The position numbers and the translations under genes were made by a program. This document shows positions 1-64,000 of a stretch of DNA of 64,000 nucleotides, one piece after another. The stretch spans positions 5,509-69,508 of the forward strand of contig WRBM01000005.1 in assembly GCA_009784525.1 (NCBI GenBank), given 5' to 3'. Within the stretch, counting starts at the first letter, position 1. The number at the start of each line of letters is the position of its first letter. This stretch comes from Erysipelotrichales bacterium (GTDB taxonomy: Bacteria > Bacillota_I > Bacilli_A > Acholeplasmatales > WRBM01). The notes beneath the pieces are model-generated. The model was not told where the DNA came from and searched no databases. It worked only from the letters and a program-made list of their open reading frames with translations.

Positions 1-551
1 TGATGCCCTAATCCACATTCATCGGCGTAACCAACTTCTGATTGGCAATTATTGATTGGACAACGTCCTGTTACTTGCCGACCATTTAAGAATGATTTTT
101 TCTCTTCATCATAAAATTGTAAAGTCGATAATTTTAACAACTTCTGATTATCATAAAGAGTTTTAAAAACTTCATCGCTAACCGCTTTATGAATGTCTTT
201 AGCAATTCCTAAACCGGAAGCACCAAAAAAGGAAAGGCTGATCTGAAAATTTTCCAGGATTTGTTTTTGGTTAAGATGGTTAGCTAAAACGAAATCCTCG
301 ATTGAACCTTTCAGCGTTCCTTCTTCTTGAAGTTTTTGATATTTCACAACGATGGGTGAGCCGTAACAATCCGTTCCGGAAACAAAGATAACATTCTCTT
401 CTCCAATTCGATCACGTAAAAAACGGGCAAAAACATCAGCCTGGATAAAGACACCACCAATATGGCCAAAATGTAATAATTTATCGCCATAAGGCATTCC
501 GCCAGTAATAACTGCTCGTTTAGGAAATTTAGGACGGGAATTGTTATTCAT
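1..551 (-). CDS. metG: class I aminoacyl-tRNA synthetase, methionyl-tRNA-synthetase-like (N-terminal part; gene runs off the window)
   Basis: Not in the ORF track because there is no stop in the window. Minus-strand ATG at 549-551 follows GAAGGAGA. Translation MNNNSRPKFPKRAVITGGMPYGDKLLHFGHIGGVFIQADVFARFLRDRIGEENVIFVSGTDCYGSPI has a HIGH-type signature (HFGH) and a MetRS-like layout, with a later CPxxxC knuckle. Confidence 0.6.
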   Translation of the reverse strand, partial: MNNNSRPKFPKRAVITGGMPYGDKLLHFGHIGGVFIQADVFARFLRDRIGEENVIFVSGTDCYGSPIVVKYQKLQEEGTLKGSIEDFVLANHLNQKQILENFQISLSFFGASGLGIAKDIHKAVSDEVFKTLYDNQKLLKLSTLQFYDEEKKSFLNGRQVTGRCPINNCQSEVGYADECGLGH

Positions 552-628
552 AAATATTCTCCTTCAATACACATGTTGCGTGAATTTTATCTTAATATTA
601 TATCAAAAAATCATCGATAAAACAAGTA

Positions 629-1555
629 TTAGAAACCGCCTGAATTAATTTTTTTGCTATATAAAGTGATGGCTTCCTGCCATAATTCATTGGAATAGGG
701 GCGCGCTAAATCGTTTTTAGATAATGCCAATTCATGCACGAATTCCAAAAACAGCCATAAATGAACTTTAGCATTTTCAAAATCCAATATCGAAAGATCA
801 TACCAAAAAGGTGCCTTTTGATATAAATCCGATTCCTTTAAAGCTTTAATCGGAACTGTTATGTCATAATTTATCCGACGTTCAATTACTGATAATTCCT
901 GATAAGTATCAAGTATTGTATAAGGAGCATCGACATTAAAATCCAGGGGCATTCCACACGAGCCGGCATTTATCAATAATCTGTTTTCAATATTTGCATA
1001 CCATTGCGTATGCCAATGACCAAAGATATAAATGCCTTCTGTAACGTCAGGTAATTTATCTGCCTGTAATTTGTCATTAATATAAGCTAGGTATTCCTGA
1101 TGATTAGTATAATCCTTGCCGAACCGATCGTAAAAGGTCCGACCATTAAAACTATCGACGATTCCATAATTAAAATGCTGGCTTGGCGAATGAGCAATAT
1201 AACACTTTAACTTACCTATAGAAAAAGAAAGTTTATCTGGCAATTCTTTAATAAATCTAAAATTTTCTGCAGTTATATTATCCAAATGCCAATATAAAGG
1301 CGCAAATTGTTCGTTAGTGCGTTCTTGGGGTTTAGTATTCATAGCCTGAATCAAGCGCTCTTCTTTATTGCCATTAATATAAAGGGCATTATCAATTTCC
1401 CTAATTCTTGTGATTACCTGATTTATCATCGGAAAATCGCCATAGTAATCTCCTAAAAAAAGATATTGATCAATATTTTGAGTTTTACAGTCCTCTAAAA
1501 TTGCATTTAAGGCCGTAATATTTCCGTGGATGTCCGCAATAATTGCATATCGCAT
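629..1555 (-). CDS. metallophosphoesterase (calcineurin-like, YfcE/MJ0936-type) with C-terminal extension
   Basis: N-terminus MRYAIIADIHGN, then GDYYGD, GNKE and GHWH metal-ligand motifs typical of the family. Confidence 0.75.
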   Translation of the reverse strand: MRYAIIADIHGNITALNAILEDCKTQNIDQYLFLGDYYGDFPMINQVITRIREIDNALYINGNKEERLIQAMNTKPQERTNEQFAPLYWHLDNITAENFRFIKELPDKLSFSIGKLKCYIAHSPSQHFNYGIVDSFNGRTFYDRFGKDYTNHQEYLAYINDKLQADKLPDVTEGIYIFGHWHTQWYANIENRLLINAGSCGMPLDFNVDAPYTILDTYQELSVIERRINYDITVPIKALKESDLYQKAPFWYDLSILDFENAKVHLWLFLEFVHELALSKNDLARPYSNELWQEAITLYSKKINSGGF

Positions 1556-1688
1556 CTAGTTAGTTTCCCCCTTAGAATCATTTTCGATTATTAGCTTCTA
1601 TTATTTCTTTAAGAGCAACTTCCGGGTTTATCTGTTGTCAACAACAAAACGCTTAAAGATTTCTCTTAAAAGCGCGTTTTATTAATTA

Positions 1689-2612
1689 TTAAATAGGATA
1701 TTTATATGATACAGTTCTATCTTCATGAACAATTACTAAGATTACAGCTGGTTCACTGGAAGCAAAATGTGTAAGAACTCCTCTTACAAACTGTTGCCTG
1801 CCAACCGCTACAATTTCAACCCGATATGTGCCAACGCCTAAACGCCTTAAAGAGCTTAAACTTATATTTGCGCTACTAGTGCTTGAGTTATAGCGACCAT
1901 TATCAATCAGATATGTTCTTACTTGACGGATATTATTCCAAGCTAAAGTTTCGTGTCCCCAACTATCTACGATGATTCTAAAATTAGTTGGCGTGCTTAT
2001 CCTTTCACCTAATCTCACACTAATACCTGCGCCAATAAAGCGAAAGGAGGTGTTGCTGTTTCTCAAAGGCCACTGATTAACTTCTTGTGGCTCATTTTCA
2101 AATCTTTCCAGCTCAACATTATTTAACTTTATTAATCTGCTAACTGGCCAATTAAGTCCATTATGCTTAATATGAGGAATCAAAGTCATTAGAAGACTTT
2201 CTTCTGTTATAGCATGAATCCATGACATGCTACCGTTTCTGTTAAAAATTAATCCTAAGGGGTAGGCGTCATGGGCGATAGCAGATGGCCATAATGTATC
2301 AAAATTAGTTACAATATAAAAATAGCCGTTAAATTCTAATTCTAAGCGAGAAAAATATTTATCTAGTTCAGCATAAGCTACTCCATCATTGACACCACCA
2401 AGGAGAGTACCAACATAAGCTATTCCATCCTGAATAATAATCACAGTTTGATTGAACCCTTGTTCTTCCCTTACAAAAACTAGTGTGCCTTCAGGCATCG
2501 GTGCTGACTTTCGATATCTATAACCTCTACAAGAAGCTAGATGAACAGCTATAGTTGCGAATATTAAAATTGATAAGATAATTGATAACAATATTTTCTT
2601 CATAACCATCAC
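1689..2612 (-). CDS. hypothetical lipoprotein
   Basis: Hydrophobic N-terminal signal followed by lipobox L-A-S-C (IAVHLASC). No recognisable catalytic motifs. Confidence 0.55.
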   Translation of the reverse strand: MMVMKKILLSIILSILIFATIAVHLASCRGYRYRKSAPMPEGTLVFVREEQGFNQTVIIIQDGIAYVGTLLGGVNDGVAYAELDKYFSRLELEFNGYFYIVTNFDTLWPSAIAHDAYPLGLIFNRNGSMSWIHAITEESLLMTLIPHIKHNGLNWPVSRLIKLNNVELERFENEPQEVNQWPLRNSNTSFRFIGAGISVRLGERISTPTNFRIIVDSWGHETLAWNNIRQVRTYLIDNGRYNSSTSSANISLSSLRRLGVGTYRVEIVAVGRQQFVRGVLTHFASSEPAVILVIVHEDRTVSYKYPI

Positions 2613-2639
2613 CTTTATTAATAACGTTATTTATACAAC

Positions 2640-2879
2640 TTAAAGGGTTATTTGCACAACAAAACCATCTGAAGTCTGTACATCAAGTAAAATCAATTGC
2701 TTATGCACTTTCTTATAATTCTTAATTGCTTTATACATCGGTTTAACTAAGGTTTTATAGTTTACCTGAGTGTTTGGCATATTACTTAAAAGTCTTTTCC
2801 AAATAAATTTTCTTTTAAGAAGCCAGATTGGAAGCCAGAAAGTGAATCTGTAGCGTTTTGTTATAATTCTTAGTTTCAT
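2640..2879 (-). CDS. small basic hypothetical protein (79 aa)
   Basis: ORF abuts the XRE gene stop. Its C-terminal ILLDVQTSDGFVVQITL resembles the C-terminus of the upstream regulator. Confidence 0.45.
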   Translation of the reverse strand: MKLRIITKRYRFTFWLPIWLLKRKFIWKRLLSNMPNTQVNYKTLVKPMYKAIKNYKKVHKQLILLDVQTSDGFVVQITL

Positions 2880-3370
2880 TATTCTATAACGATGCTTACA
2901 GTATCGCCATCAGCGCTTTCTACTTCTAAAAGTTTTCCAAACGCCCCCTGCTCAACTAAAGAAATTATTTGTTTCAAGTCAATTTTATTGAGAACGTCAC
3001 TTTGATTGATTGTCGGCATTGCTGCTCCGCTTTCTAACCAAATAAAAATAATAGCCATCGGTAGATTAATTCGCACCTTATCGCCGCCAGCACTATCGAC
3101 AGTCAGACGCAAAACCATCTTATTAATATCTATATTTTTCGGATCACTGAGGATAACATCCTGATTGGCATTATTGCCACATAATTCATCAATACTAATC
3201 CCAAAGATTTCTGATATATCTTTTAACATTGATATATCTGGGGTGGAAAGGTCGTTTTCCCATTTTGAAATTCCTTGCCCACTGATATTAAGTCTTTTTC
3301 CAATTTCTTCCTGGGTTAATCCTTTTTCTTTGCGTAATCTGGCAAAGCGATTACCAAATGTCTCTTTCAT
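2879..3370 (-). CDS. XRE-family helix-turn-helix transcriptional regulator with C-terminal domain of unknown function
   Basis: N-terminus FGNRFARLRKEKGLTQEEIGKRLNISGQGISKWENDLSTPDISML is a classic Cro/C1 HTH. GGAGG RBS upstream. Confidence 0.85.
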   Translation of the reverse strand: MKETFGNRFARLRKEKGLTQEEIGKRLNISGQGISKWENDLSTPDISMLKDISEIFGISIDELCGNNANQDVILSDPKNIDINKMVLRLTVDSAGGDKVRINLPMAIIFIWLESGAAMPTINQSDVLNKIDLKQIISLVEQGAFGKLLEVESADGDTVSIVIE

Positions 3371-3680
3371 TTTATTGTCCTCCTAATTTATTTTGATAAT
3401 AACATTATACGTTATAAAACATAATTTTGGTAGCGACAAAAAGTTGTATCTAGCGATTTTGTTATCCAGATAGTTGTATTTTCTCTCAACGGTTAGTTGA
3501 ATTATGATTTTTAGCTAAATCTCGAAGTCTTCTACAGTGTCATTTGCATAAATATAATTCACTCAGCGATTCTTTATGCTTGCCTGACACCACTCTTTGT
3601 TAATTGGCTATCTGTCTTCGCCTACGCAAGTCAGAATGAAATTCTTTACTTTCTTGTGCAGTTTGTCTGCTTTTGTTTTT

Positions 3681-6600
3681 CTATCCAACGTCCACCGCGC
3701 TGTAAATCGTGTTAATGACATTAATTAAAATGTGAACCTTGTCGCCAAAGTATTCAAGCACATCGTAGCTTTCAAATGGCGGAGTGTTGATTATGTCCTC
3801 TGGCGTGATGTTACCATTTTTCTGAACATAACCGATAACTTGGCGAATGAATTCTATTTGATGTGAATTTAGCTCGTTATTATCACTTAAATAATCGCCG
3901 AATTTTTGCTGAATGGCTTCTTGTGATAATCCAATCAAGCTACGAACAAAAATCGCTAAGTTCTCTTGTTCTGTTGTTTTGTGATAATCACTCTTTGTGC
4001 CAAGTTCTTCCCACAAAATTCTTTCAAGTTCTTTCATGTCCTCTACGTAGATTTTTTCAAGATTCTTAATTTTCTGAATAACTGGCAAGTCTTGATTCTC
4101 TTGCAAGTAATCAATCACCTTCTTTTTGTAAGTTCTTATGTCAACGAATCCGCCACTAACTTCATCCCTTTCAATCACTTCATCGAAAAAATCCGTGTCA
4201 AATTTTTGTCCAGTTAAATTATCTCTCACAAATTGCATTAAGTCACGCAATGCTTTTCTCATTACCTCAATGCCTTCTGTCGTTGCATTTTCCCAAAATA
4301 CTTGTGTTTTAATGCTCTTTAATTCTTCCTTTTTACTTGCAACTTGTGGAATAGTAGTTTTAGTTAGAAGCACTGTTGCAATTTCACAAATTTCTTTAAC
4401 CGCTTTTATTGACCTTCCATTTTTAAGTGCAGAACCATTTACAATAATTGAAAGTTCAATAAAAAGCATTTTTGCATCAAATATTAGAGCACTGTCATCA
4501 GGCTCGTCTTGTTTATCAATAAGCGGAGCAATGTGTTTATTTAGTTCAGCAAGTGCAAGTGGACTAATATAATCCCATGTTTTAATCTCACTATATCTAT
4601 CAACAAACATCATCACCTTTCGCACACTGATGCTTTCCGACTGTTTTTTAATATCAGCTACCGCTTTATGTAACTGCGTTTTAAGTTCATCATAATAAGC
4701 TTTTTCAAACTCGCTTTCTTGAAATCTAAGATCTTGAAGTTCGACTAATATTTTTCCTCTTAATTCAAACAAACGGCGACTTAAAGATTTCTGTTCTGTT
4801 TCGCTGGTTTTATTTTGCTCCACCGCAAAACGCTCGAAGTTGGCGAAATAGTCAAAAATAGTGAAGAATTCCTTATCTGCACCTTTTCCGAACAAGTCTT
4901 TACAAAGCCTAGTGCCGCGCCCAATCATTTGAATGAATTTGATTTTTGATTTAACAGACTTGAAGAAAACAAGGTTAACAACCTCAGGCACATCAACACC
5001 AGTATCAAGCATACCAACTGAAACAGCGATTCTAAAGTCTGGATTTTCGCCAAACTTTACTACCAAGTCATCCGCATATTTCACACCACTAACAACAAGT
5101 TGGCAAAAAGTGTCTGAATATGTTTTATACATTTTATAAAACTGCTCGACAATCATTTGTGCATGTTTTTGGTTGTAAGCAAAAATAATAGTCTTTCCTA
5201 AAAGCTGCCCACTGTTTACATGAATGCCGTTTTTCATCAAGTCTTCAATCACACGCTTACATGTATCCTTGTTGTAAACACTCTTAAAAATTGCACTAGC
5301 ATCAATTTTAGTCGGAACTTGTTTCTGCTCTGACTCTAAAATAAAGTCATCTTCATCGTCATCTTCGCCAAGACCAAAGATTCTATCATACTCTTCTCGA
5401 TCTTGCTTGTTAAGTTTATCTCTATCAATACCATCAGTCAAAATTTTTGTAGAGCGATGACTTACTTTCCAAGTCACTAGAAAGCCATCGTCAGTCGCTT
5501 CTTCAAGAGTATATTGGTCTGTTGGCTCGCCGTTGTCGCATTCAAAAATATCATACGTGTTTTTTGCAATTTCGCTTCTTGGTGTAGCGGTAAGTCCGAC
5601 AAGCAAACTATCAAAATAATCAAATATAGCGCCATACTTATTAAAAATACTTCTGTGGGCTTCATCGATAATAATCAAGTCGAATCGTCCTGTGCTAAAT
5701 TCTTTATCTTCACCATCAACATAGTTAATCATTGTTTGGTAAGTTGAAAACATCAGCCTTGCGTTCATATTAGGCTTTGCGTTGCCCGAAAGCTCTTCAA
5801 CAGTTTGGTTTGGTAAAAGTTTGGCAAAATTCTTTTTTGCCTGCCTAACAAGCGCGGTTCTGTCGGCCAAAAATAAAACATTTTTAACCCAGTTATTTTT
5901 GGTTAATATGTCAACTAGCGAAATAGCAACTCTTGTCTTTCCAGTTCCAGTTGCCATAACAAGAAGCGCTTTTCTATCGTTTTTATTAAAACGCTCAGCA
6001 ACCGATTTTATCACTTGCTTTTGGTATCCGCGATTTGTGATGTTGTCGTCAATTGCAAGGTTTGAGATATCTCCACGCTTTCTGCGAGTGATTAATAAAC
6101 CAAGTTCTTCTGCCGTGTGATATGCAAAAACTTGACGCGCTGGATAAAGTCCATCCATAATCCACAAGTCATAGCCATTGGTGTAATAAATAACTGGGCG
6201 AACGCCATACTTCTTTTCTAAGCAATCTGCGTAAAGCGATGCTTGGTGCTTGCCATTTTCTACTTTTTCGCTTGTCTTCTTTGCTTCAACAACAGCAAGT
6301 GGCTTGCCATCTGCGCCAAACAAAACATAATCACAAAAACCAATGCCATTATTGTTTGGCATGCCTTCTAGTTCAATTTCGATGCAAGCTTTGAGTGGTT
6401 GGATTAAATTTGGCTTTTCAAGTACTTCCCAGCCCGCTTCTTTAAGATATGTATCAATATAAATTTTGCGAGTGTTTGTTTCGCTCATATATGGCTGCAC
6501 AGCAACACTACCACGAGCAATTAAATCTTCTAGAACTGTTATATTAGCTTCGGCAAGCCTCTTTTGTTTATCGCTCACCTTTTCGCCGTGTTCTATTTTA

Positions 6601-6767
6601 CTTGTAATGATTCGCACAAAGTTGAGTCCTTTATGGAGTTCATCATTATTAACAAATTCTTTAACCTCTTGCAAATTTAAAAGTTGTAATAAAGAGACAG
6701 TTTTGGAAACCGTAACATTTTTATTCTTGCAAATTTCAAGCAGTAATCTTTCTAGTTTTTCTTTCAT
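3681..6767 (-). CDS. hsdR: type I restriction enzyme R subunit
   Basis: 1028 aa. Helicase motif I MATGTGKTRVA and motif II IIIDEAHRS. Sits last in an M-S-R arrangement with a 4-nt overlap to hsdS. Confidence 0.9.
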   Translation of the reverse strand: MKEKLERLLLEICKNKNVTVSKTVSLLQLLNLQEVKEFVNNDELHKGLNFVRIITSKIEHGEKVSDKQKRLAEANITVLEDLIARGSVAVQPYMSETNTRKIYIDTYLKEAGWEVLEKPNLIQPLKACIEIELEGMPNNNGIGFCDYVLFGADGKPLAVVEAKKTSEKVENGKHQASLYADCLEKKYGVRPVIYYTNGYDLWIMDGLYPARQVFAYHTAEELGLLITRRKRGDISNLAIDDNITNRGYQKQVIKSVAERFNKNDRKALLVMATGTGKTRVAISLVDILTKNNWVKNVLFLADRTALVRQAKKNFAKLLPNQTVEELSGNAKPNMNARLMFSTYQTMINYVDGEDKEFSTGRFDLIIIDEAHRSIFNKYGAIFDYFDSLLVGLTATPRSEIAKNTYDIFECDNGEPTDQYTLEEATDDGFLVTWKVSHRSTKILTDGIDRDKLNKQDREEYDRIFGLGEDDDEDDFILESEQKQVPTKIDASAIFKSVYNKDTCKRVIEDLMKNGIHVNSGQLLGKTIIFAYNQKHAQMIVEQFYKMYKTYSDTFCQLVVSGVKYADDLVVKFGENPDFRIAVSVGMLDTGVDVPEVVNLVFFKSVKSKIKFIQMIGRGTRLCKDLFGKGADKEFFTIFDYFANFERFAVEQNKTSETEQKSLSRRLFELRGKILVELQDLRFQESEFEKAYYDELKTQLHKAVADIKKQSESISVRKVMMFVDRYSEIKTWDYISPLALAELNKHIAPLIDKQDEPDDSALIFDAKMLFIELSIIVNGSALKNGRSIKAVKEICEIATVLLTKTTIPQVASKKEELKSIKTQVFWENATTEGIEVMRKALRDLMQFVRDNLTGQKFDTDFFDEVIERDEVSGGFVDIRTYKKKVIDYLQENQDLPVIQKIKNLEKIYVEDMKELERILWEELGTKSDYHKTTEQENLAIFVRSLIGLSQEAIQQKFGDYLSDNNELNSHQIEFIRQVIGYVQKNGNITPEDIINTPPFESYDVLEYFGDKVHILINVINTIYSAVDVG

Positions 6768-7867
6768 TCCTGCCCTCCTTCATCTTCAAAATACTTTTGC
6801 ATCAGTGCCTTGTATAATGTTTCGGTTTGATTTAATTGGGTTTTAAGGGTTGCCTTCGCTTGTTCGGTTTGAGTGACGAAAGTGGCGAATTCTTTTTGTA
6901 AATCAATAGGTGGTGTAATTACATTAAGCTCTCGGAGTATCTGCAAGTTAATGTTTTTCTGTGCAGACTCTGGAGCTTGTTCTTCCAGCATTTTCTGAAA
7001 GAACGAAAACCAATAATGCATAAAAATTGAATTTGTTTTTTCATTTGCAGTAAATCCTACAATACTATCAGGAAAACAAGCGTCAAAACCCAATATCGCA
7101 GTTTTTGCTATATTTGCCGCAATAGTTATACAGAGGGTGCCTTTTTTCCATACTTTACTTTGTTTCAGACCAATTTCAGAATATGTAGCCTTATGCTCAG
7201 TTATATATAATTCAGCCGAAGCAACTTCCCCTGTTTGAATTAGTGGATACTCACCACCAAGCAATTCAGGTGCATTTCTAGGTCGATGTTTTGATACACC
7301 CCTATCAAGTTTCCCAAGTTCGGGTTCGATTTTGTTCATCGCCCAGCCCATATCATTTGCCACAGGACACCCAAACATCTCATTAAATTTGCTTTTCACA
7401 AGTTCGCCCAAAAATTTGTATTGCTGTTTTTGTTTTGCTAAGATACTGCATACCGCGTCCAATTCCGCGGCAATGCGTTGTTGTTCAGGGAGCGTAGGCA
7501 ACCATAGTTCCCTATTTTTATAATCTTTAAAGTAAATATGTGGTATTGTTGCACCTGTAAATTTTTTGCCCAAATCAAAATATTGCAAGGCATAAAATAA
7601 ATAATTTAAATGAATATTTTCTTTTGGGAGCAAATACTGCATAGTGCTTATAATAGATGATTGAGCAGGCAAAAGCATTACTCGCCCAACGCCAGCACCA
7701 TCTTTAACAATACCAATATAAGGTTTTTCTTGCTTATAGAAGTCAACTGTTTTAATTAATCCACTTGCCCCATAAATTGGATGATTACCAGAAATTTTTT
7801 CCAAATTTTTCTGCATCAAATTCGAAGACTGAGCCATGCAAATATCATCTAGTTTCACCTTAATCAT
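6764..7867 (-). CDS. hsdS: type I restriction-modification specificity subunit
   Basis: 367 aa between hsdM and hsdR. Two target-recognition-like halves separated by a conserved helical spacer (LPEQQRIAAELD...). 4-nt overlaps on both sides. Confidence 0.85.
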   Translation of the reverse strand: MIKVKLDDICMAQSSNLMQKNLEKISGNHPIYGASGLIKTVDFYKQEKPYIGIVKDGAGVGRVMLLPAQSSIISTMQYLLPKENIHLNYLFYALQYFDLGKKFTGATIPHIYFKDYKNRELWLPTLPEQQRIAAELDAVCSILAKQKQQYKFLGELVKSKFNEMFGCPVANDMGWAMNKIEPELGKLDRGVSKHRPRNAPELLGGEYPLIQTGEVASAELYITEHKATYSEIGLKQSKVWKKGTLCITIAANIAKTAILGFDACFPDSIVGFTANEKTNSIFMHYWFSFFQKMLEEQAPESAQKNINLQILRELNVITPPIDLQKEFATFVTQTEQAKATLKTQLNQTETLYKALMQKYFEDEGGQE

Positions 7868-9369
7868 CGGACTCCATCACCAAGCTTCTCCAACTCTTCC
7901 GCAATCTCTTTGTGTAACTTTTTAATCTCTGCTAAAATATTTTTTGGTGATTCAAAAACCTCTTTCACATATTCAGTCTTTTTATATTTATTGATTGAAA
8001 GATCGTAGCCATTATCGACTATCTCTTGTTTGCTTACAAAAAAGCTTTGGTCAGTGCGCTTTCGACCTTCTTCGTCTTTTAAATTGTTAAATCTTGCAAT
8101 GATATCTGGAATATCGTTTTGCTTAACTTCTGCACGTTTGTCATCAAGACTATATCCATCAGCCTTCATGCCATAAAACCAAACTTTGTCAGTGCCACCT
8201 GCATCTGTTTTGGTAAAGATAAGTATTGCAGTTGAAACCCCAGCATACGGCTTAAATACGCCGCTTGGCATTGATATAACAGCACGCAAGGCTTGCTTGT
8301 CTACAATCTCTTGTCTAATTGATTTGTGAGCAGCAGAACTTCCAAACAATACGCCATCTGGCACGATGGTCGCACTGCGTCCACCAACTTCTAGCATTTT
8401 TGTTATTACCGCCAAAAATAGCAGTTCTGTCTTTTTGGTTTTGCATAAAGCCAGAACGTCTTTACTTACCGCTTCAAAATCTAGACTTCCAGTAAAAGGC
8501 GGATTTGCTAAGATAAGGCTATATTTATTTCGCTCTTCGTTTTCATCACTTAAACTATCTTGGTATTTTATATTTGGGTTTTCAACGCCGTGAAGCATCA
8601 TATTCATCGCACCGATACGAAGCATTGTCGGGTCGGTATCAAACCCAGAGAAACTATTGTTTTGAAATCTTTCAATATTTTCTTTTATAAGTAGGTCTTC
8701 TTTTTGATTCTCCGCGATATAACTTGCACTACTTGCAATAAAGCCAGCGCTCCCCATCGCCGGGTCACAGATGAGGTCATTAATCGTCGGCTTCATAAGA
8801 CTTACCATCATATCGATTATGTGGCGTGGAGTGCGGAACTGTCCGTTCTCACCGCTTGATGCAATTTTGTTAAGCAAATACTCATACACATCGCCCATGC
8901 TGTCTTTATCTGTCATATCAAGCGCATCAAGCCCGTCAATAACCTTAACTAAAATGCGCGGTGTAGGAATCATAAAAATTGAATCTTTCATATACCTTGC
9001 AAAAGCCGTATCTTTACCGCCACTGAGGTTTTTCATAAATGGAAATATATAATCTTTCATGCGCAAAAACATTTTACTCGGCTCTTCGTTTTTAAAGTTC
9101 TGCCAGCGAAGATCCTTATAGTCAATTTTAAGCCCAAGCTCTTTGTCAACTACGCATTCACCATCGCCAAACACTCTACCCTTTATGCTAGCGGCTGTAA
9201 GTCCGATTGCCGAAGCCGATGCTTCCTTTTTTGTTTGGTTATCGTCAAGCAGCTTTATAAACATGAGGTATGTTATCTGCTCCATAACAGATAGCGGATT
9301 TGTAAGACCACCGGTCCAAAAAGTTTCCCACACGCTGTCGATTTTGTTTTTAATTTCGCCTGTTATCAT
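7864..9369 (-). CDS. hsdM: type I restriction-modification N6-adenine DNA methyltransferase subunit
   Basis: SAM-binding motif CDPAMGSAGF and catalytic LANPPF (NPPF) motif. HsdM-type N-terminal domain. Confidence 0.9.
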   Translation of the reverse strand: MITGEIKNKIDSVWETFWTGGLTNPLSVMEQITYLMFIKLLDDNQTKKEASASAIGLTAASIKGRVFGDGECVVDKELGLKIDYKDLRWQNFKNEEPSKMFLRMKDYIFPFMKNLSGGKDTAFARYMKDSIFMIPTPRILVKVIDGLDALDMTDKDSMGDVYEYLLNKIASSGENGQFRTPRHIIDMMVSLMKPTINDLICDPAMGSAGFIASSASYIAENQKEDLLIKENIERFQNNSFSGFDTDPTMLRIGAMNMMLHGVENPNIKYQDSLSDENEERNKYSLILANPPFTGSLDFEAVSKDVLALCKTKKTELLFLAVITKMLEVGGRSATIVPDGVLFGSSAAHKSIRQEIVDKQALRAVISMPSGVFKPYAGVSTAILIFTKTDAGGTDKVWFYGMKADGYSLDDKRAEVKQNDIPDIIARFNNLKDEEGRKRTDQSFFVSKQEIVDNGYDLSINKYKKTEYVKEVFESPKNILAEIKKLHKEIAEELEKLGDGVR

Positions 9370-10433
9370 TTTGCTTCCCCCTTATTTGTTCTCACATAAG
9401 CCGAATTTTTGCCTGTGCCAACCACTTTAATATAACCATCTTTTACAAGCGCATTAAGCGCTAATTTAATTGTTGCTTCACTGACAAATGGGAGCTGCTC
9501 TGCAATTTCCTTTTTGCTTATTTTTCCGATTCTGCTATCTATAACTCTCTTAACTTGATCTTGCTTGCTTGCGCCGTCTTTTACAACGCTCACAACCCTT
9601 TCGTCAAACTCACGGTATGCCATATATAAAATTTGCAAGATATATTTGATAAATGGAAGCGGATTGTTTTTGCTTTCATGCCAACCATCATCACTTTGCC
9701 TTAAGGATTTATAATAGTCTTGCTTTGTTTCCCAAATAATTCGCTCAATTGAAATATACTTCCCGACCACAAAGCCGCTTTTATATAAAAGCAATAGCGC
9801 CAAAAGCCTGCTCATCCTGCCATTACCATCGTTAAATGGGTGAACGCATAAAAAATCACGAATCACTATTGGAATCAAAATTAGCGGATCTATATATTCG
9901 TTAGCGAGCGCTTTCGCATATTGTTCGCAAATGTCTGCAATTGCGTCGGCCGTTTCATAAGGCTTCAGCGGTTCAAATAAAGTGTTAACTATTTCACCGT
10001 CAGCATTCTTCTCTACAATAACGTTGTCAACGTTTTTATATCTACCTGCAAATGCAAGCGATGTGAATTTAAGTAAATCTCTGTGTAGCTGCAAAATATA
10101 GCTCGATGTAAATGGAATGTGTTCATAGTTATTGTGGATTGTATTTAACACATCTCTGTAACCAGCAATTTCTTCTTCATCTCTATTTAGAGGTTTACTT
10201 TTGCGCTTAAGTAACGCTGTGATTCTTTCTGCCGTTGTCACGATACCTTCTATTTTATTACTAGCTTCAGTGCTCTGCACTCTTGCAACTTCAACAAGTG
10301 TCGAAAGAATCTCTGGCTCTTTTTCCAGATAGTTTCCTTGTTCACCTTTCTTTTCATATATTTTAGTAATCAGCGAAATCGCTTCACTGTCTAATTTTAT
10401 CTCTTTGTACTTTTCGTAGTTGAAAATCTTCAC
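9366..10433 (-). CDS. Fic-family protein (class II, with C-terminal winged-helix-like domain)
   Basis: Active-site motif HPFNDGNGRMSR. N-terminal inhibitory-helix motif SNKIEG, i.e. (S/T)xxxE(G/N). GTG start 8 nt after GGAGAG. 4-nt overlap with hsdM. Confidence 0.85.
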   Translation of the reverse strand: MKIFNYEKYKEIKLDSEAISLITKIYEKKGEQGNYLEKEPEILSTLVEVARVQSTEASNKIEGIVTTAERITALLKRKSKPLNRDEEEIAGYRDVLNTIHNNYEHIPFTSSYILQLHRDLLKFTSLAFAGRYKNVDNVIVEKNADGEIVNTLFEPLKPYETADAIADICEQYAKALANEYIDPLILIPIVIRDFLCVHPFNDGNGRMSRLLALLLLYKSGFVVGKYISIERIIWETKQDYYKSLRQSDDGWHESKNNPLPFIKYILQILYMAYREFDERVVSVVKDGASKQDQVKRVIDSRIGKISKKEIAEQLPFVSEATIKLALNALVKDGYIKVVGTGKNSAYVRTNKGEAK

Positions 10434-10465
10434 TTGGACATCTCTCCTTTTCCAGCATATACTTA

Positions 10466-10494
10466 ATTATATACTAAACCTTAAAAAATGTCAA
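10466..10494 (-). promoter_or_regulatory. sigma-A type promoter of the fic-hsdMSR operon
   Basis: Minus strand reads TTGACA, a 17-nt spacer, then TATAAT. Both hexamers are perfect consensus, about 30 nt upstream of the fic start. Confidence 0.65.
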
Positions 10495-10652
10495 GATTCA
10501 TTCGGTATAATTTGCACCATTTTTTATACCGAAGAGCCGCCTGCGTATTTCACTTTATTGATTATTAATTAAAAAAATCACGTCATACAAAATTTCTAAT
10601 TTGAATTTGCAATGACACGACTTTTTGTTGTTAAACTTAATCTCAGTATTTT

Positions 10653-11912
10653 TCAATAGTTTCCTAAGAAAAAATCTATTGCATTTATTACTCTAATACC
10701 GTTATAAGTTGTATTAATTGAATAATCATCTAAAGTTATCAAATACTTAGGAAAATGATCATTAATCATATTTAAAGATTCTAGTTCTCTTTCTCTTGTT
10801 TTAGCATCTAAAATACTAGCGGCAACCTGATAATATTCAATGCCTCGCTCGTTTTCAGCTACGAAATCTACCTCTTTTGTGATTAATTTATTGTCTTTTC
10901 TTAAATCAACTTTTCCAACATTTACTTTATAATCTCTTCTTAGAAGTTCTAGATAAACAACATTCTCAAGGAGATGCCCAATATCAATTTCTTTATTCGC
11001 AAGCATCATATTACGAAGTCCTACATCAACAACATAATATTTAGAATTTGACTTAAAATGTTGTTTTCCTTTTATGTCATAACGTAAAGCTTCATAAATA
11101 ATAAAACTATCTTTAAGACACTTCAAATATCTCTCAACTGTATTATAACTTACTGTCCGTTTATTAGCTTTAAGTGTGTTTGCAATATTGACTGATGAAA
11201 TCTCATTACCGATATTGTGAAAAACATATTTTGCAATGCTTGTCAAAAGACCTATTTGCACTTTTCCTCTGGACAGAATATCTTTAATTACTACTGTATT
11301 ATAGATACTGTCAAGATAATTATTCCTCATATTTTGCGAATTTAATTCCAACAATTGAGGAAATGCCCCAAAACGTAAATAGTCAAGAAACTCTTGTTTA
11401 TATGCTTGCGAATAGCTGTCTCCTTCTTTTCTTTCAATTATTGCTTTTTTGGCAGTAACATATTCATTGAAAGATAATGGTAAAAGGTGAATTTGGATAT
11501 ATCGACCAGTTAAAAGTGTCGCAAGTTCACCAGATAAAAGATGCGAATTTGATCCTGTAATATAAATATCTATTTTCAATTTTGTTTGAAGACTATCAAC
11601 CGCTCGTTGGAAATTTTCCACCATCTGAATCTCATCTAAAAAAACATAAGTCCAATTATTTACGCTTAATTTATTGTTTATGTATTCATGAAGTTTCTTA
11701 TAATCCAAAAGTTCTTCATTTTCTAATTTCTCAAGATTTAATGAAATAATCTGAGTTTCCTTAACTCCATTTTTTTTTAGTTCCTGTTGAAATTGTTCCA
11801 TCAAAACCGACTTACCGCATCTTCGGACCCCTGTAATTACTTTAATTAATTTTTTTTCTTTAAAATCTTTTAGTTTATTTAAATAAGTCGTGCGAAGTAC
11901 ATAGTTTTCCAT
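10653..11912 (-). CDS. AAA+ ATPase, DUF4143-type
   Basis: Walker A GVRRCGKS and Walker B VFLDEIQ. The C-terminal part is typical of the ATPase+DUF4143 architecture. Confidence 0.75.
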   Translation of the reverse strand: MENYVLRTTYLNKLKDFKEKKLIKVITGVRRCGKSVLMEQFQQELKKNGVKETQIISLNLEKLENEELLDYKKLHEYINNKLSVNNWTYVFLDEIQMVENFQRAVDSLQTKLKIDIYITGSNSHLLSGELATLLTGRYIQIHLLPLSFNEYVTAKKAIIERKEGDSYSQAYKQEFLDYLRFGAFPQLLELNSQNMRNNYLDSIYNTVVIKDILSRGKVQIGLLTSIAKYVFHNIGNEISSVNIANTLKANKRTVSYNTVERYLKCLKDSFIIYEALRYDIKGKQHFKSNSKYYVVDVGLRNMMLANKEIDIGHLLENVVYLELLRRDYKVNVGKVDLRKDNKLITKEVDFVAENERGIEYYQVAASILDAKTRERELESLNMINDHFPKYLITLDDYSINTTYNGIRVINAIDFFLGNY

Positions 11913-11933
11913 ATTAATGCCCCCCTACTCATT

Positions 11934-11962
11934 ATTATAACATATTAAATTACGCCTTGCAA
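11934..11962 (-). promoter_or_regulatory. sigma-A type promoter of the AAA ATPase gene
   Basis: Minus strand reads TTGCAA, a 17-nt spacer, then TATAAT, about 20 nt upstream of the ATG at 11912. Confidence 0.55.
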
Positions 11963-12035
11963 CTTTTTTTCAACTAATTGAAATAACTATGCATTTTCGC
12001 ATGTTTTTTTCAGTTATGATAAAAAAATTGCATAT

Positions 12036-12062
12036 AAAACAAAAAAGCCTATTACAGGCTTT
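12036..12062 (-). terminator. rho-independent terminator after tRNA-Arg
   Basis: Minus strand: AAAGCCT-gtaat-AGGCTTT hairpin followed by TTTGTTTTAT. Confidence 0.55.
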
Positions 12063-12079
12063 CTTAATATTTTTACAAG

Positions 12080-12156
12080 TGGCGCACCCAAAAGGAGTCG
12101 AACCCATAACCTTTTGATCCGTAGTCAAACGCTCTATCCAATTGAGCTATGGGTGC
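12080..12156 (-). tRNA. tRNA-Arg (anticodon ACG), CCA encoded
   Basis: Hand-folded cloverleaf. Acceptor stem GCACCCA/TGGGTGC, D arm GCTC-AATTGGATA-GAGC, anticodon arm TTTGA-CTACGGA-TCAAA (ACG), T loop TTCGACT, 3' GCCA. 77 nt. Confidence 0.9.
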
Positions 12157-12226
12157 ATTTTTTCTTGCAGAAGATATTATATCACAAAGTCCACCTAAAA
12201 GTAAAGTTTTTTTTGATTTTTTTTCT

Positions 12227-14467
12227 TTATAATATTTTTTCCGCAAAATGTCCACTGGTAATATCAGTAATTTTATGGTTATCTCCATATAGAAGATTAC
12301 CGAGAATTTGTTTTATTTCTTCTTCACTTTCATCAGTAAAGAAAAGAAAAAAGTATTCTACATGTACCTTCTTTAATTGTTCTACTTTATCTAACAAATA
12401 AAGGCGTTTACTATTTATGATTCTAGTTAGTCCTGTTTCTTCTTTAATCATTTTCATCTGATAGGAAAGCCGATCTGAAATTTTCACTTTCCTTTCTTGA
12501 CAACTTAGACATTTAGTATTACATTTATTTCGGAATAAACAAGCCTTAGTAAGCATTAAGTCAACATAACCATAAATTGGAAAGATAACAGGCGGATACT
12601 TTTTAAATTTAAGGAAAAAATTAGCGATAAGCTCCTTTAATTCTTTAAAGGATAACTCATAAGAAAGACCAACAAGGCTAACACCATTTTCTAATAATAA
12701 CTCCACACCGGCACTGTTAATAATGTTTAAATAAGGGGATGTTACTACATTTTCACTAATACTGCCAAGTTCATTAACAAAAGCATGTTTCTTTGCTTCT
12801 TTTCTTTTTTCGGCTTGTTTTAAATCCGGATAAGTTTTTGCTAAATTTGTAAAATCAGTTCCGTTATAGAAAATAATTGCTTCTGGTAGAATTTTTTTTA
12901 TTGTTTTTACTGCTAACTCATTTTCACAGTGAAATAAGAATCCTTTTTTATAAGAATCGTTTAAGACTAATTCTTTAATTTTAACATTGTGATTGATTGC
13001 TCTTTTTGGCCTTGAAAGACGAACATCGTCTAATCCCTGAAGTGCATCTCTTCTTAAACTATTGACATCAGCGATACTTAAATATACTTCTTGGATCGCA
13101 GTTTTAATATTTTGGACTCGATATACCGTATCACCGGTTTTTCTGATTTGTTCAAAAAACCTATCTTGATTTAAAGGCATAATTTCCAGTCGTTTGCTAA
13201 TTCCAGACTTAAAAGTTTTCTTTCCATAGTTTAATTCTAAAATATAATGACTGTTATTTTCTGTAATAGATGCATCTATATCAAACTTAATTCTTGTTTT
13301 TTCAATTTTATATTTGATTTCCTGCTTTAACAGACTATCTGTTGTCTTAAAGATTTCATCACCAATGCTAACTTCATTTTTTACAGGTAAATAAACAATT
13401 TGATTTGCTTGTGCTTCTTTTAATCTTTCTTTAGTTTCACTAAGAATTGCCTGAACCCAAAAACCCGAGCTTTCTTTACCAACAATTCGAAGTCCATCAC
13501 CAAGACTAATTACTTCATTTAATTCAATTTTAATTCCAGCTTTAGTTTTTTCCAGCACTTTACCAACTTTAATTCCTATGTGATTAGGTGAATCAGGATT
13601 AATAATTTTTGTTTCTTTGAACAATAAACCTTTTGTAAATTTGCGAGCAAAAGTTCTACTGATTCTTTGCTTGGCAAGATTTATATCTAAGTTTTGGCCC
13701 ATTACTAGCTCTTTATAACTATTAACAGTTACATAAACATATTCTGGGCTTTTAAGGCGACCTTCTATCTTCCAGGAATCAATCCCAGCCTCTATCAACT
13801 CTTGATAGTAATCAAGTGCACATAAATCTTTTGGTGATAAAAAATAACCGTTTTCTTTATTTAGTTTATAAGGCAAACGGCAAGGCTGAGCACATCTGCC
13901 GCGATTACCACTTCTTTTACCAACAAAAGAACTAAATAAACAGCCTCCAGAATAACTTATACATAAAGCCCCATGAATAAAAACTTCAATTTCCATTGAA
14001 GTTTGTTTTCTAAGTTGTTTAATGGTTTCTAAATCAACTTCACGAGCTAAAACCACTCTTTTAACGTTATACTTCTCTAAAAATAAAATTGAGTCAAGAT
14101 TATCGACACTTAGTTGTGTTGAAGCATGGATATCTAAGTTTGGATAACGGTCGCTAATTCTTTTTAATAAACCTAAATCCTGAATGATAACTGCATCAAT
14201 ACCTAAAAGATAAACTTCATCTAGAAATAAAATAGCTTGGGGCAGTTCATCTTCAAATAAAAGTGTATTGAGTGTCAAATAAATTTTAACTTCCCGAAGA
14301 TGGGCATAAGTAATCATTTCCTTAAAATCAGCAAGCGAAAAATTATCGGCTGCTTCTCTGGCATTAAATTTTGGTCCGCCTAAATAAATTGCATCAGCGC
14401 CAGCAGCGATTGCGGCATAAAAAGCTTCTTTATTACCTGCAGGCGCTAATATTTCTGGTTTTTTCAT
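12227..14467 (-). CDS. peptidase U32 family protein (long form)
   Basis: N-terminus [12 protein letters not shown]...[10 protein letters not shown] and the CxxxC/GNRG region are typical of U32 collagenase-like proteins. 4-nt overlap with tsaD. Confidence 0.75.
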
Positions 14468-15456
14468 AATTCTGAATCGGGATAGGCATTTAATGATAAA
14501 TCACTGCGCACCTTATTTTTTTTCGCTAAGTAATAAGCCGAAAGACCAATCATTGCGGCATTGTCTGTACATAAAATTAAAGGTGGCAGAATTAAAGGAA
14601 CATCGCTTATTTTATTAATAAGTTTAGTTCTTAAACCTTTATTTGCGGCTACTCCACCAGCAATAATCACTTGCTTAACATTAAATTCCTTAGCTGCCCG
14701 AAAGGTTTTTTCCACTAAAACTTCCGTGACACTTTCCTGAAAGCTTGCACAAAGATCTTCTTTGATAATATTTTCATTTTTCATCTTCTTTTGATTAACT
14801 AAATTAATTACCGAACTTTTCAGACCAGAAAAGCTGAAATCATAGGAATCTTTTTCTAGAAAAACCCTTGGCAAAGAATATGTATCTTTACCAGTATGCG
14901 CTAATTCATCTATAATTGGCCCACCTGGATATCCTAATCCAAGAACCCTAGCAATCTTATCATAAGCTTCTCCGGCCGCATCATCTAAAGTTTTTCCGAT
15001 AATTTGAAAATCATGATGACCTTTCATTAAAATTAACTCTGTATGACCGCCACTAACAACTAAAGCCAGTACTGGAAAAATCATTGCTTTTGAAGCCGTA
15101 GCTGCATAAATATGCCCAGATAAATGATTAACGCCGATTAATGGGATATTATGAGCTAAAGCCAGTGCTTTAGCGGCGTTAACACCAACAAGTAAGCTAC
15201 CAATTAAGCCCGGACCTTCCGTAACCGCAATTAAATCGATTTTATCAATCGTAACTTTCGCTTCTTTAAGTGCCTCATCGATAACAATCGTAATATTTTC
15301 CGCATGACAACGACTGGCAATCTCTGGTAAAACTCCACCAAAAGCTTGGTGAACCGCAATTTGCGAATAAATAATATTCGCTAATATTTTATTGCCATTT
15401 TCGGTTATTGCACAAGCTGTTTCGTCACAAGATGTTTCAATTGATAAAATTAACAT
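14464..15456 (-). CDS. tsaD: tRNA N6-adenosine threonylcarbamoyltransferase
   Basis: [17 protein letters not shown]..., SGGH and GGVAAN motifs. Conserved tsaE-tsaB-rimI-tsaD order. Confidence 0.95.
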
Positions 15457-15466
15457 AATCTCTACC

Positions 15467-15913
15467 TCATAGATATTTAATCATTAAAATTGCATCCTCG
15501 CCATCCGGATAATAACTTTCCCGAATAAAAGAAGATATAAAACCTTTTTTTCTGTAAGCTTTTAGCGCTATTTGGTTTGATACGCGAACTTCCAGAGTAA
15601 TTACATTAATATTTTGACTAAGGAAAAAATCGAAAATATAATCAAGAAAATGGCTACCGTAGCCCTTTTTCTGATGCTTTGGAATAATAAAGAAATTAAC
15701 TATCTGGCCATTAGGCGCCGAGCTCCATGTCCCCATATATCCAATAAATTTATTAGCTAATTCTAAAACAAAGTAATTCGCAACTGGATTTTCTTTAAGT
15801 TCTCTATGTAAATAATTTGTTCCTAAGCTGTTTTCAAAAAGTTCAGTCTCCCATTTAACGATTTCTGCAATATCAATTTCTTGCATTTTCCGGATAGTTA
15901 GTTTATCAGACAT
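15467..15913 (-). CDS. rimI: ribosomal-protein-alanine N-acetyltransferase (GNAT)
   Basis: 148-aa GNAT fold ([10 protein letters not shown]) in the canonical position between tsaB and tsaD. Confidence 0.8.
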
Positions 15914-16454
15914 TTTTTATATAGTTCGGAGTTAAAGAGAAACAATCCGCTTTAGTAGCCATTTTAATAACTTTTTTAGGAGAAACTAAGAAATTTTCTT
16001 CTGTTATATATCGATAATCATTTAAACCTTGAATAACTTCTTCTTTGGTCCTAATCGCATCTTCTAAAAGAATTTTTCCGTCTTGATACACAGCACAGAA
16101 AAATTTCTCTCGTTTAGCATCAATTAAGGGAATAACAAGTCCATCATAACCACTAGCCATTAGATAAAGACTACTTATGCTTTTTAAACTAGCTCCATGC
16201 GAATAAACTAAAACTTTCGCAACCGTACAAGCAATTCTTACACCAGTAAAACTTCCTGGGCCAATGCCACAAATAATTTCATCAAGCTCTTTTATTTCTG
16301 TATTGTTATTCTTCAAAAGCTCATTAAGATTAATAAGCAAAGAATGGCTATGATTTTTAAGTAATGGTGCCTGATAACTTGCGATTAGTTCTTCACCATT
16401 AATAAGTGCCAGATATTGAATCGCAGTTGATGTATCAATAATTAGTCTTTTCAT
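15906..16454 (-). CDS. tsaB: tRNA threonylcarbamoyladenosine biosynthesis protein TsaB
   Basis: MKRLIIDTSTAIQYLAL and GPGSFTGVRI motifs. Gene context. Confidence 0.85.
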   Translation of the reverse strand: MKRLIIDTSTAIQYLALINGEELIASYQAPLLKNHSHSLLINLNELLKNNNTEIKELDEIICGIGPGSFTGVRIACTVAKVLVYSHGASLKSISSLYLMASGYDGLVIPLIDAKREKFFCAVYQDGKILLEDAIRTKEEVIQGLNDYRYITEENFLVSPKKVIKMATKADCFSLTPNYIKNV

Positions 16455-16897
16455 TTAATACTCTCCATTATCTTTAAATATCTTTGGCCCTTTGCACTTA
16501 ACCTTATTTTGCGGGATTGATCCGATAAATAGGTTAATTCAGCTAAAAGATATTCATCTGGTAATAACGATCTCGCATTATCTGGCCATTCGATGACTGC
16601 GACACCATCTCCCTCTATATAGTCCGCAAGGTCAAAATCTTCTGAATCATTATGCAAACGATAAAAGTCAAAATGATATAAGGGAACCCTGCCTTGGTAG
16701 ATTTTCATAATTGTAAAAGTTGGGGAATTAATATCTTTTATGATATTCAGACCTTTTCCAATTCCTTTAGTTAATGTTGTTTTACCTGCTCCAAGATCAC
16801 CAGTTAGTAAAATGCAGTCACCTTTATTTAAGATACTGCCTATTTTTCTTCCTATGCTTTCAGTTTCAAGTCTATTATTAGTCAGATATTCTTTCAT
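16451..16897 (-). CDS. tsaE: tRNA threonylcarbamoyladenosine biosynthesis ATPase TsaE
   Basis: P-loop GDLGAGKTT and SPTF motif. Gene context. Confidence 0.9.
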   Translation of the reverse strand: MKEYLTNNRLETESIGRKIGSILNKGDCILLTGDLGAGKTTLTKGIGKGLNIIKDINSPTFTIMKIYQGRVPLYHFDFYRLHNDSEDFDLADYIEGDGVAVIEWPDNARSLLPDEYLLAELTYLSDQSRKIRLSAKGQRYLKIMESIK

Positions 16898-16972
16898 AAT
16901 TTCCCCTCATACCTAAAAATTATAACATTTTTTAAGTCCAAAAAGCAAGAAAAAAAGGACCGAAGCCCTTTA

Positions 16973-17629
16973 TTACTCATAAGATAAAAAATTAAGAATT
17001 CCCAGACCAATTGCTTTGGCGACCTTTTCCTGATATTCTTCATCATTTAATAGTGCCCGTTCATCACAATTTGACAAAAAACCTGCCTCAACTAAAACAC
17101 CAGGTATTTTAGCATTCTTAATCAGATAAAGCGTATCCGCAATCCGAGGTCTTCTTCTGGTATTTTGTAAGACCTCAATTAAGGAGTCTTGAATCATATT
17201 AGCAATCGTTTCTGATTGGGAATTAGTCTTAGTATAAAAGACTTGGGCGCCTCTATCTAAAGGATGAGAAGAATTTAAATGAATCGAGACATAAAGATTT
17301 GCCTTTGATTGATTAATCATTCTTACTCGATTATGGGTATCATGCCTTTTTCTAGGTAAAGCTCCCTTACTTAAATCATAATCACCAGTCCTAGTTAAAA
17401 TAACTGTAATATTATTTTCTTCCAAAAATAAAGCTAACTTTTGTGAAATCAATAAATTAATATGACTTTCGATTATGCCATCAAATTCCGCACCACCATC
17501 AATACCACCATGACCTGGATCAATAATTACTGTCAGTGCTTCATTAGTTACGTTTTCTGATTTAGTTGCTTTATAGATAATTCCGGAAATCAAAAAGCCG
17601 ATTATTAGTAGCAGAATAAAATTTTTCAA
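16973..17629 (-). CDS. N-acetylmuramoyl-L-alanine amidase (Amidase_3, CwlD-like)
   Basis: N-terminal TM segment, IDPGHGGIDGGA and later SIHLNS motifs. Size and architecture match CwlD. Confidence 0.8.
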   Translation of the reverse strand: MKNFILLLIIGFLISGIIYKATKSENVTNEALTVIIDPGHGGIDGGAEFDGIIESHINLLISQKLALFLEENNITVILTRTGDYDLSKGALPRKRHDTHNRVRMINQSKANLYVSIHLNSSHPLDRGAQVFYTKTNSQSETIANMIQDSLIEVLQNTRRRPRIADTLYLIKNAKIPGVLVEAGFLSNCDERALLNDEEYQEKVAKAIGLGILNFLSYE

Positions 17630-17700
17630 ATTGCTTCACCAATTAATTATAGAAACTAATCAGCGAAAATATCACTAGAAACCAAAAAACTATATTTTTT

Positions 17701-19023
17701 TTACAATCCTTTTTGTTTTATTTTCTTTCTTAAATCCTCATAACCCTTTTTACCAAGAAGCGCAAACATATTATCCTTATAAGCTTCAACTCCTGGTTGA
17801 TTAAAGGGATTGACGCCTAAAAGATAACCACTAATCGCACAAGCTTTTTTAAAGAAATAGACAAGATAACCAAATACTTCTTCTGAAAGTTCTTGTAGGT
17901 TGATCAAGATATTAGGAACTCCACCTTCAATATGAGCTAACATAGTTCCAATTAAAGCTGAGTTATTAATTTCCGTTAAGTTCTTACCAAGCAAATAATT
18001 CAAACCATCCGCATCTTCTTTATCTTCTGGCAGATAAAAGCTGGAGTTTACCTTTTGCACATTGATTACTGTTTCAAAAAGAATTCTTTCACCGTCTTGA
18101 ATATATTGACCTATTGCATGTAAGTCTGTTGTAAAGCCAACTTTAGAGACAAATAATCCCATGCCATTTTTACCTTCAGATTCGCCGAATAATTGTCGCC
18201 ACCATTCAGAGAGTGAATTTAGTTTAGGTTCATAGTTCGCAATAATTTCAATCTTATGACCATAACGATATAAAATATTTCTGATAGCCGCATATTTATA
18301 ACAATCGTTTTTAAGGACATCCGGATTCAGAAAGTTCTGATAAGCCATCTCGGCGCCTTTAAGAATCTTTTTAATATCAAAGCCAGCACAAGCCAAAGGC
18401 AATAAACCACAAGCTGTTAAAACACTAAAACGGCCGCCAACATTTTCTGGTATATCAAAACTCTCATAACCTTCTTTATTAGCCATATTTCTTAAAATAC
18501 CACTTTTCGGATCAGTCACAACCACAATCCGTTCTTTTGATTCTTCTTTTGAATATTTAGATTCTAATATTTGTTTTAAAATCCGAAAATATACTGCTGG
18601 TTCCGTTGTTTTTCCCGATTTAGAGATAACAATAAGCGAAAAGTTTTTATCTTTAAGATGGGAAATCATTCCACAGAGATATTCTGAAGATAAATGATGT
18701 CCGGCATAGACAATTTCTGGCTTTTTATCCGAAAAGTAATTATCTAGAAATTCGATTCCAGCTCTAGAACCAAGATACGAACCACCAATACCAATCACAA
18801 TTATTACATCAGAAATTTTACGGAGTCGATTGGCGCAAGCATTTATTTTAGCTATTGTTTCTTTATGATCCATAATTGGCCAATCTAGCCATCCTAAAGC
18901 TTCGCTTCCAGCTCCTTCTCTTTTGTGAAGCATATAGTGAATTTCAGTAACCTCTTGTCCGATTCTTGGCAAATCATTTAAATTAATAAAATCCAAAACT
19001 TTACTATAATCCACTGAAATCAT
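17701..19023 (-). CDS. pgi: glucose-6-phosphate isomerase
   Basis: 440-aa Firmicute-type PGI. Motifs GIGGSYLG, SKSGKTTEP and GGRFSVL. Confidence 0.95.
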   Translation of the reverse strand: MISVDYSKVLDFINLNDLPRIGQEVTEIHYMLHKREGAGSEALGWLDWPIMDHKETIAKINACANRLRKISDVIIVIGIGGSYLGSRAGIEFLDNYFSDKKPEIVYAGHHLSSEYLCGMISHLKDKNFSLIVISKSGKTTEPAVYFRILKQILESKYSKEESKERIVVVTDPKSGILRNMANKEGYESFDIPENVGGRFSVLTACGLLPLACAGFDIKKILKGAEMAYQNFLNPDVLKNDCYKYAAIRNILYRYGHKIEIIANYEPKLNSLSEWWRQLFGESEGKNGMGLFVSKVGFTTDLHAIGQYIQDGERILFETVINVQKVNSSFYLPEDKEDADGLNYLLGKNLTEINNSALIGTMLAHIEGGVPNILINLQELSEEVFGYLVYFFKKACAISGYLLGVNPFNQPGVEAYKDNMFALLGKKGYEDLRKKIKQKGL

Positions 19024-19131
19024 TGCCTTGTTCCCCTTTCTACGTGCTGATTAAAAGACAGCTGCTTAGAATTATACTCTATACTAATAAACCTCAAAAC
19101 AACAAAACGCTTACATAAGCGCTGCTAGTTA

Positions 19132-19470
19132 TTATTTTTTAAGTCTTTTATAGGCTTGATTAACCCATTGCGGCAAATAATCCTCTAAAGTCTTAAAACC
19201 AATCTGAATATTTCCGGCTTTTTTAAGCTTTAAAGGAATGTTGTTGGCTTGTTTAAAACTAAGCTTTAGTTTACCGCTAATTTTTTCCTGACCGAGCACT
19301 TTTAAGTCTACTACTTCGCCGACTTTTATAATTTCACTTATGCTTTTTACATAATCATCAGAAAACTCTGAAATATGGATTAGTCCGTCAAAATTATCAA
19401 CTTTAACAAACGCACCATAATCTTTGATACCTGTAATCGTGCCTTTAACTATTGAACCACTTTTAAGCAT
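19132..19470 (-). CDS. S1 RNA-binding domain protein
   Basis: GSIVKGTITGIKDYGAFVKV...GLIHISE is a canonical S1/OB fold. Confidence 0.8.
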   Translation of the reverse strand: MLKSGSIVKGTITGIKDYGAFVKVDNFDGLIHISEFSDDYVKSISEIIKVGEVVDLKVLGQEKISGKLKLSFKQANNIPLKLKKAGNIQIGFKTLEDYLPQWVNQAYKRLKK

Positions 19471-19480
19471 GATTAGCTCC

Positions 19481-19927
19481 TTATCTGAAAATCAAAAAAG
19501 TTATAATTGAAACAACAATCCCTAAGATAAAACCGCAAATAACTTCATTAGGTGTATGACCTAAAAGTTCTTTAAGTTCCTTATCATTTTCATATTCCGT
19601 ATTTAAAGAGCGCATATCTCTAACAATCCGATTAAGAATTACTGCATGCTTACTAGCCTCTAAACGAACCCCCATCGCATCATAAGTTACAATTAAAGCT
19701 AGCGCCACGCTAATCGCAAAATAAAATGTATTTGGACCTTCAAAAAGACCAATAAGCGCCGCTAAAGTTGTCACACAACTAGTATGCGTGGAAGGCATCC
19801 CGCCTGAACGGACTAAAATGCGTGTAGAAAATTTACCAGTCTTAAAATAATGTGTAAAAAATTTAAAGGTCTGACCAATAAAGATTGTCACAAAACATGC
19901 CAAAATTATTATTATGGGATGGGACAT
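19481..19927 (-). CDS. divergent PAP2 (DUF212) family membrane protein
   Basis: SGGMPSTHTS motif and 4 TM segments, typical of the acid phosphatase/vanadium-haloperoxidase-related family. Confidence 0.7.
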   Translation of the reverse strand: MSHPIIIILACFVTIFIGQTFKFFTHYFKTGKFSTRILVRSGGMPSTHTSCVTTLAALIGLFEGPNTFYFAISVALALIVTYDAMGVRLEASKHAVILNRIVRDMRSLNTEYENDKELKELLGHTPNEVICGFILGIVVSIITFLIFR

Positions 19928-19939
19928 TTAAACTCACTC

Positions 19940-20170
19940 CTACTTTACGTTCACGACTTCAATTATCTCGGGAACGCTCTCTAAAATCAGACTTTCAATA
20001 CCATTCTTGATGGTTTCATCAACTGCCAGGCAATTAGCACAAGCACCCAGCATCCTGACATAGACCGTATTATCCTTGATTTCCACTAGTTCTACATCGC
20101 CGCCATCACGATTTAAATAAGGTCTGACTTTCTTTAATATATCTCTAACCTGCTTTTCTATCTTATCCAT
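19940..20170 (-). CDS. NifU-like Fe-S cluster domain protein
   Basis: 76 aa. RPYLNRDGGDVELV...GACANC motif of the NFU/NifU C-terminal domain. Confidence 0.8.
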   Translation of the reverse strand: MDKIEKQVRDILKKVRPYLNRDGGDVELVEIKDNTVYVRMLGACANCLAVDETIKNGIESLILESVPEIIEVVNVK

Positions 20171-20177
20171 AAAAACC

Positions 20178-20450
20178 TCATTTATTCCTAATTCTTTTTA
20201 AAATAAAGAACTTTGCGTTAATTACACACGACTCATTTAAATAATCAGGAATTGTTTTGAATGAGTTTTTACTTTTCGGGTCGCTAGAGAAACCTTTGAT
20301 TCTTAATATATCGTTGGAAACATCTCCGACTAAATAAGTAAATTTATCAAAAATTTCTTCAATATAACGATCCTGAAACTTGGCAATATCAAAAGCTTCG
20401 CGATGATTTTTTAAAAGTTCAAAATTGCCTTTTGTTGTTTCTAAAATCAT
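20178..20450 (-). CDS. yutD: YutD-like protein (DUF1027)
   Basis: Alignable by eye along its length to B. subtilis YutD (F.LL.NHR..F....F..RY......F.Y.VGD......R.KGF). Confidence 0.65.
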   Translation of the reverse strand: MILETTKGNFELLKNHREAFDIAKFQDRYIEEIFDKFTYLVGDVSNDILRIKGFSSDPKSKNSFKTIPDYLNESCVINAKFFILKRIRNK

Positions 20451-20617
20451 TTTATCACCTTTAAAAATTATACCTTATTCTGCTTAAAAAAGCCAGAGAT
20501 TTTTATTATCTCTTCGATAAAAACGCTAAACAAACTATGTTTTTATTCTTTTTTGCATAAAAACTTTGATTACTTCTAATACTATTTTCGAGGTGATGGT
20601 CTAAAAGACGACAAATT

Positions 20618-21088
20618 ATGCAAATAAAAGAACTAATGAGTACCGATATTATTAAAATTCCAGGCACTACTTCTTTGCTTGACGCTGCCAAACTAATGAA
20701 AAAACACAATATCGGTTTTATACCTGTTACAGATCAGGATGTTGCGGTAGGGGTTATTACCGACCGTGATATTGTTTTAGCTTTGGCTAAGGACCAGAAA
20801 ACTGATATTAAGGTCAGTAGTTTCATGACTAAAAATGTTAAAACTTTAAAACCAGAAGATAAAATTGAAGTGCTTCATGAATTAATGGGACGCTATCAGA
20901 TTAAAAGAGTTTTAGTAACCGATGCTAATCAAAAATTGGCAGGCGTTGTTTCTCTCGCCGACATTGCCAGGCGTAAACATTTAGAGGAAACTGCTCAGGA
21001 AATTTTAATTGAAATTACTGACGACCCATCTAAAAAAATAGAATCTAATGGTCAAAGAGGTGTGAAAGTTGACGATTTCCCGCTTTAA
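20618..21088 (+). CDS. CBS-domain pair protein
   Basis: Two CBS repeats (IKELMSTDIIKIPGTTSLLDAAKLMKKHNIGFIPV and VSSFMTKNVKTLKP...IKRVLV). Confidence 0.85.
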   Translation: MQIKELMSTDIIKIPGTTSLLDAAKLMKKHNIGFIPVTDQDVAVGVITDRDIVLALAKDQKTDIKVSSFMTKNVKTLKPEDKIEVLHELMGRYQIKRVLVTDANQKLAGVVSLADIARRKHLEETAQEILIEITDDPSKKIESNGQRGVKVDDFPL

Positions 21089-21251
21089 AAATTGTCATTT
21101 TTTAGCCATAACGAATCAATATCCCTTCTTCTACTATGATAAAAAAATAATTCGGACTAAAAATAATAATGCAAAGTATTAAATTTTTTTCTGATTGGCT
21201 TGTTTAATCAATAAAAATCAAAAACTTAAAATTGCGATGTTTCAGATAAAA

Positions 21252-21284
21252 AAAGACATTTATCCAATGTCTTTTTCTTTTTTC
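21252..21284. terminator. bidirectional rho-independent terminator
   Basis: Perfect 9-bp stem AAAGACATT-tatcc-AATGTCTTT, flanked by an A-run upstream and a T-run downstream. Lies between the convergent CBS gene and the 276-aa gene. Confidence 0.7.
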
Positions 21285-21384
21285 TACTATTTTTTATAAA
21301 AATTTTAGCTTTAATTTTACTTTTTTATCGAAATATCTGCCAAATTTTTTTGGCTTTAGCTAAGCATCTTTATAGTTATAAAAG

Positions 21385-22270
21385 CTAACTGTTATTCCAG
21401 CGACTTCTAAACCTTAAATTAAAATTTACATTTTCATAACTGAACTGAGGATTATTACCGAAAATACCTGAACCAGATTGTCTTCTTAATCTCATAGTCC
21501 CTACAAAATTAACATAGAAATCATCTGGCATTCTTTCAGAATAATTTGTCATTTCAAAAACAACTCCTGGTTCAAAAGTAAATTGATTTGGTGTCATTTG
21601 AGGAAGACTATAGTGCCAAGTTGATTGAGAATTAGTCATAGTTACATTTGACAGAAAATTTTTATTAAATCTAACAACTCGATCTAAATCAATATTTGTA
21701 TAATGTGGTTGTCCAGCAAGTCCAACAGGCATAAATCCTGTGATCATTGATCTTCCCATTTCCACCCCAGGAGTAAGCATTGATCTTAATGTAATATTAG
21801 TTGGATTAGCAACTGGAAAAACATCGTGAACGAGCGGAACACCACCAAATCTCCATTCACTTAAATCCCATATATAATCAACAACTTGCTCAAGGTTGAT
21901 GGAAACATTGCCACTTAAGTTCTCCCAATTAATAAATTCTGTTCTGCCCTGATTTCTTAATGCTTGGCCGGGAGTAAATGTTACACTTGATTTTAGTATA
22001 TAAATACTACTTCTTGATTGTGGAATGATATATCTATAAACTCGAACACCAACAGTTACAGCTCCAAAAGGAGCCAATTCCCTTGTATTGCTTGTTGCCA
22101 TAACAAGCGATCTTAAAGGGATTTGCGCATTTAACGGCATAATTTCTACAGAATCATTTTCCTTATCACTATCATTGAAATATGATTTCTCGCTGACATC
22201 TAAGCTATTAAGCAAGGAGAGTTGTTATAATTGAAACACCAAATATTAACCAAAAAAGTTTTTTCATCAT
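21385..22270 (-). pseudogene. secreted beta-rich hypothetical protein, split by a frameshift from its signal peptide
   Basis: A 20-codon ORF (22208-22270, MMKKLFWLIFGVSIITTLLA-stop) has an extended -10 (TGCTATAAT, 22295-22303) and an AGG RBS. It is offset by one nt from the 276-aa body (21385-22215), which begins only at an in-frame TTG. Confidence 0.6.
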
Positions 22271-22359
22271 TAATTACCTATCTTTCTAAAATTAATTATA
22301 GCATATTATTCCAAAGTTCTACATTTTTTTCGTTCGTCAAAGCTCGACAAAAGATATAA

Positions 22360-22398
22360 TGAAAAATGCCACCTCAAATTAAAAGGGGCTAGCATTTT
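22360..22398 (-). terminator. rho-independent terminator ending the RHS-locus transcript
   Basis: Minus strand: AATGCTA(g)CC...GGTGGCATT bulged hairpin followed by TTTTTC. It precedes the separate promoter of the secreted-protein gene. Confidence 0.45.
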
Positions 22399-22524
22399 TC
22401 CATAATTTATAATGATTTTCTGATTTCTATTTTTCAAATGTACAAAGTAAACGCTAGTCTCTGACCTTTCACACCGTTTTGCATCCAGCTCCAGCGGTTC
22501 AGTCACTAAAGGAAGACTGCTTAA

Positions 22525-22624
22525 TCTAACCATACGCAGCTTAAGGATAACTCAACGCAAATGTTTATGTATATAATTATCTCGATTGTGTAACTATTAT
22601 GCACTAAACTAGCTGGATTCGCAA
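22525..22624 (-). pseudogene. decayed orphan copy of the RHS core-to-toxin junction
   Basis: About 100 nt align by eye to 23729-23835 inside the RHS gene, in the same orientation. Roughly 85% identity with an 8-nt and a 1-nt indel and an in-frame TAA. Confidence 0.75.
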
Positions 22625-22714
22625 AATTTTATTGATTTTCAAAAAAACGATAAAAAAAGCAAAACTCTTGAATGACTAAAAATCATTGAGAATCTTGCTT
22701 AATTTATTATTTAG

Positions 22715-23134
22715 CTAGAATTTCCTAATTGTCTTCTTAAGTTTAAGCATGTACAGCTGTCCTATTATGCCTATTAGAATCATAAAAATTACGAAAATAA
22801 TAATTAAAATTACTCTTGATAGCCTTATAAAACTTTCCTGATTAAAGACATAAGCTATATTACTAATTAAAGAAGAAATAATTAAAAAATGCGCAACTAA
22901 GTTTAGCCAAAAAATTGGCTTTGTAATTTCTCCTGTTTTTATTTCATAATAACTGAAAAAATATTTTGTAATTTTAAGCTTATAAATATTTTCATCAAAA
23001 TATTTTTCTTTATAAATTTTATCAAAAGCGCGTAATCCAGCATAAGTCAATACAGTAAATATTGCCCAAAATGCGAATCCATTTAAAATTGACTGTTGAA
23101 CAGGTGTAAATGATGACGCATATATTAATTCCAT
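22715..23134 (-). CDS. multi-pass membrane protein, putative immunity protein for the RHS C-terminal toxin
   Basis: 139 aa with 3-4 hydrophobic helices. Starts 15 nt after the RHS stop, with an AAAGGAAG RBS. This is the position typical of cognate immunity genes. Confidence 0.55.
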   Translation of the reverse strand: MELIYASSFTPVQQSILNGFAFWAIFTVLTYAGLRAFDKIYKEKYFDENIYKLKITKYFFSYYEIKTGEITKPIFWLNLVAHFLIISSLISNIAYVFNQESFIRLSRVILIIIFVIFMILIGIIGQLYMLKLKKTIRKF

Positions 23135-23149
23135 TTTTTTCTTCCTTTA

Positions 23150-26100
23150 CTATTTCAATTGACTTAGTATAAATTCCTTATGAGTTGATAATCCTATTAT
23201 ACTAAGCCCAAAAATTAATCCTTCTGTAGGCCATGGCTGACCTACTACCCCAAATATCGCTGATATCCCAACTTTACGCCAATCAATGGTTCCATTAAAT
23301 ACTGGTTGTGATCCTATTGAAACAGCACCATACGTTCCTGTTTTTCCAATTACTTTATACACGAGCCCAATCTTCGCTAACCCTATCGCCTTTGCGCCTG
23401 TAGTTGTCGCGACTGTAGTGACTACCCCAATAGTAAATCCATCTACAGCACCTTCAAGACTTCTTTTATTAAGAACACCAAATCCTGCGCTTATTCCACC
23501 AACAATTAATGAAGCTGTATAAACATATTTTGTGCTCTTATAAGCCCAGATAGCTTTTGTTGATAAACTGCCAATTGCCGTGAAGCTAACTGCACTTTTT
23601 TTGGCTAGTAACACAGCGACTCCGGCTTTACCTAATGTCAAAACATTTAGTGTCTTAAAGGCGATTATTGCTCCTACTCCAATCGCAAATCTAGTTGCTA
23701 GTGGAAGTCCTCTATACCATCCCATAAGTCTAACCATACGCGCTTGAAAACGACTCAACGCAAATGTTTCTGTATATAATGGCATTGTTGTCTCGATTGT
23801 GTAACTATTATACACTAAACTAACTGGATTCGCAACAGTTAATAGATAAGAATTTAAACTATTTGGTAAAATTGCCCTGTCAACCATTTCTTCTGGTGCT
23901 TCTGGGGAGATAAATTGCCGCATTATTGGCGAATAATATCTGCCTTCTATAAAATAAAGCTGAGTTTCTAAATCCAGATATTGGGATTTCCAGCGAATAG
24001 GGTTTCTGATTCCAATATGATTGCGATGGTTTTGAAGCGTGAGTTCATGGCTAGAACCTGATCTTACTTCTAAAACCCTAATAGTATTCCCCCAGGCATC
24101 ATACTCATACCTGATTATATGATTGTTATTCCCGCTCCTAAGCCCAATCACATTATTCAAGGTATCTTTAATAAAGTAATAAATAAACTCCTCAGAATCA
24201 TGAATAAGTCCACTCTCAAAACCTCTTGCGACAAAGCCAATAATTCCATTATAATCATAAATAAACCTTATATACCTTGTAGCGTTTTCCCGTTCTACTA
24301 ATAGCTTATTCCCATCATAAACATATTCGATTGTTTGATCTGGAAATTCAGCGGTTTTTTTGAATCTGATGCCTTGACTATTATAATGATATGTAAACGT
24401 CTGATTTCCTAAAAAACCAACATTATAACATCTTTTTAACAAGCTTCCTCTTTCCCATTCCATAGACCTTGACATATAATTAGTACAATTCCCTAACCTA
24501 TCATAATCAAAATTTAATGTTTGCTGGGGTCGTGTAATGCTCATTAATCTTCCGGCAATATAATTGTAGTTTATAGTAATTCCATTAAAGATTGGATTAC
24601 CATTATCTAGCCTAGTATCACCATCAAAGTCTTCTTCTTTAAGGCTTCCGTCAGTATTATATCTAAATCTTCTAAATTCTATATTCCTGCCAATTGTCTG
24701 TGATACTTCTGAGATGACTCTACTAGCTCTATCATAATTGTATAATAAGATTTGGTCGCCAACCTGCATTGCATTTGTATGCCAAGTAATCAAAACAGAT
24801 TGGATATTTCCGCGAGTATCAATCCAGTTATCTGAAAGATATCTGAAATCATTAGGTCTATTTGGTGTAACGCCGACGATTTGTCTTAATATTTCTGTTC
24901 CATTATGATATTGATAAGTTTCATGAAATCTTCTTTCAGATGATGTAATACCATGACGGGTACGCTCGAGGAAAACTTTTTCAGAAAATCTGCCAAAACG
25001 ATCATAACCATAATAAACATTAAGCAAGTCACGGCCATGTGGAGAATTTGGGTCAGTTAGGCTTTCTTCTGTCTCTGTAACCCTTGGCGCAAACAGATGG
25101 TTATCACTTAATATGATTCTTGTTAGCGATAAATTATGAATTCCCAAAGTCTGATGCATGCGATATTCTGTCCCGCGAGGATTAGCCCAAATGCTTACAT
25201 AAGGGCTTCTATATTCAGTAAGCTCATTTCCGTCACTATAAAAAAACGTATAACGAGCTTCTTCAAATGGATCTAAGTATTGGCTAATTTCTGAGACAAT
25301 TTCACTTTCTCTGATATTATTCTGTCGCATAAAAATGGTTTCTGAGCCATCTTCAATTGTACTGCTTACCCTACCATATTTGTCCAAAAAAATATTTGTC
25401 GTATCTATATCACTTGCGGTACGATATTTCATTGCTGTAACAATACTACTAGAGCGATCTATATGCATTTCCGTTATCGGACTGGAAACATTTGCTCTAA
25501 TTATGTTTGTGCGTTCAACATCGCCAAACTCGTTATATTGATATGCATAGCTGTAATTGCTTCCTTCTGACTGCAAGTTACTGAGTCTTCCAACATTTTC
25601 ATATTGAAGGATGTTCCTGCCATTAACATTATCTCTAATGTTATCTAAGCGATCAAACATTGAATTATAAGTACTATTAAGTTGATAATTACTAGTCATA
25701 TCTCTAGTACCATTAGCGTTGAAGCCAAAAAATTCACTTACATCAGGATTACTAAAAGGCGTCAGATATCTTAATACTCTTTCTGTTAATTGACTCCTTT
25801 CCGAAGCATTTGTGGAAGCAATATTTGTTGAATAAAGAAAAGTTTCATTGCTTACTTGCGGATGGCGTGTAATCCTTGTTACATTGTTCGATTGATTATA
25901 TGTATATTCATTACGAACTTCATACTCATCTACCTCTAATCGGATGCGCCCTTGGAAATCATGTCGTTCTTCGATTTGTCTTGTAATATTGTCTTTACGG
26001 GCTACTGATAAGGTACCGATACAAGCTGGTATAATTCCGCTAGCAGGAATAAAGTTAGTTGTTATTTGCGTAACAATTTCATTATTCATCGACCGACTTT

Positions 26101-27967
26101 CAATTAAGTATTCAGCTCGATTACTTGCTAAACGAACAGGCCAACTATTTTGGTTAAAAAAGATGTATCTTGCGCTTGAGACAAGCATTTTCCACGTCCC
26201 ATCACAAGCTGACAAAATAAAATGAGCTCCAGTTCTTTTGATAAAGCTCTCATAAGTCGCTTGGATATCACTTTCTGTAAAATAGAAATCGTTATTTACC
26301 CTTATACCTCTTTCAAAAGGCGTAAAAGTATCCCAAAAGCCAATAACATCAATATTCTCTAAAATTTCTCTATGTATAACGACTTGATTATTTGGTCTTG
26401 ATTCAGTCGTTGTCAAATACATTCTCGTTCTATCACTATAAACTATTTTCATGCCTGCTATCTTAGCCATTCTACCAGCTACACCGCCAGGAAAATGGAT
26501 TAAAATTTGCTCAAGATTATGATTTGGAATTTCAACCGTAACTTCAACATACTGCCAAACTCCATTAGCCCTATTATCAATTGTACTATAAGTTCTTGTG
26601 GTCTGTCCATTTGATCTGGTTGTAACAAGAATTCGATTATTGTTTAATCTTCCTTCTAATTTCAACCAAAATCCTACCGTAAAAAAGCGACATTCAGCGA
26701 AAGTATTGCGATAACTCCTAACATTTTCAAATCTTTGGCTTAATAAACCATCATTAGCATTAGTAATATCCCAACTAGTATGAATAGAAAAGCTATTTTC
26801 ACCATTTATCATTTCCTGATCATTACCTGGATTTAACATATCTCTGCCTGGTCTTTTTAGGAGTTCTCTCAAATCTGGTCCTACTGCTTCCAATATTGAA
26901 ACTAAAAAACCATCTAAATCAAAATAGTAATTTAGATTAATGCCTTTTTCATTTGTAAGTGTCGTCCGCCAAAAATTATTATCATAAGTAAAATTAGTCT
27001 TTTGATTTTGCTCACGAATCACAAGGTCATTTCTGACTTCACCAAAAAAAGAAACATCTAATGAACCACCAACTCTGATAAGTCCTCTGTTAGTGTTTGT
27101 TGCTGAAGCAATGCCTGTTTCTATTGCTGTTATTTTGTTAATTTCTTCTCTAATCTGACTATCATAAGTAATTTTGATTGTTTCATTATCTCTTGTATCA
27201 AAAAGTCCAGCTATTCTTGAAGAATTGGAATCATAAAAGATATGGGTTATATGTTCTGAAATCCGCTTATTATCCCGTCTTTCTCTTCTTGAAATAGTTC
27301 TTAAATTGTTACTTATGTCATAATCATAATTATAGGTTAAATAAATGCGATTATTTAAAATATATCTTATTTCCACAAGCATCATTTCACTATAGTGAAA
27401 AGTAATTCTTCGCCAAGGAATTCTTGCATCACGAACTTCTGATAAAAATCCATTTATATAAATAAAATTCTTAATACTAGCCATGTTCGTCGCTGATCTC
27501 GTTTCTGTAAGATTTCCTGATAAATCAAATCTAAGTTGGTTATCAAACTCATCAGTTATAATTTGACTATCAACTAACATGTTGTCTGGACCTGTTGTTG
27601 TAAGTATCAAGTTAAGTCCAGAAACGTCAAAATACTGATAAGTATTGCCGAGATGTCCCATGTAACGGAATATATGCGAAAAACCACTTTCATCAATATA
27701 AGTATATTGAATCAGATTCCTTGTTTGGCTAGAAGATGATCTTGTTAATGTGCGTCTAAGATTAAGTTTCCAATGACCTCTAAATCCTGATAAATTGTTA
27801 GCAATAAAACTTGGATTATAGATATGGCTGACATTAATTTGGAAATCACCACTTCCAATACTTGTGGCCGGAATTTCAGCTAAAACTCTTCCAGTTCGAA
27901 CATTAACAGAAACAAACGCATTTTTTATTTCATACTTTATTCTTGTATGACCAATATGCTCTTGCAC
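23150..27967 (-). CDS. RHS / YD-repeat polymorphic toxin (1605 aa)
   Basis: Many YD repeats (YEYDAWGN, FDYDRLGN, YGYDRFGR, YQYNEFGD). RHS-core end PIRWKSQYLDLETQLYFIEGRYYSPIMRQFISPEAP, followed by a 244-aa unrelated tail. GTG start 7 nt after GGAGG. Confidence 0.9.
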   Translation of the reverse strand: MQEHIGHTRIKYEIKNAFVSVNVRTGRVLAEIPATSIGSGDFQINVSHIYNPSFIANNLSGFRGHWKLNLRRTLTRSSSSQTRNLIQYTYIDESGFSHIFRYMGHLGNTYQYFDVSGLNLILTTTGPDNMLVDSQIITDEFDNQLRFDLSGNLTETRSATNMASIKNFIYINGFLSEVRDARIPWRRITFHYSEMMLVEIRYILNNRIYLTYNYDYDISNNLRTISRRERRDNKRISEHITHIFYDSNSSRIAGLFDTRDNETIKITYDSQIREEINKITAIETGIASATNTNRGLIRVGGSLDVSFFGEVRNDLVIREQNQKTNFTYDNNFWRTTLTNEKGINLNYYFDLDGFLVSILEAVGPDLRELLKRPGRDMLNPGNDQEMINGENSFSIHTSWDITNANDGLLSQRFENVRSYRNTFAECRFFTVGFWLKLEGRLNNNRILVTTRSNGQTTRTYSTIDNRANGVWQYVEVTVEIPNHNLEQILIHFPGGVAGRMAKIAGMKIVYSDRTRMYLTTTESRPNNQVVIHREILENIDVIGFWDTFTPFERGIRVNNDFYFTESDIQATYESFIKRTGAHFILSACDGTWKMLVSSARYIFFNQNSWPVRLASNRAEYLIESRSMNNEIVTQITTNFIPASGIIPACIGTLSVARKDNITRQIEERHDFQGRIRLEVDEYEVRNEYTYNQSNNVTRITRHPQVSNETFLYSTNIASTNASERSQLTERVLRYLTPFSNPDVSEFFGFNANGTRDMTSNYQLNSTYNSMFDRLDNIRDNVNGRNILQYENVGRLSNLQSEGSNYSYAYQYNEFGDVERTNIIRANVSSPITEMHIDRSSSIVTAMKYRTASDIDTTNIFLDKYGRVSSTIEDGSETIFMRQNNIRESEIVSEISQYLDPFEEARYTFFYSDGNELTEYRSPYVSIWANPRGTEYRMHQTLGIHNLSLTRIILSDNHLFAPRVTETEESLTDPNSPHGRDLLNVYYGYDRFGRFSEKVFLERTRHGITSSERRFHETYQYHNGTEILRQIVGVTPNRPNDFRYLSDNWIDTRGNIQSVLITWHTNAMQVGDQILLYNYDRASRVISEVSQTIGRNIEFRRFRYNTDGSLKEEDFDGDTRLDNGNPIFNGITINYNYIAGRLMSITRPQQTLNFDYDRLGNCTNYMSRSMEWERGSLLKRCYNVGFLGNQTFTYHYNSQGIRFKKTAEFPDQTIEYVYDGNKLLVERENATRYIRFIYDYNGIIGFVARGFESGLIHDSEEFIYYFIKDTLNNVIGLRSGNNNHIIRYEYDAWGNTIRVLEVRSGSSHELTLQNHRNHIGIRNPIRWKSQYLDLETQLYFIEGRYYSPIMRQFISPEAPEEMVDRAILPNSLNSYLLTVANPVSLVYNSYTIETTMPLYTETFALSRFQARMVRLMGWYRGLPLATRFAIGVGAIIAFKTLNVLTLGKAGVAVLLAKKSAVSFTAIGSLSTKAIWAYKSTKYVYTASLIVGGISAGFGVLNKRSLEGAVDGFTIGVVTTVATTTGAKAIGLAKIGLVYKVIGKTGTYGAVSIGSQPVFNGTIDWRKVGISAIFGVVGQPWPTEGLIFGLSIIGLSTHKEFILSQLK
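23729..23835 (-). repeat. intragenic copy of the direct repeat shared with the orphan fragment
   Basis: Encodes ANPVSLVYNSYTIETTMPLYTETFALSRFQARMVR, about 17 aa after the RHS-core end. Partner copy at 22525-22624. Confidence 0.75.
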
Positions 27968-27969
27968 AT

Positions 27970-29331
27970 TTATTCCTCCATTACTTTCTTGACTACTTCC
28001 GAGTCTTTTAATGATTTCATTTCTGTTTCACCAGTAGCTAAAATTTTTCTACTGCCTCGCCCTGTTATGAAAACTACATCATTATACTCGCATTCAATAA
28101 TCGCTTTTTTAATCGCTTCTTGACGATTTAAAATGATTTCAGAGGGAATTTTGTTATCTAAATAAGTTTGGAGTTCTTCACAAATTGCAAGTGCATCCTC
28201 AGCTGCTGAATCATTTTCCGTCAAATAAATAAAATCTGCCAAAGATTTAATATAATCCATAGCTTGTTTTCGAATTTTAGCTCTTTGACTAATATAGAAA
28301 TCGGACTTAAATATCGGCTCCCAACCTTTAAAGCCAGTCCCAGAAGCGCCTGTTACTAAGCGAATTTTATTGATTTCGCCATTTAACTGGTAATTTTTTA
28401 AATAATCCAAAGCTGGATCAAGAAACATTCCAACAATTACTTTGCAATTTTCAAATAAAAAAACTTCTTCTCTGCCTTGAACCTGAACATCTTGAATAAC
28501 ATTTAAAAATGCCTCAGTTTCAAAAATGTTTAAAGCTGCTAAAACTGTTATCGCACAGATAATGTTAAGGGCATTATAAGGCATAATCATTTGGGTAGCG
28601 AATTTAAAGAACTCTCCCTTGACTCTTAAATGAATTTCCATACCTTCTAAACTGTGCTCACAAAAATGCATAATTGTATCAAATTTTGTGTAATCTATAT
28701 TCTTTTGTTCAGCAGTATAAACAGAACCAAAAGTGAAACTTCTTTTATTATTAATATTTAATAACTCCTTAAGTTCCTCTTTTGCAATATCTCCTGTCGC
28801 ACCAAAAACATTTACAGACACTTCTTCTAGTGATGCATTTCTAAAAAAGGATTTTATTGAATTTACATATGTATCACTAGGTTCTTGATCTATATGGTGA
28901 TTCTTAAAAATATTAGTTAAGACTCGCACCGTAAAAGGAATGTCTTTTGTTATACCATTTACAATAGATGATTCGTTTACCTCGAGCACGAGGTAATCAG
29001 GTTGGAAAATTTCTGCTTCATAAATGATTCTTAAAAGCACACCTAAATTTAAAAGTGGTGTTTCACTTCCTTCACCAGGTTTTGAATTACCAGCTGGAGA
29101 ATAAATCTCTGCACTTGAATATAACATAGATTTAAAACCTTTAGCTCTTAAATATTCATGAATTACTTTTGCAGTTGTAGTTTTACCTCGGCTTCCAACG
29201 ATACCGATAATTTTAATTTTGTCTAAATTATTAAGTGTTTGCTCATTAAGTTGTTTTGGACTAAATTTGCCATTATTTTCTAAATCCGCAAAACTTTTTT
29301 GCATTTCAATTGGTATTAAATCAACTGGCAA
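27970..29331 (-). CDS. Mur ligase family protein lacking the N-terminal UDP-binding domain
   Basis: P-loop GIVGSRGKTTT, LEVNESS and LTNIFKNHHID (compare EVSSH and TN..DH.D), GREE, and a C-terminal TENDSAAED / ITGRGS region (compare T.DNPR.ED / AGKGHE). The track start is TTG. A better-placed ATT start lies at 29370-29373. Confidence 0.7.
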   Translation of the reverse strand: MPVDLIPIEMQKSFADLENNGKFSPKQLNEQTLNNLDKIKIIGIVGSRGKTTTAKVIHEYLRAKGFKSMLYSSAEIYSPAGNSKPGEGSETPLLNLGVLLRIIYEAEIFQPDYLVLEVNESSIVNGITKDIPFTVRVLTNIFKNHHIDQEPSDTYVNSIKSFFRNASLEEVSVNVFGATGDIAKEELKELLNINNKRSFTFGSVYTAEQKNIDYTKFDTIMHFCEHSLEGMEIHLRVKGEFFKFATQMIMPYNALNIICAITVLAALNIFETEAFLNVIQDVQVQGREEVFLFENCKVIVGMFLDPALDYLKNYQLNGEINKIRLVTGASGTGFKGWEPIFKSDFYISQRAKIRKQAMDYIKSLADFIYLTENDSAAEDALAICEELQTYLDNKIPSEIILNRQEAIKKAIIECEYNDVVFITGRGSRKILATGETEMKSLKDSEVVKKVMEE

Positions 29332-29402
29332 TTGACTTAATAATTTTTCTTTTAATTTTGATAATTTAATAATTATCGTCTCCTTTGTTAAAATTTAGTT
29401 AT

Positions 29403-29900
29403 TTAATCAATTGGCTGAGTAGATGGACATTCATAAGTGAAATTTATAAAGCTTTGCGTAATTAATCGTGATTCAGTCGAATCAGTATAAAAGCGAAGCG
29501 GAAAAGTGAAATAAATTTCTGCAACAACTGTCTTATCATTATGTAAATCAAGTTGCTCGGTTACAGTAATAAACAGATTTCTTCCTTCTATTCTTGATTC
29601 AAATTTAACTCTAGCCGATGAACCTGTAGTAGGCACCCATACGGGAAAAGAACCTAGTGGAACAATAATTTCTGTTGATTGAAGCGTACCATCGACTGAT
29701 CTAGTCCAATCAACGTGAATCCCATGCTTAAATACTTCTGTTAACTCAAATCCGAAAAGGTTTGAAACACGATCAGAAGCTTCCAGTAATTTTATGACTA
29801 GCTCGTTTAGAGCCGAAGCGGTTAAAACATCGCCGGTTCTAAATTGATTTCTGTTGTTTAATAAACTAGTTGTTTCACTAGCATTTGTATCAAATTTCAT
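29403..29900 (-). CDS. hypothetical protein (165 aa; 168 aa from the upstream ATG at 29909)
   Basis: The ORF-track start at 29909 abuts the GAAGGG RBS. The second ATG (29900, MKFDTNASETT...) has proper spacing. The N-terminus is paralogous to the 52-aa ORF upstream. Confidence 0.6.
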   Translation of the reverse strand: MKFDTNASETTSLLNNRNQFRTGDVLTASALNELVIKLLEASDRVSNLFGFELTEVFKHGIHVDWTRSVDGTLQSTEIIVPLGSFPVWVPTTGSSARVKFESRIEGRNLFITVTEQLDLHNDKTVVAEIYFTFPLRFYTDSTESRLITQSFINFTYECPSTQPID

Positions 29901-29922
29901 TTTTATCATCCCTTCTTTTTAG

Positions 29923-30081
29923 TTAAACCAAATTATTTATAATCTGTAACAAATCCGAAATCGATATTATTTCACTGACAATTGCGTTTAATGTCGATGA
30001 TGTTAAAATATCAGTTTCTTGAAACATGTTTCCATTATTAATCCGATTTGCTAAAGCAGTGTTAGTTGTATTCCATCTCAT
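29923..30081 (-). CDS. unlisted small ORF (52 aa), paralog of the N-terminus of the next gene
   Basis: AAAAGGAGAT RBS 9 nt before the ATG. Translation MRWNTTNTALANRINNGNMFQETDILTSSTLNAIVSEIISISDLLQIINNLV aligns with MKFDTNASETTSLLNNRNQFRTGDVLTASALNELVIKLLEA. Confidence 0.55.
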   Translation of the reverse strand: MRWNTTNTALANRINNGNMFQETDILTSSTLNAIVSEIISISDLLQIINNLV

Positions 30082-30104
30082 AATAAAGTTATCTCCTTTT
30101 TATT

Positions 30105-30119
30105 TAGTCCAATGGACTA
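30105..30119. promoter_or_regulatory. perfect 15-bp palindrome upstream of the first gene of the RHS locus
   Basis: TAGTCCA-A-TGGACTA, about 24 nt upstream of the 52-aa ORF start codon (just upstream of its RBS). A one-nt centre rules out an RNA hairpin, so a dimeric DNA-binding site is more likely. Confidence 0.4.
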
Positions 30120-30289
30120 TTTTACCTATTAAATTAGGCATAGCTCTTATCATTTATATGCTAGTTATTATTGTTTCGGAACAAATTAACTGCTTTTAAA
30201 AATTTCATTGCCGATTTTTAAATATTATAAATAAAAAAACTCAAACATTTTGCCTGAGTTTTTTTAAGTGTTTATATATTTAATTAGCA

Positions 30290-31426
30290 TTATTTTGTTT
30301 GAAAACTAATTTTCTTTAACAAAACAACTGCTTCACAAGCAATTGCCTTGCCTTCGCCAATACTACCTAACTTTTCAGTTGTTGTTGCTTTTACACTGAC
30401 ATTTTCAATATCTGTCTCTAAACATTTTGCAATATTTTTGCGCATCAAATCAATGTATTCACGCATCTTAGGCTTTTGAGCGCTAATCATTAAATCAATA
30501 TTATTTATTTCATAACCTTTTTCTTTTATCAACTTATAAGCTGATTGAACAATTATCTTTGAATCAAGATCTTTATTCTCTTTAGCATCATCGGGAAAAT
30601 GACTGCCAATATCGCCTAAGCTTAAAGCCCCAAGTAAACTTCCCGCAACAACATGATATAAACAATCCGCATCACTATGACCTAATAATCCCTTATCAAA
30701 AGGAATTTCTACTCCACCCAATATTAACTTACGCCTCTCAACTAACCGATGAATATCCCAGGAATGACCGATTCTAAACATATTACTCTCCCTATTTTTT
30801 AGTACTTCTAAATCACTTTGATGAGTTATCTTAATGTTTTTTGTCTGATGCAAAATTGCTTTAATATTTATGCTAGGATAATACTTTTCTATGAGACTAA
30901 TATCATCGGTTCCACAATAGTTATCTTTTAAGGCTTTTTCATGACAATCTTTGATTAGTGCTGTTTTAAATGCTTGTGGTGTTTCTGCCTGGATTAAATC
31001 ATTGCGATTCAAAGTAATAAATTGCTTACCTTCTTTAAGTTTGATCGTATCAGTAACATTTTTTCCAACAAAGGCAACTTCAGATATTTTAACGGCTTCC
31101 ATCGTTTCTTTTATTAATTGTTCACTAATAAAGGGCCTGGCTGCGTCATGAATCAAAACATATTCACTTCTAATCGCTTTTAAGCCATTTCTGACTGAAT
31201 CAGCTCGTTCTTTACCGCCTTTTATAACTGTTAAGTCCGTTACTTCTACTATTTTATCATAATCACTAGGACTAGCCACAATTATAACTTCTTTGATTCC
31301 TGCCTGAATAAATTTTTTTGCACAGACTAAAAATAAAGGTTGATTGTCTATTTCTAGAAAAACCTTATTATAGCCAAGAGCTACTCTTGAGCCAGAACCG
31401 GCAGCCATTATCAAAACACTAAACAT
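30290..31426 (-). CDS. ispDF: bifunctional IspD/IspF (MEP cytidylyltransferase / MEcPP synthase)
   Basis: N-terminal IMAAGSGSRV (IspD) and C-terminal HSDADCLYHV...GDIG (IspF) in one 378-aa ORF. Confidence 0.9.
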   Translation of the reverse strand: MFSVLIMAAGSGSRVALGYNKVFLEIDNQPLFLVCAKKFIQAGIKEVIIVASPSDYDKIVEVTDLTVIKGGKERADSVRNGLKAIRSEYVLIHDAARPFISEQLIKETMEAVKISEVAFVGKNVTDTIKLKEGKQFITLNRNDLIQAETPQAFKTALIKDCHEKALKDNYCGTDDISLIEKYYPSINIKAILHQTKNIKITHQSDLEVLKNRESNMFRIGHSWDIHRLVERRKLILGGVEIPFDKGLLGHSDADCLYHVVAGSLLGALSLGDIGSHFPDDAKENKDLDSKIIVQSAYKLIKEKGYEINNIDLMISAQKPKMREYIDLMRKNIAKCLETDIENVSVKATTTEKLGSIGEGKAIACEAVVLLKKISFQTK

Positions 31427-31427
31427 C

Positions 31428-31952
31428 TTATCCCTCCATTAAAATATCGCAGGCGATATCATAATCACTACTTTGAAAATCCACGATAAACTCACTAAAA
31501 CAAACGCCAATTGATGTTCCTTTATAATCTTTAAGAAATAAGTCATAAAAACCGGCACCATAGCCGATTCTTTTTTTATTTTTGGAAAAAACAATACCTG
31601 GCACAATAATCAAATCAATTTCAGCTTTATCGATTGCTTGTTGACTTTGATCCGGCTCGTTAATGCCAAATTTGCTTTTTAGCAAACTATCATAACTGGA
31701 AACATAAGAAAAAATCAAATCTCTGTTAGCTACTCGCGGCAACAATAGCCTTTTTACCTTAATCAATTCAGTAACATCTATTTCATTTTTAATCGGAAAA
31801 TAAATCGCAACATTAGATGCTTCCTTAAAAACTTTAAGTTCTTTCAACTGATCTAAAATCTTTTTACTTGCCTCTTTAACTCTTTCTTGACTAAGTTCTA
31901 ATCTTTTTTTAAGATAATAAGCTCTAAGCGCCTCTTTAGTGTCTAGAGTCAT
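31428..31952 (-). CDS. 5-formyltetrahydrofolate cyclo-ligase
   Basis: MTLDTKEALRAYYLKKR..., IIVPGIVFS...RIGYGAGFYD motif. I prefer the ATG at 31952 over the TTG at 31991. Confidence 0.8.
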   Translation of the reverse strand: MTLDTKEALRAYYLKKRLELSQERVKEASKKILDQLKELKVFKEASNVAIYFPIKNEIDVTELIKVKRLLLPRVANRDLIFSYVSSYDSLLKSKFGINEPDQSQQAIDKAEIDLIIVPGIVFSKNKKRIGYGAGFYDLFLKDYKGTSIGVCFSEFIVDFQSSDYDIACDILMEG

Positions 31953-33507
31953 AGTAGTAATAATATTTATGATAATCCGGACTACAAGCAAATTTCAAGG
32001 CTTGTGTGCCATTTTTAATGAACTCTTCTGGTCTTGAAGCATCTCTTTCGGTTAATATGCCCATTTTTACCCGAATGGTTTCTGAATTATTGCCCATCTC
32101 TACAGTTTTATCTAAAGTATGGCCACTTTGAATCAGTTTCTTAAAAAGCTCCATTTTCTGTAAATCAGTAATCGTTAAAGCAAAGTCAACGCCTGAAAGC
32201 CGATAAAGTGACGAAGATTCACTAACAAAGTTTTTCTTCAACTGTTTGACATATTCATTTAAAAAATAATTACCGATAGCCCAACTATGGCGTTCATTGA
32301 TCTCTTTTATCGAAACAATCTTTAACATTATATAGTAAAACGGTCTTTTTGACTGAATAACTTTATGTAAATCAGCTGCTAGTTCTGATTCACATTTAAG
32401 AGAATCAAGTTCCTGCATTCCGCTTTTCGTAAAATTATTGACAGAAACATCATTTATTGTACAGATAATTACTGAGTCTTCATTTGTAAAAAGCCGGTGC
32501 AACTTAAGAGCCGCAATAAAATATTCATCTTTACGCGCTATCTGGATTGTGAAGCTAGCTTTTGGATCAACTTCTGAAAGATTACGGATTTTATGCATAA
32601 AGACAGGCTCATGGTCTGGGTGAATCTTATGGAGTAAATCACTGATACCTAAAGCGTTATGATCAATTTTTAATAAATCTTTAAAAGTATTATTTCCCCA
32701 AACATAATTTTCTTTCATATCAATAAAACAGACGCCTTCTTCCGTTAAATCGATCATCGCTTGAAAGCGACTAATTAAACTGTTATGTTCCTCTGTTAAG
32801 TCACGCAACTTTTTTTCTGTATCGAGCATACTGAAATCATTCTTTTTTTCGCCAACTAGAATCCGTCCTTTGTACTTAGAAAGACTAAAAAATGGTGTTT
32901 CCTGTAAAATGGCGATGACTTGACTGCCTTCAAAGTTTAAAAAGACTAACTCGCGTCTTTCGCCTTCACTTTTATTAATAGCTTCCCTTTTATAGTTTTT
33001 ATAATGCTTTCTTAGTTCTTTATTATTAATTTCAATGCCATTATAAGTTTTGATACGGATACATTTTTCAATTATATCAAAAAAGTTCTTATTTTTTACT
33101 TTTTTAAATTCCAATCCAAACTCATTTAAAAAGTTTTCTGAAATATCTTTAATCCGATCTTTAGCATCAAGCATTAAATAAAGGCTCCATTTTGTCTTTT
33201 TAACCGATTTTGTTAATAAGCTATAATAATTATAAGCATTAAATGAATTGCGTAAATTAACAAGTAAAGCAATAAATAAAATTGCAAAGTTAAAAATTGC
33301 ATAATAGATAAATAAATCATTAAACCAGTCATAGTCTTTTAAGGCAACTTCATAAAAGCCCAAAGCTGAACCGGCCAGTAAAACATTAACAAAAAAAATC
33401 AACAAATATTTTTTGTTAAATATCCCTTTAAAGTACATCTGCGCAAAAACAATTATAAAAGCTAAAACGCTTATTACAAGAACATATAGTGGATGAATCT
33501 CAAACAT
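31936..33507 (-). CDS. membrane-anchored sensor protein with PAS-like region and degenerate GGDEF domain
   Basis: Three N-terminal TM helices. The C-terminal part follows the GGDEF fold, but the active-site motif reads RLSGVDFAL instead of RxGGDEF. Confidence 0.55.
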   Translation of the reverse strand: MFEIHPLYVLVISVLAFIIVFAQMYFKGIFNKKYLLIFFVNVLLAGSALGFYEVALKDYDWFNDLFIYYAIFNFAILFIALLVNLRNSFNAYNYYSLLTKSVKKTKWSLYLMLDAKDRIKDISENFLNEFGLEFKKVKNKNFFDIIEKCIRIKTYNGIEINNKELRKHYKNYKREAINKSEGERRELVFLNFEGSQVIAILQETPFFSLSKYKGRILVGEKKNDFSMLDTEKKLRDLTEEHNSLISRFQAMIDLTEEGVCFIDMKENYVWGNNTFKDLLKIDHNALGISDLLHKIHPDHEPVFMHKIRNLSEVDPKASFTIQIARKDEYFIAALKLHRLFTNEDSVIICTINDVSVNNFTKSGMQELDSLKCESELAADLHKVIQSKRPFYYIMLKIVSIKEINERHSWAIGNYFLNEYVKQLKKNFVSESSSLYRLSGVDFALTITDLQKMELFKKLIQSGHTLDKTVEMGNNSETIRVKMGILTERDASRPEEFIKNGTQALKFACSPDYHKYYYYYDSRH

Positions 33508-33591
33508 ATCTTTCTAACCTCCAAGTAAAACAAGGTTTTATTATTATAGCGTAAATTGTAAAAAAAAGCAAGTGGAATTTTTTTTCCAAAG

Positions 33592-33623
33592 ACAAAGACA
33601 AAAAGCCACTTTAATTAAGCGGC
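33592..33623 (-). terminator. rho-independent terminator after tuf
   Basis: Minus strand: GCCGCTT-aatta-AAGTGGC hairpin (one G-U pair) followed by TTTTTGTCTTTG. Confidence 0.65.
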
Positions 33624-33649
33624 TTTTTTAGGTTTGTTAGTTAAACTAA

Positions 33650-34834
33650 TTAAGAAACAATTTTAACTACTGAACCAGCACCAACAGTTTTTCCACCTTC
33701 ACGGATAGAGAACTTAGTTCCTTGCTCGATAGCAATTGGATGAATTAATTCAACAGTAATCTCTGCATGATCACCAGGCATAATCATTTCTGTTCCGGCA
33801 GCAAGAGTAATAATTCCTGTAATATCTGTCGTACGGAAATAGAATTGCGGACGGTAGTTAGAGAAATATGGAGTATGACGTCCACCCTCTTCTTTAGAAA
33901 GAGTATAAACCTGCGCAAGAAATTTTGAATGCGGAGTAACTGATTTAGGTTTAGCAAGAACTTGTCCACGTTGGATATCTTCACGAGAAACACCTCTTAA
34001 AAGAACACCGATATTATCTCCAGCTTCAGCTTGATCTAATAATTTACGGAACATTTCAACACCAGTAACAACTGCTTTTTTAGTTTCTCTGATACCAACG
34101 ATTTCGATTTCTTCACCAACTTTTACAGTACCACGCTCAACACGTCCTGTCGCAACAGTTCCACGTCCAGTAATTGTAAATACATCCTCAACCGGCATTA
34201 AGAATGGTTTGTCAGTTTCACGAACCGGAGTCTCGATATAACTATCAACATTCTCCATTAACTCTTCAATTTTAGCAACCCATTTAGGATCTCCTTCAAG
34301 AGCTTTTAAAGCAGAACCATAGATAAATGGAATATCATCACCTGGGAAGTCAAACTCTGATAACATTTCACGAACTGTCATTTCTGCAAGTTCGATTAAC
34401 TCTTCATCATCAACCATATCGCATTTGTTTAAGAATACAACAAGTTTAGGAACTCCAACCTGACGTGATAAAAGAATATGTTCGCGTGTCTGAGGCATCG
34501 GTCCGTCAGCTGCCGAAACAACCAGGATTCCTCCGTCCATCTGAGCAGCACCTGTAATCATATTTTTTACATAGTCGGCATGTCCAGGACAGTCAACGTG
34601 TGCATAGTGACGTTTTTCAGTTTGGTATTCAACATGTGAAGTGTTGATTGTGATTCCGCGCTCTTTTTCTTCAGGAGCGCTGTCGATTGCATTGTAGTCT
34701 TTTTTCTCTGCAAGACCTTTATTTGCCAGAACGGATGTGATAGCCGCTGTCAAAGTAGTTTTACCATGGTCAACGTGACCAATAGTTCCAATATTAACGT
34801 GTGGTTTATTACGTTCAAATTTAGCTTTAGCCAT
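33650..34834 (-). CDS. tuf: elongation factor Tu
   Basis: [31 protein letters not shown]...; unmistakable. Confidence 0.99.
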
Positions 34835-34914
34835 TAGTTATTATCTCCTTAATAATATTATTTTTCCATTATATATTTTACATTATTCACACGAATAATG
34901 CAATAGCAAAATCA

Positions 34915-36984
34915 TTAATTACCGCGTTTTTTGATGATTTCTTCAGCAATATTCTTCGGACAAGCCTCATAGTGGTCAAATTGCATGACATAATTACCAC
35001 GTCCTTGTGAATTACTGCGCAATGATGTTGCGTAGCCAAACATTTCCGATAACGGAACGAAAGCCTTAATTTTTAGAGCATTTCCGACTTTTTCTTGCGA
35101 TTCCAGACGTCCGCGTCTTGATGTAAGATCACCAATTACGTTTCCGACATATTCTTCAGGAACTACTACGTCAACAACCATGACTGGCTCAAGTAAAACT
35201 GGCTTACATTTAGCTTTAGTTTCTTTTAAAGCCATTGATGTAGCAATTTTAAAGGCCATCTCTGAGGAGTCGACATCATGATATGATCCAAAGAATAGGG
35301 TTGCTTTAACGTCAATCATCGGATATCCGGCTAAAACACCGTTTGGAAGCGAATCCTCTAATCCTTTTAAAACTGCAGGGATAAATTCACGAGGAATTGT
35401 GCCACCAACAATTTTATCGACGAACTCAAAACCTTTTTCTGGATTTGGTTCAAATTTGATTTCAACGTGCCCATATTGACCGCGACCACCCGATTGCTTG
35501 ATATATTTACCGACGCAATCTGCGGTACTCGTAATCGTTTCACGATAAGAAACTTGTGGTGCACCAACGTTAGCTTCAACACTGAATTCTCTTTTCATCC
35601 GGTCAACGATAATCTCCAGATGTAATTCTCCCATACCAGCGATAATCGTTTGTCCAGTTTCTTTATCACTATAAGTTCTAAAAGTTGGATCTTCCTCAGC
35701 AAGTTTCTGAAGAGCAATCCCCATTTTATCTTGGTCATTTTTCGTTTTTGGTTCAATTGCAACGCTGATAACCGGCTCTGGGAAGTTCATTGATTCTAAG
35801 ATTACATCATCTTTCTCACTAACTAAAGTGTCACCAGTCGTTGTATCACCAAAACCAACTACCGCACAGATATCTCCGGCATAAACTTCTTTAATCTCTT
35901 CACGATTATTCGCATGCATCTGTAGAATACGTCCAACACGCTCTTTTTTACCTTTTGTGCTGTTTTTAACGTAAGAACCACTTGAAAGTGTTCCTGAATA
36001 AACTCTGATAAAAGTTAATCTACCAACATATTTGTCCGTCATAACTTTAAAAGCCAAAGCACTGAAAGGTTCAGTATCAGAAGCTTTACGCTCAATTTCG
36101 TTACCTTCACCATCAATACCACGAACAGCCGCAATATCGGTTGGTGCTGGTAAATAATCTAATACTGCATTCAAAATTAATTTTACACCTTTGTTTTTAA
36201 AGGCTGTTCCGCAGACAACTGGGAAATAAGCTGCTGTTAAAGTTGCTGTACGAAGCGCTTTTTTGATTTCTTCTTCGCTAATTTCTTCGCCGTCAAGGAA
36301 TTTCATTGTTAATTCTTCATCATAGTCACAAAGACTTTCTAATAAAGCTTCTCTCGCTGATTTAGCTTTATCAATTAGGTCAGCTGGAATCTCTTTTACA
36401 GTAAAGTTTTCTTCCGGACCGCCATCAAAATAATAAGCTTTCATTTCTATAAGATTGATTGAACCTTGAAAAGTATCTTCCGCGCCAATCGGATATTGAA
36501 TCGGAAAAGCTTTTGCGCCTAAACGGCTCGTGAGACTTTTAACCGAAAATTCAAAGTCCGCGCCGATTTTATCCATTTTATTGATAAAAACGATTCTTGG
36601 AACTTCATATTCATTCGCTTGACGCCAAACAGTTTCTGTCTGTGGTTCAACTCCAGCTTGAGCATCGATAACTGTTACAGCACCGTCTAAGACCCGTAAA
36701 GATCTTTGAACTTCGACAGTAAAACCAACGTGACCAGGCGTATCGATGATATTAACTTGGAAATCTTTCCAAAATGCTGTTGTTGCAGCACTGGTAATTG
36801 TAATACCGCGCTCTTGTTCCTGAGCCATCCAGTCCATTTGTGAAGCGCCATCATGCGTTTCACCGATTTTATGGATTTTTTTAGTATGGTACAGAATTCT
36901 TTCAGTTGTTGTAGTCTTACCGGCATCAATGTGAGCCATGATACCGATATTTCTGACTTTATCTAAAGGTTTTTGCCTTGCCAT
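34915..36984 (-). CDS. fusA: elongation factor G
   Basis: [21 protein letters not shown]...; str-operon context. Confidence 0.99.
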
Positions 36985-36998
36985 AAATTATCTCCTAA

Positions 36999-37469
36999 TT
37001 ACCATCTGTAATGTGCAAAAGCCTTATTAGCTTCAGCCATTTTATGTGTGTCTTCTTTTTTCTTAACAGAAGCTCCAGTATTATTAGATGCATCAAGAAT
37101 TTCGCGAGCTAATCTTTCTTCCATTGTTTTCTCACCGCGTTTACGAGAATAAGTGATTAACCATCTTAAAGCAAGTGTTTGCTTACGCTCTGGTCTAACT
37201 TCAACCGGAACTTGATAGTTTTGTCCCCCAATTCTTCTTGAACGCACTTCCAAAGCTGGAGTGATATTTACTAATGCTTGTTCAAAAACCACAAGTGGCT
37301 CTTGACCAGTCGATTCTTTGATGCGATCAAATGCACCATATAATATAGATTGCGCGACTCCTCTTTTACCTGCTTGCATAATAGCATTGATTGTTTTTGT
37401 AACAACCTTTGAGTTATAAATCGGATCTGGCAATACGTCTCTTTTGACAATATGTCCTTTACGAGGCAT
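36999..37469 (-). CDS. rpsG: 30S ribosomal protein S7
   Basis: [20 protein letters not shown]...; context. Confidence 0.99.
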
Positions 37470-37495
37470 TAAAATTCCTCCTTTCTCGAATTAAG

Positions 37496-37930
37496 TTATT
37501 TTTTTGCGCCCGTGGCTCCTGCCTTAGGACGTTTAGTTCCATATTTACTGCGACCTTGATTACGTTTTGCAACGCCTGTTGTATCAAGAGTTCCACGAAT
37601 AATGTGATAACGCACACCAGGTAAATCTTTAACACGACCACCACGAATTAAAACAACGCTATGTTCTTGAAGCGTATGTCCTTCTCCTGGGATGTAAGCT
37701 GTAACCTCAAGACCGTTTGATAAACGGACTCTGGCATACTTACGTAAAGCCGAATTTGGTTTTTTTGGTGTCATTGTTGTAACACGGGTACAAACACCGC
37801 GTTTTTGTGGTGAATAAACTTTAGTAGTTTCTTTTGTCAATGTATTTAATCCGACATTAAGTGACGGTGATTTTGACTTAGTAACTTTACTTTTTCTTCC
37901 TGATTTAACTAATTGACTGATTGTTGGCAT
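37496..37930 (-). CDS. rpsL: 30S ribosomal protein S12
   Basis: [13 protein letters not shown]...[10 protein letters not shown]...; context. Confidence 0.99.
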
Positions 37931-38020
37931 ATAGTTCTCCTTTCTAAACCACGCACATGGGTGGTTCGCATTTTTTCCAAAAAAAGATGCTTAAATGTCT
38001 AAAATTTAAACAGCATTAAT

Positions 38021-38049
38021 ATTTTATAATAATAAAAGCCTTAAGTCAA
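38021..38049 (-). promoter_or_regulatory. putative sigma-A promoter of the rpsL-rpsG-fusA-tuf operon
   Basis: Minus strand reads TTGACT, a 17-nt spacer, then TAAAAT, about 90 nt upstream of rpsL. Confidence 0.5.
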
Positions 38050-38086
38050 GAACTTTTTTCAACATCTTCTAATAATATGTATTTAT

Positions 38087-38401
38087 TTAAAATTTATGTA
38101 TTTCTAATATGTCTTCTGCCGAGATTTTTTTAGTACCCAAACTAATTGTCTGCCGTAAAGCATCAAATTTTGTAATTACTCCTTTAAAATTTTTAAAGTG
38201 CCCATTTTCAAAATAAACAATCTCTATTTCCATTTTTTCTTCAAGAGCAATTCTCACGTTTTCATTTATTAGTTCAAGTTGTTGCTCATCCAAAACCGGC
38301 TTTTTTACCCTTTCCGAGCGCTCATTTATTTCATGTATTTTATCTTTGAAGCCTTCAAGTGCATCAAAAGGTAACCATTTACCTTTTCTTTTTTTACTCA
38401 T
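38087..38401 (-). CDS. YolD-like protein
   Basis: KWLPFDAL...EIEIVYFENGHFKNFKGVITKFD pattern. Lies immediately downstream of, and overlapping, a Y-family polymerase gene, as in B. subtilis yolD/uvrX-type pairs. ATG at 38401 preferred over TTG at 38413. Confidence 0.65.
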   Translation of the reverse strand: MSKKRKGKWLPFDALEGFKDKIHEINERSERVKKPVLDEQQLELINENVRIALEEKMEIEIVYFENGHFKNFKGVITKFDALRQTISLGTKKISAEDILEIHKF

Positions 38402-39635
38402 TATGACCACCAATCTGTTTATTCCTGATTCTTTGCATCGCTTTTGGACCAGAACTTTCCGCTTTATTAATTATGTCTCTGCCATAACGACTTTTTATTT
38501 TTAATATCGTTTCTGCTAGTGTTCTTTCTTTAGACTCTGTTTTTTCATCTTGAAATAAACTTAATTGAATTACTTCCCTTGAAGAAAGATTAGTTACCCT
38601 TACAGCAATCTTACGAATAGGATAATCATCTACAAAATCATAAAAAAGTTCTTTAAAAGCTAACTGGAGGACTTTTTGACTATCTGTCGGATAGTCTAAT
38701 GTCTTCTGTCTGGAAAATCCAGATGCAGTTATTTTATCTGAGTAAATAATAGAAAGCATGATAGTTTTACAAAATAATCTGCCAGCAATCAAATCCAACA
38801 CCAGCACATCTACCATTTCTCTGATGATTAAAGCAGCTTCCCTAACAGGATAATCAGCCGGCAAAACTTGCCCATTTCCAATTGATTTATTACGTGGTTT
38901 ATAATTTTTAATTTCAGAAATTTTAGAATCATTAATTCCATAAGAATGTTCATAGATTTCTAAACCTATTATACCAAATTCTTTTTCTAGTAAAAGTGGA
39001 TTAGTTTTACTAATATCTTCCATTGTAAAAATTCCTAGTTGATTTAGCCTTATTTGCATTCTATAGCCAATACCCCAAAAATCTTCTACTGGCCTTTTCC
39101 GAACTTCAGAAATAAAAAACTCCTGAGTAAGCTCTACAATTCCCTCTGGGGCTTTTTTAGCTAATAAGTCAAGTGCTATTTTCGCTAAAAACATATTAGA
39201 ACCAACGCCGCAAGTAGCCGTGATTTTCGTTTTTTCAAGAACTCTTTTAACAATGGCCTGAGCCATCTGAAAAGCCGTTTTCTTAGCATGTTTCAGATAA
39301 CTGGTTACATCTAGAAATGCTTCGTCTATGCTATAAACATGGATATCTTCTTTACTAATAAATTCCAGATATACCTCATAGATCATCGCTGAATAATCGA
39401 TATATTTTTGCATCTGCGGTTTAGCAAAAGTTATATTAATATCTGTCGGTAATTCAAATATTCTTAAACGAGAAGGCACGCTTCTTTTTTTTAAATACGG
39501 AGTTACAGCTAAAACAATCGACCCCTCACCCCGACTTTTATCTGCCACAACAAGCGCCGTTTCAAAAGGATCTAAGTTTCTTAATGCGCATTCAACAGAG
39601 GCGTAAAAACTTTTTAAATCAATAGCTAGAATCAC
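38394..39635 (-). CDS. Y-family (translesion) DNA polymerase, UmuC/UvrX/DinB-like
   Basis: MILAIDLKSFYASVECALRNLDP, SIDEAFLDVT and WGIG motifs. Confidence 0.85.
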   Translation of the reverse strand: MILAIDLKSFYASVECALRNLDPFETALVVADKSRGEGSIVLAVTPYLKKRSVPSRLRIFELPTDINITFAKPQMQKYIDYSAMIYEVYLEFISKEDIHVYSIDEAFLDVTSYLKHAKKTAFQMAQAIVKRVLEKTKITATCGVGSNMFLAKIALDLLAKKAPEGIVELTQEFFISEVRKRPVEDFWGIGYRMQIRLNQLGIFTMEDISKTNPLLLEKEFGIIGLEIYEHSYGINDSKISEIKNYKPRNKSIGNGQVLPADYPVREAALIIREMVDVLVLDLIAGRLFCKTIMLSIIYSDKITASGFSRQKTLDYPTDSQKVLQLAFKELFYDFVDDYPIRKIAVRVTNLSSREVIQLSLFQDEKTESKERTLAETILKIKSRYGRDIINKAESSGPKAMQRIRNKQIGGHNE

Positions 39636-39758
39636 AATTCAAATCACCAATTTTATTGTTTTTCACTTTTAATTAATTATTACTAGTTTTAATTCAAACA
39701 ATAGAAAAAGCACCCTTAGTATCTAAATACAAAGAGTGCAATTAATTTTTCATTAGTT

Positions 39759-39968
39759 TTACTTTTTAGATTTCTCTAACCGTTTGTTAAATTTCTCAAC
39801 ACGCCCGTCTGATTGAACAAACGTTTGTTTGCCGGTATAAAAAGGATGACAATTAGCGCATGTATCAACACGGATCTGGTCTAAAACCGAGCCTGTTTCA
39901 AATTCGTTTGCGCAAGTTGTACAAACAACCTTAATTTTTTTGTAGTCCGGATGAATTTCTTTTTTCAT
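39759..39968 (-). CDS. rpmE: 50S ribosomal protein L31 (Zn-binding type A)
   Basis: MKKEIHPDYKKIKVVCTTCANEF...CANCHPFYTG. ATG at 39968 follows GGAGGAGA. The ORF-track N-terminal extension is spurious. Confidence 0.95.
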   Translation of the reverse strand: MKKEIHPDYKKIKVVCTTCANEFETGSVLDQIRVDTCANCHPFYTGKQTFVQSDGRVEKFNKRLEKSKK

Positions 39969-40205
39969 ATTAGGTCTCCTCCCGCATAATTTCTCGTTAT
40001 GGAAAAAATTTCGCATTAATATTATAACATAGAAAAAAACAAAAGCAAGCAAAATATGATAATTATTGAAGAATAGCTGTTATTTAGAGTTTTATTCATC
40101 TTAAATCAAAGATAATTTTTATAATAGTCCTTATTTTAAGGCGAATCTTAGAAAAAATAAATCTGCTTTATAGAAAATTTTGTTTCCTTATATAAAGTAG
40201 ACTAA

Positions 40206-41312
40206 CTATGTATGCAGATATACAGTTCTTAATGCATCATATATTTGATTAATCTGAATAGTCATACTTGTCAATCCGCCAGAAACAAAATACCAAGAAA
40301 CACTATCTAAAGCAAAAACATGATTATTTACAATCGCATCTATACTACCAAATATAATATGATTAGTAATGACATCAACGCTTGTAGAAGCTTCTCCTAC
40401 CGCAAATCCCCTATCGATCCAAAAGATAATACTTGGATTTCGTTCCCTAATATATTCTGGCGAAATCTGAGTTCCGTGTGGATTATCATTTACCCCACTT
40501 CCTGGGTTACCACTTGCTATTCCAGAAACTGATTCAGAAACTCCAAGTTCGCGATGAATTAACGAATATCTTCCACCTGCGCCATGCAAAGCGAGCGAAC
40601 CACCATTCAGCTGAATAATAAGAGCACTAATATTATGCTCATTGTCAAGATAAGTCGCAAGCGAATTTGTTTGTTCTATTTTAATATTTATTAAATCTAG
40701 CCTTGATTGGATTTCAGCTTCTATTTGAAATATTTTACCTAAAATCGATAGATTCTCAGCAAAATCCGCAACAAAATAATTTCCACCAGTTCTAAGCCCT
40801 AAATCAATTGTCGGCGCAATAGCCCAAAGTCTTGAAAAATTGCTATCAGCCGCAACACTTCTTTGGCGACCAGACATAATAATTAAATCACCATTTTCAT
40901 GTGAAATTCCTAACCTGGTCAACGTATCCCAACATGGATCATGTGGTCGACTGTCACCTACATCTGGTAATGCAGTTGCACCGCTTGTCGGAAAAGCTGA
41001 TTGCAAATATTCTGGCATAGCCATATGAGCAATACCTACGACTCTCTCATGCAAATTCAATTCTAGTAAAATATCTAAAACAGCATGTTCAAAAACAATA
41101 ATACGTTTTGGATTAACTGGTATCTGCAACATTCTCTCTGGTCGCCTTGAAGGTGTTCCAGCAGCTAATGAGGCATGCTGAGCAGCATGAATAGCATACC
41201 ATCGTTCATTACTTATTTCAATCGTATCTCCTTTATATTCATTACCACCGCTAAAACAAGCAGTAAGTGCAAAGAAAAATGCACTAATTAATATCAAACC
41301 TAATTTTTTCAT
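40206..41312 (-). CDS. ABC transporter substrate-binding lipoprotein (iron-siderophore/FecB-type)
   Basis: Start at MKKLGLILISAFFFALTAC (lipobox LTAC) after GGAGAGAAG. Last gene of the FecCD/FecE-type operon. Confidence 0.7.
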   Translation of the reverse strand: MKKLGLILISAFFFALTACFSGGNEYKGDTIEISNERWYAIHAAQHASLAAGTPSRRPERMLQIPVNPKRIIVFEHAVLDILLELNLHERVVGIAHMAMPEYLQSAFPTSGATALPDVGDSRPHDPCWDTLTRLGISHENGDLIIMSGRQRSVAADSNFSRLWAIAPTIDLGLRTGGNYFVADFAENLSILGKIFQIEAEIQSRLDLINIKIEQTNSLATYLDNEHNISALIIQLNGGSLALHGAGGRYSLIHRELGVSESVSGIASGNPGSGVNDNPHGTQISPEYIRERNPSIIFWIDRGFAVGEASTSVDVITNHIIFGSIDAIVNNHVFALDSVSWYFVSGGLTSMTIQINQIYDALRTVYLHT

Positions 41313-41331
41313 ATCTTCTCTCCTTATATTT

Positions 41332-42087
41332 TTATTGATATATACATATTTTATTGCCGTGAGCGTCAATAATTTGACAATTAACATCAAAAACATTTTT
41401 TATTGCACACTCGCACATTATCTCTTTAGGTGCTCCTTTTAAAACTATTTTTCCCTCCTTCATAGCTATTATTTCATCAGAATAACATGATGCAAAATTT
41501 ATATCATGCAAAACTATGATAATCGTTTTATTTAGCTTATCTACAAGTTTTCTCAGTGTTACCATAATATCTTTTGAATGCTTCATATCCAGATTATTTA
41601 AAGGCTCATCGAGAAAAATATAATCTGTATCTTGAGCGACTGTCATCGCAATAAAAGCCCTTTGTCTTTGGCCACCACTTAATTGGTCAATGTATTTGTG
41701 TTGCATATCTTCTAAAGACAACCATTTTAAGGCTTCGTCGATTTTTTGATTATCAGCGTTTGTTAAACGACCTTTATTATGGGGATAACGACCAAAAGCT
41801 ACTAATTCCCTAACTGTTAACCGGATATTTAAATTATTTGCTTGTTTTAGTACCGCAACCTTTATTGCGATTTCACTGTTTTTATATTTATCTAGTGCAT
41901 TGTTCTCTAAAAAAATATCTCCGGTATCTTGTTTAATAAATCTCGCAATAATTCCTAAAAGTGTAGATTTTCCTGCCCCATTTGCGCCAACAAGACTAGT
42001 TATTTTACCCTTTTTAATTTCAGCACTAACATCATCTAAAACTAATTTTTTATTGTAAGTTTTCGTTATATTTTTTATATTAATCAT
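41332..42087 (-). CDS. iron-siderophore-type ABC transporter ATP-binding protein
   Basis: Walker A GANGAGKST, signature LSGGQRQR, Walker B IFLDEP. Confidence 0.9.
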   Translation of the reverse strand: MINIKNITKTYNKKLVLDDVSAEIKKGKITSLVGANGAGKSTLLGIIARFIKQDTGDIFLENNALDKYKNSEIAIKVAVLKQANNLNIRLTVRELVAFGRYPHNKGRLTNADNQKIDEALKWLSLEDMQHKYIDQLSGGQRQRAFIAMTVAQDTDYIFLDEPLNNLDMKHSKDIMVTLRKLVDKLNKTIIIVLHDINFASCYSDEIIAMKEGKIVLKGAPKEIMCECAIKNVFDVNCQIIDAHGNKICIYQ

Positions 42088-43088
42088 ACCTTCTGACCTC
42101 TTTGTTTTAATAATAAGAAAATAAAATAAATTCCACCGATAAAATTTATTAATATCGAAAGATTTATTGGAAAATTTAAACCCCTTGAAACTAAATATTG
42201 GCCTCCGATTAAAGCAATTCCAGAGATAAGTATGCTTGCAGGTATTATATAAATATGTTTATAAGTTTTCATAAAATGATAAGAAATGTTTGCTACTAAA
42301 ATCCCCAGAAACATCACAGGTCCTACAAGCGCCGTAGAAATAGAAACCAATATACTTACAATTATTAAAATTCGAATTGAAATTATTTTATAGTTTACAC
42401 CAAGCCCGATAGCTATTTCTCTTCCTAAAGACATTGCGTCTAATTGTCTTGGTGCTGGAATTGCAAGTAATGTTAAGGTAATCATTATTGCTGAAATCAC
42501 AATCAAGTTAACATTAGGAGCATGAAAAGTTGCGAACATTCGTGATTGGATGAACATAAACTCATCAGGATTGATCATTAGCTGCATATACGTTGTCATA
42601 CTTGAGAACATTGTGCCTAACACTATACCCAATAATAATAAGAAATATAAATTATTGGATTTACCATTTCCTTTAAATAATGGAAAAAAAATTACTAAAG
42701 AAAAAATTATCATAATAAATACAGACAAAAGAAAATTTGGCACTCCAGTTATGAAATAATGACCCGAACTCAAAAAGAAAACAATGCCCGTCTGAATAAA
42801 CATATATATATTTTCAAATCCTAAAACGCCTGGTGAAAGAATACGGGTATTGGTTAGAGTTTGAAAAACAACTGAACTATATCCAACAGCAACCGCAATT
42901 AAAATAATTGCTAAAATTCTACTTAATCTTAACGGAAATATAATATCAGGACGTGGTCCAAGGTTCATAAATAAATAGCTTAAACTGATGATTATTAAAA
43001 TAGTAGCCATAATAATCAAAGTAATTCGTGGGTTACCTTTCTTAATATTATCTTGATAAAATGTTTCTTTTATTAAACTAGATTGCAT
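42084..43088 (-). CDS. FecCD-family ABC permease
   Basis: 334-aa polytopic membrane protein with FecCD-like helices. 4-nt overlap with the ATPase gene. Confidence 0.8.
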   Translation of the reverse strand: MQSSLIKETFYQDNIKKGNPRITLIIMATILIIISLSYLFMNLGPRPDIIFPLRLSRILAIILIAVAVGYSSVVFQTLTNTRILSPGVLGFENIYMFIQTGIVFFLSSGHYFITGVPNFLLSVFIMIIFSLVIFFPLFKGNGKSNNLYFLLLLGIVLGTMFSSMTTYMQLMINPDEFMFIQSRMFATFHAPNVNLIVISAIMITLTLLAIPAPRQLDAMSLGREIAIGLGVNYKIISIRILIIVSILVSISTALVGPVMFLGILVANISYHFMKTYKHIYIIPASILISGIALIGGQYLVSRGLNFPINLSILINFIGGIYFIFLLLKQRGQKV

Positions 43089-43911
43089 GCTTTCTTCCCC
43101 TTATAAGTAAAACAATAAAAATTGCTGCTCCAATTATACCAACTACTAAGCTGACTGGTATTTCATAAGGAAATATAATAAGTCTAGCTAACACATCACA
43201 AATTAATAAAAATAAACCTCCCGCAAGTGCTGTAACTGGCAAAGTCCGTTTTACATTGTCACCTAAAAAAATAGTAACAATATTTGGCACTATCAAACCT
43301 AAAAAAGGTATTACTCCCGCAACTAATAATACAAGTGTAGTAATCATCGCAACAATTACCAAACCAATATTTATAGTCAATCGATAATTAAGTCCTAAGT
43401 TTTTGGCAAAATCCTCTCCTACACCAGCAATCATAAATCGATTTGCATAAATATAAGCAATAATAATTAACGGAATTGTCAAAAAGATAATTTCATAATG
43501 TCCAGATAAGACTAATGAAAAATCGCCAATCATTAATGTAACAGCATTTTGAACCATATCCATTTGCATAGCAATAAAAAGTGCTACACTGCCAATTATG
43601 CCGCCATAAATAATTCCAATCAATGGCACAAGTGTTGAATTCTTTATCTTTATACGCTCCAACATTAAGATAAAAACTAAAGTTGTTAGCATCGTAAATA
43701 CAAAAGCAAAAATTCCCATTAAAAACATTCCTGCAGCCGGAATAAGCAATAGTGATAAAATAATTCCTAGTCTAGCACCCTCAAGTGTTCCCGCTGTAGT
43801 CGGAGAAACGAATTTGTTATTAGTTAAACTTTGCATTATCAATCCAGCTATGCTCAGACCAATTCCCGCAGTTAGAACCGCAAGGGTTCGCGGAATTCGG
43901 CTATGCCACAA
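43078..43911 (-). CDS. FecCD-family ABC permease (true start probably upstream, about 44094-44103)
   Basis: RIPRTLAVLTAGIGLSIAG is the conserved FecCD motif that normally follows a first TM helix. That helix (KWFIALLIILLITVSIVSLFVGVY) is in frame upstream of the TTG at 43911 but has no ATG/GTG/TTG. Confidence 0.75.
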   Translation of the reverse strand: MWHSRIPRTLAVLTAGIGLSIAGLIMQSLTNNKFVSPTTAGTLEGARLGIILSLLLIPAAGMFLMGIFAFVFTMLTTLVFILMLERIKIKNSTLVPLIGIIYGGIIGSVALFIAMQMDMVQNAVTLMIGDFSLVLSGHYEIIFLTIPLIIIAYIYANRFMIAGVGEDFAKNLGLNYRLTINIGLVIVAMITTLVLLVAGVIPFLGLIVPNIVTIFLGDNVKRTLPVTALAGGLFLLICDVLARLIIFPYEIPVSLVVGIIGAAIFIVLLIRGRKHAI

Positions 43912-44122
43912 AACAGTCCTTGCGGATTCTCCAACATTATTCTGCAGGAAAAGATCAAACAGAGAAAATCTATAAACTCCTACAAATAATGAAACTATCG
44001 AAACAGTTATTAAGAGAATTATTAATAAAGCAATAAACCATTTATTTAGCCTAAGACTTATCCTACTCTTAATTTGAGTTGACTTTTGATTAATAGAATT
44101 CAGATTACCACCAGCCTCTAAT

Positions 44123-44176
44123 AGTTAGCCTGAGCTAACTTTGTGATTAAAAATAAAGTTAGCCTTCGCCAACTTT
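44123..44176 (-). promoter_or_regulatory. two tandem palindromic operator-like sites upstream of the iron ABC operon
   Basis: AGTTAGC-ctga-GCTAACT (44123-44140, perfect) and AAAGTTAGC-cttc-GCCAACTTT (44155-44176, one mismatch) share the half-site AGTTAGC. They lie between the putative promoter and the RBS. Confidence 0.5.
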
Positions 44177-44179
44177 AAT

Positions 44180-44207
44180 AGTTTATCATAATTATTTTTT
44201 TTGTCAA
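44180..44207 (-). promoter_or_regulatory. putative promoter of the iron ABC operon
   Basis: Minus strand reads TTGACA (44202-44207), a 16-nt spacer, then TAAACT (44180-44185). The -10 element is weak. Confidence 0.4.
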
Positions 44208-44273
44208 CACTTTTTTGTTCTGTGTTAATAATTAATAGAAATGTTACCGATTTTTTTAAAAAATTAAGTGAAA

Positions 44274-45527
44274 CTAAATTATCTGAATATTTGCCCCAAC
44301 CGCTGATAACTTTTTATAAAGGTTACTATAACCGCGTTCCATATAATCAATATTTTCCACTATTGTTTGAAATTTTGCGGCTAAGCCGGCAAAAACCAAC
44401 GATGCACAGCCCCTTAAATCTTTAGCAATCACCGTGTTACCAATAAAATCGCGTCCCCCTGTAATCTTTACCGAATCATCAACTATCTCGTTTTTACAGT
44501 TAAGTTTATTTAATTCAATAAAACTCTCAAAACGATTTTCAAAGATAGTTTCAGTAATAACTGAATCGCCATCACCTTTCATCAAAAGCACACCTAAAAT
44601 CTGAGCAATATCAGTTGGCACACCTGGATATTCTTCTGTCACAATATCTAAAGCCTTCACCGTTGATTTTCTAGCAATAATTTCTGTATCACTTATTTCC
44701 AAATCAGCACCATGAGCTTTTAAAAGATCAATTAATTTCTTTATGTGACTATAATTTAAGTTCGTAACTTTTATTTCTCCAGTTAAAAGACCTAAAATTA
44801 CATAACTCATTGCTTCGATTCTATCGGGAACAACCGAATAAGAAATATCATCAACGTTAAGAATTTTTTCCATGCCTTCAATATGAATATCATTTTGAAT
44901 ACGTAAGACCTTAAAGCCAAGCACATTCATAAAACCGATCAAATCATCAATCTCCGGCTCTAAAGCTGCATTCTTAATCACAGATAAGCCTTCTGCATAA
45001 CAAGCCGCATAAATTAAATTCATTGTTGCGCCAACTGACTTGCGTGGAAAGTTAATTTCTGAAGCAATCAATTTTTCCGCTTTTAAGATAATCGTGCTTC
45101 CAGAGAAATCAACATCAGCTCCTAAAGCTTTAAAGCCCTCTAGATGATAATCAACTGGTCTGGTGCCAATTTTACAACCTCCAGGCATACTTATCGTTAG
45201 TTGTTTATACCTGCCAAGCATTACTCCCATTAAATAATAAGAAGCCCTAAAACTTTCTACCAATGGCGTTACAACTTCAAGATTTGTTATTTCTCGGCTG
45301 TGGATTGTGAGTTTTGCGGCACTTTTTTCATAAAAATAATCGATTTCCAGATAATCAAAAATTTCCAGAAAGCTTTTGATGTCAGAAATATTAGGAACAT
45401 TTTCAAAGGTAACCTTTCCATTAACCATTAGTGCGGCTGGCAAAAGCGCTAAAACACTGTTTTTAGCACCATCTATCTTAATTTCGCCCTTTAACTCGTT
45501 TCCGCCTATAATTATTGCTTTTTTCAA
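44274..45527 (-). CDS. murA: UDP-N-acetylglucosamine 1-carboxyvinyltransferase
   Basis: IDGAKNSVLALLPAAL and the active-site PGGCKIGTRPVD motif. 417 aa. Confidence 0.95.
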   Translation of the reverse strand: MKKAIIIGGNELKGEIKIDGAKNSVLALLPAALMVNGKVTFENVPNISDIKSFLEIFDYLEIDYFYEKSAAKLTIHSREITNLEVVTPLVESFRASYYLMGVMLGRYKQLTISMPGGCKIGTRPVDYHLEGFKALGADVDFSGSTIILKAEKLIASEINFPRKSVGATMNLIYAACYAEGLSVIKNAALEPEIDDLIGFMNVLGFKVLRIQNDIHIEGMEKILNVDDISYSVVPDRIEAMSYVILGLLTGEIKVTNLNYSHIKKLIDLLKAHGADLEISDTEIIARKSTVKALDIVTEEYPGVPTDIAQILGVLLMKGDGDSVITETIFENRFESFIELNKLNCKNEIVDDSVKITGGRDFIGNTVIAKDLRGCASLVFAGLAAKFQTIVENIDYMERGYSNLYKKLSAVGANIQII

Positions 45528-45648
45528 TTAATATCATCCTCATCTAAATATATTACGAAAAATAATATATATGAATTTAATTGATATTGCTTTTTTCAAC
45601 ATAATTTTGACATTCTTTCTTTTATAATCTTAAAAGAGGCGATTTAAT

Positions 45649-47853
45649 TTGAAAAAAATCTTAATGAAAAAAATGATAATTCTGGCATTTTTAACAATTC
45701 TGCCATTTTTTGCCTTAAATTTTTACTCATTTGGACTTCTTTATACTATTTCAATTGTTTTAGTGCTTTTTTATAGTTTAATAGATTATCGATATCCTTT
45801 TTTATTTTTTCCAGCAATCTTAGTTTTTCGGGATATCTATCCATTGTCTTTAGCAATTTTAACTTTTGCATGTGGATTATCAGTTATTTTAAGAATGTAT
45901 TACCTTAAAGACCGCACTAAAATGATTTTTTCCACGATTGTTTCTGTGATCATTCTAAACTTTATCCAGATGCTTTTCCTTGGGGAGATCGATTTATTGA
46001 TTCTTTTTATCACAACAGCACTCTCTGGAGTCTTGATGTTTGGCTTTATTTATGCGACTGAAATCTATCAGTCAGGCAAAGATATTCAATATCGGATTAA
46101 TAATCACTATTTATTACATTTATTGCTTTCAATGATTTTAGTTATCGGCTCTATTGGCCTACCTTTATTACCAGAGCTAACTTTTTTTGTAATATTAATT
46201 GTAATTCTTTACTTTTCCTTTTATGAAAAGCCAGAAGCTGCTTTTATTTTCAGTATTCTTGGGCTTGGAGCTTACTTTTACTACTTTGAATCTCCGGAAA
46301 TTTCTTTGCTTTTTCCATTAGCAGCCTTGATTTTCTATCGAAAGCATTTCTTTACTGGTTATATAGCGGCTCTCTTATTAGTAGTTGATTTTTTCTTATT
46401 CAGCTTTATTCCTGAAGATTATGCTTTAATCTCAGTTGGCGCAATCATGCTTTTTGAGATTATCAAACCAATTTTAAATTTATTTCCTTTATTTCATCAC
46501 AATGATGAATTACTGCCTATCAGTGAAAATCTAATCAATAATTTTTCAGATCAAATTTTAAAATTTGCTTCATTTCTTGATGACTTTGCGAAGAATTTCA
46601 TTCAGCCAATCGACGAAAAGGCAAAAATCAACGAAGCTTTTTCAACACTTACTAATACTTATTGTTATAAGTGTCCAACGAGATTTAATTGTTTTGGTAA
46701 AGCAAAATCTGAAACTTATCTTTTTCTGAAAAACTGTCTTTTACATGGACAAAACATTCATATCAAAAAAAATCAGGAAATACATGAGTTTATGCGCCAC
46801 TGTCAATATTCAGAAGTTATCATTGACAAAGCCCATGCTTTAAAGAATAAATATAATCTATTTAAATCTTATGGCACCTTTGAAAAGACACTTGAAACCC
46901 AATTGACAGGAGTATCTAATACCTTGCGTCAGTATGTAGTTGATCTTTCCATGAAGGAAGAAATTGCTATCTTTAAATTTTCCAAACTTAAGAATCAATT
47001 GTCTTTGCTTGGCTATCAACTAATCCTTTATAACATAAAAAAAGCCTTCTTCGATGACTTCTGGTTAGAAATAGGCATAGAAAATGTTGATGAGTTACAA
47101 GTAAAGACCATTGTTAAGAATCTTATTACAGAAACTTTAAAAACTGATGTTTCTATAGAAATAAAGAAAACCCAAGCCTCTTCAGTTCTTTATTTTTCAG
47201 TAATACCTAAACTTAAACTACACATTAGTTATGGCTATGGCTCCTTAGCTAAAGATAATCTCTCGATTAAAGGTGATAACTATTTAATTAAAGATTTAGA
47301 AAACGGCACCTTTATTAGTGCTATTTCTGATGGAATGGGCTCTGGTTATAAAGCCTATACTGAATCAAAGCTTACAATCGGTATGATTGATAAAATTACT
47401 GAATTTGAAATCAACACTTCTACTTCTTTAAATATTTTGAATACCTTCTATTCTTTAAAAGATTCATTCGATCATTATGCAACCCTAGATCTTTTAGAGA
47501 TAAATAAATCTTCAAGGGAGGCTGTTCTTTATAAAATGGGCTCAACTAATACTTATGTTGCTCAAGGCAATGAAGTAAAAACAATAGTTAACACAAATTT
47601 GCCTTTTGGTATTAGTGACCTAATTAAATATGACAAATTAACTTTACATGATCAAGATTTGATTGTTATGGCAACTGACGGCATCGTTGATAACTTGCGC
47701 GAAGACCTACTAAAAGAAACACTACGTATTTCCAAGCATAAAGAGCCGCAACAAATTGTTTGTGATATTTTAACTTTAGTAAATCGCGAACATAATAATA
47801 GCATTAAAGACGATATGACAATCGTTGTTTTAAAGGCTGAGGAAAGATATTAG
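45649..47853 (+). CDS. spoIIE: stage II sporulation protein E (membrane PP2C phosphatase)
   Basis: About 10 N-terminal TM helices plus a C-terminal PP2C domain (AISDGMGSG, MATDGIVDN). Conserved neighbourhood with tilS-hpt-ftsH. TTG start after AAGAGG. Confidence 0.85.
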   Translation: MKKILMKKMIILAFLTILPFFALNFYSFGLLYTISIVLVLFYSLIDYRYPFLFFPAILVFRDIYPLSLAILTFACGLSVILRMYYLKDRTKMIFSTIVSVIILNFIQMLFLGEIDLLILFITTALSGVLMFGFIYATEIYQSGKDIQYRINNHYLLHLLLSMILVIGSIGLPLLPELTFFVILIVILYFSFYEKPEAAFIFSILGLGAYFYYFESPEISLLFPLAALIFYRKHFFTGYIAALLLVVDFFLFSFIPEDYALISVGAIMLFEIIKPILNLFPLFHHNDELLPISENLINNFSDQILKFASFLDDFAKNFIQPIDEKAKINEAFSTLTNTYCYKCPTRFNCFGKAKSETYLFLKNCLLHGQNIHIKKNQEIHEFMRHCQYSEVIIDKAHALKNKYNLFKSYGTFEKTLETQLTGVSNTLRQYVVDLSMKEEIAIFKFSKLKNQLSLLGYQLILYNIKKAFFDDFWLEIGIENVDELQVKTIVKNLITETLKTDVSIEIKKTQASSVLYFSVIPKLKLHISYGYGSLAKDNLSIKGDNYLIKDLENGTFISAISDGMGSGYKAYTESKLTIGMIDKITEFEINTSTSLNILNTFYSLKDSFDHYATLDLLEINKSSREAVLYKMGSTNTYVAQGNEVKTIVNTNLPFGISDLIKYDKLTLHDQDLIVMATDGIVDNLREDLLKETLRISKHKEPQQIVCDILTLVNREHNNSIKDDMTIVVLKAEERY

Positions 47854-47930
47854 TTTCAGTTAGATATCCTAATGCAGGAAGCGAGAATGTTGGGCTTCTT
47901 AATCGAGGCGAAAAAATGAGTTTTCTAACG

Positions 47931-48144
47931 ATGAAATACAACTTAAAACTATCTATGGAAGAAAGATTATTACTTAAATTTCTCTGTTAAATCTCTAAAA
48001 AATATCTATAACAGCTCTTTATATGAATTAAAACAACAATTCTTCAAAAGACAAGAATATCTTTCTTCAGACTTTGAACTAAATAGTATTTTGAAATCAA
48101 AAGAGAACTCTAGATTTTCTAATACCTATATATGTAGCATCTAA
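47931..48144 (+). pseudogene. degenerate N-terminal fragment of a TnpB / IS200-IS605 OrfB-like gene
   Basis: With one frameshift it reads MKYNLKLSMEERLLLK/SVKSLKNIYNSSLYELKQQFFKRQEYLSSDFELNSILKSKENSRFSNTY. This matches the usual TnpB N-terminal pattern (Y.hKh....E..LL.K......hYN..L......) and then stops. Confidence 0.4.
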
Positions 48145-48310
48145 ACGCCCACGGTAATATGAGACGTAATTCAAAGCTTGAGAAATAGCGGTCTAACAGT
48201 AGCTATAAAATTACAGGTAACACTTGAAAAGAAGCGCAATGTTTCTTTAAAGTGAATTTATTTCGCTTTTGTTCCAATTTAGTGATACAATATATGTTGG
48301 TGATAATTTC

Positions 48311-49618
48311 ATGCTTGAGAAAATTCAAGATTTCATTAAAAAACAAAAATTTTTTGCTAAAGATGAAAAACTTATCCTGGCGATAAGTGGCGGCATCGAC
48401 TCTATAGTTCTATTCGATATCTTAATAAAGTTAGGATACGATTTTTTATGTTGTCATGTCAATCATAATATAAGAAATAATACAGAAGCTGATTTATTGC
48501 TTATAAAAAATTTATGTTATAAACATAATATTTTACTTGAAGACTGCACTTTAACTTATCCAACAGAAAATTTTAATTTCCATGATTATACTCACCATCA
48601 ACGATATGCCTTCTTTAATAAGGTCGCCAATAAGCATAAAATAACTAAAATTTTAACAGCTCATCACGCTGATGATCAATTAGAAACCATTCTATTAAAA
48701 ATATCCAGAGGTAGTAATCTATATGGTTATGCAGGTATTAATCCTTTATTAAAAGAAAAAAATATCTCTTATATAAGGCCTCTTCTTAATTGTTCAAAAG
48801 AGGAGATTATTGCTTATCAACAAGCTAATCAGCTTGCATTCATTGAAGATAATACAAATTTGGAATCAAAATATATGCGAAATTATTTCCGTAATGAAGT
48901 AATACCCAAAATCAAAAAATCAAATCAAGCAATCTTACAAAAAGTGCAGGATTATCATCAGATTTTAAGTGAATCTTTCCAATATATTCGAAATAATAGT
49001 CTAGCTTTCTTAGCTAATAAAGAATATTTTTCCATCAAATGCTTCAAACAACTTGATATTGCTTTGCAAAAAGACATTATCAGCTATTTTTTCGAATTGC
49101 ATAATGTTTCAGCATCTTCTAAGAAAATCGCTGAAGTTATCAAGCAAATTTATAGTCGAAAATCTCAATTCTCTCTTCAGTTAAATACTGATTTCCTTTT
49201 AACAAAAGAATATGATATAATCAAAATTCAAAAAAAAACTACTGAAGATGGCTTTTTTTGTTTAATTAATAATCTAACAGAATTGAAAGCTTTGAATAAT
49301 AAATTTTTTTATTTTACTGAAGAAATTGCAAATTGTTGTTTAAAAAACCTAAAATTATGTTATAATAATATAGATTTTCCGTTAACACTTCGTTATAAAA
49401 CAGATGGTGATTATATCGATTTTGCTTATGGAAGGAAAAAAGTAAAGAAAATATTTATCGATTTTAAAATACCAATGCAAAAAAGAACAAAAATCCCTCT
49501 TGTAGCCAAAAAAGGAAATGAAGTTATCTGGATTCCACAACTAGACCTTCAGACTTCTGTTCCTGATCAAGGTGAGCATGGATTTTTAGTATATAAATCA
49601 GGGAGAAAAAATGCATAA
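48311..49618 (+). CDS. tilS: tRNA(Ile)-lysidine synthase
   Basis: PP-loop ILAISGGIDS. ATG at 48311 follows GGTGA with 7-nt spacing and is preferred over the TTG at 48269. Context with hpt and ftsH. Confidence 0.9.
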   Translation: MLEKIQDFIKKQKFFAKDEKLILAISGGIDSIVLFDILIKLGYDFLCCHVNHNIRNNTEADLLLIKNLCYKHNILLEDCTLTYPTENFNFHDYTHHQRYAFFNKVANKHKITKILTAHHADDQLETILLKISRGSNLYGYAGINPLLKEKNISYIRPLLNCSKEEIIAYQQANQLAFIEDNTNLESKYMRNYFRNEVIPKIKKSNQAILQKVQDYHQILSESFQYIRNNSLAFLANKEYFSIKCFKQLDIALQKDIISYFFELHNVSASSKKIAEVIKQIYSRKSQFSLQLNTDFLLTKEYDIIKIQKKTTEDGFFCLINNLTELKALNNKFFYFTEEIANCCLKNLKLCYNNIDFPLTLRYKTDGDYIDFAYGRKKVKKIFIDFKIPMQKRTKIPLVAKKGNEVIWIPQLDLQTSVPDQGEHGFLVYKSGRKNA

Positions 49619-50141
49619 AGATTTAAAAAAAATACTTGTTGATGAGAAAAAGATTGAAGATATCTGCTTAAAACTTGCAAGTAAGATTAATCAAGATTAT
49701 AAAGGTAAAAAACCGATAATTATCGGCGTCTTAAAGGGCTGTCAGCCTTTTATGAGCGATTTACTGAAAAAGCTTGATTTAGACTGTGAACTTGATTATA
49801 TTGTCTGCTCAAGTTATGTGGGGGCCAGTTCTTCTGGTTTTGTGGAATTAAAAAAGGATGTTCAACTTTCGGTTAAAGAGCGAGATGTTATTTTAATCGA
49901 GGATATCGTTGATACTGGAAGAACTTTAAAAATGCTTGAAGAAATCTTTAAGACAAGACATGTAAAAAGTTTTGAAGTTGTGGTTTTATTCGATAAGAAA
50001 GCAGCTCGAATCGCTGATTTTAATCCAAAATATGTTGGAATGGAAATCGGCAATGACTTTATTGTCGGTTATGGACTTGATTATAACGAGAATTACCGGA
50101 ATTTGCCTTATGTCGGAATTCTCAAAGAAAATATTTATTAA
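49611..50141 (+). CDS. hpt: hypoxanthine phosphoribosyltransferase
   Basis: PRPP-binding motif [13 protein letters not shown]. Context. Confidence 0.95.
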
Positions 50142-50155
50142 GAGGTGTAAAAAAT

Positions 50156-52078
50156 ATGGAAAAAAAGAACAATCCCCCTAGAAGACGGTTTGATTTCGGG
50201 ATATATATAATATTTGCCTTATTGATGATTGGTGGTTTCATTGCTTTAAGGAATATGATGCAGCCAGCAGTATTAAGAATTGCTTTTAGTGATATTGACT
50301 ATTATGCTCCGGCAATAAGAGAGGCTCATTCAATTCCTGTTGGAAATGATAATCCAGGGCATTTCTTCATCAGAGGAACATTCGAAGAACCTGTCCAGAA
50401 CATCCATGATGAAAGTAATAATCCTAGAAGGTATACACATTTTGAAATAATTCTTCCTACTGAACATCATTTAGTCGAATTTTTAAATAATCCTTTGCTT
50501 CCTGCCGATTTTACCTTCACAACCAGAGTCATAACAAGAAATATTTTCCTAGATTTCTTATTCGCAATATTACCCTTTGCTTTAATTATCATCGTATTAT
50601 TTATTGTACTTAGAAATCTTGGTGGCGGTAACAATAAAGCCTTTGATTTCGGTAAAAGCCGAGCCCAGCTTAATCGTCAGAAAACAACTAACTTTAAGGA
50701 TGTTGCTGGTTGTGATGAAGAGAAACAAGAACTTGAAGAAATCATTGACTTCTTAAAAAATCCAAGAAAATATAGTAAGATGGGTGTCCGCATTCCTAAG
50801 GGAATTCTACTTGTCGGACCTCCGGGAACAGGTAAAACTTTATTAGCTAAAGCAGTTGCTGGTGAAGCTATGGTTCACTTCTTCTCTATAAGTGGTGCTG
50901 ATTTCGTAGAAATGTTTGTCGGAGTTGGTGCTTCAAGAGTTAGGGATTTATTTAAAAATGCTAGAGAACATGCGCCATGTATTGTATTTATTGATGAGAT
51001 TGATGCGGTCGGACGTCAGCGTGGTGCCGGAATGGGCGGCGGACATGATGAGCGCGAACAAACTTTAAATCAGTTATTAGTTGAGATGGATGGTTTCAAT
51101 AATTCTACAGGTGTTATCATCATGGCTGCGACAAATCGCTCTGATGTTCTTGACCCAGCCTTATTAAGACCAGGACGATTTGACCGTCAGATTACAGTTC
51201 ACCTACCTGATTTACGCGGACGTGAAGCAATACTTCGTGTTCATGCTAGAAACAAAAGCATTGACCCTAGTGTTAAATTAGAGGATTTAGCCCCAAGAAT
51301 TCCTTTCTTCTCTGGTGCGGATATTGAAAACCTCTTAAATGAGTCCGGTATTCTAGCGGCTCGTGCCAACAGAGAAACTATTTTAATGGAAGATCTTGAT
51401 GAAGCAATCGATCGTGTTTTAATGGGACCTGCTAAGAAATCTAAGAAATATACTCCTAAAGAGCGTAAGATGGTTGCTTATCATGAAGCTGGCCATGCCG
51501 TTATCGGTATTCGTTTTGAGAATGCTAATATTGTTCAAAAAATTACGATTATTCCACGCGGACGCGCTGGTGGTTATAACCTAATGGTTCCAAAGGAAGA
51601 AACTTACTTTCAAACTAAAAAAGATCTTCTTGAAGAAATTACTGGCTTTTTAGCTGGACGAGTTGCGGAGGAACTGGTTTTTGAAGAAATCAGTACAGGC
51701 GCTCACAATGACTTCCAACGCGCAACGCAAATTGCCAGGCTAATGGTTACGGAAGTTGGTATGAGTAATCTGGGACCAATTCAATACGAACAAAGAGATG
51801 GCAATGTCTTCTTAGGCCGTGACTACTTAAAAGAAAAGAATTTCAGCGATCAGATTGCCTTAGAGATTGACAAAGAAGTTCGTGAAATTATTATGGGCTG
51901 TTACGAAAATGCTAAGAAATGTATTATCGAAAATCGTCAGTTATTAGACACAATCGCTTATTATCTATTAGAAATCGAAACATTAACTAAAGAAAATATC
52001 GATGAGATTGTGGAAACTGGTAAACTTGCTTTCTGGGATGAGCGCAAGAAAAACGAAACTACTGATGAGACTCGATAA
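50156..52078 (+). CDS. ftsH: ATP-dependent zinc metalloprotease FtsH
   Basis: Walker [17 protein letters not shown] region, and Zn motif HEAGHA. Confidence 0.98.
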
Positions 52079-52343
52079 ATTTTTAAAGCTTTCCAGAATT
52101 ATTAAAAGACGAACTGTAGCGAAAAAGGTTTCTGAAGCTGAAAATATTAAGGTTAACGGCAAAACCGCAAAACCTTCGCTTGTCTTAAAAGTTAATGACC
52201 TAGTTTCTTTACAATACTATACAAAGATTATTACAATTCGTGTTACTTCTTTAACGGAAAATCCTAGTAAAGAAAACAGTGCGCTGATGTATGATTTAAT
52301 TAGTGAAGAGAAAATTAATATAAATGAAAATCCTCCGGTTTAA
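52065..52343 (+). CDS. rqcP: S4-domain RNA-binding protein (YabO/RqcP-like)
   Basis: [33 protein letters not shown] closely follows the B. subtilis YabO N-terminus. The ORF-track N-terminal extension overlaps ftsH and is unlikely to be real. Confidence 0.75.
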
Positions 52344-52358
52344 CCAGAGGATTTTTTT
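52328..52358 (+). terminator. rho-independent terminator
   Basis: AAATCCTC-cggtttaacca-GAGGATTT stem followed by TTTT. Overlaps the stop codon of the S4 gene. Confidence 0.7.
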
Positions 52359-52517
52359 CATTTTTCAGATAACAGGAAAGCTTTTAAATGCATGCTAATT
52401 ACCACTTCATTAGTTACAAAAGGCGTATATATCTATTGATACTGCAAACTTTTGCAACTATCTTTTCCTTGTTATTTTTCAATTTTTACAAATTTTAAAG
52501 GCACTACGTCATAGTTT

Positions 52518-53318
52518 TTATTGGTTTAATTTGATTTGATCATAAGTGTTGGTTCTTTTTAAAATAAAAATTGTTTTTCCTTTTATCGTAAAGTTCCTAA
52601 AAAAAGTTGAAACACTTTTGCTAGAATGACCGTAAAGTTTTGGACTAAATTCATTTTCTTTGCGGTAAATTTCACTCATAAACAAAGAAAAATGCATCCA
52701 ACCATCTGACTTAGCATTATCATCAATAATTTCTTTAGCTATTTCAACTAGCTTCAGACTCCTTGTTTCTGCTATTGATTGGTTTTGTTTTTTTGTTGTT
52801 TTAGGCTTTTGTGTCTGCTTTACTTCTGCTTTTGGAACAGGAACATTAGTTTTAACAACTTTTTCTGCTATTTCTTTCGCTTCTAATAATTCATCGATTG
52901 GAATAAAGCGGTCACAAGCCTTTCTGAAAGCCTCAGGCGTCTTTTTCTCGCCAGCCCCAATACAGACAAGGTTATCATTTCTAAAGCGCATCGCAAGCCC
53001 GGTAAAGTCGCTATCGCTTGTGGCTAAACAGAAACAGTCCACTTTTCCTTTGTAAAGAATATCCATCGCATCAATTATCATTGAAGAATCTGAAGCATTT
53101 TTACCTTTTGTATAAGCAATTTGCTGGACTTGTTCGATTGAATATTCTAAAAGAGCATCTTTCCAGCCATTGCCTTTCGGCTTAGAAAAATCGCCATATA
53201 GTCTTCGGTAAGTCACGCGACCATATTGGCTAAGCTCGTCTAATAAAATCGAAAAATACTCTCTTGAGATATTATCAGAATCAATGAGTAAAGCTATTGT
53301 TTTATCTTTAATTTCCAT
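52518..53318 (-). CDS. NYN (LabA-like) nuclease-domain protein with C-terminal OST-HTH/LOTUS-like domain
   Basis: IALLIDSDNIS...YGDFS...NASDSSMIIDAM...LATSDSDFTGL is the NYN/LabA core. A lysine-rich linker follows, then a small C-terminal domain (DGWMHFSLFMSEI...). Confidence 0.75.
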   Translation of the reverse strand: MEIKDKTIALLIDSDNISREYFSILLDELSQYGRVTYRRLYGDFSKPKGNGWKDALLEYSIEQVQQIAYTKGKNASDSSMIIDAMDILYKGKVDCFCLATSDSDFTGLAMRFRNDNLVCIGAGEKKTPEAFRKACDRFIPIDELLEAKEIAEKVVKTNVPVPKAEVKQTQKPKTTKKQNQSIAETRSLKLVEIAKEIIDDNAKSDGWMHFSLFMSEIYRKENEFSPKLYGHSSKSVSTFFRNFTIKGKTIFILKRTNTYDQIKLNQ

Positions 53319-53401
53319 AACTTATTTTCCTTTTCATGGATCATTATCTTGAAATGTAGCACTTGAATCATTAAAATTATATAATAAATTCATCTAAAAT
53401 G

Positions 53402-53432
53402 CAAACAAAAAGAGATGCGCAATGCATCTCTT
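53402..53432 (-). terminator. rho-independent terminator after the bofA-like ORF
   Basis: Minus strand: AGAGATGC-attgc-GCATCTCT followed by TTTTGTTTGC. Confidence 0.65.
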
Positions 53433-53444
53433 AAAGATTAATTA

Positions 53445-53621
53445 TCATAATAATAAGATAATTATTACTACTACCAAGCCCGGAACCCTTAAAAATCCTA
53501 CTAAAAGAATTGTCCAGACATTGACAGGGATGTTGTAGTCAAAAAATCTTGAACCAAAAAAATTTATTAAGTATAATGCAACAACACCTATAATTAGTGA
53601 TTTTGCGATTTCTTTTATCAT
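53445..53621 (-). CDS. bofA: unlisted small membrane ORF, BofA-like (pro-sigma-K processing inhibitor family)
   Basis: 58 aa: MIKEIAKSLIIGVVALYLINFFGSRFFDYNIPVNVWTILLVGFLRVPGLVVVIIILLL. The segment NFFG....IPVN..T.L..G.LR.PG resembles the conserved BofA C-terminal half. GGGTGA RBS, own terminator, and close to recR as in Bacillus. Confidence 0.55.
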   Translation of the reverse strand: MIKEIAKSLIIGVVALYLINFFGSRFFDYNIPVNVWTILLVGFLRVPGLVVVIIILLL

Positions 53622-53682
53622 TTTTATTTTGTCACCCGATAAAATATATTCGACAAAATTATAATTTATGCTCTAATATTAC

Positions 53683-54444
53683 TTATTTTAAATCATTTTT
53701 ATGGAATAAGATATTTCCAAAAATAAGCATTAATAAAACCCATCCTAAAGTACTAAAGATTCCAATTAAAAGGACTTTAGCTTCAAGATTCAGCAATGAC
53801 TGCAGAATCTGACCAGGCACTATATTAAAGATATCGATTACTAGTTGGTTAGTAGAAACATTTCCGATAGCTCCAATCATTAAGGCGACAAACGGAAAAA
53901 CTAAAGCAAAGACAACTGATAAACCAGAGCTTTTAACAATCATAGCGATGAATATTGCGAAAGTAATAAACACTGAATAAACAGTAACCCCTGTAGCAAA
54001 AATTCCTAAAAGGCTTCCCAATTCACTGGCACTAAAAGCAACATCACTAAAACCAAAGAAAATACTTCCTAGAACTAGATTGATTAATGACGCAAGAACC
54101 ATTAAAAGTAAACCAAATAAGAAACTTGAGATGAACATACTAAAATAAACATGAAGTCTTTTATGTCCACAAATAATTTTATTACGAATGGTTCCATTAG
54201 AAAATTCGCGACTAATCAAAAGAGCAACAAAAATCGGCACAATAATCCCAACATCATTTATTGAGAATGTTGAAGCAAACAATCCTCTTCCATAGATATT
54301 TAATCCCATACCTTCAAAAGTATTTCTAAGAGCTAGTGTTATCAAGAGGTTTATAACAACAAAGCTGACTATTACGATTAAACCCACTAAAGCAACCCTG
54401 TCTTTACGGATTTTAAGAAATTCTGATTTCAACAAATTAAGCAT
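53683..54444 (-). CDS. ABC-2 type transporter permease
   Basis: 253 aa with 6 TM helices. 8-nt overlap with the upstream ATPase gene. Confidence 0.7.
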   Translation of the reverse strand: MLNLLKSEFLKIRKDRVALVGLIVIVSFVVINLLITLALRNTFEGMGLNIYGRGLFASTFSINDVGIIVPIFVALLISREFSNGTIRNKIICGHKRLHVYFSMFISSFLFGLLLMVLASLINLVLGSIFFGFSDVAFSASELGSLLGIFATGVTVYSVFITFAIFIAMIVKSSGLSVVFALVFPFVALMIGAIGNVSTNQLVIDIFNIVPGQILQSLLNLEAKVLLIGIFSTLGWVLLMLIFGNILFHKNDLK

Positions 54445-55357
54445 GTCTATTTCCTCCCATTAACTTCAGATAAAATTCCTCGATGTTTTCATCATTATTA
54501 GCGATATTTTTAATTGTAATTCCTGCTTGAGCAAATTTACTTACAATTGTATTGATATCGGCATCCTGATATATTTTAACTTCATCAACAGATATTTTAT
54601 AGTTTGTAATTTTTAATTCTTCCAGGATTGTTGCGACATTCTCAGTTGAAGAAACTTTGATTTCTAACGATTTACGGCTTTCTTCCGCCAATTCCTTAGC
54701 AGTTATTTCTTTAATCATCTTTCCACGATGGATAAAACCATACTTAGTCGCAACCCGCGATAATTCTGTTAGGATATGACTGGAAATTAAAAAAGTAATA
54801 TTTTTTTCTTTATTTAGTTTAACGATTAATTCACGCATCTCAACGATACCTTCTGGATCAAGGCCATTCATTGGTTCATCCAAAATGATGAAATCAGGAT
54901 TTCCGATTAAAGCAATCGCAATTCCTAAACGTTGTTTCATACCTAAAGAAAAGTTTCTAGCTTTTTTCGAGTTATTAATCAGATAATTAAGGTTAACAAT
55001 CTCCAAGGTTTCTTTAATAAGATCTGGATTATTGATTCCTAAGATTTTACATTGCATCAAAAGATTATCATAAGCTGTCATATTAAGATATAACGAAGGT
55101 GATTCAACTACGGCACTAAGTTTTCTTCTTACATTGTTAATATTTGGATCATTTTTATCAGTACCAAAAAGTTCATAAGTTCCGCTAGTTTCATTTACAA
55201 GTCCAGCTATCATACGAATGATAGTTGTTTTACCAGCACCATTCTCGCCGACAAAGCCATAAATATCGCCTGCATTAATAGTCATATTAGCATTATCGAC
55301 TGCGACTTGCATCTTGTAATTTTTTGTTAAATTGTTTGTTTTTAAAATATTTTGCAT
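54437..55357 (-). CDS. ABC transporter ATP-binding protein (ABC-2/bacitracin-lantibiotic export type)
   Basis: Walker A GENGAGKTT, signature FSLGMKQR, Walker B IILDEP. Confidence 0.9.
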   Translation of the reverse strand: MQNILKTNNLTKNYKMQVAVDNANMTINAGDIYGFVGENGAGKTTIIRMIAGLVNETSGTYELFGTDKNDPNINNVRRKLSAVVESPSLYLNMTAYDNLLMQCKILGINNPDLIKETLEIVNLNYLINNSKKARNFSLGMKQRLGIAIALIGNPDFIILDEPMNGLDPEGIVEMRELIVKLNKEKNITFLISSHILTELSRVATKYGFIHRGKMIKEITAKELAEESRKSLEIKVSSTENVATILEELKITNYKISVDEVKIYQDADINTIVSKFAQAGITIKNIANNDENIEEFYLKLMGGNRHA

Positions 55358-55506
55358 AAATTCTCCTCCAATAATCTATTATACACTAAAAACGGCAATT
55401 CTCACTAATAATTTACAAAGTTCTTTAATATTTCAAATATATATATAATTTCTTATTATTAATATTTAATAACTGTCATATTTTAGCTTTGTTGATAACA
55501 ATAAGC

Positions 55507-55533
55507 AAAAAAACTCCTCTTATTAAAGAGAAG
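55507..55533 (-). terminator. rho-independent terminator after the recR-88aa unit
   Basis: Minus strand: CTTCTCTT-taat-AAGAGGAG (8 bp, one G-U pair) followed by TTTTTTTG. Confidence 0.6.
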
Positions 55534-55551
55534 TTCAGGCAATTAATTATG

Positions 55552-55818
55552 CTATATAAAATGACTTAATAAATAAAAGGCTGCTAAAGAAAATATCAAA
55601 AAATAAATCATAAGTTTAGGTACAGCTAATAAAACCTTTTTAATAAATTGAAAACTACCTAGAATTAGCAAATAACCTATAAAGATATAGCCTAAAACTT
55701 GAATGAATGTCGGAAGAATCATGAACTCTTCAATTACAAATTCAAAGAATCTTGAAGTATCGGCATAAAGGCCTGTGAAGTAATCCCTGACGTTACGTAT
55801 TGAATCCGTAAACGGCAT
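55552..55818 (-). CDS. small membrane protein, hypothetical
   Basis: 88 aa with two or three hydrophobic helices. GGAGG RBS. Occupies the slot after recR. Confidence 0.5.
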   Translation of the reverse strand: MPFTDSIRNVRDYFTGLYADTSRFFEFVIEEFMILPTFIQVLGYIFIGYLLILGSFQFIKKVLLAVPKLMIYFLIFSLAAFYLLSHFI

Positions 55819-55836
55819 TTATAAGCCTCCTGATCT

Positions 55837-56436
55837 TTAGTATTTTTTCCTTCCCTCAAGCGAAGCTGCGATAGTCAGTAAGTCTGCATATTGCAAATCA
55901 CCGCCAACAGGAATACCGTAAGCAATCCGGCTTACGTTTATATTTTTATCCGAAACCAGGTTTTTTATGTATTTAGCTGTCATTTCTCCCTCTATTGTGG
56001 CATTAGTCGCCAAAATAAGTTCTTCTATTTTTGCATTATCTAACCGGCTTAATAATTTTTCGACATTGATATCTTGAGGTCCAATGCCCTTACTTAAGTT
56101 AATAAGTCCGTTTAAAACATGATATTTGCCTTTAAAGGTTTTAGTTTTTTCTAAAGCAATGACATCCTTCAAATCCTCAACTACCATAATCAAATTTGGG
56201 TCGCGAGTCGTATCATCACAAATTGCACAATTTTCCTGATCGCTAAGATTCGCACAAATCGGACATCGACTAATAGCTTCTTTCAATTTTAATAAACTAT
56301 CGCCAAATCTATTAATATCTTCATCATTCATTTTAGTTAAAATGAAAAAAGCGAAACGTTCCGCTGATTTCATACCAATTCCTGGTAAAAGAGCAAAAGA
56401 TTCAATCAAATCACTGATTGCTTTTGGATAATCCAT
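55837..56436 (-). CDS. recR: recombination protein RecR
   Basis: HhH N-terminus, C4 zinc finger CPICANLSDQENCAICDD, and a Toprim domain. Confidence 0.97.
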   Translation of the reverse strand: MDYPKAISDLIESFALLPGIGMKSAERFAFFILTKMNDEDINRFGDSLLKLKEAISRCPICANLSDQENCAICDDTTRDPNLIMVVEDLKDVIALEKTKTFKGKYHVLNGLINLSKGIGPQDINVEKLLSRLDNAKIEELILATNATIEGEMTAKYIKNLVSDKNINVSRIAYGIPVGGDLQYADLLTIAASLEGRKKY

Positions 56437-56733
56437 TTAAAATAAACCGCCTAAAGCTCCTTGTTGGTAAGGTGCTAGAGCTTTTTCCGTTTCTTTTTCG
56501 ATGCGACGGATACAATCGTTGACTGCTGTTAAGATTAAATCTTCCAACATTTCAATATCATCAAGTTCTTTATCAATCGTTACTTTAATAATTTCTTTTG
56601 ATCCAAGTGCTTTAATAACAACTGCACCGCCTCCGGAAGTACCAATGAATTCTGTCTCTTCAATTTGCTTCTGAGCATCTTCCATATCCTTTTGCATCTT
56701 TTTTAATTTGTTTAGCATTTGTGGGTTAAACAT
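56437..56733 (-). CDS. ybaB: YbaB/EbfC nucleoid-associated protein
   Basis: 98 aa. MQKDMEDAQKQIEE...GGGAV... pattern. Conserved dnaX-ybaB-recR order. Confidence 0.9.
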   Translation of the reverse strand: MFNPQMLNKLKKMQKDMEDAQKQIEETEFIGTSGGGAVVIKALGSKEIIKVTIDKELDDIEMLEDLILTAVNDCIRRIEKETEKALAPYQQGALGGLF

Positions 56734-56736
56734 TTT

Positions 56737-58515
56737 TTATTCCTCCTTGAGTTTTACTAATTCAGACCCAAAAACATTTTGGGCGATTGTAAGCATTTCA
56801 TTTTTCGTTGATAAATCATTAGTAATCGCATTAATCTCTTCTTCATCATCAAGATAAATTTCTAAGTCAATATCCGCTAACTGTGGTTTTTTTTGTCCTT
56901 GCCGATATTTATCTTGAAAATCTTTTAGTACAATCAGCCATTTATCTTTAGGTAATACATAATATTCCTTAACAAGTTCACTTTTGCGATTAAGGATTTT
57001 TTTAACTAAGCGTTTTGTTTGATTTTTCATCATCCGGTTACAGATAATCTTATTCTCATAAACTAATATCATCTTATCTTCAGAGGCGGCTACCAACTCA
57101 CCTTGGCTTAAGAGCTTAGCAGTTATTTCTAGTTCTTGATCGGATATGTTCTTTAAAAAAGGCCAGCCTTTTAATAGTAGTTCTTTTTTATCTTTATTTG
57201 CGGCATTAAGAACTTCACCAATTTCTGAGGTAGTAAGTTTTTTACCATTAATTTTATTAACAACAAGCTCTTCTTTTTCCCGACTTAACATCCGTTCCTT
57301 AAGCGGAATTTTTCCAGAAATCTGATTAAAACTTCTTTCTTCCAGCGATTGAACTTTTCTTAAAAGATGCTCATACTTTTCTGAAAGAGCAGTGAATTCT
57401 TTTTCTAAGTCAGCGCTTTTATTTTCTTGAAAATCAGTCATTTTAATTATCGATAATTCAAAAAATGCTCGTTTCTGACTAGAAAATCTAGAAATATTTT
57501 GGGCATCATTTAAAATATTTAAGTAAAAAAACAACTTCTGATTTGATAGTTTTTCAGCCAAAGTAATAAATGATTTATTCGTAAAGATGGCTTTGTCACC
57601 TTCTTTAGCTCCAACATTCTGATAAACTAATAAATCACGGAAAAAAATGATAAGGTCGTTAATAATCCGCGGAATCTCTTTTCCAGTATCTAATAATTCA
57701 TCAATAACAGTCATTGCTTTAGGACTATCAAGGTTTTCAATCTTTTCTGCCAACTCGATCATCTTTGCGCTAGACACACCACCAGAAACAGCGAAAACAT
57801 CGTTTTCTGTGATATTCTCATTATTATAGGCTGATAGCTGGTCAAGAAGACTTATCGCATCTCGCATACCACCTTCCGCAAACTCAGCTATTAAAGTCAG
57901 AGCTTCAGTAGTAATGGTAATTTTTTCCTCTTTAGCAATCACTTCCAGACGTTTTCTTAGATCGGCCCTAGTGATAGCTTTAAAATCAAATCGCTGACAA
58001 CGAGAAAGAATCGTTAAAGGAATTTTATAAGGCTCTGTAGTTGCTAAAATGAAAACAACATACTTTGGTGGCTCTTCTAAAGTCTTTAAAAGTGCATTAA
58101 AAGCTGAGGTCGATAACATATGAACTTCGTCAATAATATAAACCTTGTATTTGCCGTTAGCCGGATAATATTTGACTTTGTCTCTGATTTCCCGAATTTC
58201 TTCAACACCATTATTACTTGCGGCATCAATCTCTAATACATCAACATTAGTATTTTGCATAATACTTAAGCAAGAATCACATTCATTACAAGGCTCATCT
58301 GTTGGACTCTTGATGCAATTTAAGGCTTTAGCTACGATTTTAGCAATCGTTGTCTTACCAGTGCCACGTGGACCCGAAAATAAATAAGCGTGTCCAAACC
58401 TATTAAACTGCAATGCATTCTTCAAAGTAACTGTAATATGCTCCTGCCCGGAGATATCGCTAAACGATTTCGGTCTGTATTGCCGATATAAAGCCTGATA
58501 AGCCAAAAATAACAC
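56737..58515 (-). CDS. dnaX: DNA polymerase III subunit gamma/tau
   Basis: YQALYRQYRP, GPRGTGKTT and the Zn module CNECDSC. The TTG at 58506, after AAGAAGGTG, is a slightly better start than the GTG at 58515. Confidence 0.95.
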   Translation of the reverse strand: MLFLAYQALYRQYRPKSFSDISGQEHITVTLKNALQFNRFGHAYLFSGPRGTGKTTIAKIVAKALNCIKSPTDEPCNECDSCLSIMQNTNVDVLEIDAASNNGVEEIREIRDKVKYYPANGKYKVYIIDEVHMLSTSAFNALLKTLEEPPKYVVFILATTEPYKIPLTILSRCQRFDFKAITRADLRKRLEVIAKEEKITITTEALTLIAEFAEGGMRDAISLLDQLSAYNNENITENDVFAVSGGVSSAKMIELAEKIENLDSPKAMTVIDELLDTGKEIPRIINDLIIFFRDLLVYQNVGAKEGDKAIFTNKSFITLAEKLSNQKLFFYLNILNDAQNISRFSSQKRAFFELSIIKMTDFQENKSADLEKEFTALSEKYEHLLRKVQSLEERSFNQISGKIPLKERMLSREKEELVVNKINGKKLTTSEIGEVLNAANKDKKELLLKGWPFLKNISDQELEITAKLLSQGELVAASEDKMILVYENKIICNRMMKNQTKRLVKKILNRKSELVKEYYVLPKDKWLIVLKDFQDKYRQGQKKPQLADIDLEIYLDDEEEINAITNDLSTKNEMLTIAQNVFGSELVKLKEE

Positions 58516-58579
58516 CTTCTTTAAATATATATTTTACTATAAAATTCCACTTTTTTCAAGTTCTATTTATATTAAATAG

Positions 58580-59197
58580 TTAACCTACGATAGTCTGATA
58601 AGCAATATATGTGCCACAAACTGAAAAGCCAATGGCTTTCACCATTTCAAGTTCTGTTAAATTATTTTCATCAACCATTTGCAGTATACTAGTTTTTCCT
58701 GCTTCAATGGCTGATTTTACAGCTTCAGAAATTAATGATTTACCCAGATTTGGACAATTGGTTTCAACCGCATAAATCTCTGCAATTTCCACACCAAGTC
58801 TCATTAATACATAATTATTTTCATGTTTATAAATAAGCCATTTTTTAAAATCATTTCTTATCCTCTCACTAGTCCAATACATTGCTGGATTAAGTTTATC
58901 ATGCAAGTTTGCAAACTCATTAAAGTTATCTTCTGTCACAAGTTCTAACTTATGTTTGCTAATCGGCTTATAATTTTCTGGATATAGTCTTGTTTCTAAG
59001 CAAGATTCAAGCATTGTTGCTTTAATTTCCAGCATATAATCAATTGGAACATCACAATTATGAAAACAGAAATCAATTTTAAAACCTCGATATTTATCGA
59101 TTATATCTTGCCAAAAGATTTGGAAAGCCTCTTTATTATCCATATTAAGTTCATTAACTTGCATATGATTCTCTGTTTCCCAAACGAATATTTCCAT
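58580..59197 (-). CDS. hypothetical protein, possibly GNAT-fold acetyltransferase
   Basis: The C-terminal half (IAEIYAVETNCPNLGKSLISEAVKSAIEAGKTSI) resembles the GNAT acetyl-CoA binding region. The match is weak. Confidence 0.4.
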   Translation of the reverse strand: MEIFVWETENHMQVNELNMDNKEAFQIFWQDIIDKYRGFKIDFCFHNCDVPIDYMLEIKATMLESCLETRLYPENYKPISKHKLELVTEDNFNEFANLHDKLNPAMYWTSERIRNDFKKWLIYKHENNYVLMRLGVEIAEIYAVETNCPNLGKSLISEAVKSAIEAGKTSILQMVDENNLTELEMVKAIGFSVCGTYIAYQTIVG

Positions 59198-59239
59198 GTT
59201 GCTCTCCTTACCTAAAAAATACTACACCTATACAACTTT

Positions 59240-60577
59240 CTATTTACCTAAACAAAAGTTCGCAAACATCTTATCGAGAAAATCAAGATTATAGTTTTCG
59301 CCTGTAATTTCTTTAAGCACATCTAAAGCACTATTCAAACTAAAAGCGACTAATTCTAAGCTATTATTTTTGTTAATTAATTCTTTGGCTTGTTCAAGAG
59401 CTTCAAGAACTTTTTCCAATCGACTAATGTGAAAGACGTTAGATAAATAACAAAGGTCGTCATTAATTTTCAGGTCAAGAGCACTTTTCATTTTATTTTC
59501 CAAGTCAGCAAGATTGCTTTCTTTGACTGCGGATAATAAAATAATATTTTCTCCCTTTAATTTAGGCTTAGCGTTTAAATCTTTCTTATTTAAAACAATG
59601 ATTCTTTTTTTAGTTTCTGTTAGTTTTAAGATTTCTTCATCTTCTTTTGTTAAGACTTTTGAGTTATCAAAAACAGTCAGAATTAAATCAGCATCTGCGA
59701 TTAACTTCTTAGTTTTTTCGATCCCGATTTTTTCTACAGGATCATTAGTTTGATGCACACCGGCACTATCCAAAAGTCTTATTTTTAATCCTGCAAGATA
59801 AAACATCCCCTCAACAACATCTCTGGTCGTTCCGGGAATATCAGTAACAATCGCTTTATCTTCGGCAATTATTGCGTTAAGCAGACTACTTTTTCCAACA
59901 TTTGGCTTTCCTAAAATTAAAACTTTAAGTCCATTTTTAATTAAGATACCTTTGTGGGCATTCTGAATAATAGCTTCAGTCTCCTCAATTAACTTATTAA
60001 TTTCCGGTAAGGCGATTTCATTTGTTACTAAATAATCATCATCATATTCCGGATAGTCAATTGAAACATTAATCTTCGTATAAAGCATTAAAATTCTTTC
60101 ATAGAATTCTTTAATCATTTGTGAGGTTTTGCCAAATAACTGATTATTAGCTAATTTCAATGACTCAGCACTATCAGCATTAATAATATCATTAATTGCT
60201 TCCGCTTTCAGGATATCGATGCGACCATTTAAAAAAGCCCTCTTAGTGAATTCACCTCTTTCTGCCGGTTTGATTCCTTGATTTAAAACTAGTTTAAAAA
60301 TTAAACCTGTTATATAACTTCCGCCATGACAATTAATTTCCAGCATATCTTCACCTGTAAAGGATTTCGGGGCTTTGAATACTGAGATCATAACTTCATC
60401 GAGTTTTTTGTTGCCATCTTTAATAAAACCATATTGAATTGTATTAGGAAGCGCCTTAACTAAATTGCCAGTAAAAATTTTATCAATTTTTTCGATAGCT
60501 TCTTGACCGCTAATCCTGATGATAGCAATTGCGCCTTGACCTAAAGCAGTAGAAATATTAGCTACAGTGTGCCTCAT
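59240..60577 (-). CDS. mnmE: tRNA modification GTPase MnmE
   Basis: G1 motif GKPNVGKSSLLNA and the C-terminal CLGK tetrapeptide. Confidence 0.95.
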   Translation of the reverse strand: MRHTVANISTALGQGAIAIIRISGQEAIEKIDKIFTGNLVKALPNTIQYGFIKDGNKKLDEVMISVFKAPKSFTGEDMLEINCHGGSYITGLIFKLVLNQGIKPAERGEFTKRAFLNGRIDILKAEAINDIINADSAESLKLANNQLFGKTSQMIKEFYERILMLYTKINVSIDYPEYDDDYLVTNEIALPEINKLIEETEAIIQNAHKGILIKNGLKVLILGKPNVGKSSLLNAIIAEDKAIVTDIPGTTRDVVEGMFYLAGLKIRLLDSAGVHQTNDPVEKIGIEKTKKLIADADLILTVFDNSKVLTKEDEEILKLTETKKRIIVLNKKDLNAKPKLKGENIILLSAVKESNLADLENKMKSALDLKINDDLCYLSNVFHISRLEKVLEALEQAKELINKNNSLELVAFSLNSALDVLKEITGENYNLDFLDKMFANFCLGK

Positions 60578-61407
60578 GATACAGTTACGTTAGTAGCTAT
60601 CAAATAAATTAAAATAATAAAAGCTACAAGAAAGCGATAATACATAAAGACCTTAAAATCATTTTTACGGATATATCTTAATAAAAAACCAATCACGAAA
60701 AGACCAACAAGAAACGATACAATAATTCCAATTGCAAATGTAGGGATATTATTTCTGACTAATTCAATACTTTCTCTTCGCACCATCGTAAAAATAAAGG
60801 CTCCTAAAACTAAAGGCAGCGACATATAAAAGGAAAATTTAGCCGCATCCGCTCTTTTAAGTCGGGCTATCCGGCCAGCAGTAATTGTCGTTCCTGAGCG
60901 AGAAAAGCCCGGAATTAAGGCAAAGACTTGCATAAAGCCAATTAAACAAGCATTTTGAATACTTATATCTTCAATACCTTTATCCTGTGGGGTCTTGATG
61001 TCAACTTGATACATAACGATTCCCATAAAAACTAAACCTAAGGCGATTATTAATAAATTATCGCGTATTATTCCATCAATAATATCCTCAAATAAAATAC
61101 CAGCAATCGCTGCAGGGATAATACCGATTAAAACCATCAATAGCAATCTTCTTTCTTTTACGCCCTCTTTTTTGATTGCCCCTTTTCCTAGAGCCAAAAA
61201 CTCTTTAAAGAAAAATACCAAGATTGCCAGAAAAGTTCCAAAATGCAAGGCAACATCAAAAATGAGATTTTTTTCAGATCCAATTTGAAAAATTTCCCGA
61301 AAAATAATTAAATGTGCGCTTGAAGATATTGGTAAAAACTCTGTAATACCTTGGACAATCGCCAGGAAAATAACTTCTAATATTCTGATTATAGCGTCCA
61401 TATTCAT
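60574..61407 (-). CDS. uppP: undecaprenyl-diphosphate phosphatase
   Basis: AIVQGITEFLPISSSAHL and PGFSRSG motifs of BacA/UppP. Confidence 0.95.
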   Translation of the reverse strand: MNMDAIIRILEVIFLAIVQGITEFLPISSSAHLIIFREIFQIGSEKNLIFDVALHFGTFLAILVFFFKEFLALGKGAIKKEGVKERRLLLMVLIGIIPAAIAGILFEDIIDGIIRDNLLIIALGLVFMGIVMYQVDIKTPQDKGIEDISIQNACLIGFMQVFALIPGFSRSGTTITAGRIARLKRADAAKFSFYMSLPLVLGAFIFTMVRRESIELVRNNIPTFAIGIIVSFLVGLFVIGFLLRYIRKNDFKVFMYYRFLVAFIILIYLIATNVTVS

Positions 61408-61411
61408 TCCC

Positions 61412-64000
61412 CTATTCTTTTAATAATGCTATTAATTCTGAAGTTGATAAATTATTAAGAAATTCCGAGTCATCGGTTAATATATCATTAACAAGAGCAT
61501 TTTTTCGTTGCTGAAGTTCAATTATTTTATCTTCAATTGAATCCTGAACGATTAACTTAATAACTTCAACTTTGTTTTTTTGTCCGATTCGATGACTACG
61601 ATCAGTTGCTTGATTTTCGACACTTAAGTTCCACCACGGATCATAATGAATCACAACATCCGCTCCCGTTAAATTTAAACCAACTCCACCAGTTTTTAAG
61701 GAAATCAAAAAGACTAATGGCTCTGGATGGTTATTAAAATCTTCTGTCAATCGCAACCGGTCGCTACTTTTTGTTTCACCAGTCATTTTATAATATTCAA
61801 TTCGTCTTTCCTTTAATCGCTTTTCGATTAGCGTAAGCATTGATGAGAAAAAAGAAAATAATAATATTTTATGTCCAGCCTGAAGATAACCCTCAATTAA
61901 TTCAAGCGCTAATTCTAATTTCGCGGATTCATCGCTATAATCTTCCAAAAGTAACTCTGGACTAGCACAAATCTGACGTAATTTTGTAATCAAAGAAAGA
62001 ACATAAATGTAGTTTTCATCTTTGGAAAGTGACTCTCTTAACTTCCAAAGATAAGATTCATAAACTTTTCTTTGCTTAACATCCATTTTCGCATAATAAA
62101 TTGATTCCATTTTTTCCGGAAGTTCTGATAATACTTGTTTTTTTGTGCGTCTTAAAATAAATGGAGCAATCCTTTTTTTAAGATTGTTTAAGACAGTTTT
62201 ATTATTTTCACGAACAATTTCCATTTCATATTTTTCTCGGAATTCTATGTAGCTACCTAAATATCCAGGAACAATAAAATCAAAAATACTCCAAAGGTCT
62301 GCCAGATAATTTTCAACAGGCGTACCTGTTAAAGCAAATCGAAGATCACTTTTAATAGTTTTAACGGCATTTGCTTTTTGTGTATTATAATTTTTAATGT
62401 GTTGTGCTTCATCAATAATCATAAAGCGAAATTCCTTTTGAGCAAATTTTTCTACATCTACTCGCAAAATATCATAACTTATTATATAAATCGTTTCGTT
62501 TTTGATATTTTTGATGATATTGTTTCTTTCATTAGAAAGGCCATATACCACAACAACCTCTAACTCTGGCGCAAAACGCTTAAATTCATTGGCCCAGTTA
62601 AATATAAGTGATCCTGGACAAACAATTAAAGATGCCTTTTCTGAAGTATCTTGACTTATTAAAGTAATAGCTTGGATTGTTTTTCCTAAACCCATATCAT
62701 CAGCTAAAATTCCACCATAGCCAAACTCCGTTAAAGTTTTAAGCCATTGAAAACCTTCAATCTGATAATTTTTAAGTATTTCTGCTAGTTTTGGTTTTAT
62801 TTCATATGAGGCATTAGCGTAGTTCTTAATTTTTTCAAGAAAATCGGTTATTTTTTCATCAAAAGTAAACTCAAGATAATGATAATCCTCTTTTAAATGA
62901 GCTAGATAATAAAGATTAAAGGTTGGCACATTTGAAAAGTTATCAATCTTCAGTTCAGAAAGCAGCTTATCAACTTCTATAAATGTTTTATCATGAAGGG
63001 CCAATATCTCATTATTCTTTAGCAAATGATATTTTTTCTTTTCCCGAAAACTTTTTAAAGCATCTACTAACTCTTCTGGCGAAAAGTCAAATCCCTCAAA
63101 TGCAATATCAAGCATATTTCCTGAATAGCCAATATTCATTTTAACACTATAAGCTTTCCTGATTTTTTCTTTGATGTTGACTAAGGTGTCACTAACATAG
63201 ATTTCTCCAAATTCCCGCAAGCCTTTTTCAAACTCCGAAAAATCATCGATTATTTTATCAAAGTTTTTCGTCTTGTAATTATTCCTTTTGTCAAATCCAT
63301 AGCTTTGAATCAAACGCAGGTACTTTTTTTCTTGAAGAAAGTCACGCAAAAAATCTTTATCTTCACCTTCTTTAAACTTTTCCCCATTATATAAAAAATC
63401 AAATTTCAAGAATAATTCCTCATCAAAATCCAAATACGTTATGACAGTGAAATTCTTTAGTCCGAATTTTTTCAAAAATTCATGATTAATATTAACTTTA
63501 TCTTTTATCAAAGGTAAGATTTTAAGATAAAAGTTTTCGGATTTATCCTTGTTAATCTCAATTATACCTTTTTGTCGAAGTAAAGACTGAAACAAAGGAA
63601 AGACTAAATTCTGATCATCTTTTGAGAGTTTTGTTAAATAATTTTTATAGCCAAAATATAAATGATGGGCTGTCTTAAAATAAACAAAATCACGAACGGA
63701 ATCTGAAAGTTTAATCGCTTCTTCGTTAAAATGGATATTGAATGTAGGGTCTTTATCTAAATTAATTAATAAATCATATTCCCGCCCTTCGTAATAAAAA
63801 ATCGCATTTTGTTTGTTTAAACTATTAAGCAGAAAATCTAATTCTATCGGAGAAATGCAGATAATTTTTTTAATATAACCTATCCTTGAACTATTAGGAA
63901 TATGCAAAGTATCATCACCATTTACAATATCCGTTAAAAATTCAATGATTTTTTTCCCACGATCGGTAAAAATATCTAAGCGATGAATAAAAGTTAGATT
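61412..64000 (-). CDS. SNF2-family helicase (N-terminus beyond window edge)
   Basis: Motif I LADDMGLGKT and motif II IIDEAQHIKN, with a C-terminal helicase domain. The reading frame stays open upstream of the TTG at 63907 to the window end. Confidence 0.85.
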   Translation of the reverse strand, partial: NLTFIHRLDIFTDRGKKIIEFLTDIVNGDDTLHIPNSSRIGYIKKIICISPIELDFLLNSLNKQNAIFYYEGREYDLLINLDKDPTFNIHFNEEAIKLSDSVRDFVYFKTAHHLYFGYKNYLTKLSKDDQNLVFPLFQSLLRQKGIIEINKDKSENFYLKILPLIKDKVNINHEFLKKFGLKNFTVITYLDFDEELFLKFDFLYNGEKFKEGEDKDFLRDFLQEKKYLRLIQSYGFDKRNNYKTKNFDKIIDDFSEFEKGLREFGEIYVSDTLVNIKEKIRKAYSVKMNIGYSGNMLDIAFEGFDFSPEELVDALKSFREKKKYHLLKNNEILALHDKTFIEVDKLLSELKIDNFSNVPTFNLYYLAHLKEDYHYLEFTFDEKITDFLEKIKNYANASYEIKPKLAEILKNYQIEGFQWLKTLTEFGYGGILADDMGLGKTIQAITLISQDTSEKASLIVCPGSLIFNWANEFKRFAPELEVVVVYGLSNERNNIIKNIKNETIYIISYDILRVDVEKFAQKEFRFMIIDEAQHIKNYNTQKANAVKTIKSDLRFALTGTPVENYLADLWSIFDFIVPGYLGSYIEFREKYEMEIVRENNKTVLNNLKKRIAPFILRRTKKQVLSELPEKMESIYYAKMDVKQRKVYESYLWKLRESLSKDENYIYVLSLITKLRQICASPELLLEDYSDESAKLELALELIEGYLQAGHKILLFSFFSSMLTLIEKRLKERRIEYYKMTGETKSSDRLRLTEDFNNHPEPLVFLISLKTGGVGLNLTGADVVIHYDPWWNLSVENQATDRSHRIGQKNKVEVIKLIVQDSIEDKIIELQQRKNALVNDILTDDSEFLNNLSTSELIALLKE

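Follow-up and report, generated by a model that had tools for sequence, protein, structure and literature searches.

The locus analysed here is, on balance, read as one member of a conserved family of RHS polymorphic-toxin cassettes in which a ligase would act on the terminal Asp of a fibre-like protein and the toxin would be released through holins or lysis, an explanation that we hold with slightly more confidence than doubt. About 40 loci share its core triad in syntenic order and with tight spacing: a fibre-like protein, a MurE-derived ligase and an RHS protein that has no signal peptide. Full-text literature searches returned no paper linking a Mur ligase with Rhs toxins, and the cassette is apparently undescribed. 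The earlier note on this DNA had called the architecture undescribed and had assigned the ligase and the small proteins to the RHS gene; the recurrence of the triad, together with the lack of any paper found describing the cassette, agrees with both statements.

Layout and recurrence of the cassette

The window, that is, the whole stretch of 64,000 nucleotides, carries the cassette as a run of minus-strand genes between ispDF and a CBS/yutD/nifU block. The order is a 52-aa ORF, its 165/168-aa paralogue, the Mur-ligase-like gene, the 1605-aa RHS gene, a multi-TM gene and a decayed orphan tip, so that every gene of the packed same-strand run of RHS, ligase and small genes described earlier was found. 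The features, with the evidence for each, are as follows.

30232..30266, minus strand: terminator-like hairpin just past ispDF (16-bp stem, then a T run)
30105..30119, no strand assigned: palindrome TAGTCC-ATT-GGACTA, directly upstream of the ribosome-binding site (RBS) of the 52-aa gene
29923..30081, minus strand: 52-aa protein, nothing but the N-terminal module of F2, the fibre-like family (ORF, similarity)
29403..29909, minus strand: fibre-like protein F2, 168-aa ORF (family alignments, AlphaFold model)
27970..29373, minus strand: MurE-derived two-domain ligase, predicted ATP-dependent (Pfam, NCBIfam, profile, homologue alignment)
23150..27967, minus strand: 1605-aa RHS gene (ORF, RHS core match, profile match to Rhs structures)
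27758..27913, minus strand: N-terminal plug-type motif of the RHS shell, residues 19-70, VSVNVRTGRV...IYNPS...WKLN (alignment)
23816..24103, minus strand: RHS repeat-associated core domain, residues 1289-1384 (TIGR03696)
23153..23797, minus strand: putative C-terminal toxin domain, residues 1391-1605 (Gly-rich, hydrophobic)
22715..23134, minus strand: 139-aa membrane protein directly after the toxin (hydrophobicity profile)
22501..22622, minus strand: decayed orphan tip, a copy of the RHS core/toxin junction (three colinear frame-shifted matches)
21385..22215, minus strand: 276-aa protein downstream of the orphan tip (ORF)

The hairpin suggests that the cassette is a transcription unit of its own, and the palindrome is possibly an operator. 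Of the other ORFs in the window, the ten largest have housekeeping, restriction-modification or sporulation functions, and no known export locus was found among them or in the annotated cassette stretch.

The neighbourhood association of ligase and RHS genes that had been proposed for comparison across genomes is evident: a ligase homologue is followed at once by an RHS gene of 1.5-1.9 k-aa in 40 of the 42 related loci having a downstream ORF, and the fibre-like family precedes the ligase in 39 loci, counts that overstate the number of independent events because the loci are not phylogenetically independent. The hosts belong to Erysipelotrichales, Acholeplasmatales, Anaeroplasma and uncultured gut Bacilli, and many genomes carry two or three copies. 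Gaps between ligase and RHS genes are mostly -20 to +18 nt, and the fibre-ligase-RHS order, with overlapping or near-touching ORFs, persists at 33-58% identity in unrelated genomic contexts. One cassette (L040) resides in the Mollicute Haploplasma modicum; Mollicutes have no cell wall, and peptidoglycan synthesis is therefore an unlikely role for the ligase in this host. A small clade of intact, solitary ligase genes lies upstream of rimP-nusA with no adjacent RHS or fibre gene, which shows that the ligase can persist without a neighbouring RHS gene.

The MurE-derived ligase and the Asp-terminated fibre-like proteins

The ligase ORF (27970-29331) matches Pfam Mur_ligase_M (51 bits) and Mur_ligase_C (30.5 bits), both over threshold. 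Its start is the TTG at 29331 under the ORF rule, and the true start is probably an ATT at 29373, 14 codons upstream: the in-frame IKLSKLKEKLLSQLP ahead of the TTG resembles MKLSKLKEKLMNQLP of the homologues, and an RBS lies 8 nt upstream. ATT is a weak start codon, a point counted against the favoured explanation of the locus. The protein retains the Mur middle and C-terminal domains and is devoid of the N-terminal UDP-binding domain 1 of MurE; therefore, it is not a housekeeping MurE. That candidate was also rejected on a score of 111 bits versus NCBIfam MurE cut-offs of 257-373, an identity of about 24% to genuine MurE genes and the RHS-linked context. The closest solved structure is Thermotoga maritima MurE (4bub), to which the ligase profile aligns from residue 102 onward only; the matches to MurE models likewise begin no earlier than about residue 100. 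The prospect raised earlier, of a housekeeping MurE or MurT tied to ispDF, likewise finds no footing, as domain 1 is missing and homologues precede RHS genes in varied contexts. No variation occurs among 30 homologues of about 40% identity at the P-loop (K50), E117/E120, N140/H145 or G286-R287-E289, and K160 varies hardly at all.

Upstream, the 52-aa gene has its RBS, AAAGGAGA, 9 nt before the start, and a gene in the same position of a related locus (L005) encodes a product that is also 52 aa long and 54% identical to it. The two small proteins are paralogous, as had been claimed, with 35% identity over 43 residues between the 52-aa protein and the N-terminus of the 168-aa protein (E = 7e-8). 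The latter measures 165 aa from its second ATG at 29900, the better-placed start. In it, a GxxLxAxxLN module at the N-terminus is followed by an Ig-like beta-sandwich and then by an unstructured tail (...CPSTQPID) with a conserved final Asp. The AlphaFold model (pLDDT 76.7) places the beta-sandwich at residues 64-160, and fold searches gave generic Ig-like matches only.

In the F2 family alignments A2 and A4, only 4-5 columns are invariant, the terminal Asp among them, and it stays unchanged across F2 alignments of 14-26% identity. The last residue of the ligase-adjacent F2 protein is Asp at 36 of 39 loci and Glu at two, versus a background of 13/331 (3.9%) for Asp; the fibre protein of L008 terminates in Ala. 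All seven genuine matches from an exhaustive HMMER search were also Asp-terminated. Both GAT and GAC encode this residue and the RBS lies downstream of the stop codon; therefore, the constraint acts on the protein. A 154-aa H-lectin protein encoded among phage tail genes has the same N-terminal module as F2. Such H-lectin relatives lack the terminal Asp; for one of them the genomic context was checked, and it proved to be a phage tail gene cluster in which no ligase was called near the gene. The class of F2 tail also changes together with the N-terminal architecture of the accompanying RHS protein. From synteny and the conserved terminal residue, we infer a functional link between ligase and fibre.

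The RHS toxin, its neighbours and its proposed release

The 1605-aa protein has a single-sequence match only to TIGR03696 (RHS core; 33.0 bits versus a cut-off of 32.5), and its family profile matches solved Rhs structures with E = 1e-44. The ligase/RHS junction reads ...ATG GAG GAA TAA AT GTG. The GGAGG RBS lies within the last ligase codons, as previously described, and the GTG start stands 2 nt past the ligase stop, not 3 nt as then stated. This arrangement suggests translational coupling and, with it, co-production of both proteins. A stop lies 21 codons upstream of the GTG in the same frame with no start codon between, and the homologues share this start position; accordingly, no upstream extension supplies a signal or trafficking domain. 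The absence of a visible export signal is likewise upheld, there being no hydrophobic N-terminal segment in the window's RHS protein and no Pfam match to LXG or PAAR. Its beginning is of shell type, as the earlier note had it; the quoted VSVNVRTGRV is not the start, which lies 18 residues earlier. The plug-type motif was drawn from an alignment of 37 RHS family members, the same alignment in which the N-terminal peptide showed no conserved Lys that could serve as a general acceptor. Weak matches to DUF6531 occur in the RHS proteins of relatives.

The canonical DPxG[LH] autoproteolysis motif is missing from the window's RHS protein, where the core/toxin junction is ANPVSLVYNSYT. The C-terminal domain contains 13% Gly, 22 small-xxx-small motifs and two TM-like segments, and it matched no Pfam family; Gly/Ala-rich tips of this kind are common to many relatives. 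By its composition, it is a putative membrane-inserting toxin. The 139-aa protein that follows has three hydrophobic segments, one of them long enough for two helices, and no family match in Pfam, NCBIfam or PHROGs; it is a putative immunity protein. The decayed orphan tip reported earlier is real: RHS residues 1379-1425 are represented by three colinear matches, which lie in different frames and of which one is broken by a stop codon. The 276-aa gene beyond it may be an orphan immunity gene; its product has no match in Pfam, NCBIfam, PHROGs or PADLOC and no counterpart among related loci, and its membership in the cassette is uncertain.

Holin-like genes occur in cis in 23 of 30 related cassettes, one or two per locus, and a family found in some related loci (F6) resembles sigma-70 factors. 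The window has neither a holin-like nor a regulator gene, and no endolysin or spanin was recognised. The holins of the relatives point to holin-type release. Thus, the earlier view of a system with no visible export stands as far as export loci in the window are concerned and is refined by these genes.

In the proposed mechanism, the RHS shell would enclose a glycine-zipper-like C-terminal membrane toxin in the cytoplasm. At the expense of ATP, the ligase would activate a carboxylate on the last residue of the fibre-like protein, an Asp with two free carboxylates, like the terminal D-Glu in the natural substrate of MurE. The activated carboxylate would then be joined to an amine, which may belong to an RHS residue, a free amino acid or an envelope component, and the toxin would thereby be equipped with, or attached via, an exchangeable binding module. 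The particle would exit the producer via holin lesions or lysis; for the holin-less copy in the window, release would require a holin in trans or cell lysis. Once released, the toxin would permeabilise the membranes of neighbouring bacteria, while the 139-aa membrane protein would protect the producer. Several observations count against this scheme: the solitary ligase clade, the Ala-terminated fibre protein of L008, a window copy that has neither a holin-like or regulator gene nor the DPxG motif, the RHS N-terminal peptide with no conserved Lys, and the generic nature of the fold matches to the fibre-like protein.

Competing readings and the closest known systems

It is conceivable, if unlikely, that the cassette is real and that the ligase has a substrate other than the fibre tail: the RHS protein or its toxin, or a small amide-linked molecule or polymer serving assembly, processing or release, with the terminal Asp used, for example, for docking. 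Adjacency and start/stop coupling of ligase and RHS genes are conserved at least as much as ligase-fibre adjacency, the ligase has weak NCBIfam matches to folC and cyanophycin synthetase, and the solitary clade has no adjacent fibre gene. Mur-family enzymes without domain 1 (FolC, CapB, the M domain of cyanophycin synthetase) typically act on small molecules or polymers. However, such a substrate leaves unexplained why a near-invariant terminal acidic residue is confined to ligase-adjacent fibres and absent from the H-lectin relatives, and no other conserved carboxylate-bearing feature was found. We consider it quite improbable that the ligase homologue is a subunit of the RHS particle with a structural or chaperone role and no enzymatic one. 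Purely structural MurE-like proteins do exist, and the chloroplast protein PAP11 (8w9z, 8r5o), a MurE-like subunit of the plastid RNA polymerase, is among the PDB matches of the ligase; translational coupling also suggests that ligase and RHS are made together. Nevertheless, the 30 homologues show no variation, or next to none, at the P-loop Lys, the acidic/His metal-binding residues, the carbamyl-Lys and the GR.E motif, the pattern expected from selection for catalysis.

Still harder to credit is the absence of any joint function, with RHS genes inserting beside prophage lysis or tail genes or degenerating peptidoglycan remnants. Holins, phrog_4031 (a PHROG family) and serine recombinases do flank several cassettes, a phage tail gene cluster also encodes the N-terminal module of the fibre, and unexplained "mur group genes" have been surveyed in peptidoglycan-deficient Anaeroplasmataceae (PMC10868615). 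Yet no ligase homologue was found in 2.9 million viral contigs, phage and plasmid collections gave only matches of about 24% identity (those in annotated plasmid records being named MurE), gene order is held at 33-58% identity in unrelated contexts, and the genes are intact with conserved catalytic residues. The least credible option is anti-phage abortive infection, in which a tail-fibre-like decoy or sensor, a holin and the RHS toxin would kill the infected cell; the phage-like parts of the cassette fit it, whereas the lack of a PADLOC match and the polymorphic C-terminal tips, cognate downstream small genes and orphan tips, all hallmarks of competition toxins, speak against it.

The cassette read as a competition toxin shares with T6SS Rhs effectors, Bacillus subtilis WapA and TcB-TcC cocoons the YD-repeat shell, the RHS core, a variable C-terminal toxin, a downstream immunity gene (putative here) and orphan tips. 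Unlike these, its RHS protein carries no N-terminus of the PAAR, VgrG-binding, LXG or Sec/wall-binding kinds, has no TcA partner and begins some 20 residues ahead of the plug motif; it comes with a Mur-family ligase and a fibre-like partner, and the window copy is without the DPxG cleavage motif. Mur-family enzymes use ATP to activate a terminal carboxylate and then form an amide bond. The cassette ligase has the Mur middle and C-terminal domains and full catalytic motifs of MurE, MurT, FolC, CapB and the cyanophycin synthetase M domain; unlike MurE, it has no UDP-binding domain, lies outside a cell-wall gene context and is present in a Mollicute. PafA/Pup, RimK on ribosomal protein S6 and tubulin tyrosine ligase ligate or extend protein C-termini. 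The likeness to them would lie in the proposed logic alone, ATP-dependent activation of a C-terminal acidic residue; their folds are glutamine-synthetase-like or ATP-grasp, whereas the cassette enzyme, of predicted activity, has the Mur ligase fold. F2 resembles phage receptor-binding and tail-fibre proteins in its GTPLNAxxLN-type N-terminal module and its modular Ig-like or lectin downstream domains, including aBig_2. In contrast to phage fibres, its gene lies outside a phage tail gene cluster, and the last beta-sandwich with the Asp-terminated tail is specific to ligase-linked F2 proteins.

Holin-dependent release of large signal-less toxins is known from type 10 secretion of the Yersinia entomophaga Tc toxin (PMC10847048) and from TcdE/TcdR in the Clostridioides difficile PaLoc (PMC3369941, PMC8878733). 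As in those systems, the toxin is large and signal-less, and the relatives' loci encode phage-type holins and, in some cases, a divergent sigma-70-like regulator; the differences are a holin-less window copy, a Mollicute among the hosts, the lack of any recognised endolysin or spanin, and the presence of a Mur-family ligase and a fibre-like partner. The combination of an Asp-tailed fibre, a ligase and a signal-less RHS protein hints at a new way of arming or delivering such toxins.

Layout and recurrence of the cassette

The cassette described here is an RHS toxin system whose accessory module appears to be undescribed. It lies on the minus strand of the window, and ORF calling places it between ispDF (30290-31426) and a block formed by a CBS-domain gene, yutD and nifU. 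The earlier note had read the locus as an undescribed system in which a signal-less RHS operon is combined with a Mur-ligase-like gene and two paralogous small proteins; every gene that it listed is present. The window belongs to a metagenome contig of 70 kb.

Genes of the cassette and its 3' side (window coordinates)
29923-30081, minus strand: 52-aa ORF with its own RBS
29403-29909, minus strand: 168-aa ORF; 165 aa if read from the second ATG, whose distance to its RBS is more suitable
27970-29331, minus strand: 453-aa Mur-ligase-like ORF (Mur_ligase_M and Mur_ligase_C)
23150-27967, minus strand: 1605-aa RHS ORF with a match to the NCBIfam RHS core
22715-23134, minus strand: 139-aa ORF; three hydrophobic segments, of which one has the length of two helices
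22501-22622, minus strand: decayed orphan copy of the core/toxin junction, detected by sensitive short-word search
21385-22215, minus strand: 276-aa ORF, 3' of the orphan tip

The ligase/RHS junction reads ...ATGGAGGAATAA-AT-GTG, and this sequence confirms that the RBS of the RHS gene sits inside the ligase gene. A strong terminator-like hairpin lies directly 3' of ispDF, and the 5' edge of the cassette carries a perfect palindrome, TAGTCC-ATT-GGACTA (30105-30119), upstream of the RBS of the 52-aa gene, which could be an operator or a small hairpin. A promoter scan returned no more sites than shuffled sequence. Among the cassette proteins, Pfam found nothing outside the ligase, while PHROGs and PADLOC scans of the window proteins gave no useful matches. 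For the 276-aa ORF, searches of Pfam, NCBIfam, PHROGs and PADLOC gave no match, and none of 44 related loci has a counterpart; an orphan immunity gene or cargo unrelated to the cassette are both possible.

The ten largest ORFs of the window outside the cassette are housekeeping, restriction-modification or sporulation genes. The window encodes SpoIIE and an EPSP-synthase-family protein (MurA- or AroA-type), which suggests, without proving it, that the host is spore-forming and probably walled. A type I restriction-modification system occupies 3681-10433 (minus strand); a 367-aa ORF between its two genes listed below is presumably HsdS, and a 355-aa ORF follows them.

Restriction-modification genes (window coordinates)
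3681-6767, minus strand: HsdR (ResIII, EcoEI_R_C, HSDR_N)
7864-9369, minus strand: HsdM (N6_Mtase, HsdM_N)

Homologues of the ligase form more than 120 clusters at E < 1e-91, and single protein clusters occur on more than 100 contigs. Where named, the sources are Erysipelotrichales, Acholeplasmatales or 'Bacilli' MAGs, with the nearest homologues labelled Erysipelotrichales. A family-profile scan of one genome per GTDB species yielded 40 loci, including Anaeroplasma, Haploplasma modicum ATCC 29102, 'Staphylococcus sp. CAG:324' and many uncultured Bacilli and Mollicutes, often with two or three ligase loci per genome. Neighbouring genes were clustered after calling ORFs around these loci and around those obtained by exact protein look-up. 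Of 42 cases, 40 have a member of a single family of 1474-1917 aa, the RHS proteins, directly 3' of the ligase, the distance between the two genes being mostly -20 to +18 nt, and a member of the fibre-like family of the window's 52-aa and 168-aa proteins (F2), or of a related fibre family (F13), lies directly 5' in 39 loci. Because the same neighbours recur across related loci, the fibre-ligase-RHS association is a conserved cassette and no local accident, which bears out the grouping of the ligase and small proteins with the RHS gene. The closest clade keeps the order fibre gene, ligase, RHS; in two related loci (L050 and L051) a holin-like gene is inserted between ligase and RHS.

The exception is a small clade of intact ligase genes from two different metagenomes, standing alone upstream of rimP-nusA-infB with neither a fibre nor an RHS gene alongside.

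Solitary ligases (locus coordinates)
L004:10001-11371, 48-51% identity to the window ligase as for the next; rlmN lies 5'
L054:293-1666

This clade shows that the enzyme can persist without adjacent partners, and a solitary ligase may act in trans or have an RHS-independent role. Metagenome assembly ERZ27257297, which holds the window, L005, L051, L052 and L004, contains four separate fibre-ligase-RHS cassettes and one solitary ligase; its ligases are 51-58% identical among themselves, and the gene between ligase and RHS in L051 is holin_LLH-like. Were these loci paralogues in one genome, a holin acting in trans would be conceivable.

Beside several cassettes stands a 638-aa protein of phrog_4031, a PHROG family of no assigned function, that includes a Zn_ribbon_recom fragment, or else large serine recombinases; these flanking genes are upstream in L006, L016, L021 and L042 and downstream in L013, L017, L023, L026 and L032. 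This suggests that cassettes reside in or beside mobile elements, even though viral contig collections yielded no member of the ligase family. An origin of the ligase as phage cargo was rejected because IMG/VR viral contigs contain no homologues and the phage and plasmid collections only distant matches (~24% identity), which annotated plasmid records call MurE.

The ligase and the fibre-like proteins

In the window ligase, Mur_ligase_M and Mur_ligase_C both score above the Pfam threshold. The nearest NCBIfam model is MurE, but the ligase scores only 111 bits where the cut-offs are 257-373 or more, and the match begins at about model position 100; the best solved relative, Thermotoga MurE (4bub), aligns only from residue 102 on, that is, over domains 2 and 3. 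The UDP-MurNAc-binding domain 1 is absent, and the score lies under the equivalog cut-off. The setting of a housekeeping MurE, among cell-wall genes and in one copy per walled genome, was not found either: the gene is RHS-adjacent, many genomes have two to three copies of it, and the Mollicute Haploplasma modicum carries it too. The possibility raised by the earlier note that this is simply the housekeeping MurE thus falls on domain loss, low score and RHS context; the protein is a member of the Mur ligase family and not a MurE orthologue.

Its catalytic positions are nonetheless kept. Invariant in 30 homologues are the P-loop G43-K50, E117/N119/E120, T139-N140-H145, G286-R287-E289 and G424-R425-G426, and the carbamyl-Lys position K160 is retained in at least 90% of them. 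Their conservation points to an active ATP-dependent amide ligase that would work on something other than a UDP-linked precursor.

The start of the ligase gene deserves a comment. Homologues begin with MKLSKLKEKL..., and the window holds the counterpart IKLSKLKEKLLSQLP in frame, 14 codons upstream of the TTG (29331-29373, minus strand), opening with ATT 8 nt after the RBS AAAGGAGA. Given this homologue-like peptide and its RBS, the true start is probably ATT 29373 and not the TTG picked by ORF rules and gene callers. The ATT may represent a non-canonical start of a rare kind, or a start that has been weakened.

The 52-aa protein corresponds to the N-terminal module of the fibre-like family alone. 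It is 54% identical to the 52-aa gene product at the same position in L005 and shares 35% identity over 43 residues with the 168-aa protein, so the two small proteins are paralogous, as first proposed. Members of the family span 52-607 aa, some with repeated beta-sandwich units and some with aBig_2 Ig domains. A word-based homologue search with the 168-aa protein returned only the query; exhaustive HMMER gave seven genuine relatives, and a further match (P0127) was discarded as spurious and low-complexity. By profile search, the GxxLxAxxLN N-terminal module also occurs in H-lectin/Gp53-like proteins of 154-155 aa, one of which is encoded in a cluster of phage tail genes that includes Phage_Gp19 and a tail tube protein; the window cassette has no phage structural genes, and its fibre genes do not lie in such a cluster. 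The second fibre family, F13, has an N-terminus unlike that of F2 but the last strands and the acidic end in common.

AlphaFold reached a pLDDT of 76.7 for the 168-aa protein with a 19-sequence alignment, compared with 35 from the single sequence, and the model comprises helices (31-62), a beta-sandwich (64-160) and an unstructured tail (161-168). Foldseek returned only generic Ig-like, PapD-like, adhesin or phage-tail Ig matches, and no PDB entry fell below an E-value of 1e-3. The structural check proposed by the earlier note therefore gave this protein an Ig-like beta-sandwich model but no specific relative.

An unexpected feature of these proteins is the end of the tail. In 36 of 39 loci the last residue of the ligase-adjacent fibre-like protein is Asp, while two loci have Glu and one has Ala; the background for terminal Asp among other ORFs of the same loci is 13/331 (3.9%). 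Typical tails are ...PSTTPED, ...STDPID and ...SSSGD, and that of the window is ...PSTQPID. In alignments at 14-26% identity, the terminal Asp is one of only four to five invariant columns. All seven genuine HMMER relatives end in Asp, as do 18 of 19 fibre-type matches from the profile search; none of four H-lectin proteins with the same N-terminal module does. An overlapping RBS was considered as the cause of the terminal codon and rejected: GAT and GAC are both used and the RBS lies 3' of the stop codon, so the constraint acts on the protein.

Tail class is related to the form of the RHS N-terminus. P-x-D tails pair with 'naked' RHS proteins and ...G-D/E tails with RHS proteins bearing an extra N-terminal region of ~175-200 aa. 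Locus L037 breaks the pattern, with the tail ...TTPD and yet an extended RHS. The pattern spans different fibre N-terminal types, with few independent lineages behind it.

The RHS toxin and its release

A family profile built from 14 members, the window protein included, matches solved Rhs structures (8h8a best, E = 1e-44; 7q97, Tse15) as well as teneurin and TcB-TcC structures, and its consensus carries YxYDxxGN repeats. The window RHS alone has no Pfam RHS_repeat match; its RHS core (TIGR03696, residues 1289-1384) scores 33.0 bits against a cut-off of 32.5. A plug-type motif, VN..TGR...SIG...YNS...GWKLN, aligns across 37 members, while Pfam DUF6531 appears only faintly, in relatives. Like the window protein, the relatives' RHS start about 20 residues before this motif. 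The N-terminal extension, which precedes the plug, occurs in L032, L046, L047, L035, L037, L041 and L043 and corresponds to no Pfam family.

The claim that the window RHS lacks an export signal or trafficking domain stands: it has no hydrophobic N-terminal segment and no Pfam LXG or PAAR domain, and no upstream extension can supply one, the frame being closed by a stop 21 codons before the GTG with no start codon between. No conserved acceptor Lys was found in the RHS N-terminal peptide; 'SKINQ' is common there but is not kept in the window clade.

The autoproteolysis motif DPxG[LHW] is absent from the core end of the window RHS. The core/toxin junction reads ANPVSLVYNSYT / NPVSLVYNSYTIE (residues ~1376-1391, window 23797-23840), a type that recurs as NLVYNTYTYE in four distant relatives (L016, L021, L025, L042), giving the alternative consensus NP..LVYN(S/T)YT.E. 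The canonical motif is present as NNPIMYxDPxGH in 11 relatives, and a third group carries PT-HINT. The sequence of the alternative subgroup suggests a different or absent cleavage mechanism.

Beyond the junction, the last 215 residues of the window RHS contain 13% Gly, 22 small-xxx-small motifs and two TM-like segments. Tips vary across loci, many being Gly/Ala-rich like that of the window and others HExxH, deaminase-like or PT-HINT. Variable tips, a membrane protein directly 3' and a decayed orphan junction are the features of a polymorphic toxin. Standard-threshold tblastn found no extra RHS fragments in the window, and the orphan tip emerged only from the sensitive short-word search. By its shell, core, polymorphic tip and orphan tip, the system is an RHS polymorphic toxin.

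Holin-like genes are frequent in related cassettes: at least one is present in 23 of the 30 with enough upstream sequence.

Holin-like types in related cassettes
Phage_holin_5_2 / phrog_1129: best-supported type, E = 9e-16
XhlA-like TM-plus-coiled-coil protein: weak match
holin_LLH-like proteins: weak matches

A ~250-aa sigma-70-like regulator family (F6) occurs in nine loci; the two members compared with the sigma-70 family model match it over most or all of the model's length, below the cut-off. At standard thresholds, tblastn found no homologue of the cassette holins or regulator in the window. Neither the families that recur as neighbours nor the precomputed Pfam annotation of the examined loci included one of endolysin type.

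Known systems, a proposed mechanism and implications

Tc (ABC) toxins differ from the cassette in having TcA and a split TcB/TcC, whereas the cassette RHS is a single chain; no TcA-sized partner was found among the large ORFs of the window or in the 10-kb flanks of its relatives. The window RHS likewise fits none of the T6SS PAAR, T7SS LXG and Sec-type WapA modes of delivery. The holin-bearing relatives recall systems in which Tc toxins (PMC10847048) or large clostridial toxins (PMC3369941, PMC8878733) depend on holins for their release, and differ from both in having no recognised endolysin and two parts that those systems lack. A full-text literature search on Mur ligase or MurE with Rhs toxins returned no description of the cassette; a reference survey of polymorphic toxins mentions neither Mur ligases nor holins (PMC3482391), and two genomic studies of these lineages leave Rhs genes unmentioned. 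A conserved cassette without a matching description in that search supports the earlier reading of an undescribed architecture.

The D-Glu that ends the substrate of MurE has two free carboxylates, and the enzyme activates a carboxylate of this residue. An Asp at the C-terminus of a protein, on a flexible tail, offers the same chemical feature, which makes the fibre tail our proposed ligase substrate, and loss of the UDP-binding domain fits a changed substrate. In this proposal the ligase would activate the terminal Asp of the fibre-like protein and couple it to an amine, which could belong to the RHS protein, to a free amino acid or to a component of the envelope. Once assembled, the particle would exit through holin lesions or lysis; the window copy would depend for this on lysis or on a holin supplied in trans. 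The membranes of neighbours would be the target of the toxin, and the 139-aa protein would confer immunity. The solitary ligases, kept without such partners beside them, are a weak point of the proposal. A more far-reaching version, possible but doubtful, is that the Mur-fold ligase covalently joins the invariant Asp of an exchangeable phage-derived binding protein to the RHS cocoon or to an amine of the envelope, yielding a modular particle released by holins.

RHS-linked ligases of the window family occur in Anaeroplasma and Haploplasma (L027, L045, L040), and some sources name them UDP-N-acetylmuramyl ligases. 'Mur' genes have been reported in genomes predicted to lack peptidoglycan (PMC10868615), and part of that signal may consist of mis-annotated RHS-linked ligases. 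RHS-linked 'mur' genes could mislead genome-based predictions of cell-wall phenotype.

For RHS toxins that exit and find their targets without T6SS, T7SS, Sec or TcA, a matter of special interest in Gram-positive and wall-less bacteria, the cassette provides concrete candidate parts in its holins, its dedicated ligase and a binding protein derived from phage. The far-reaching version of the mechanism, if true, would represent a new Mur-family activity and a new principle of RHS delivery in Bacilli, wall-less lineages included. A ligase working on a protein C-terminus would extend Mur chemistry beyond cell-wall precursors, folates and amino-acid polymers, and could serve as a new tool for protein ligation. 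Bacilli of the animal and human gut commonly carry the cassette, which may shape competition within these communities.
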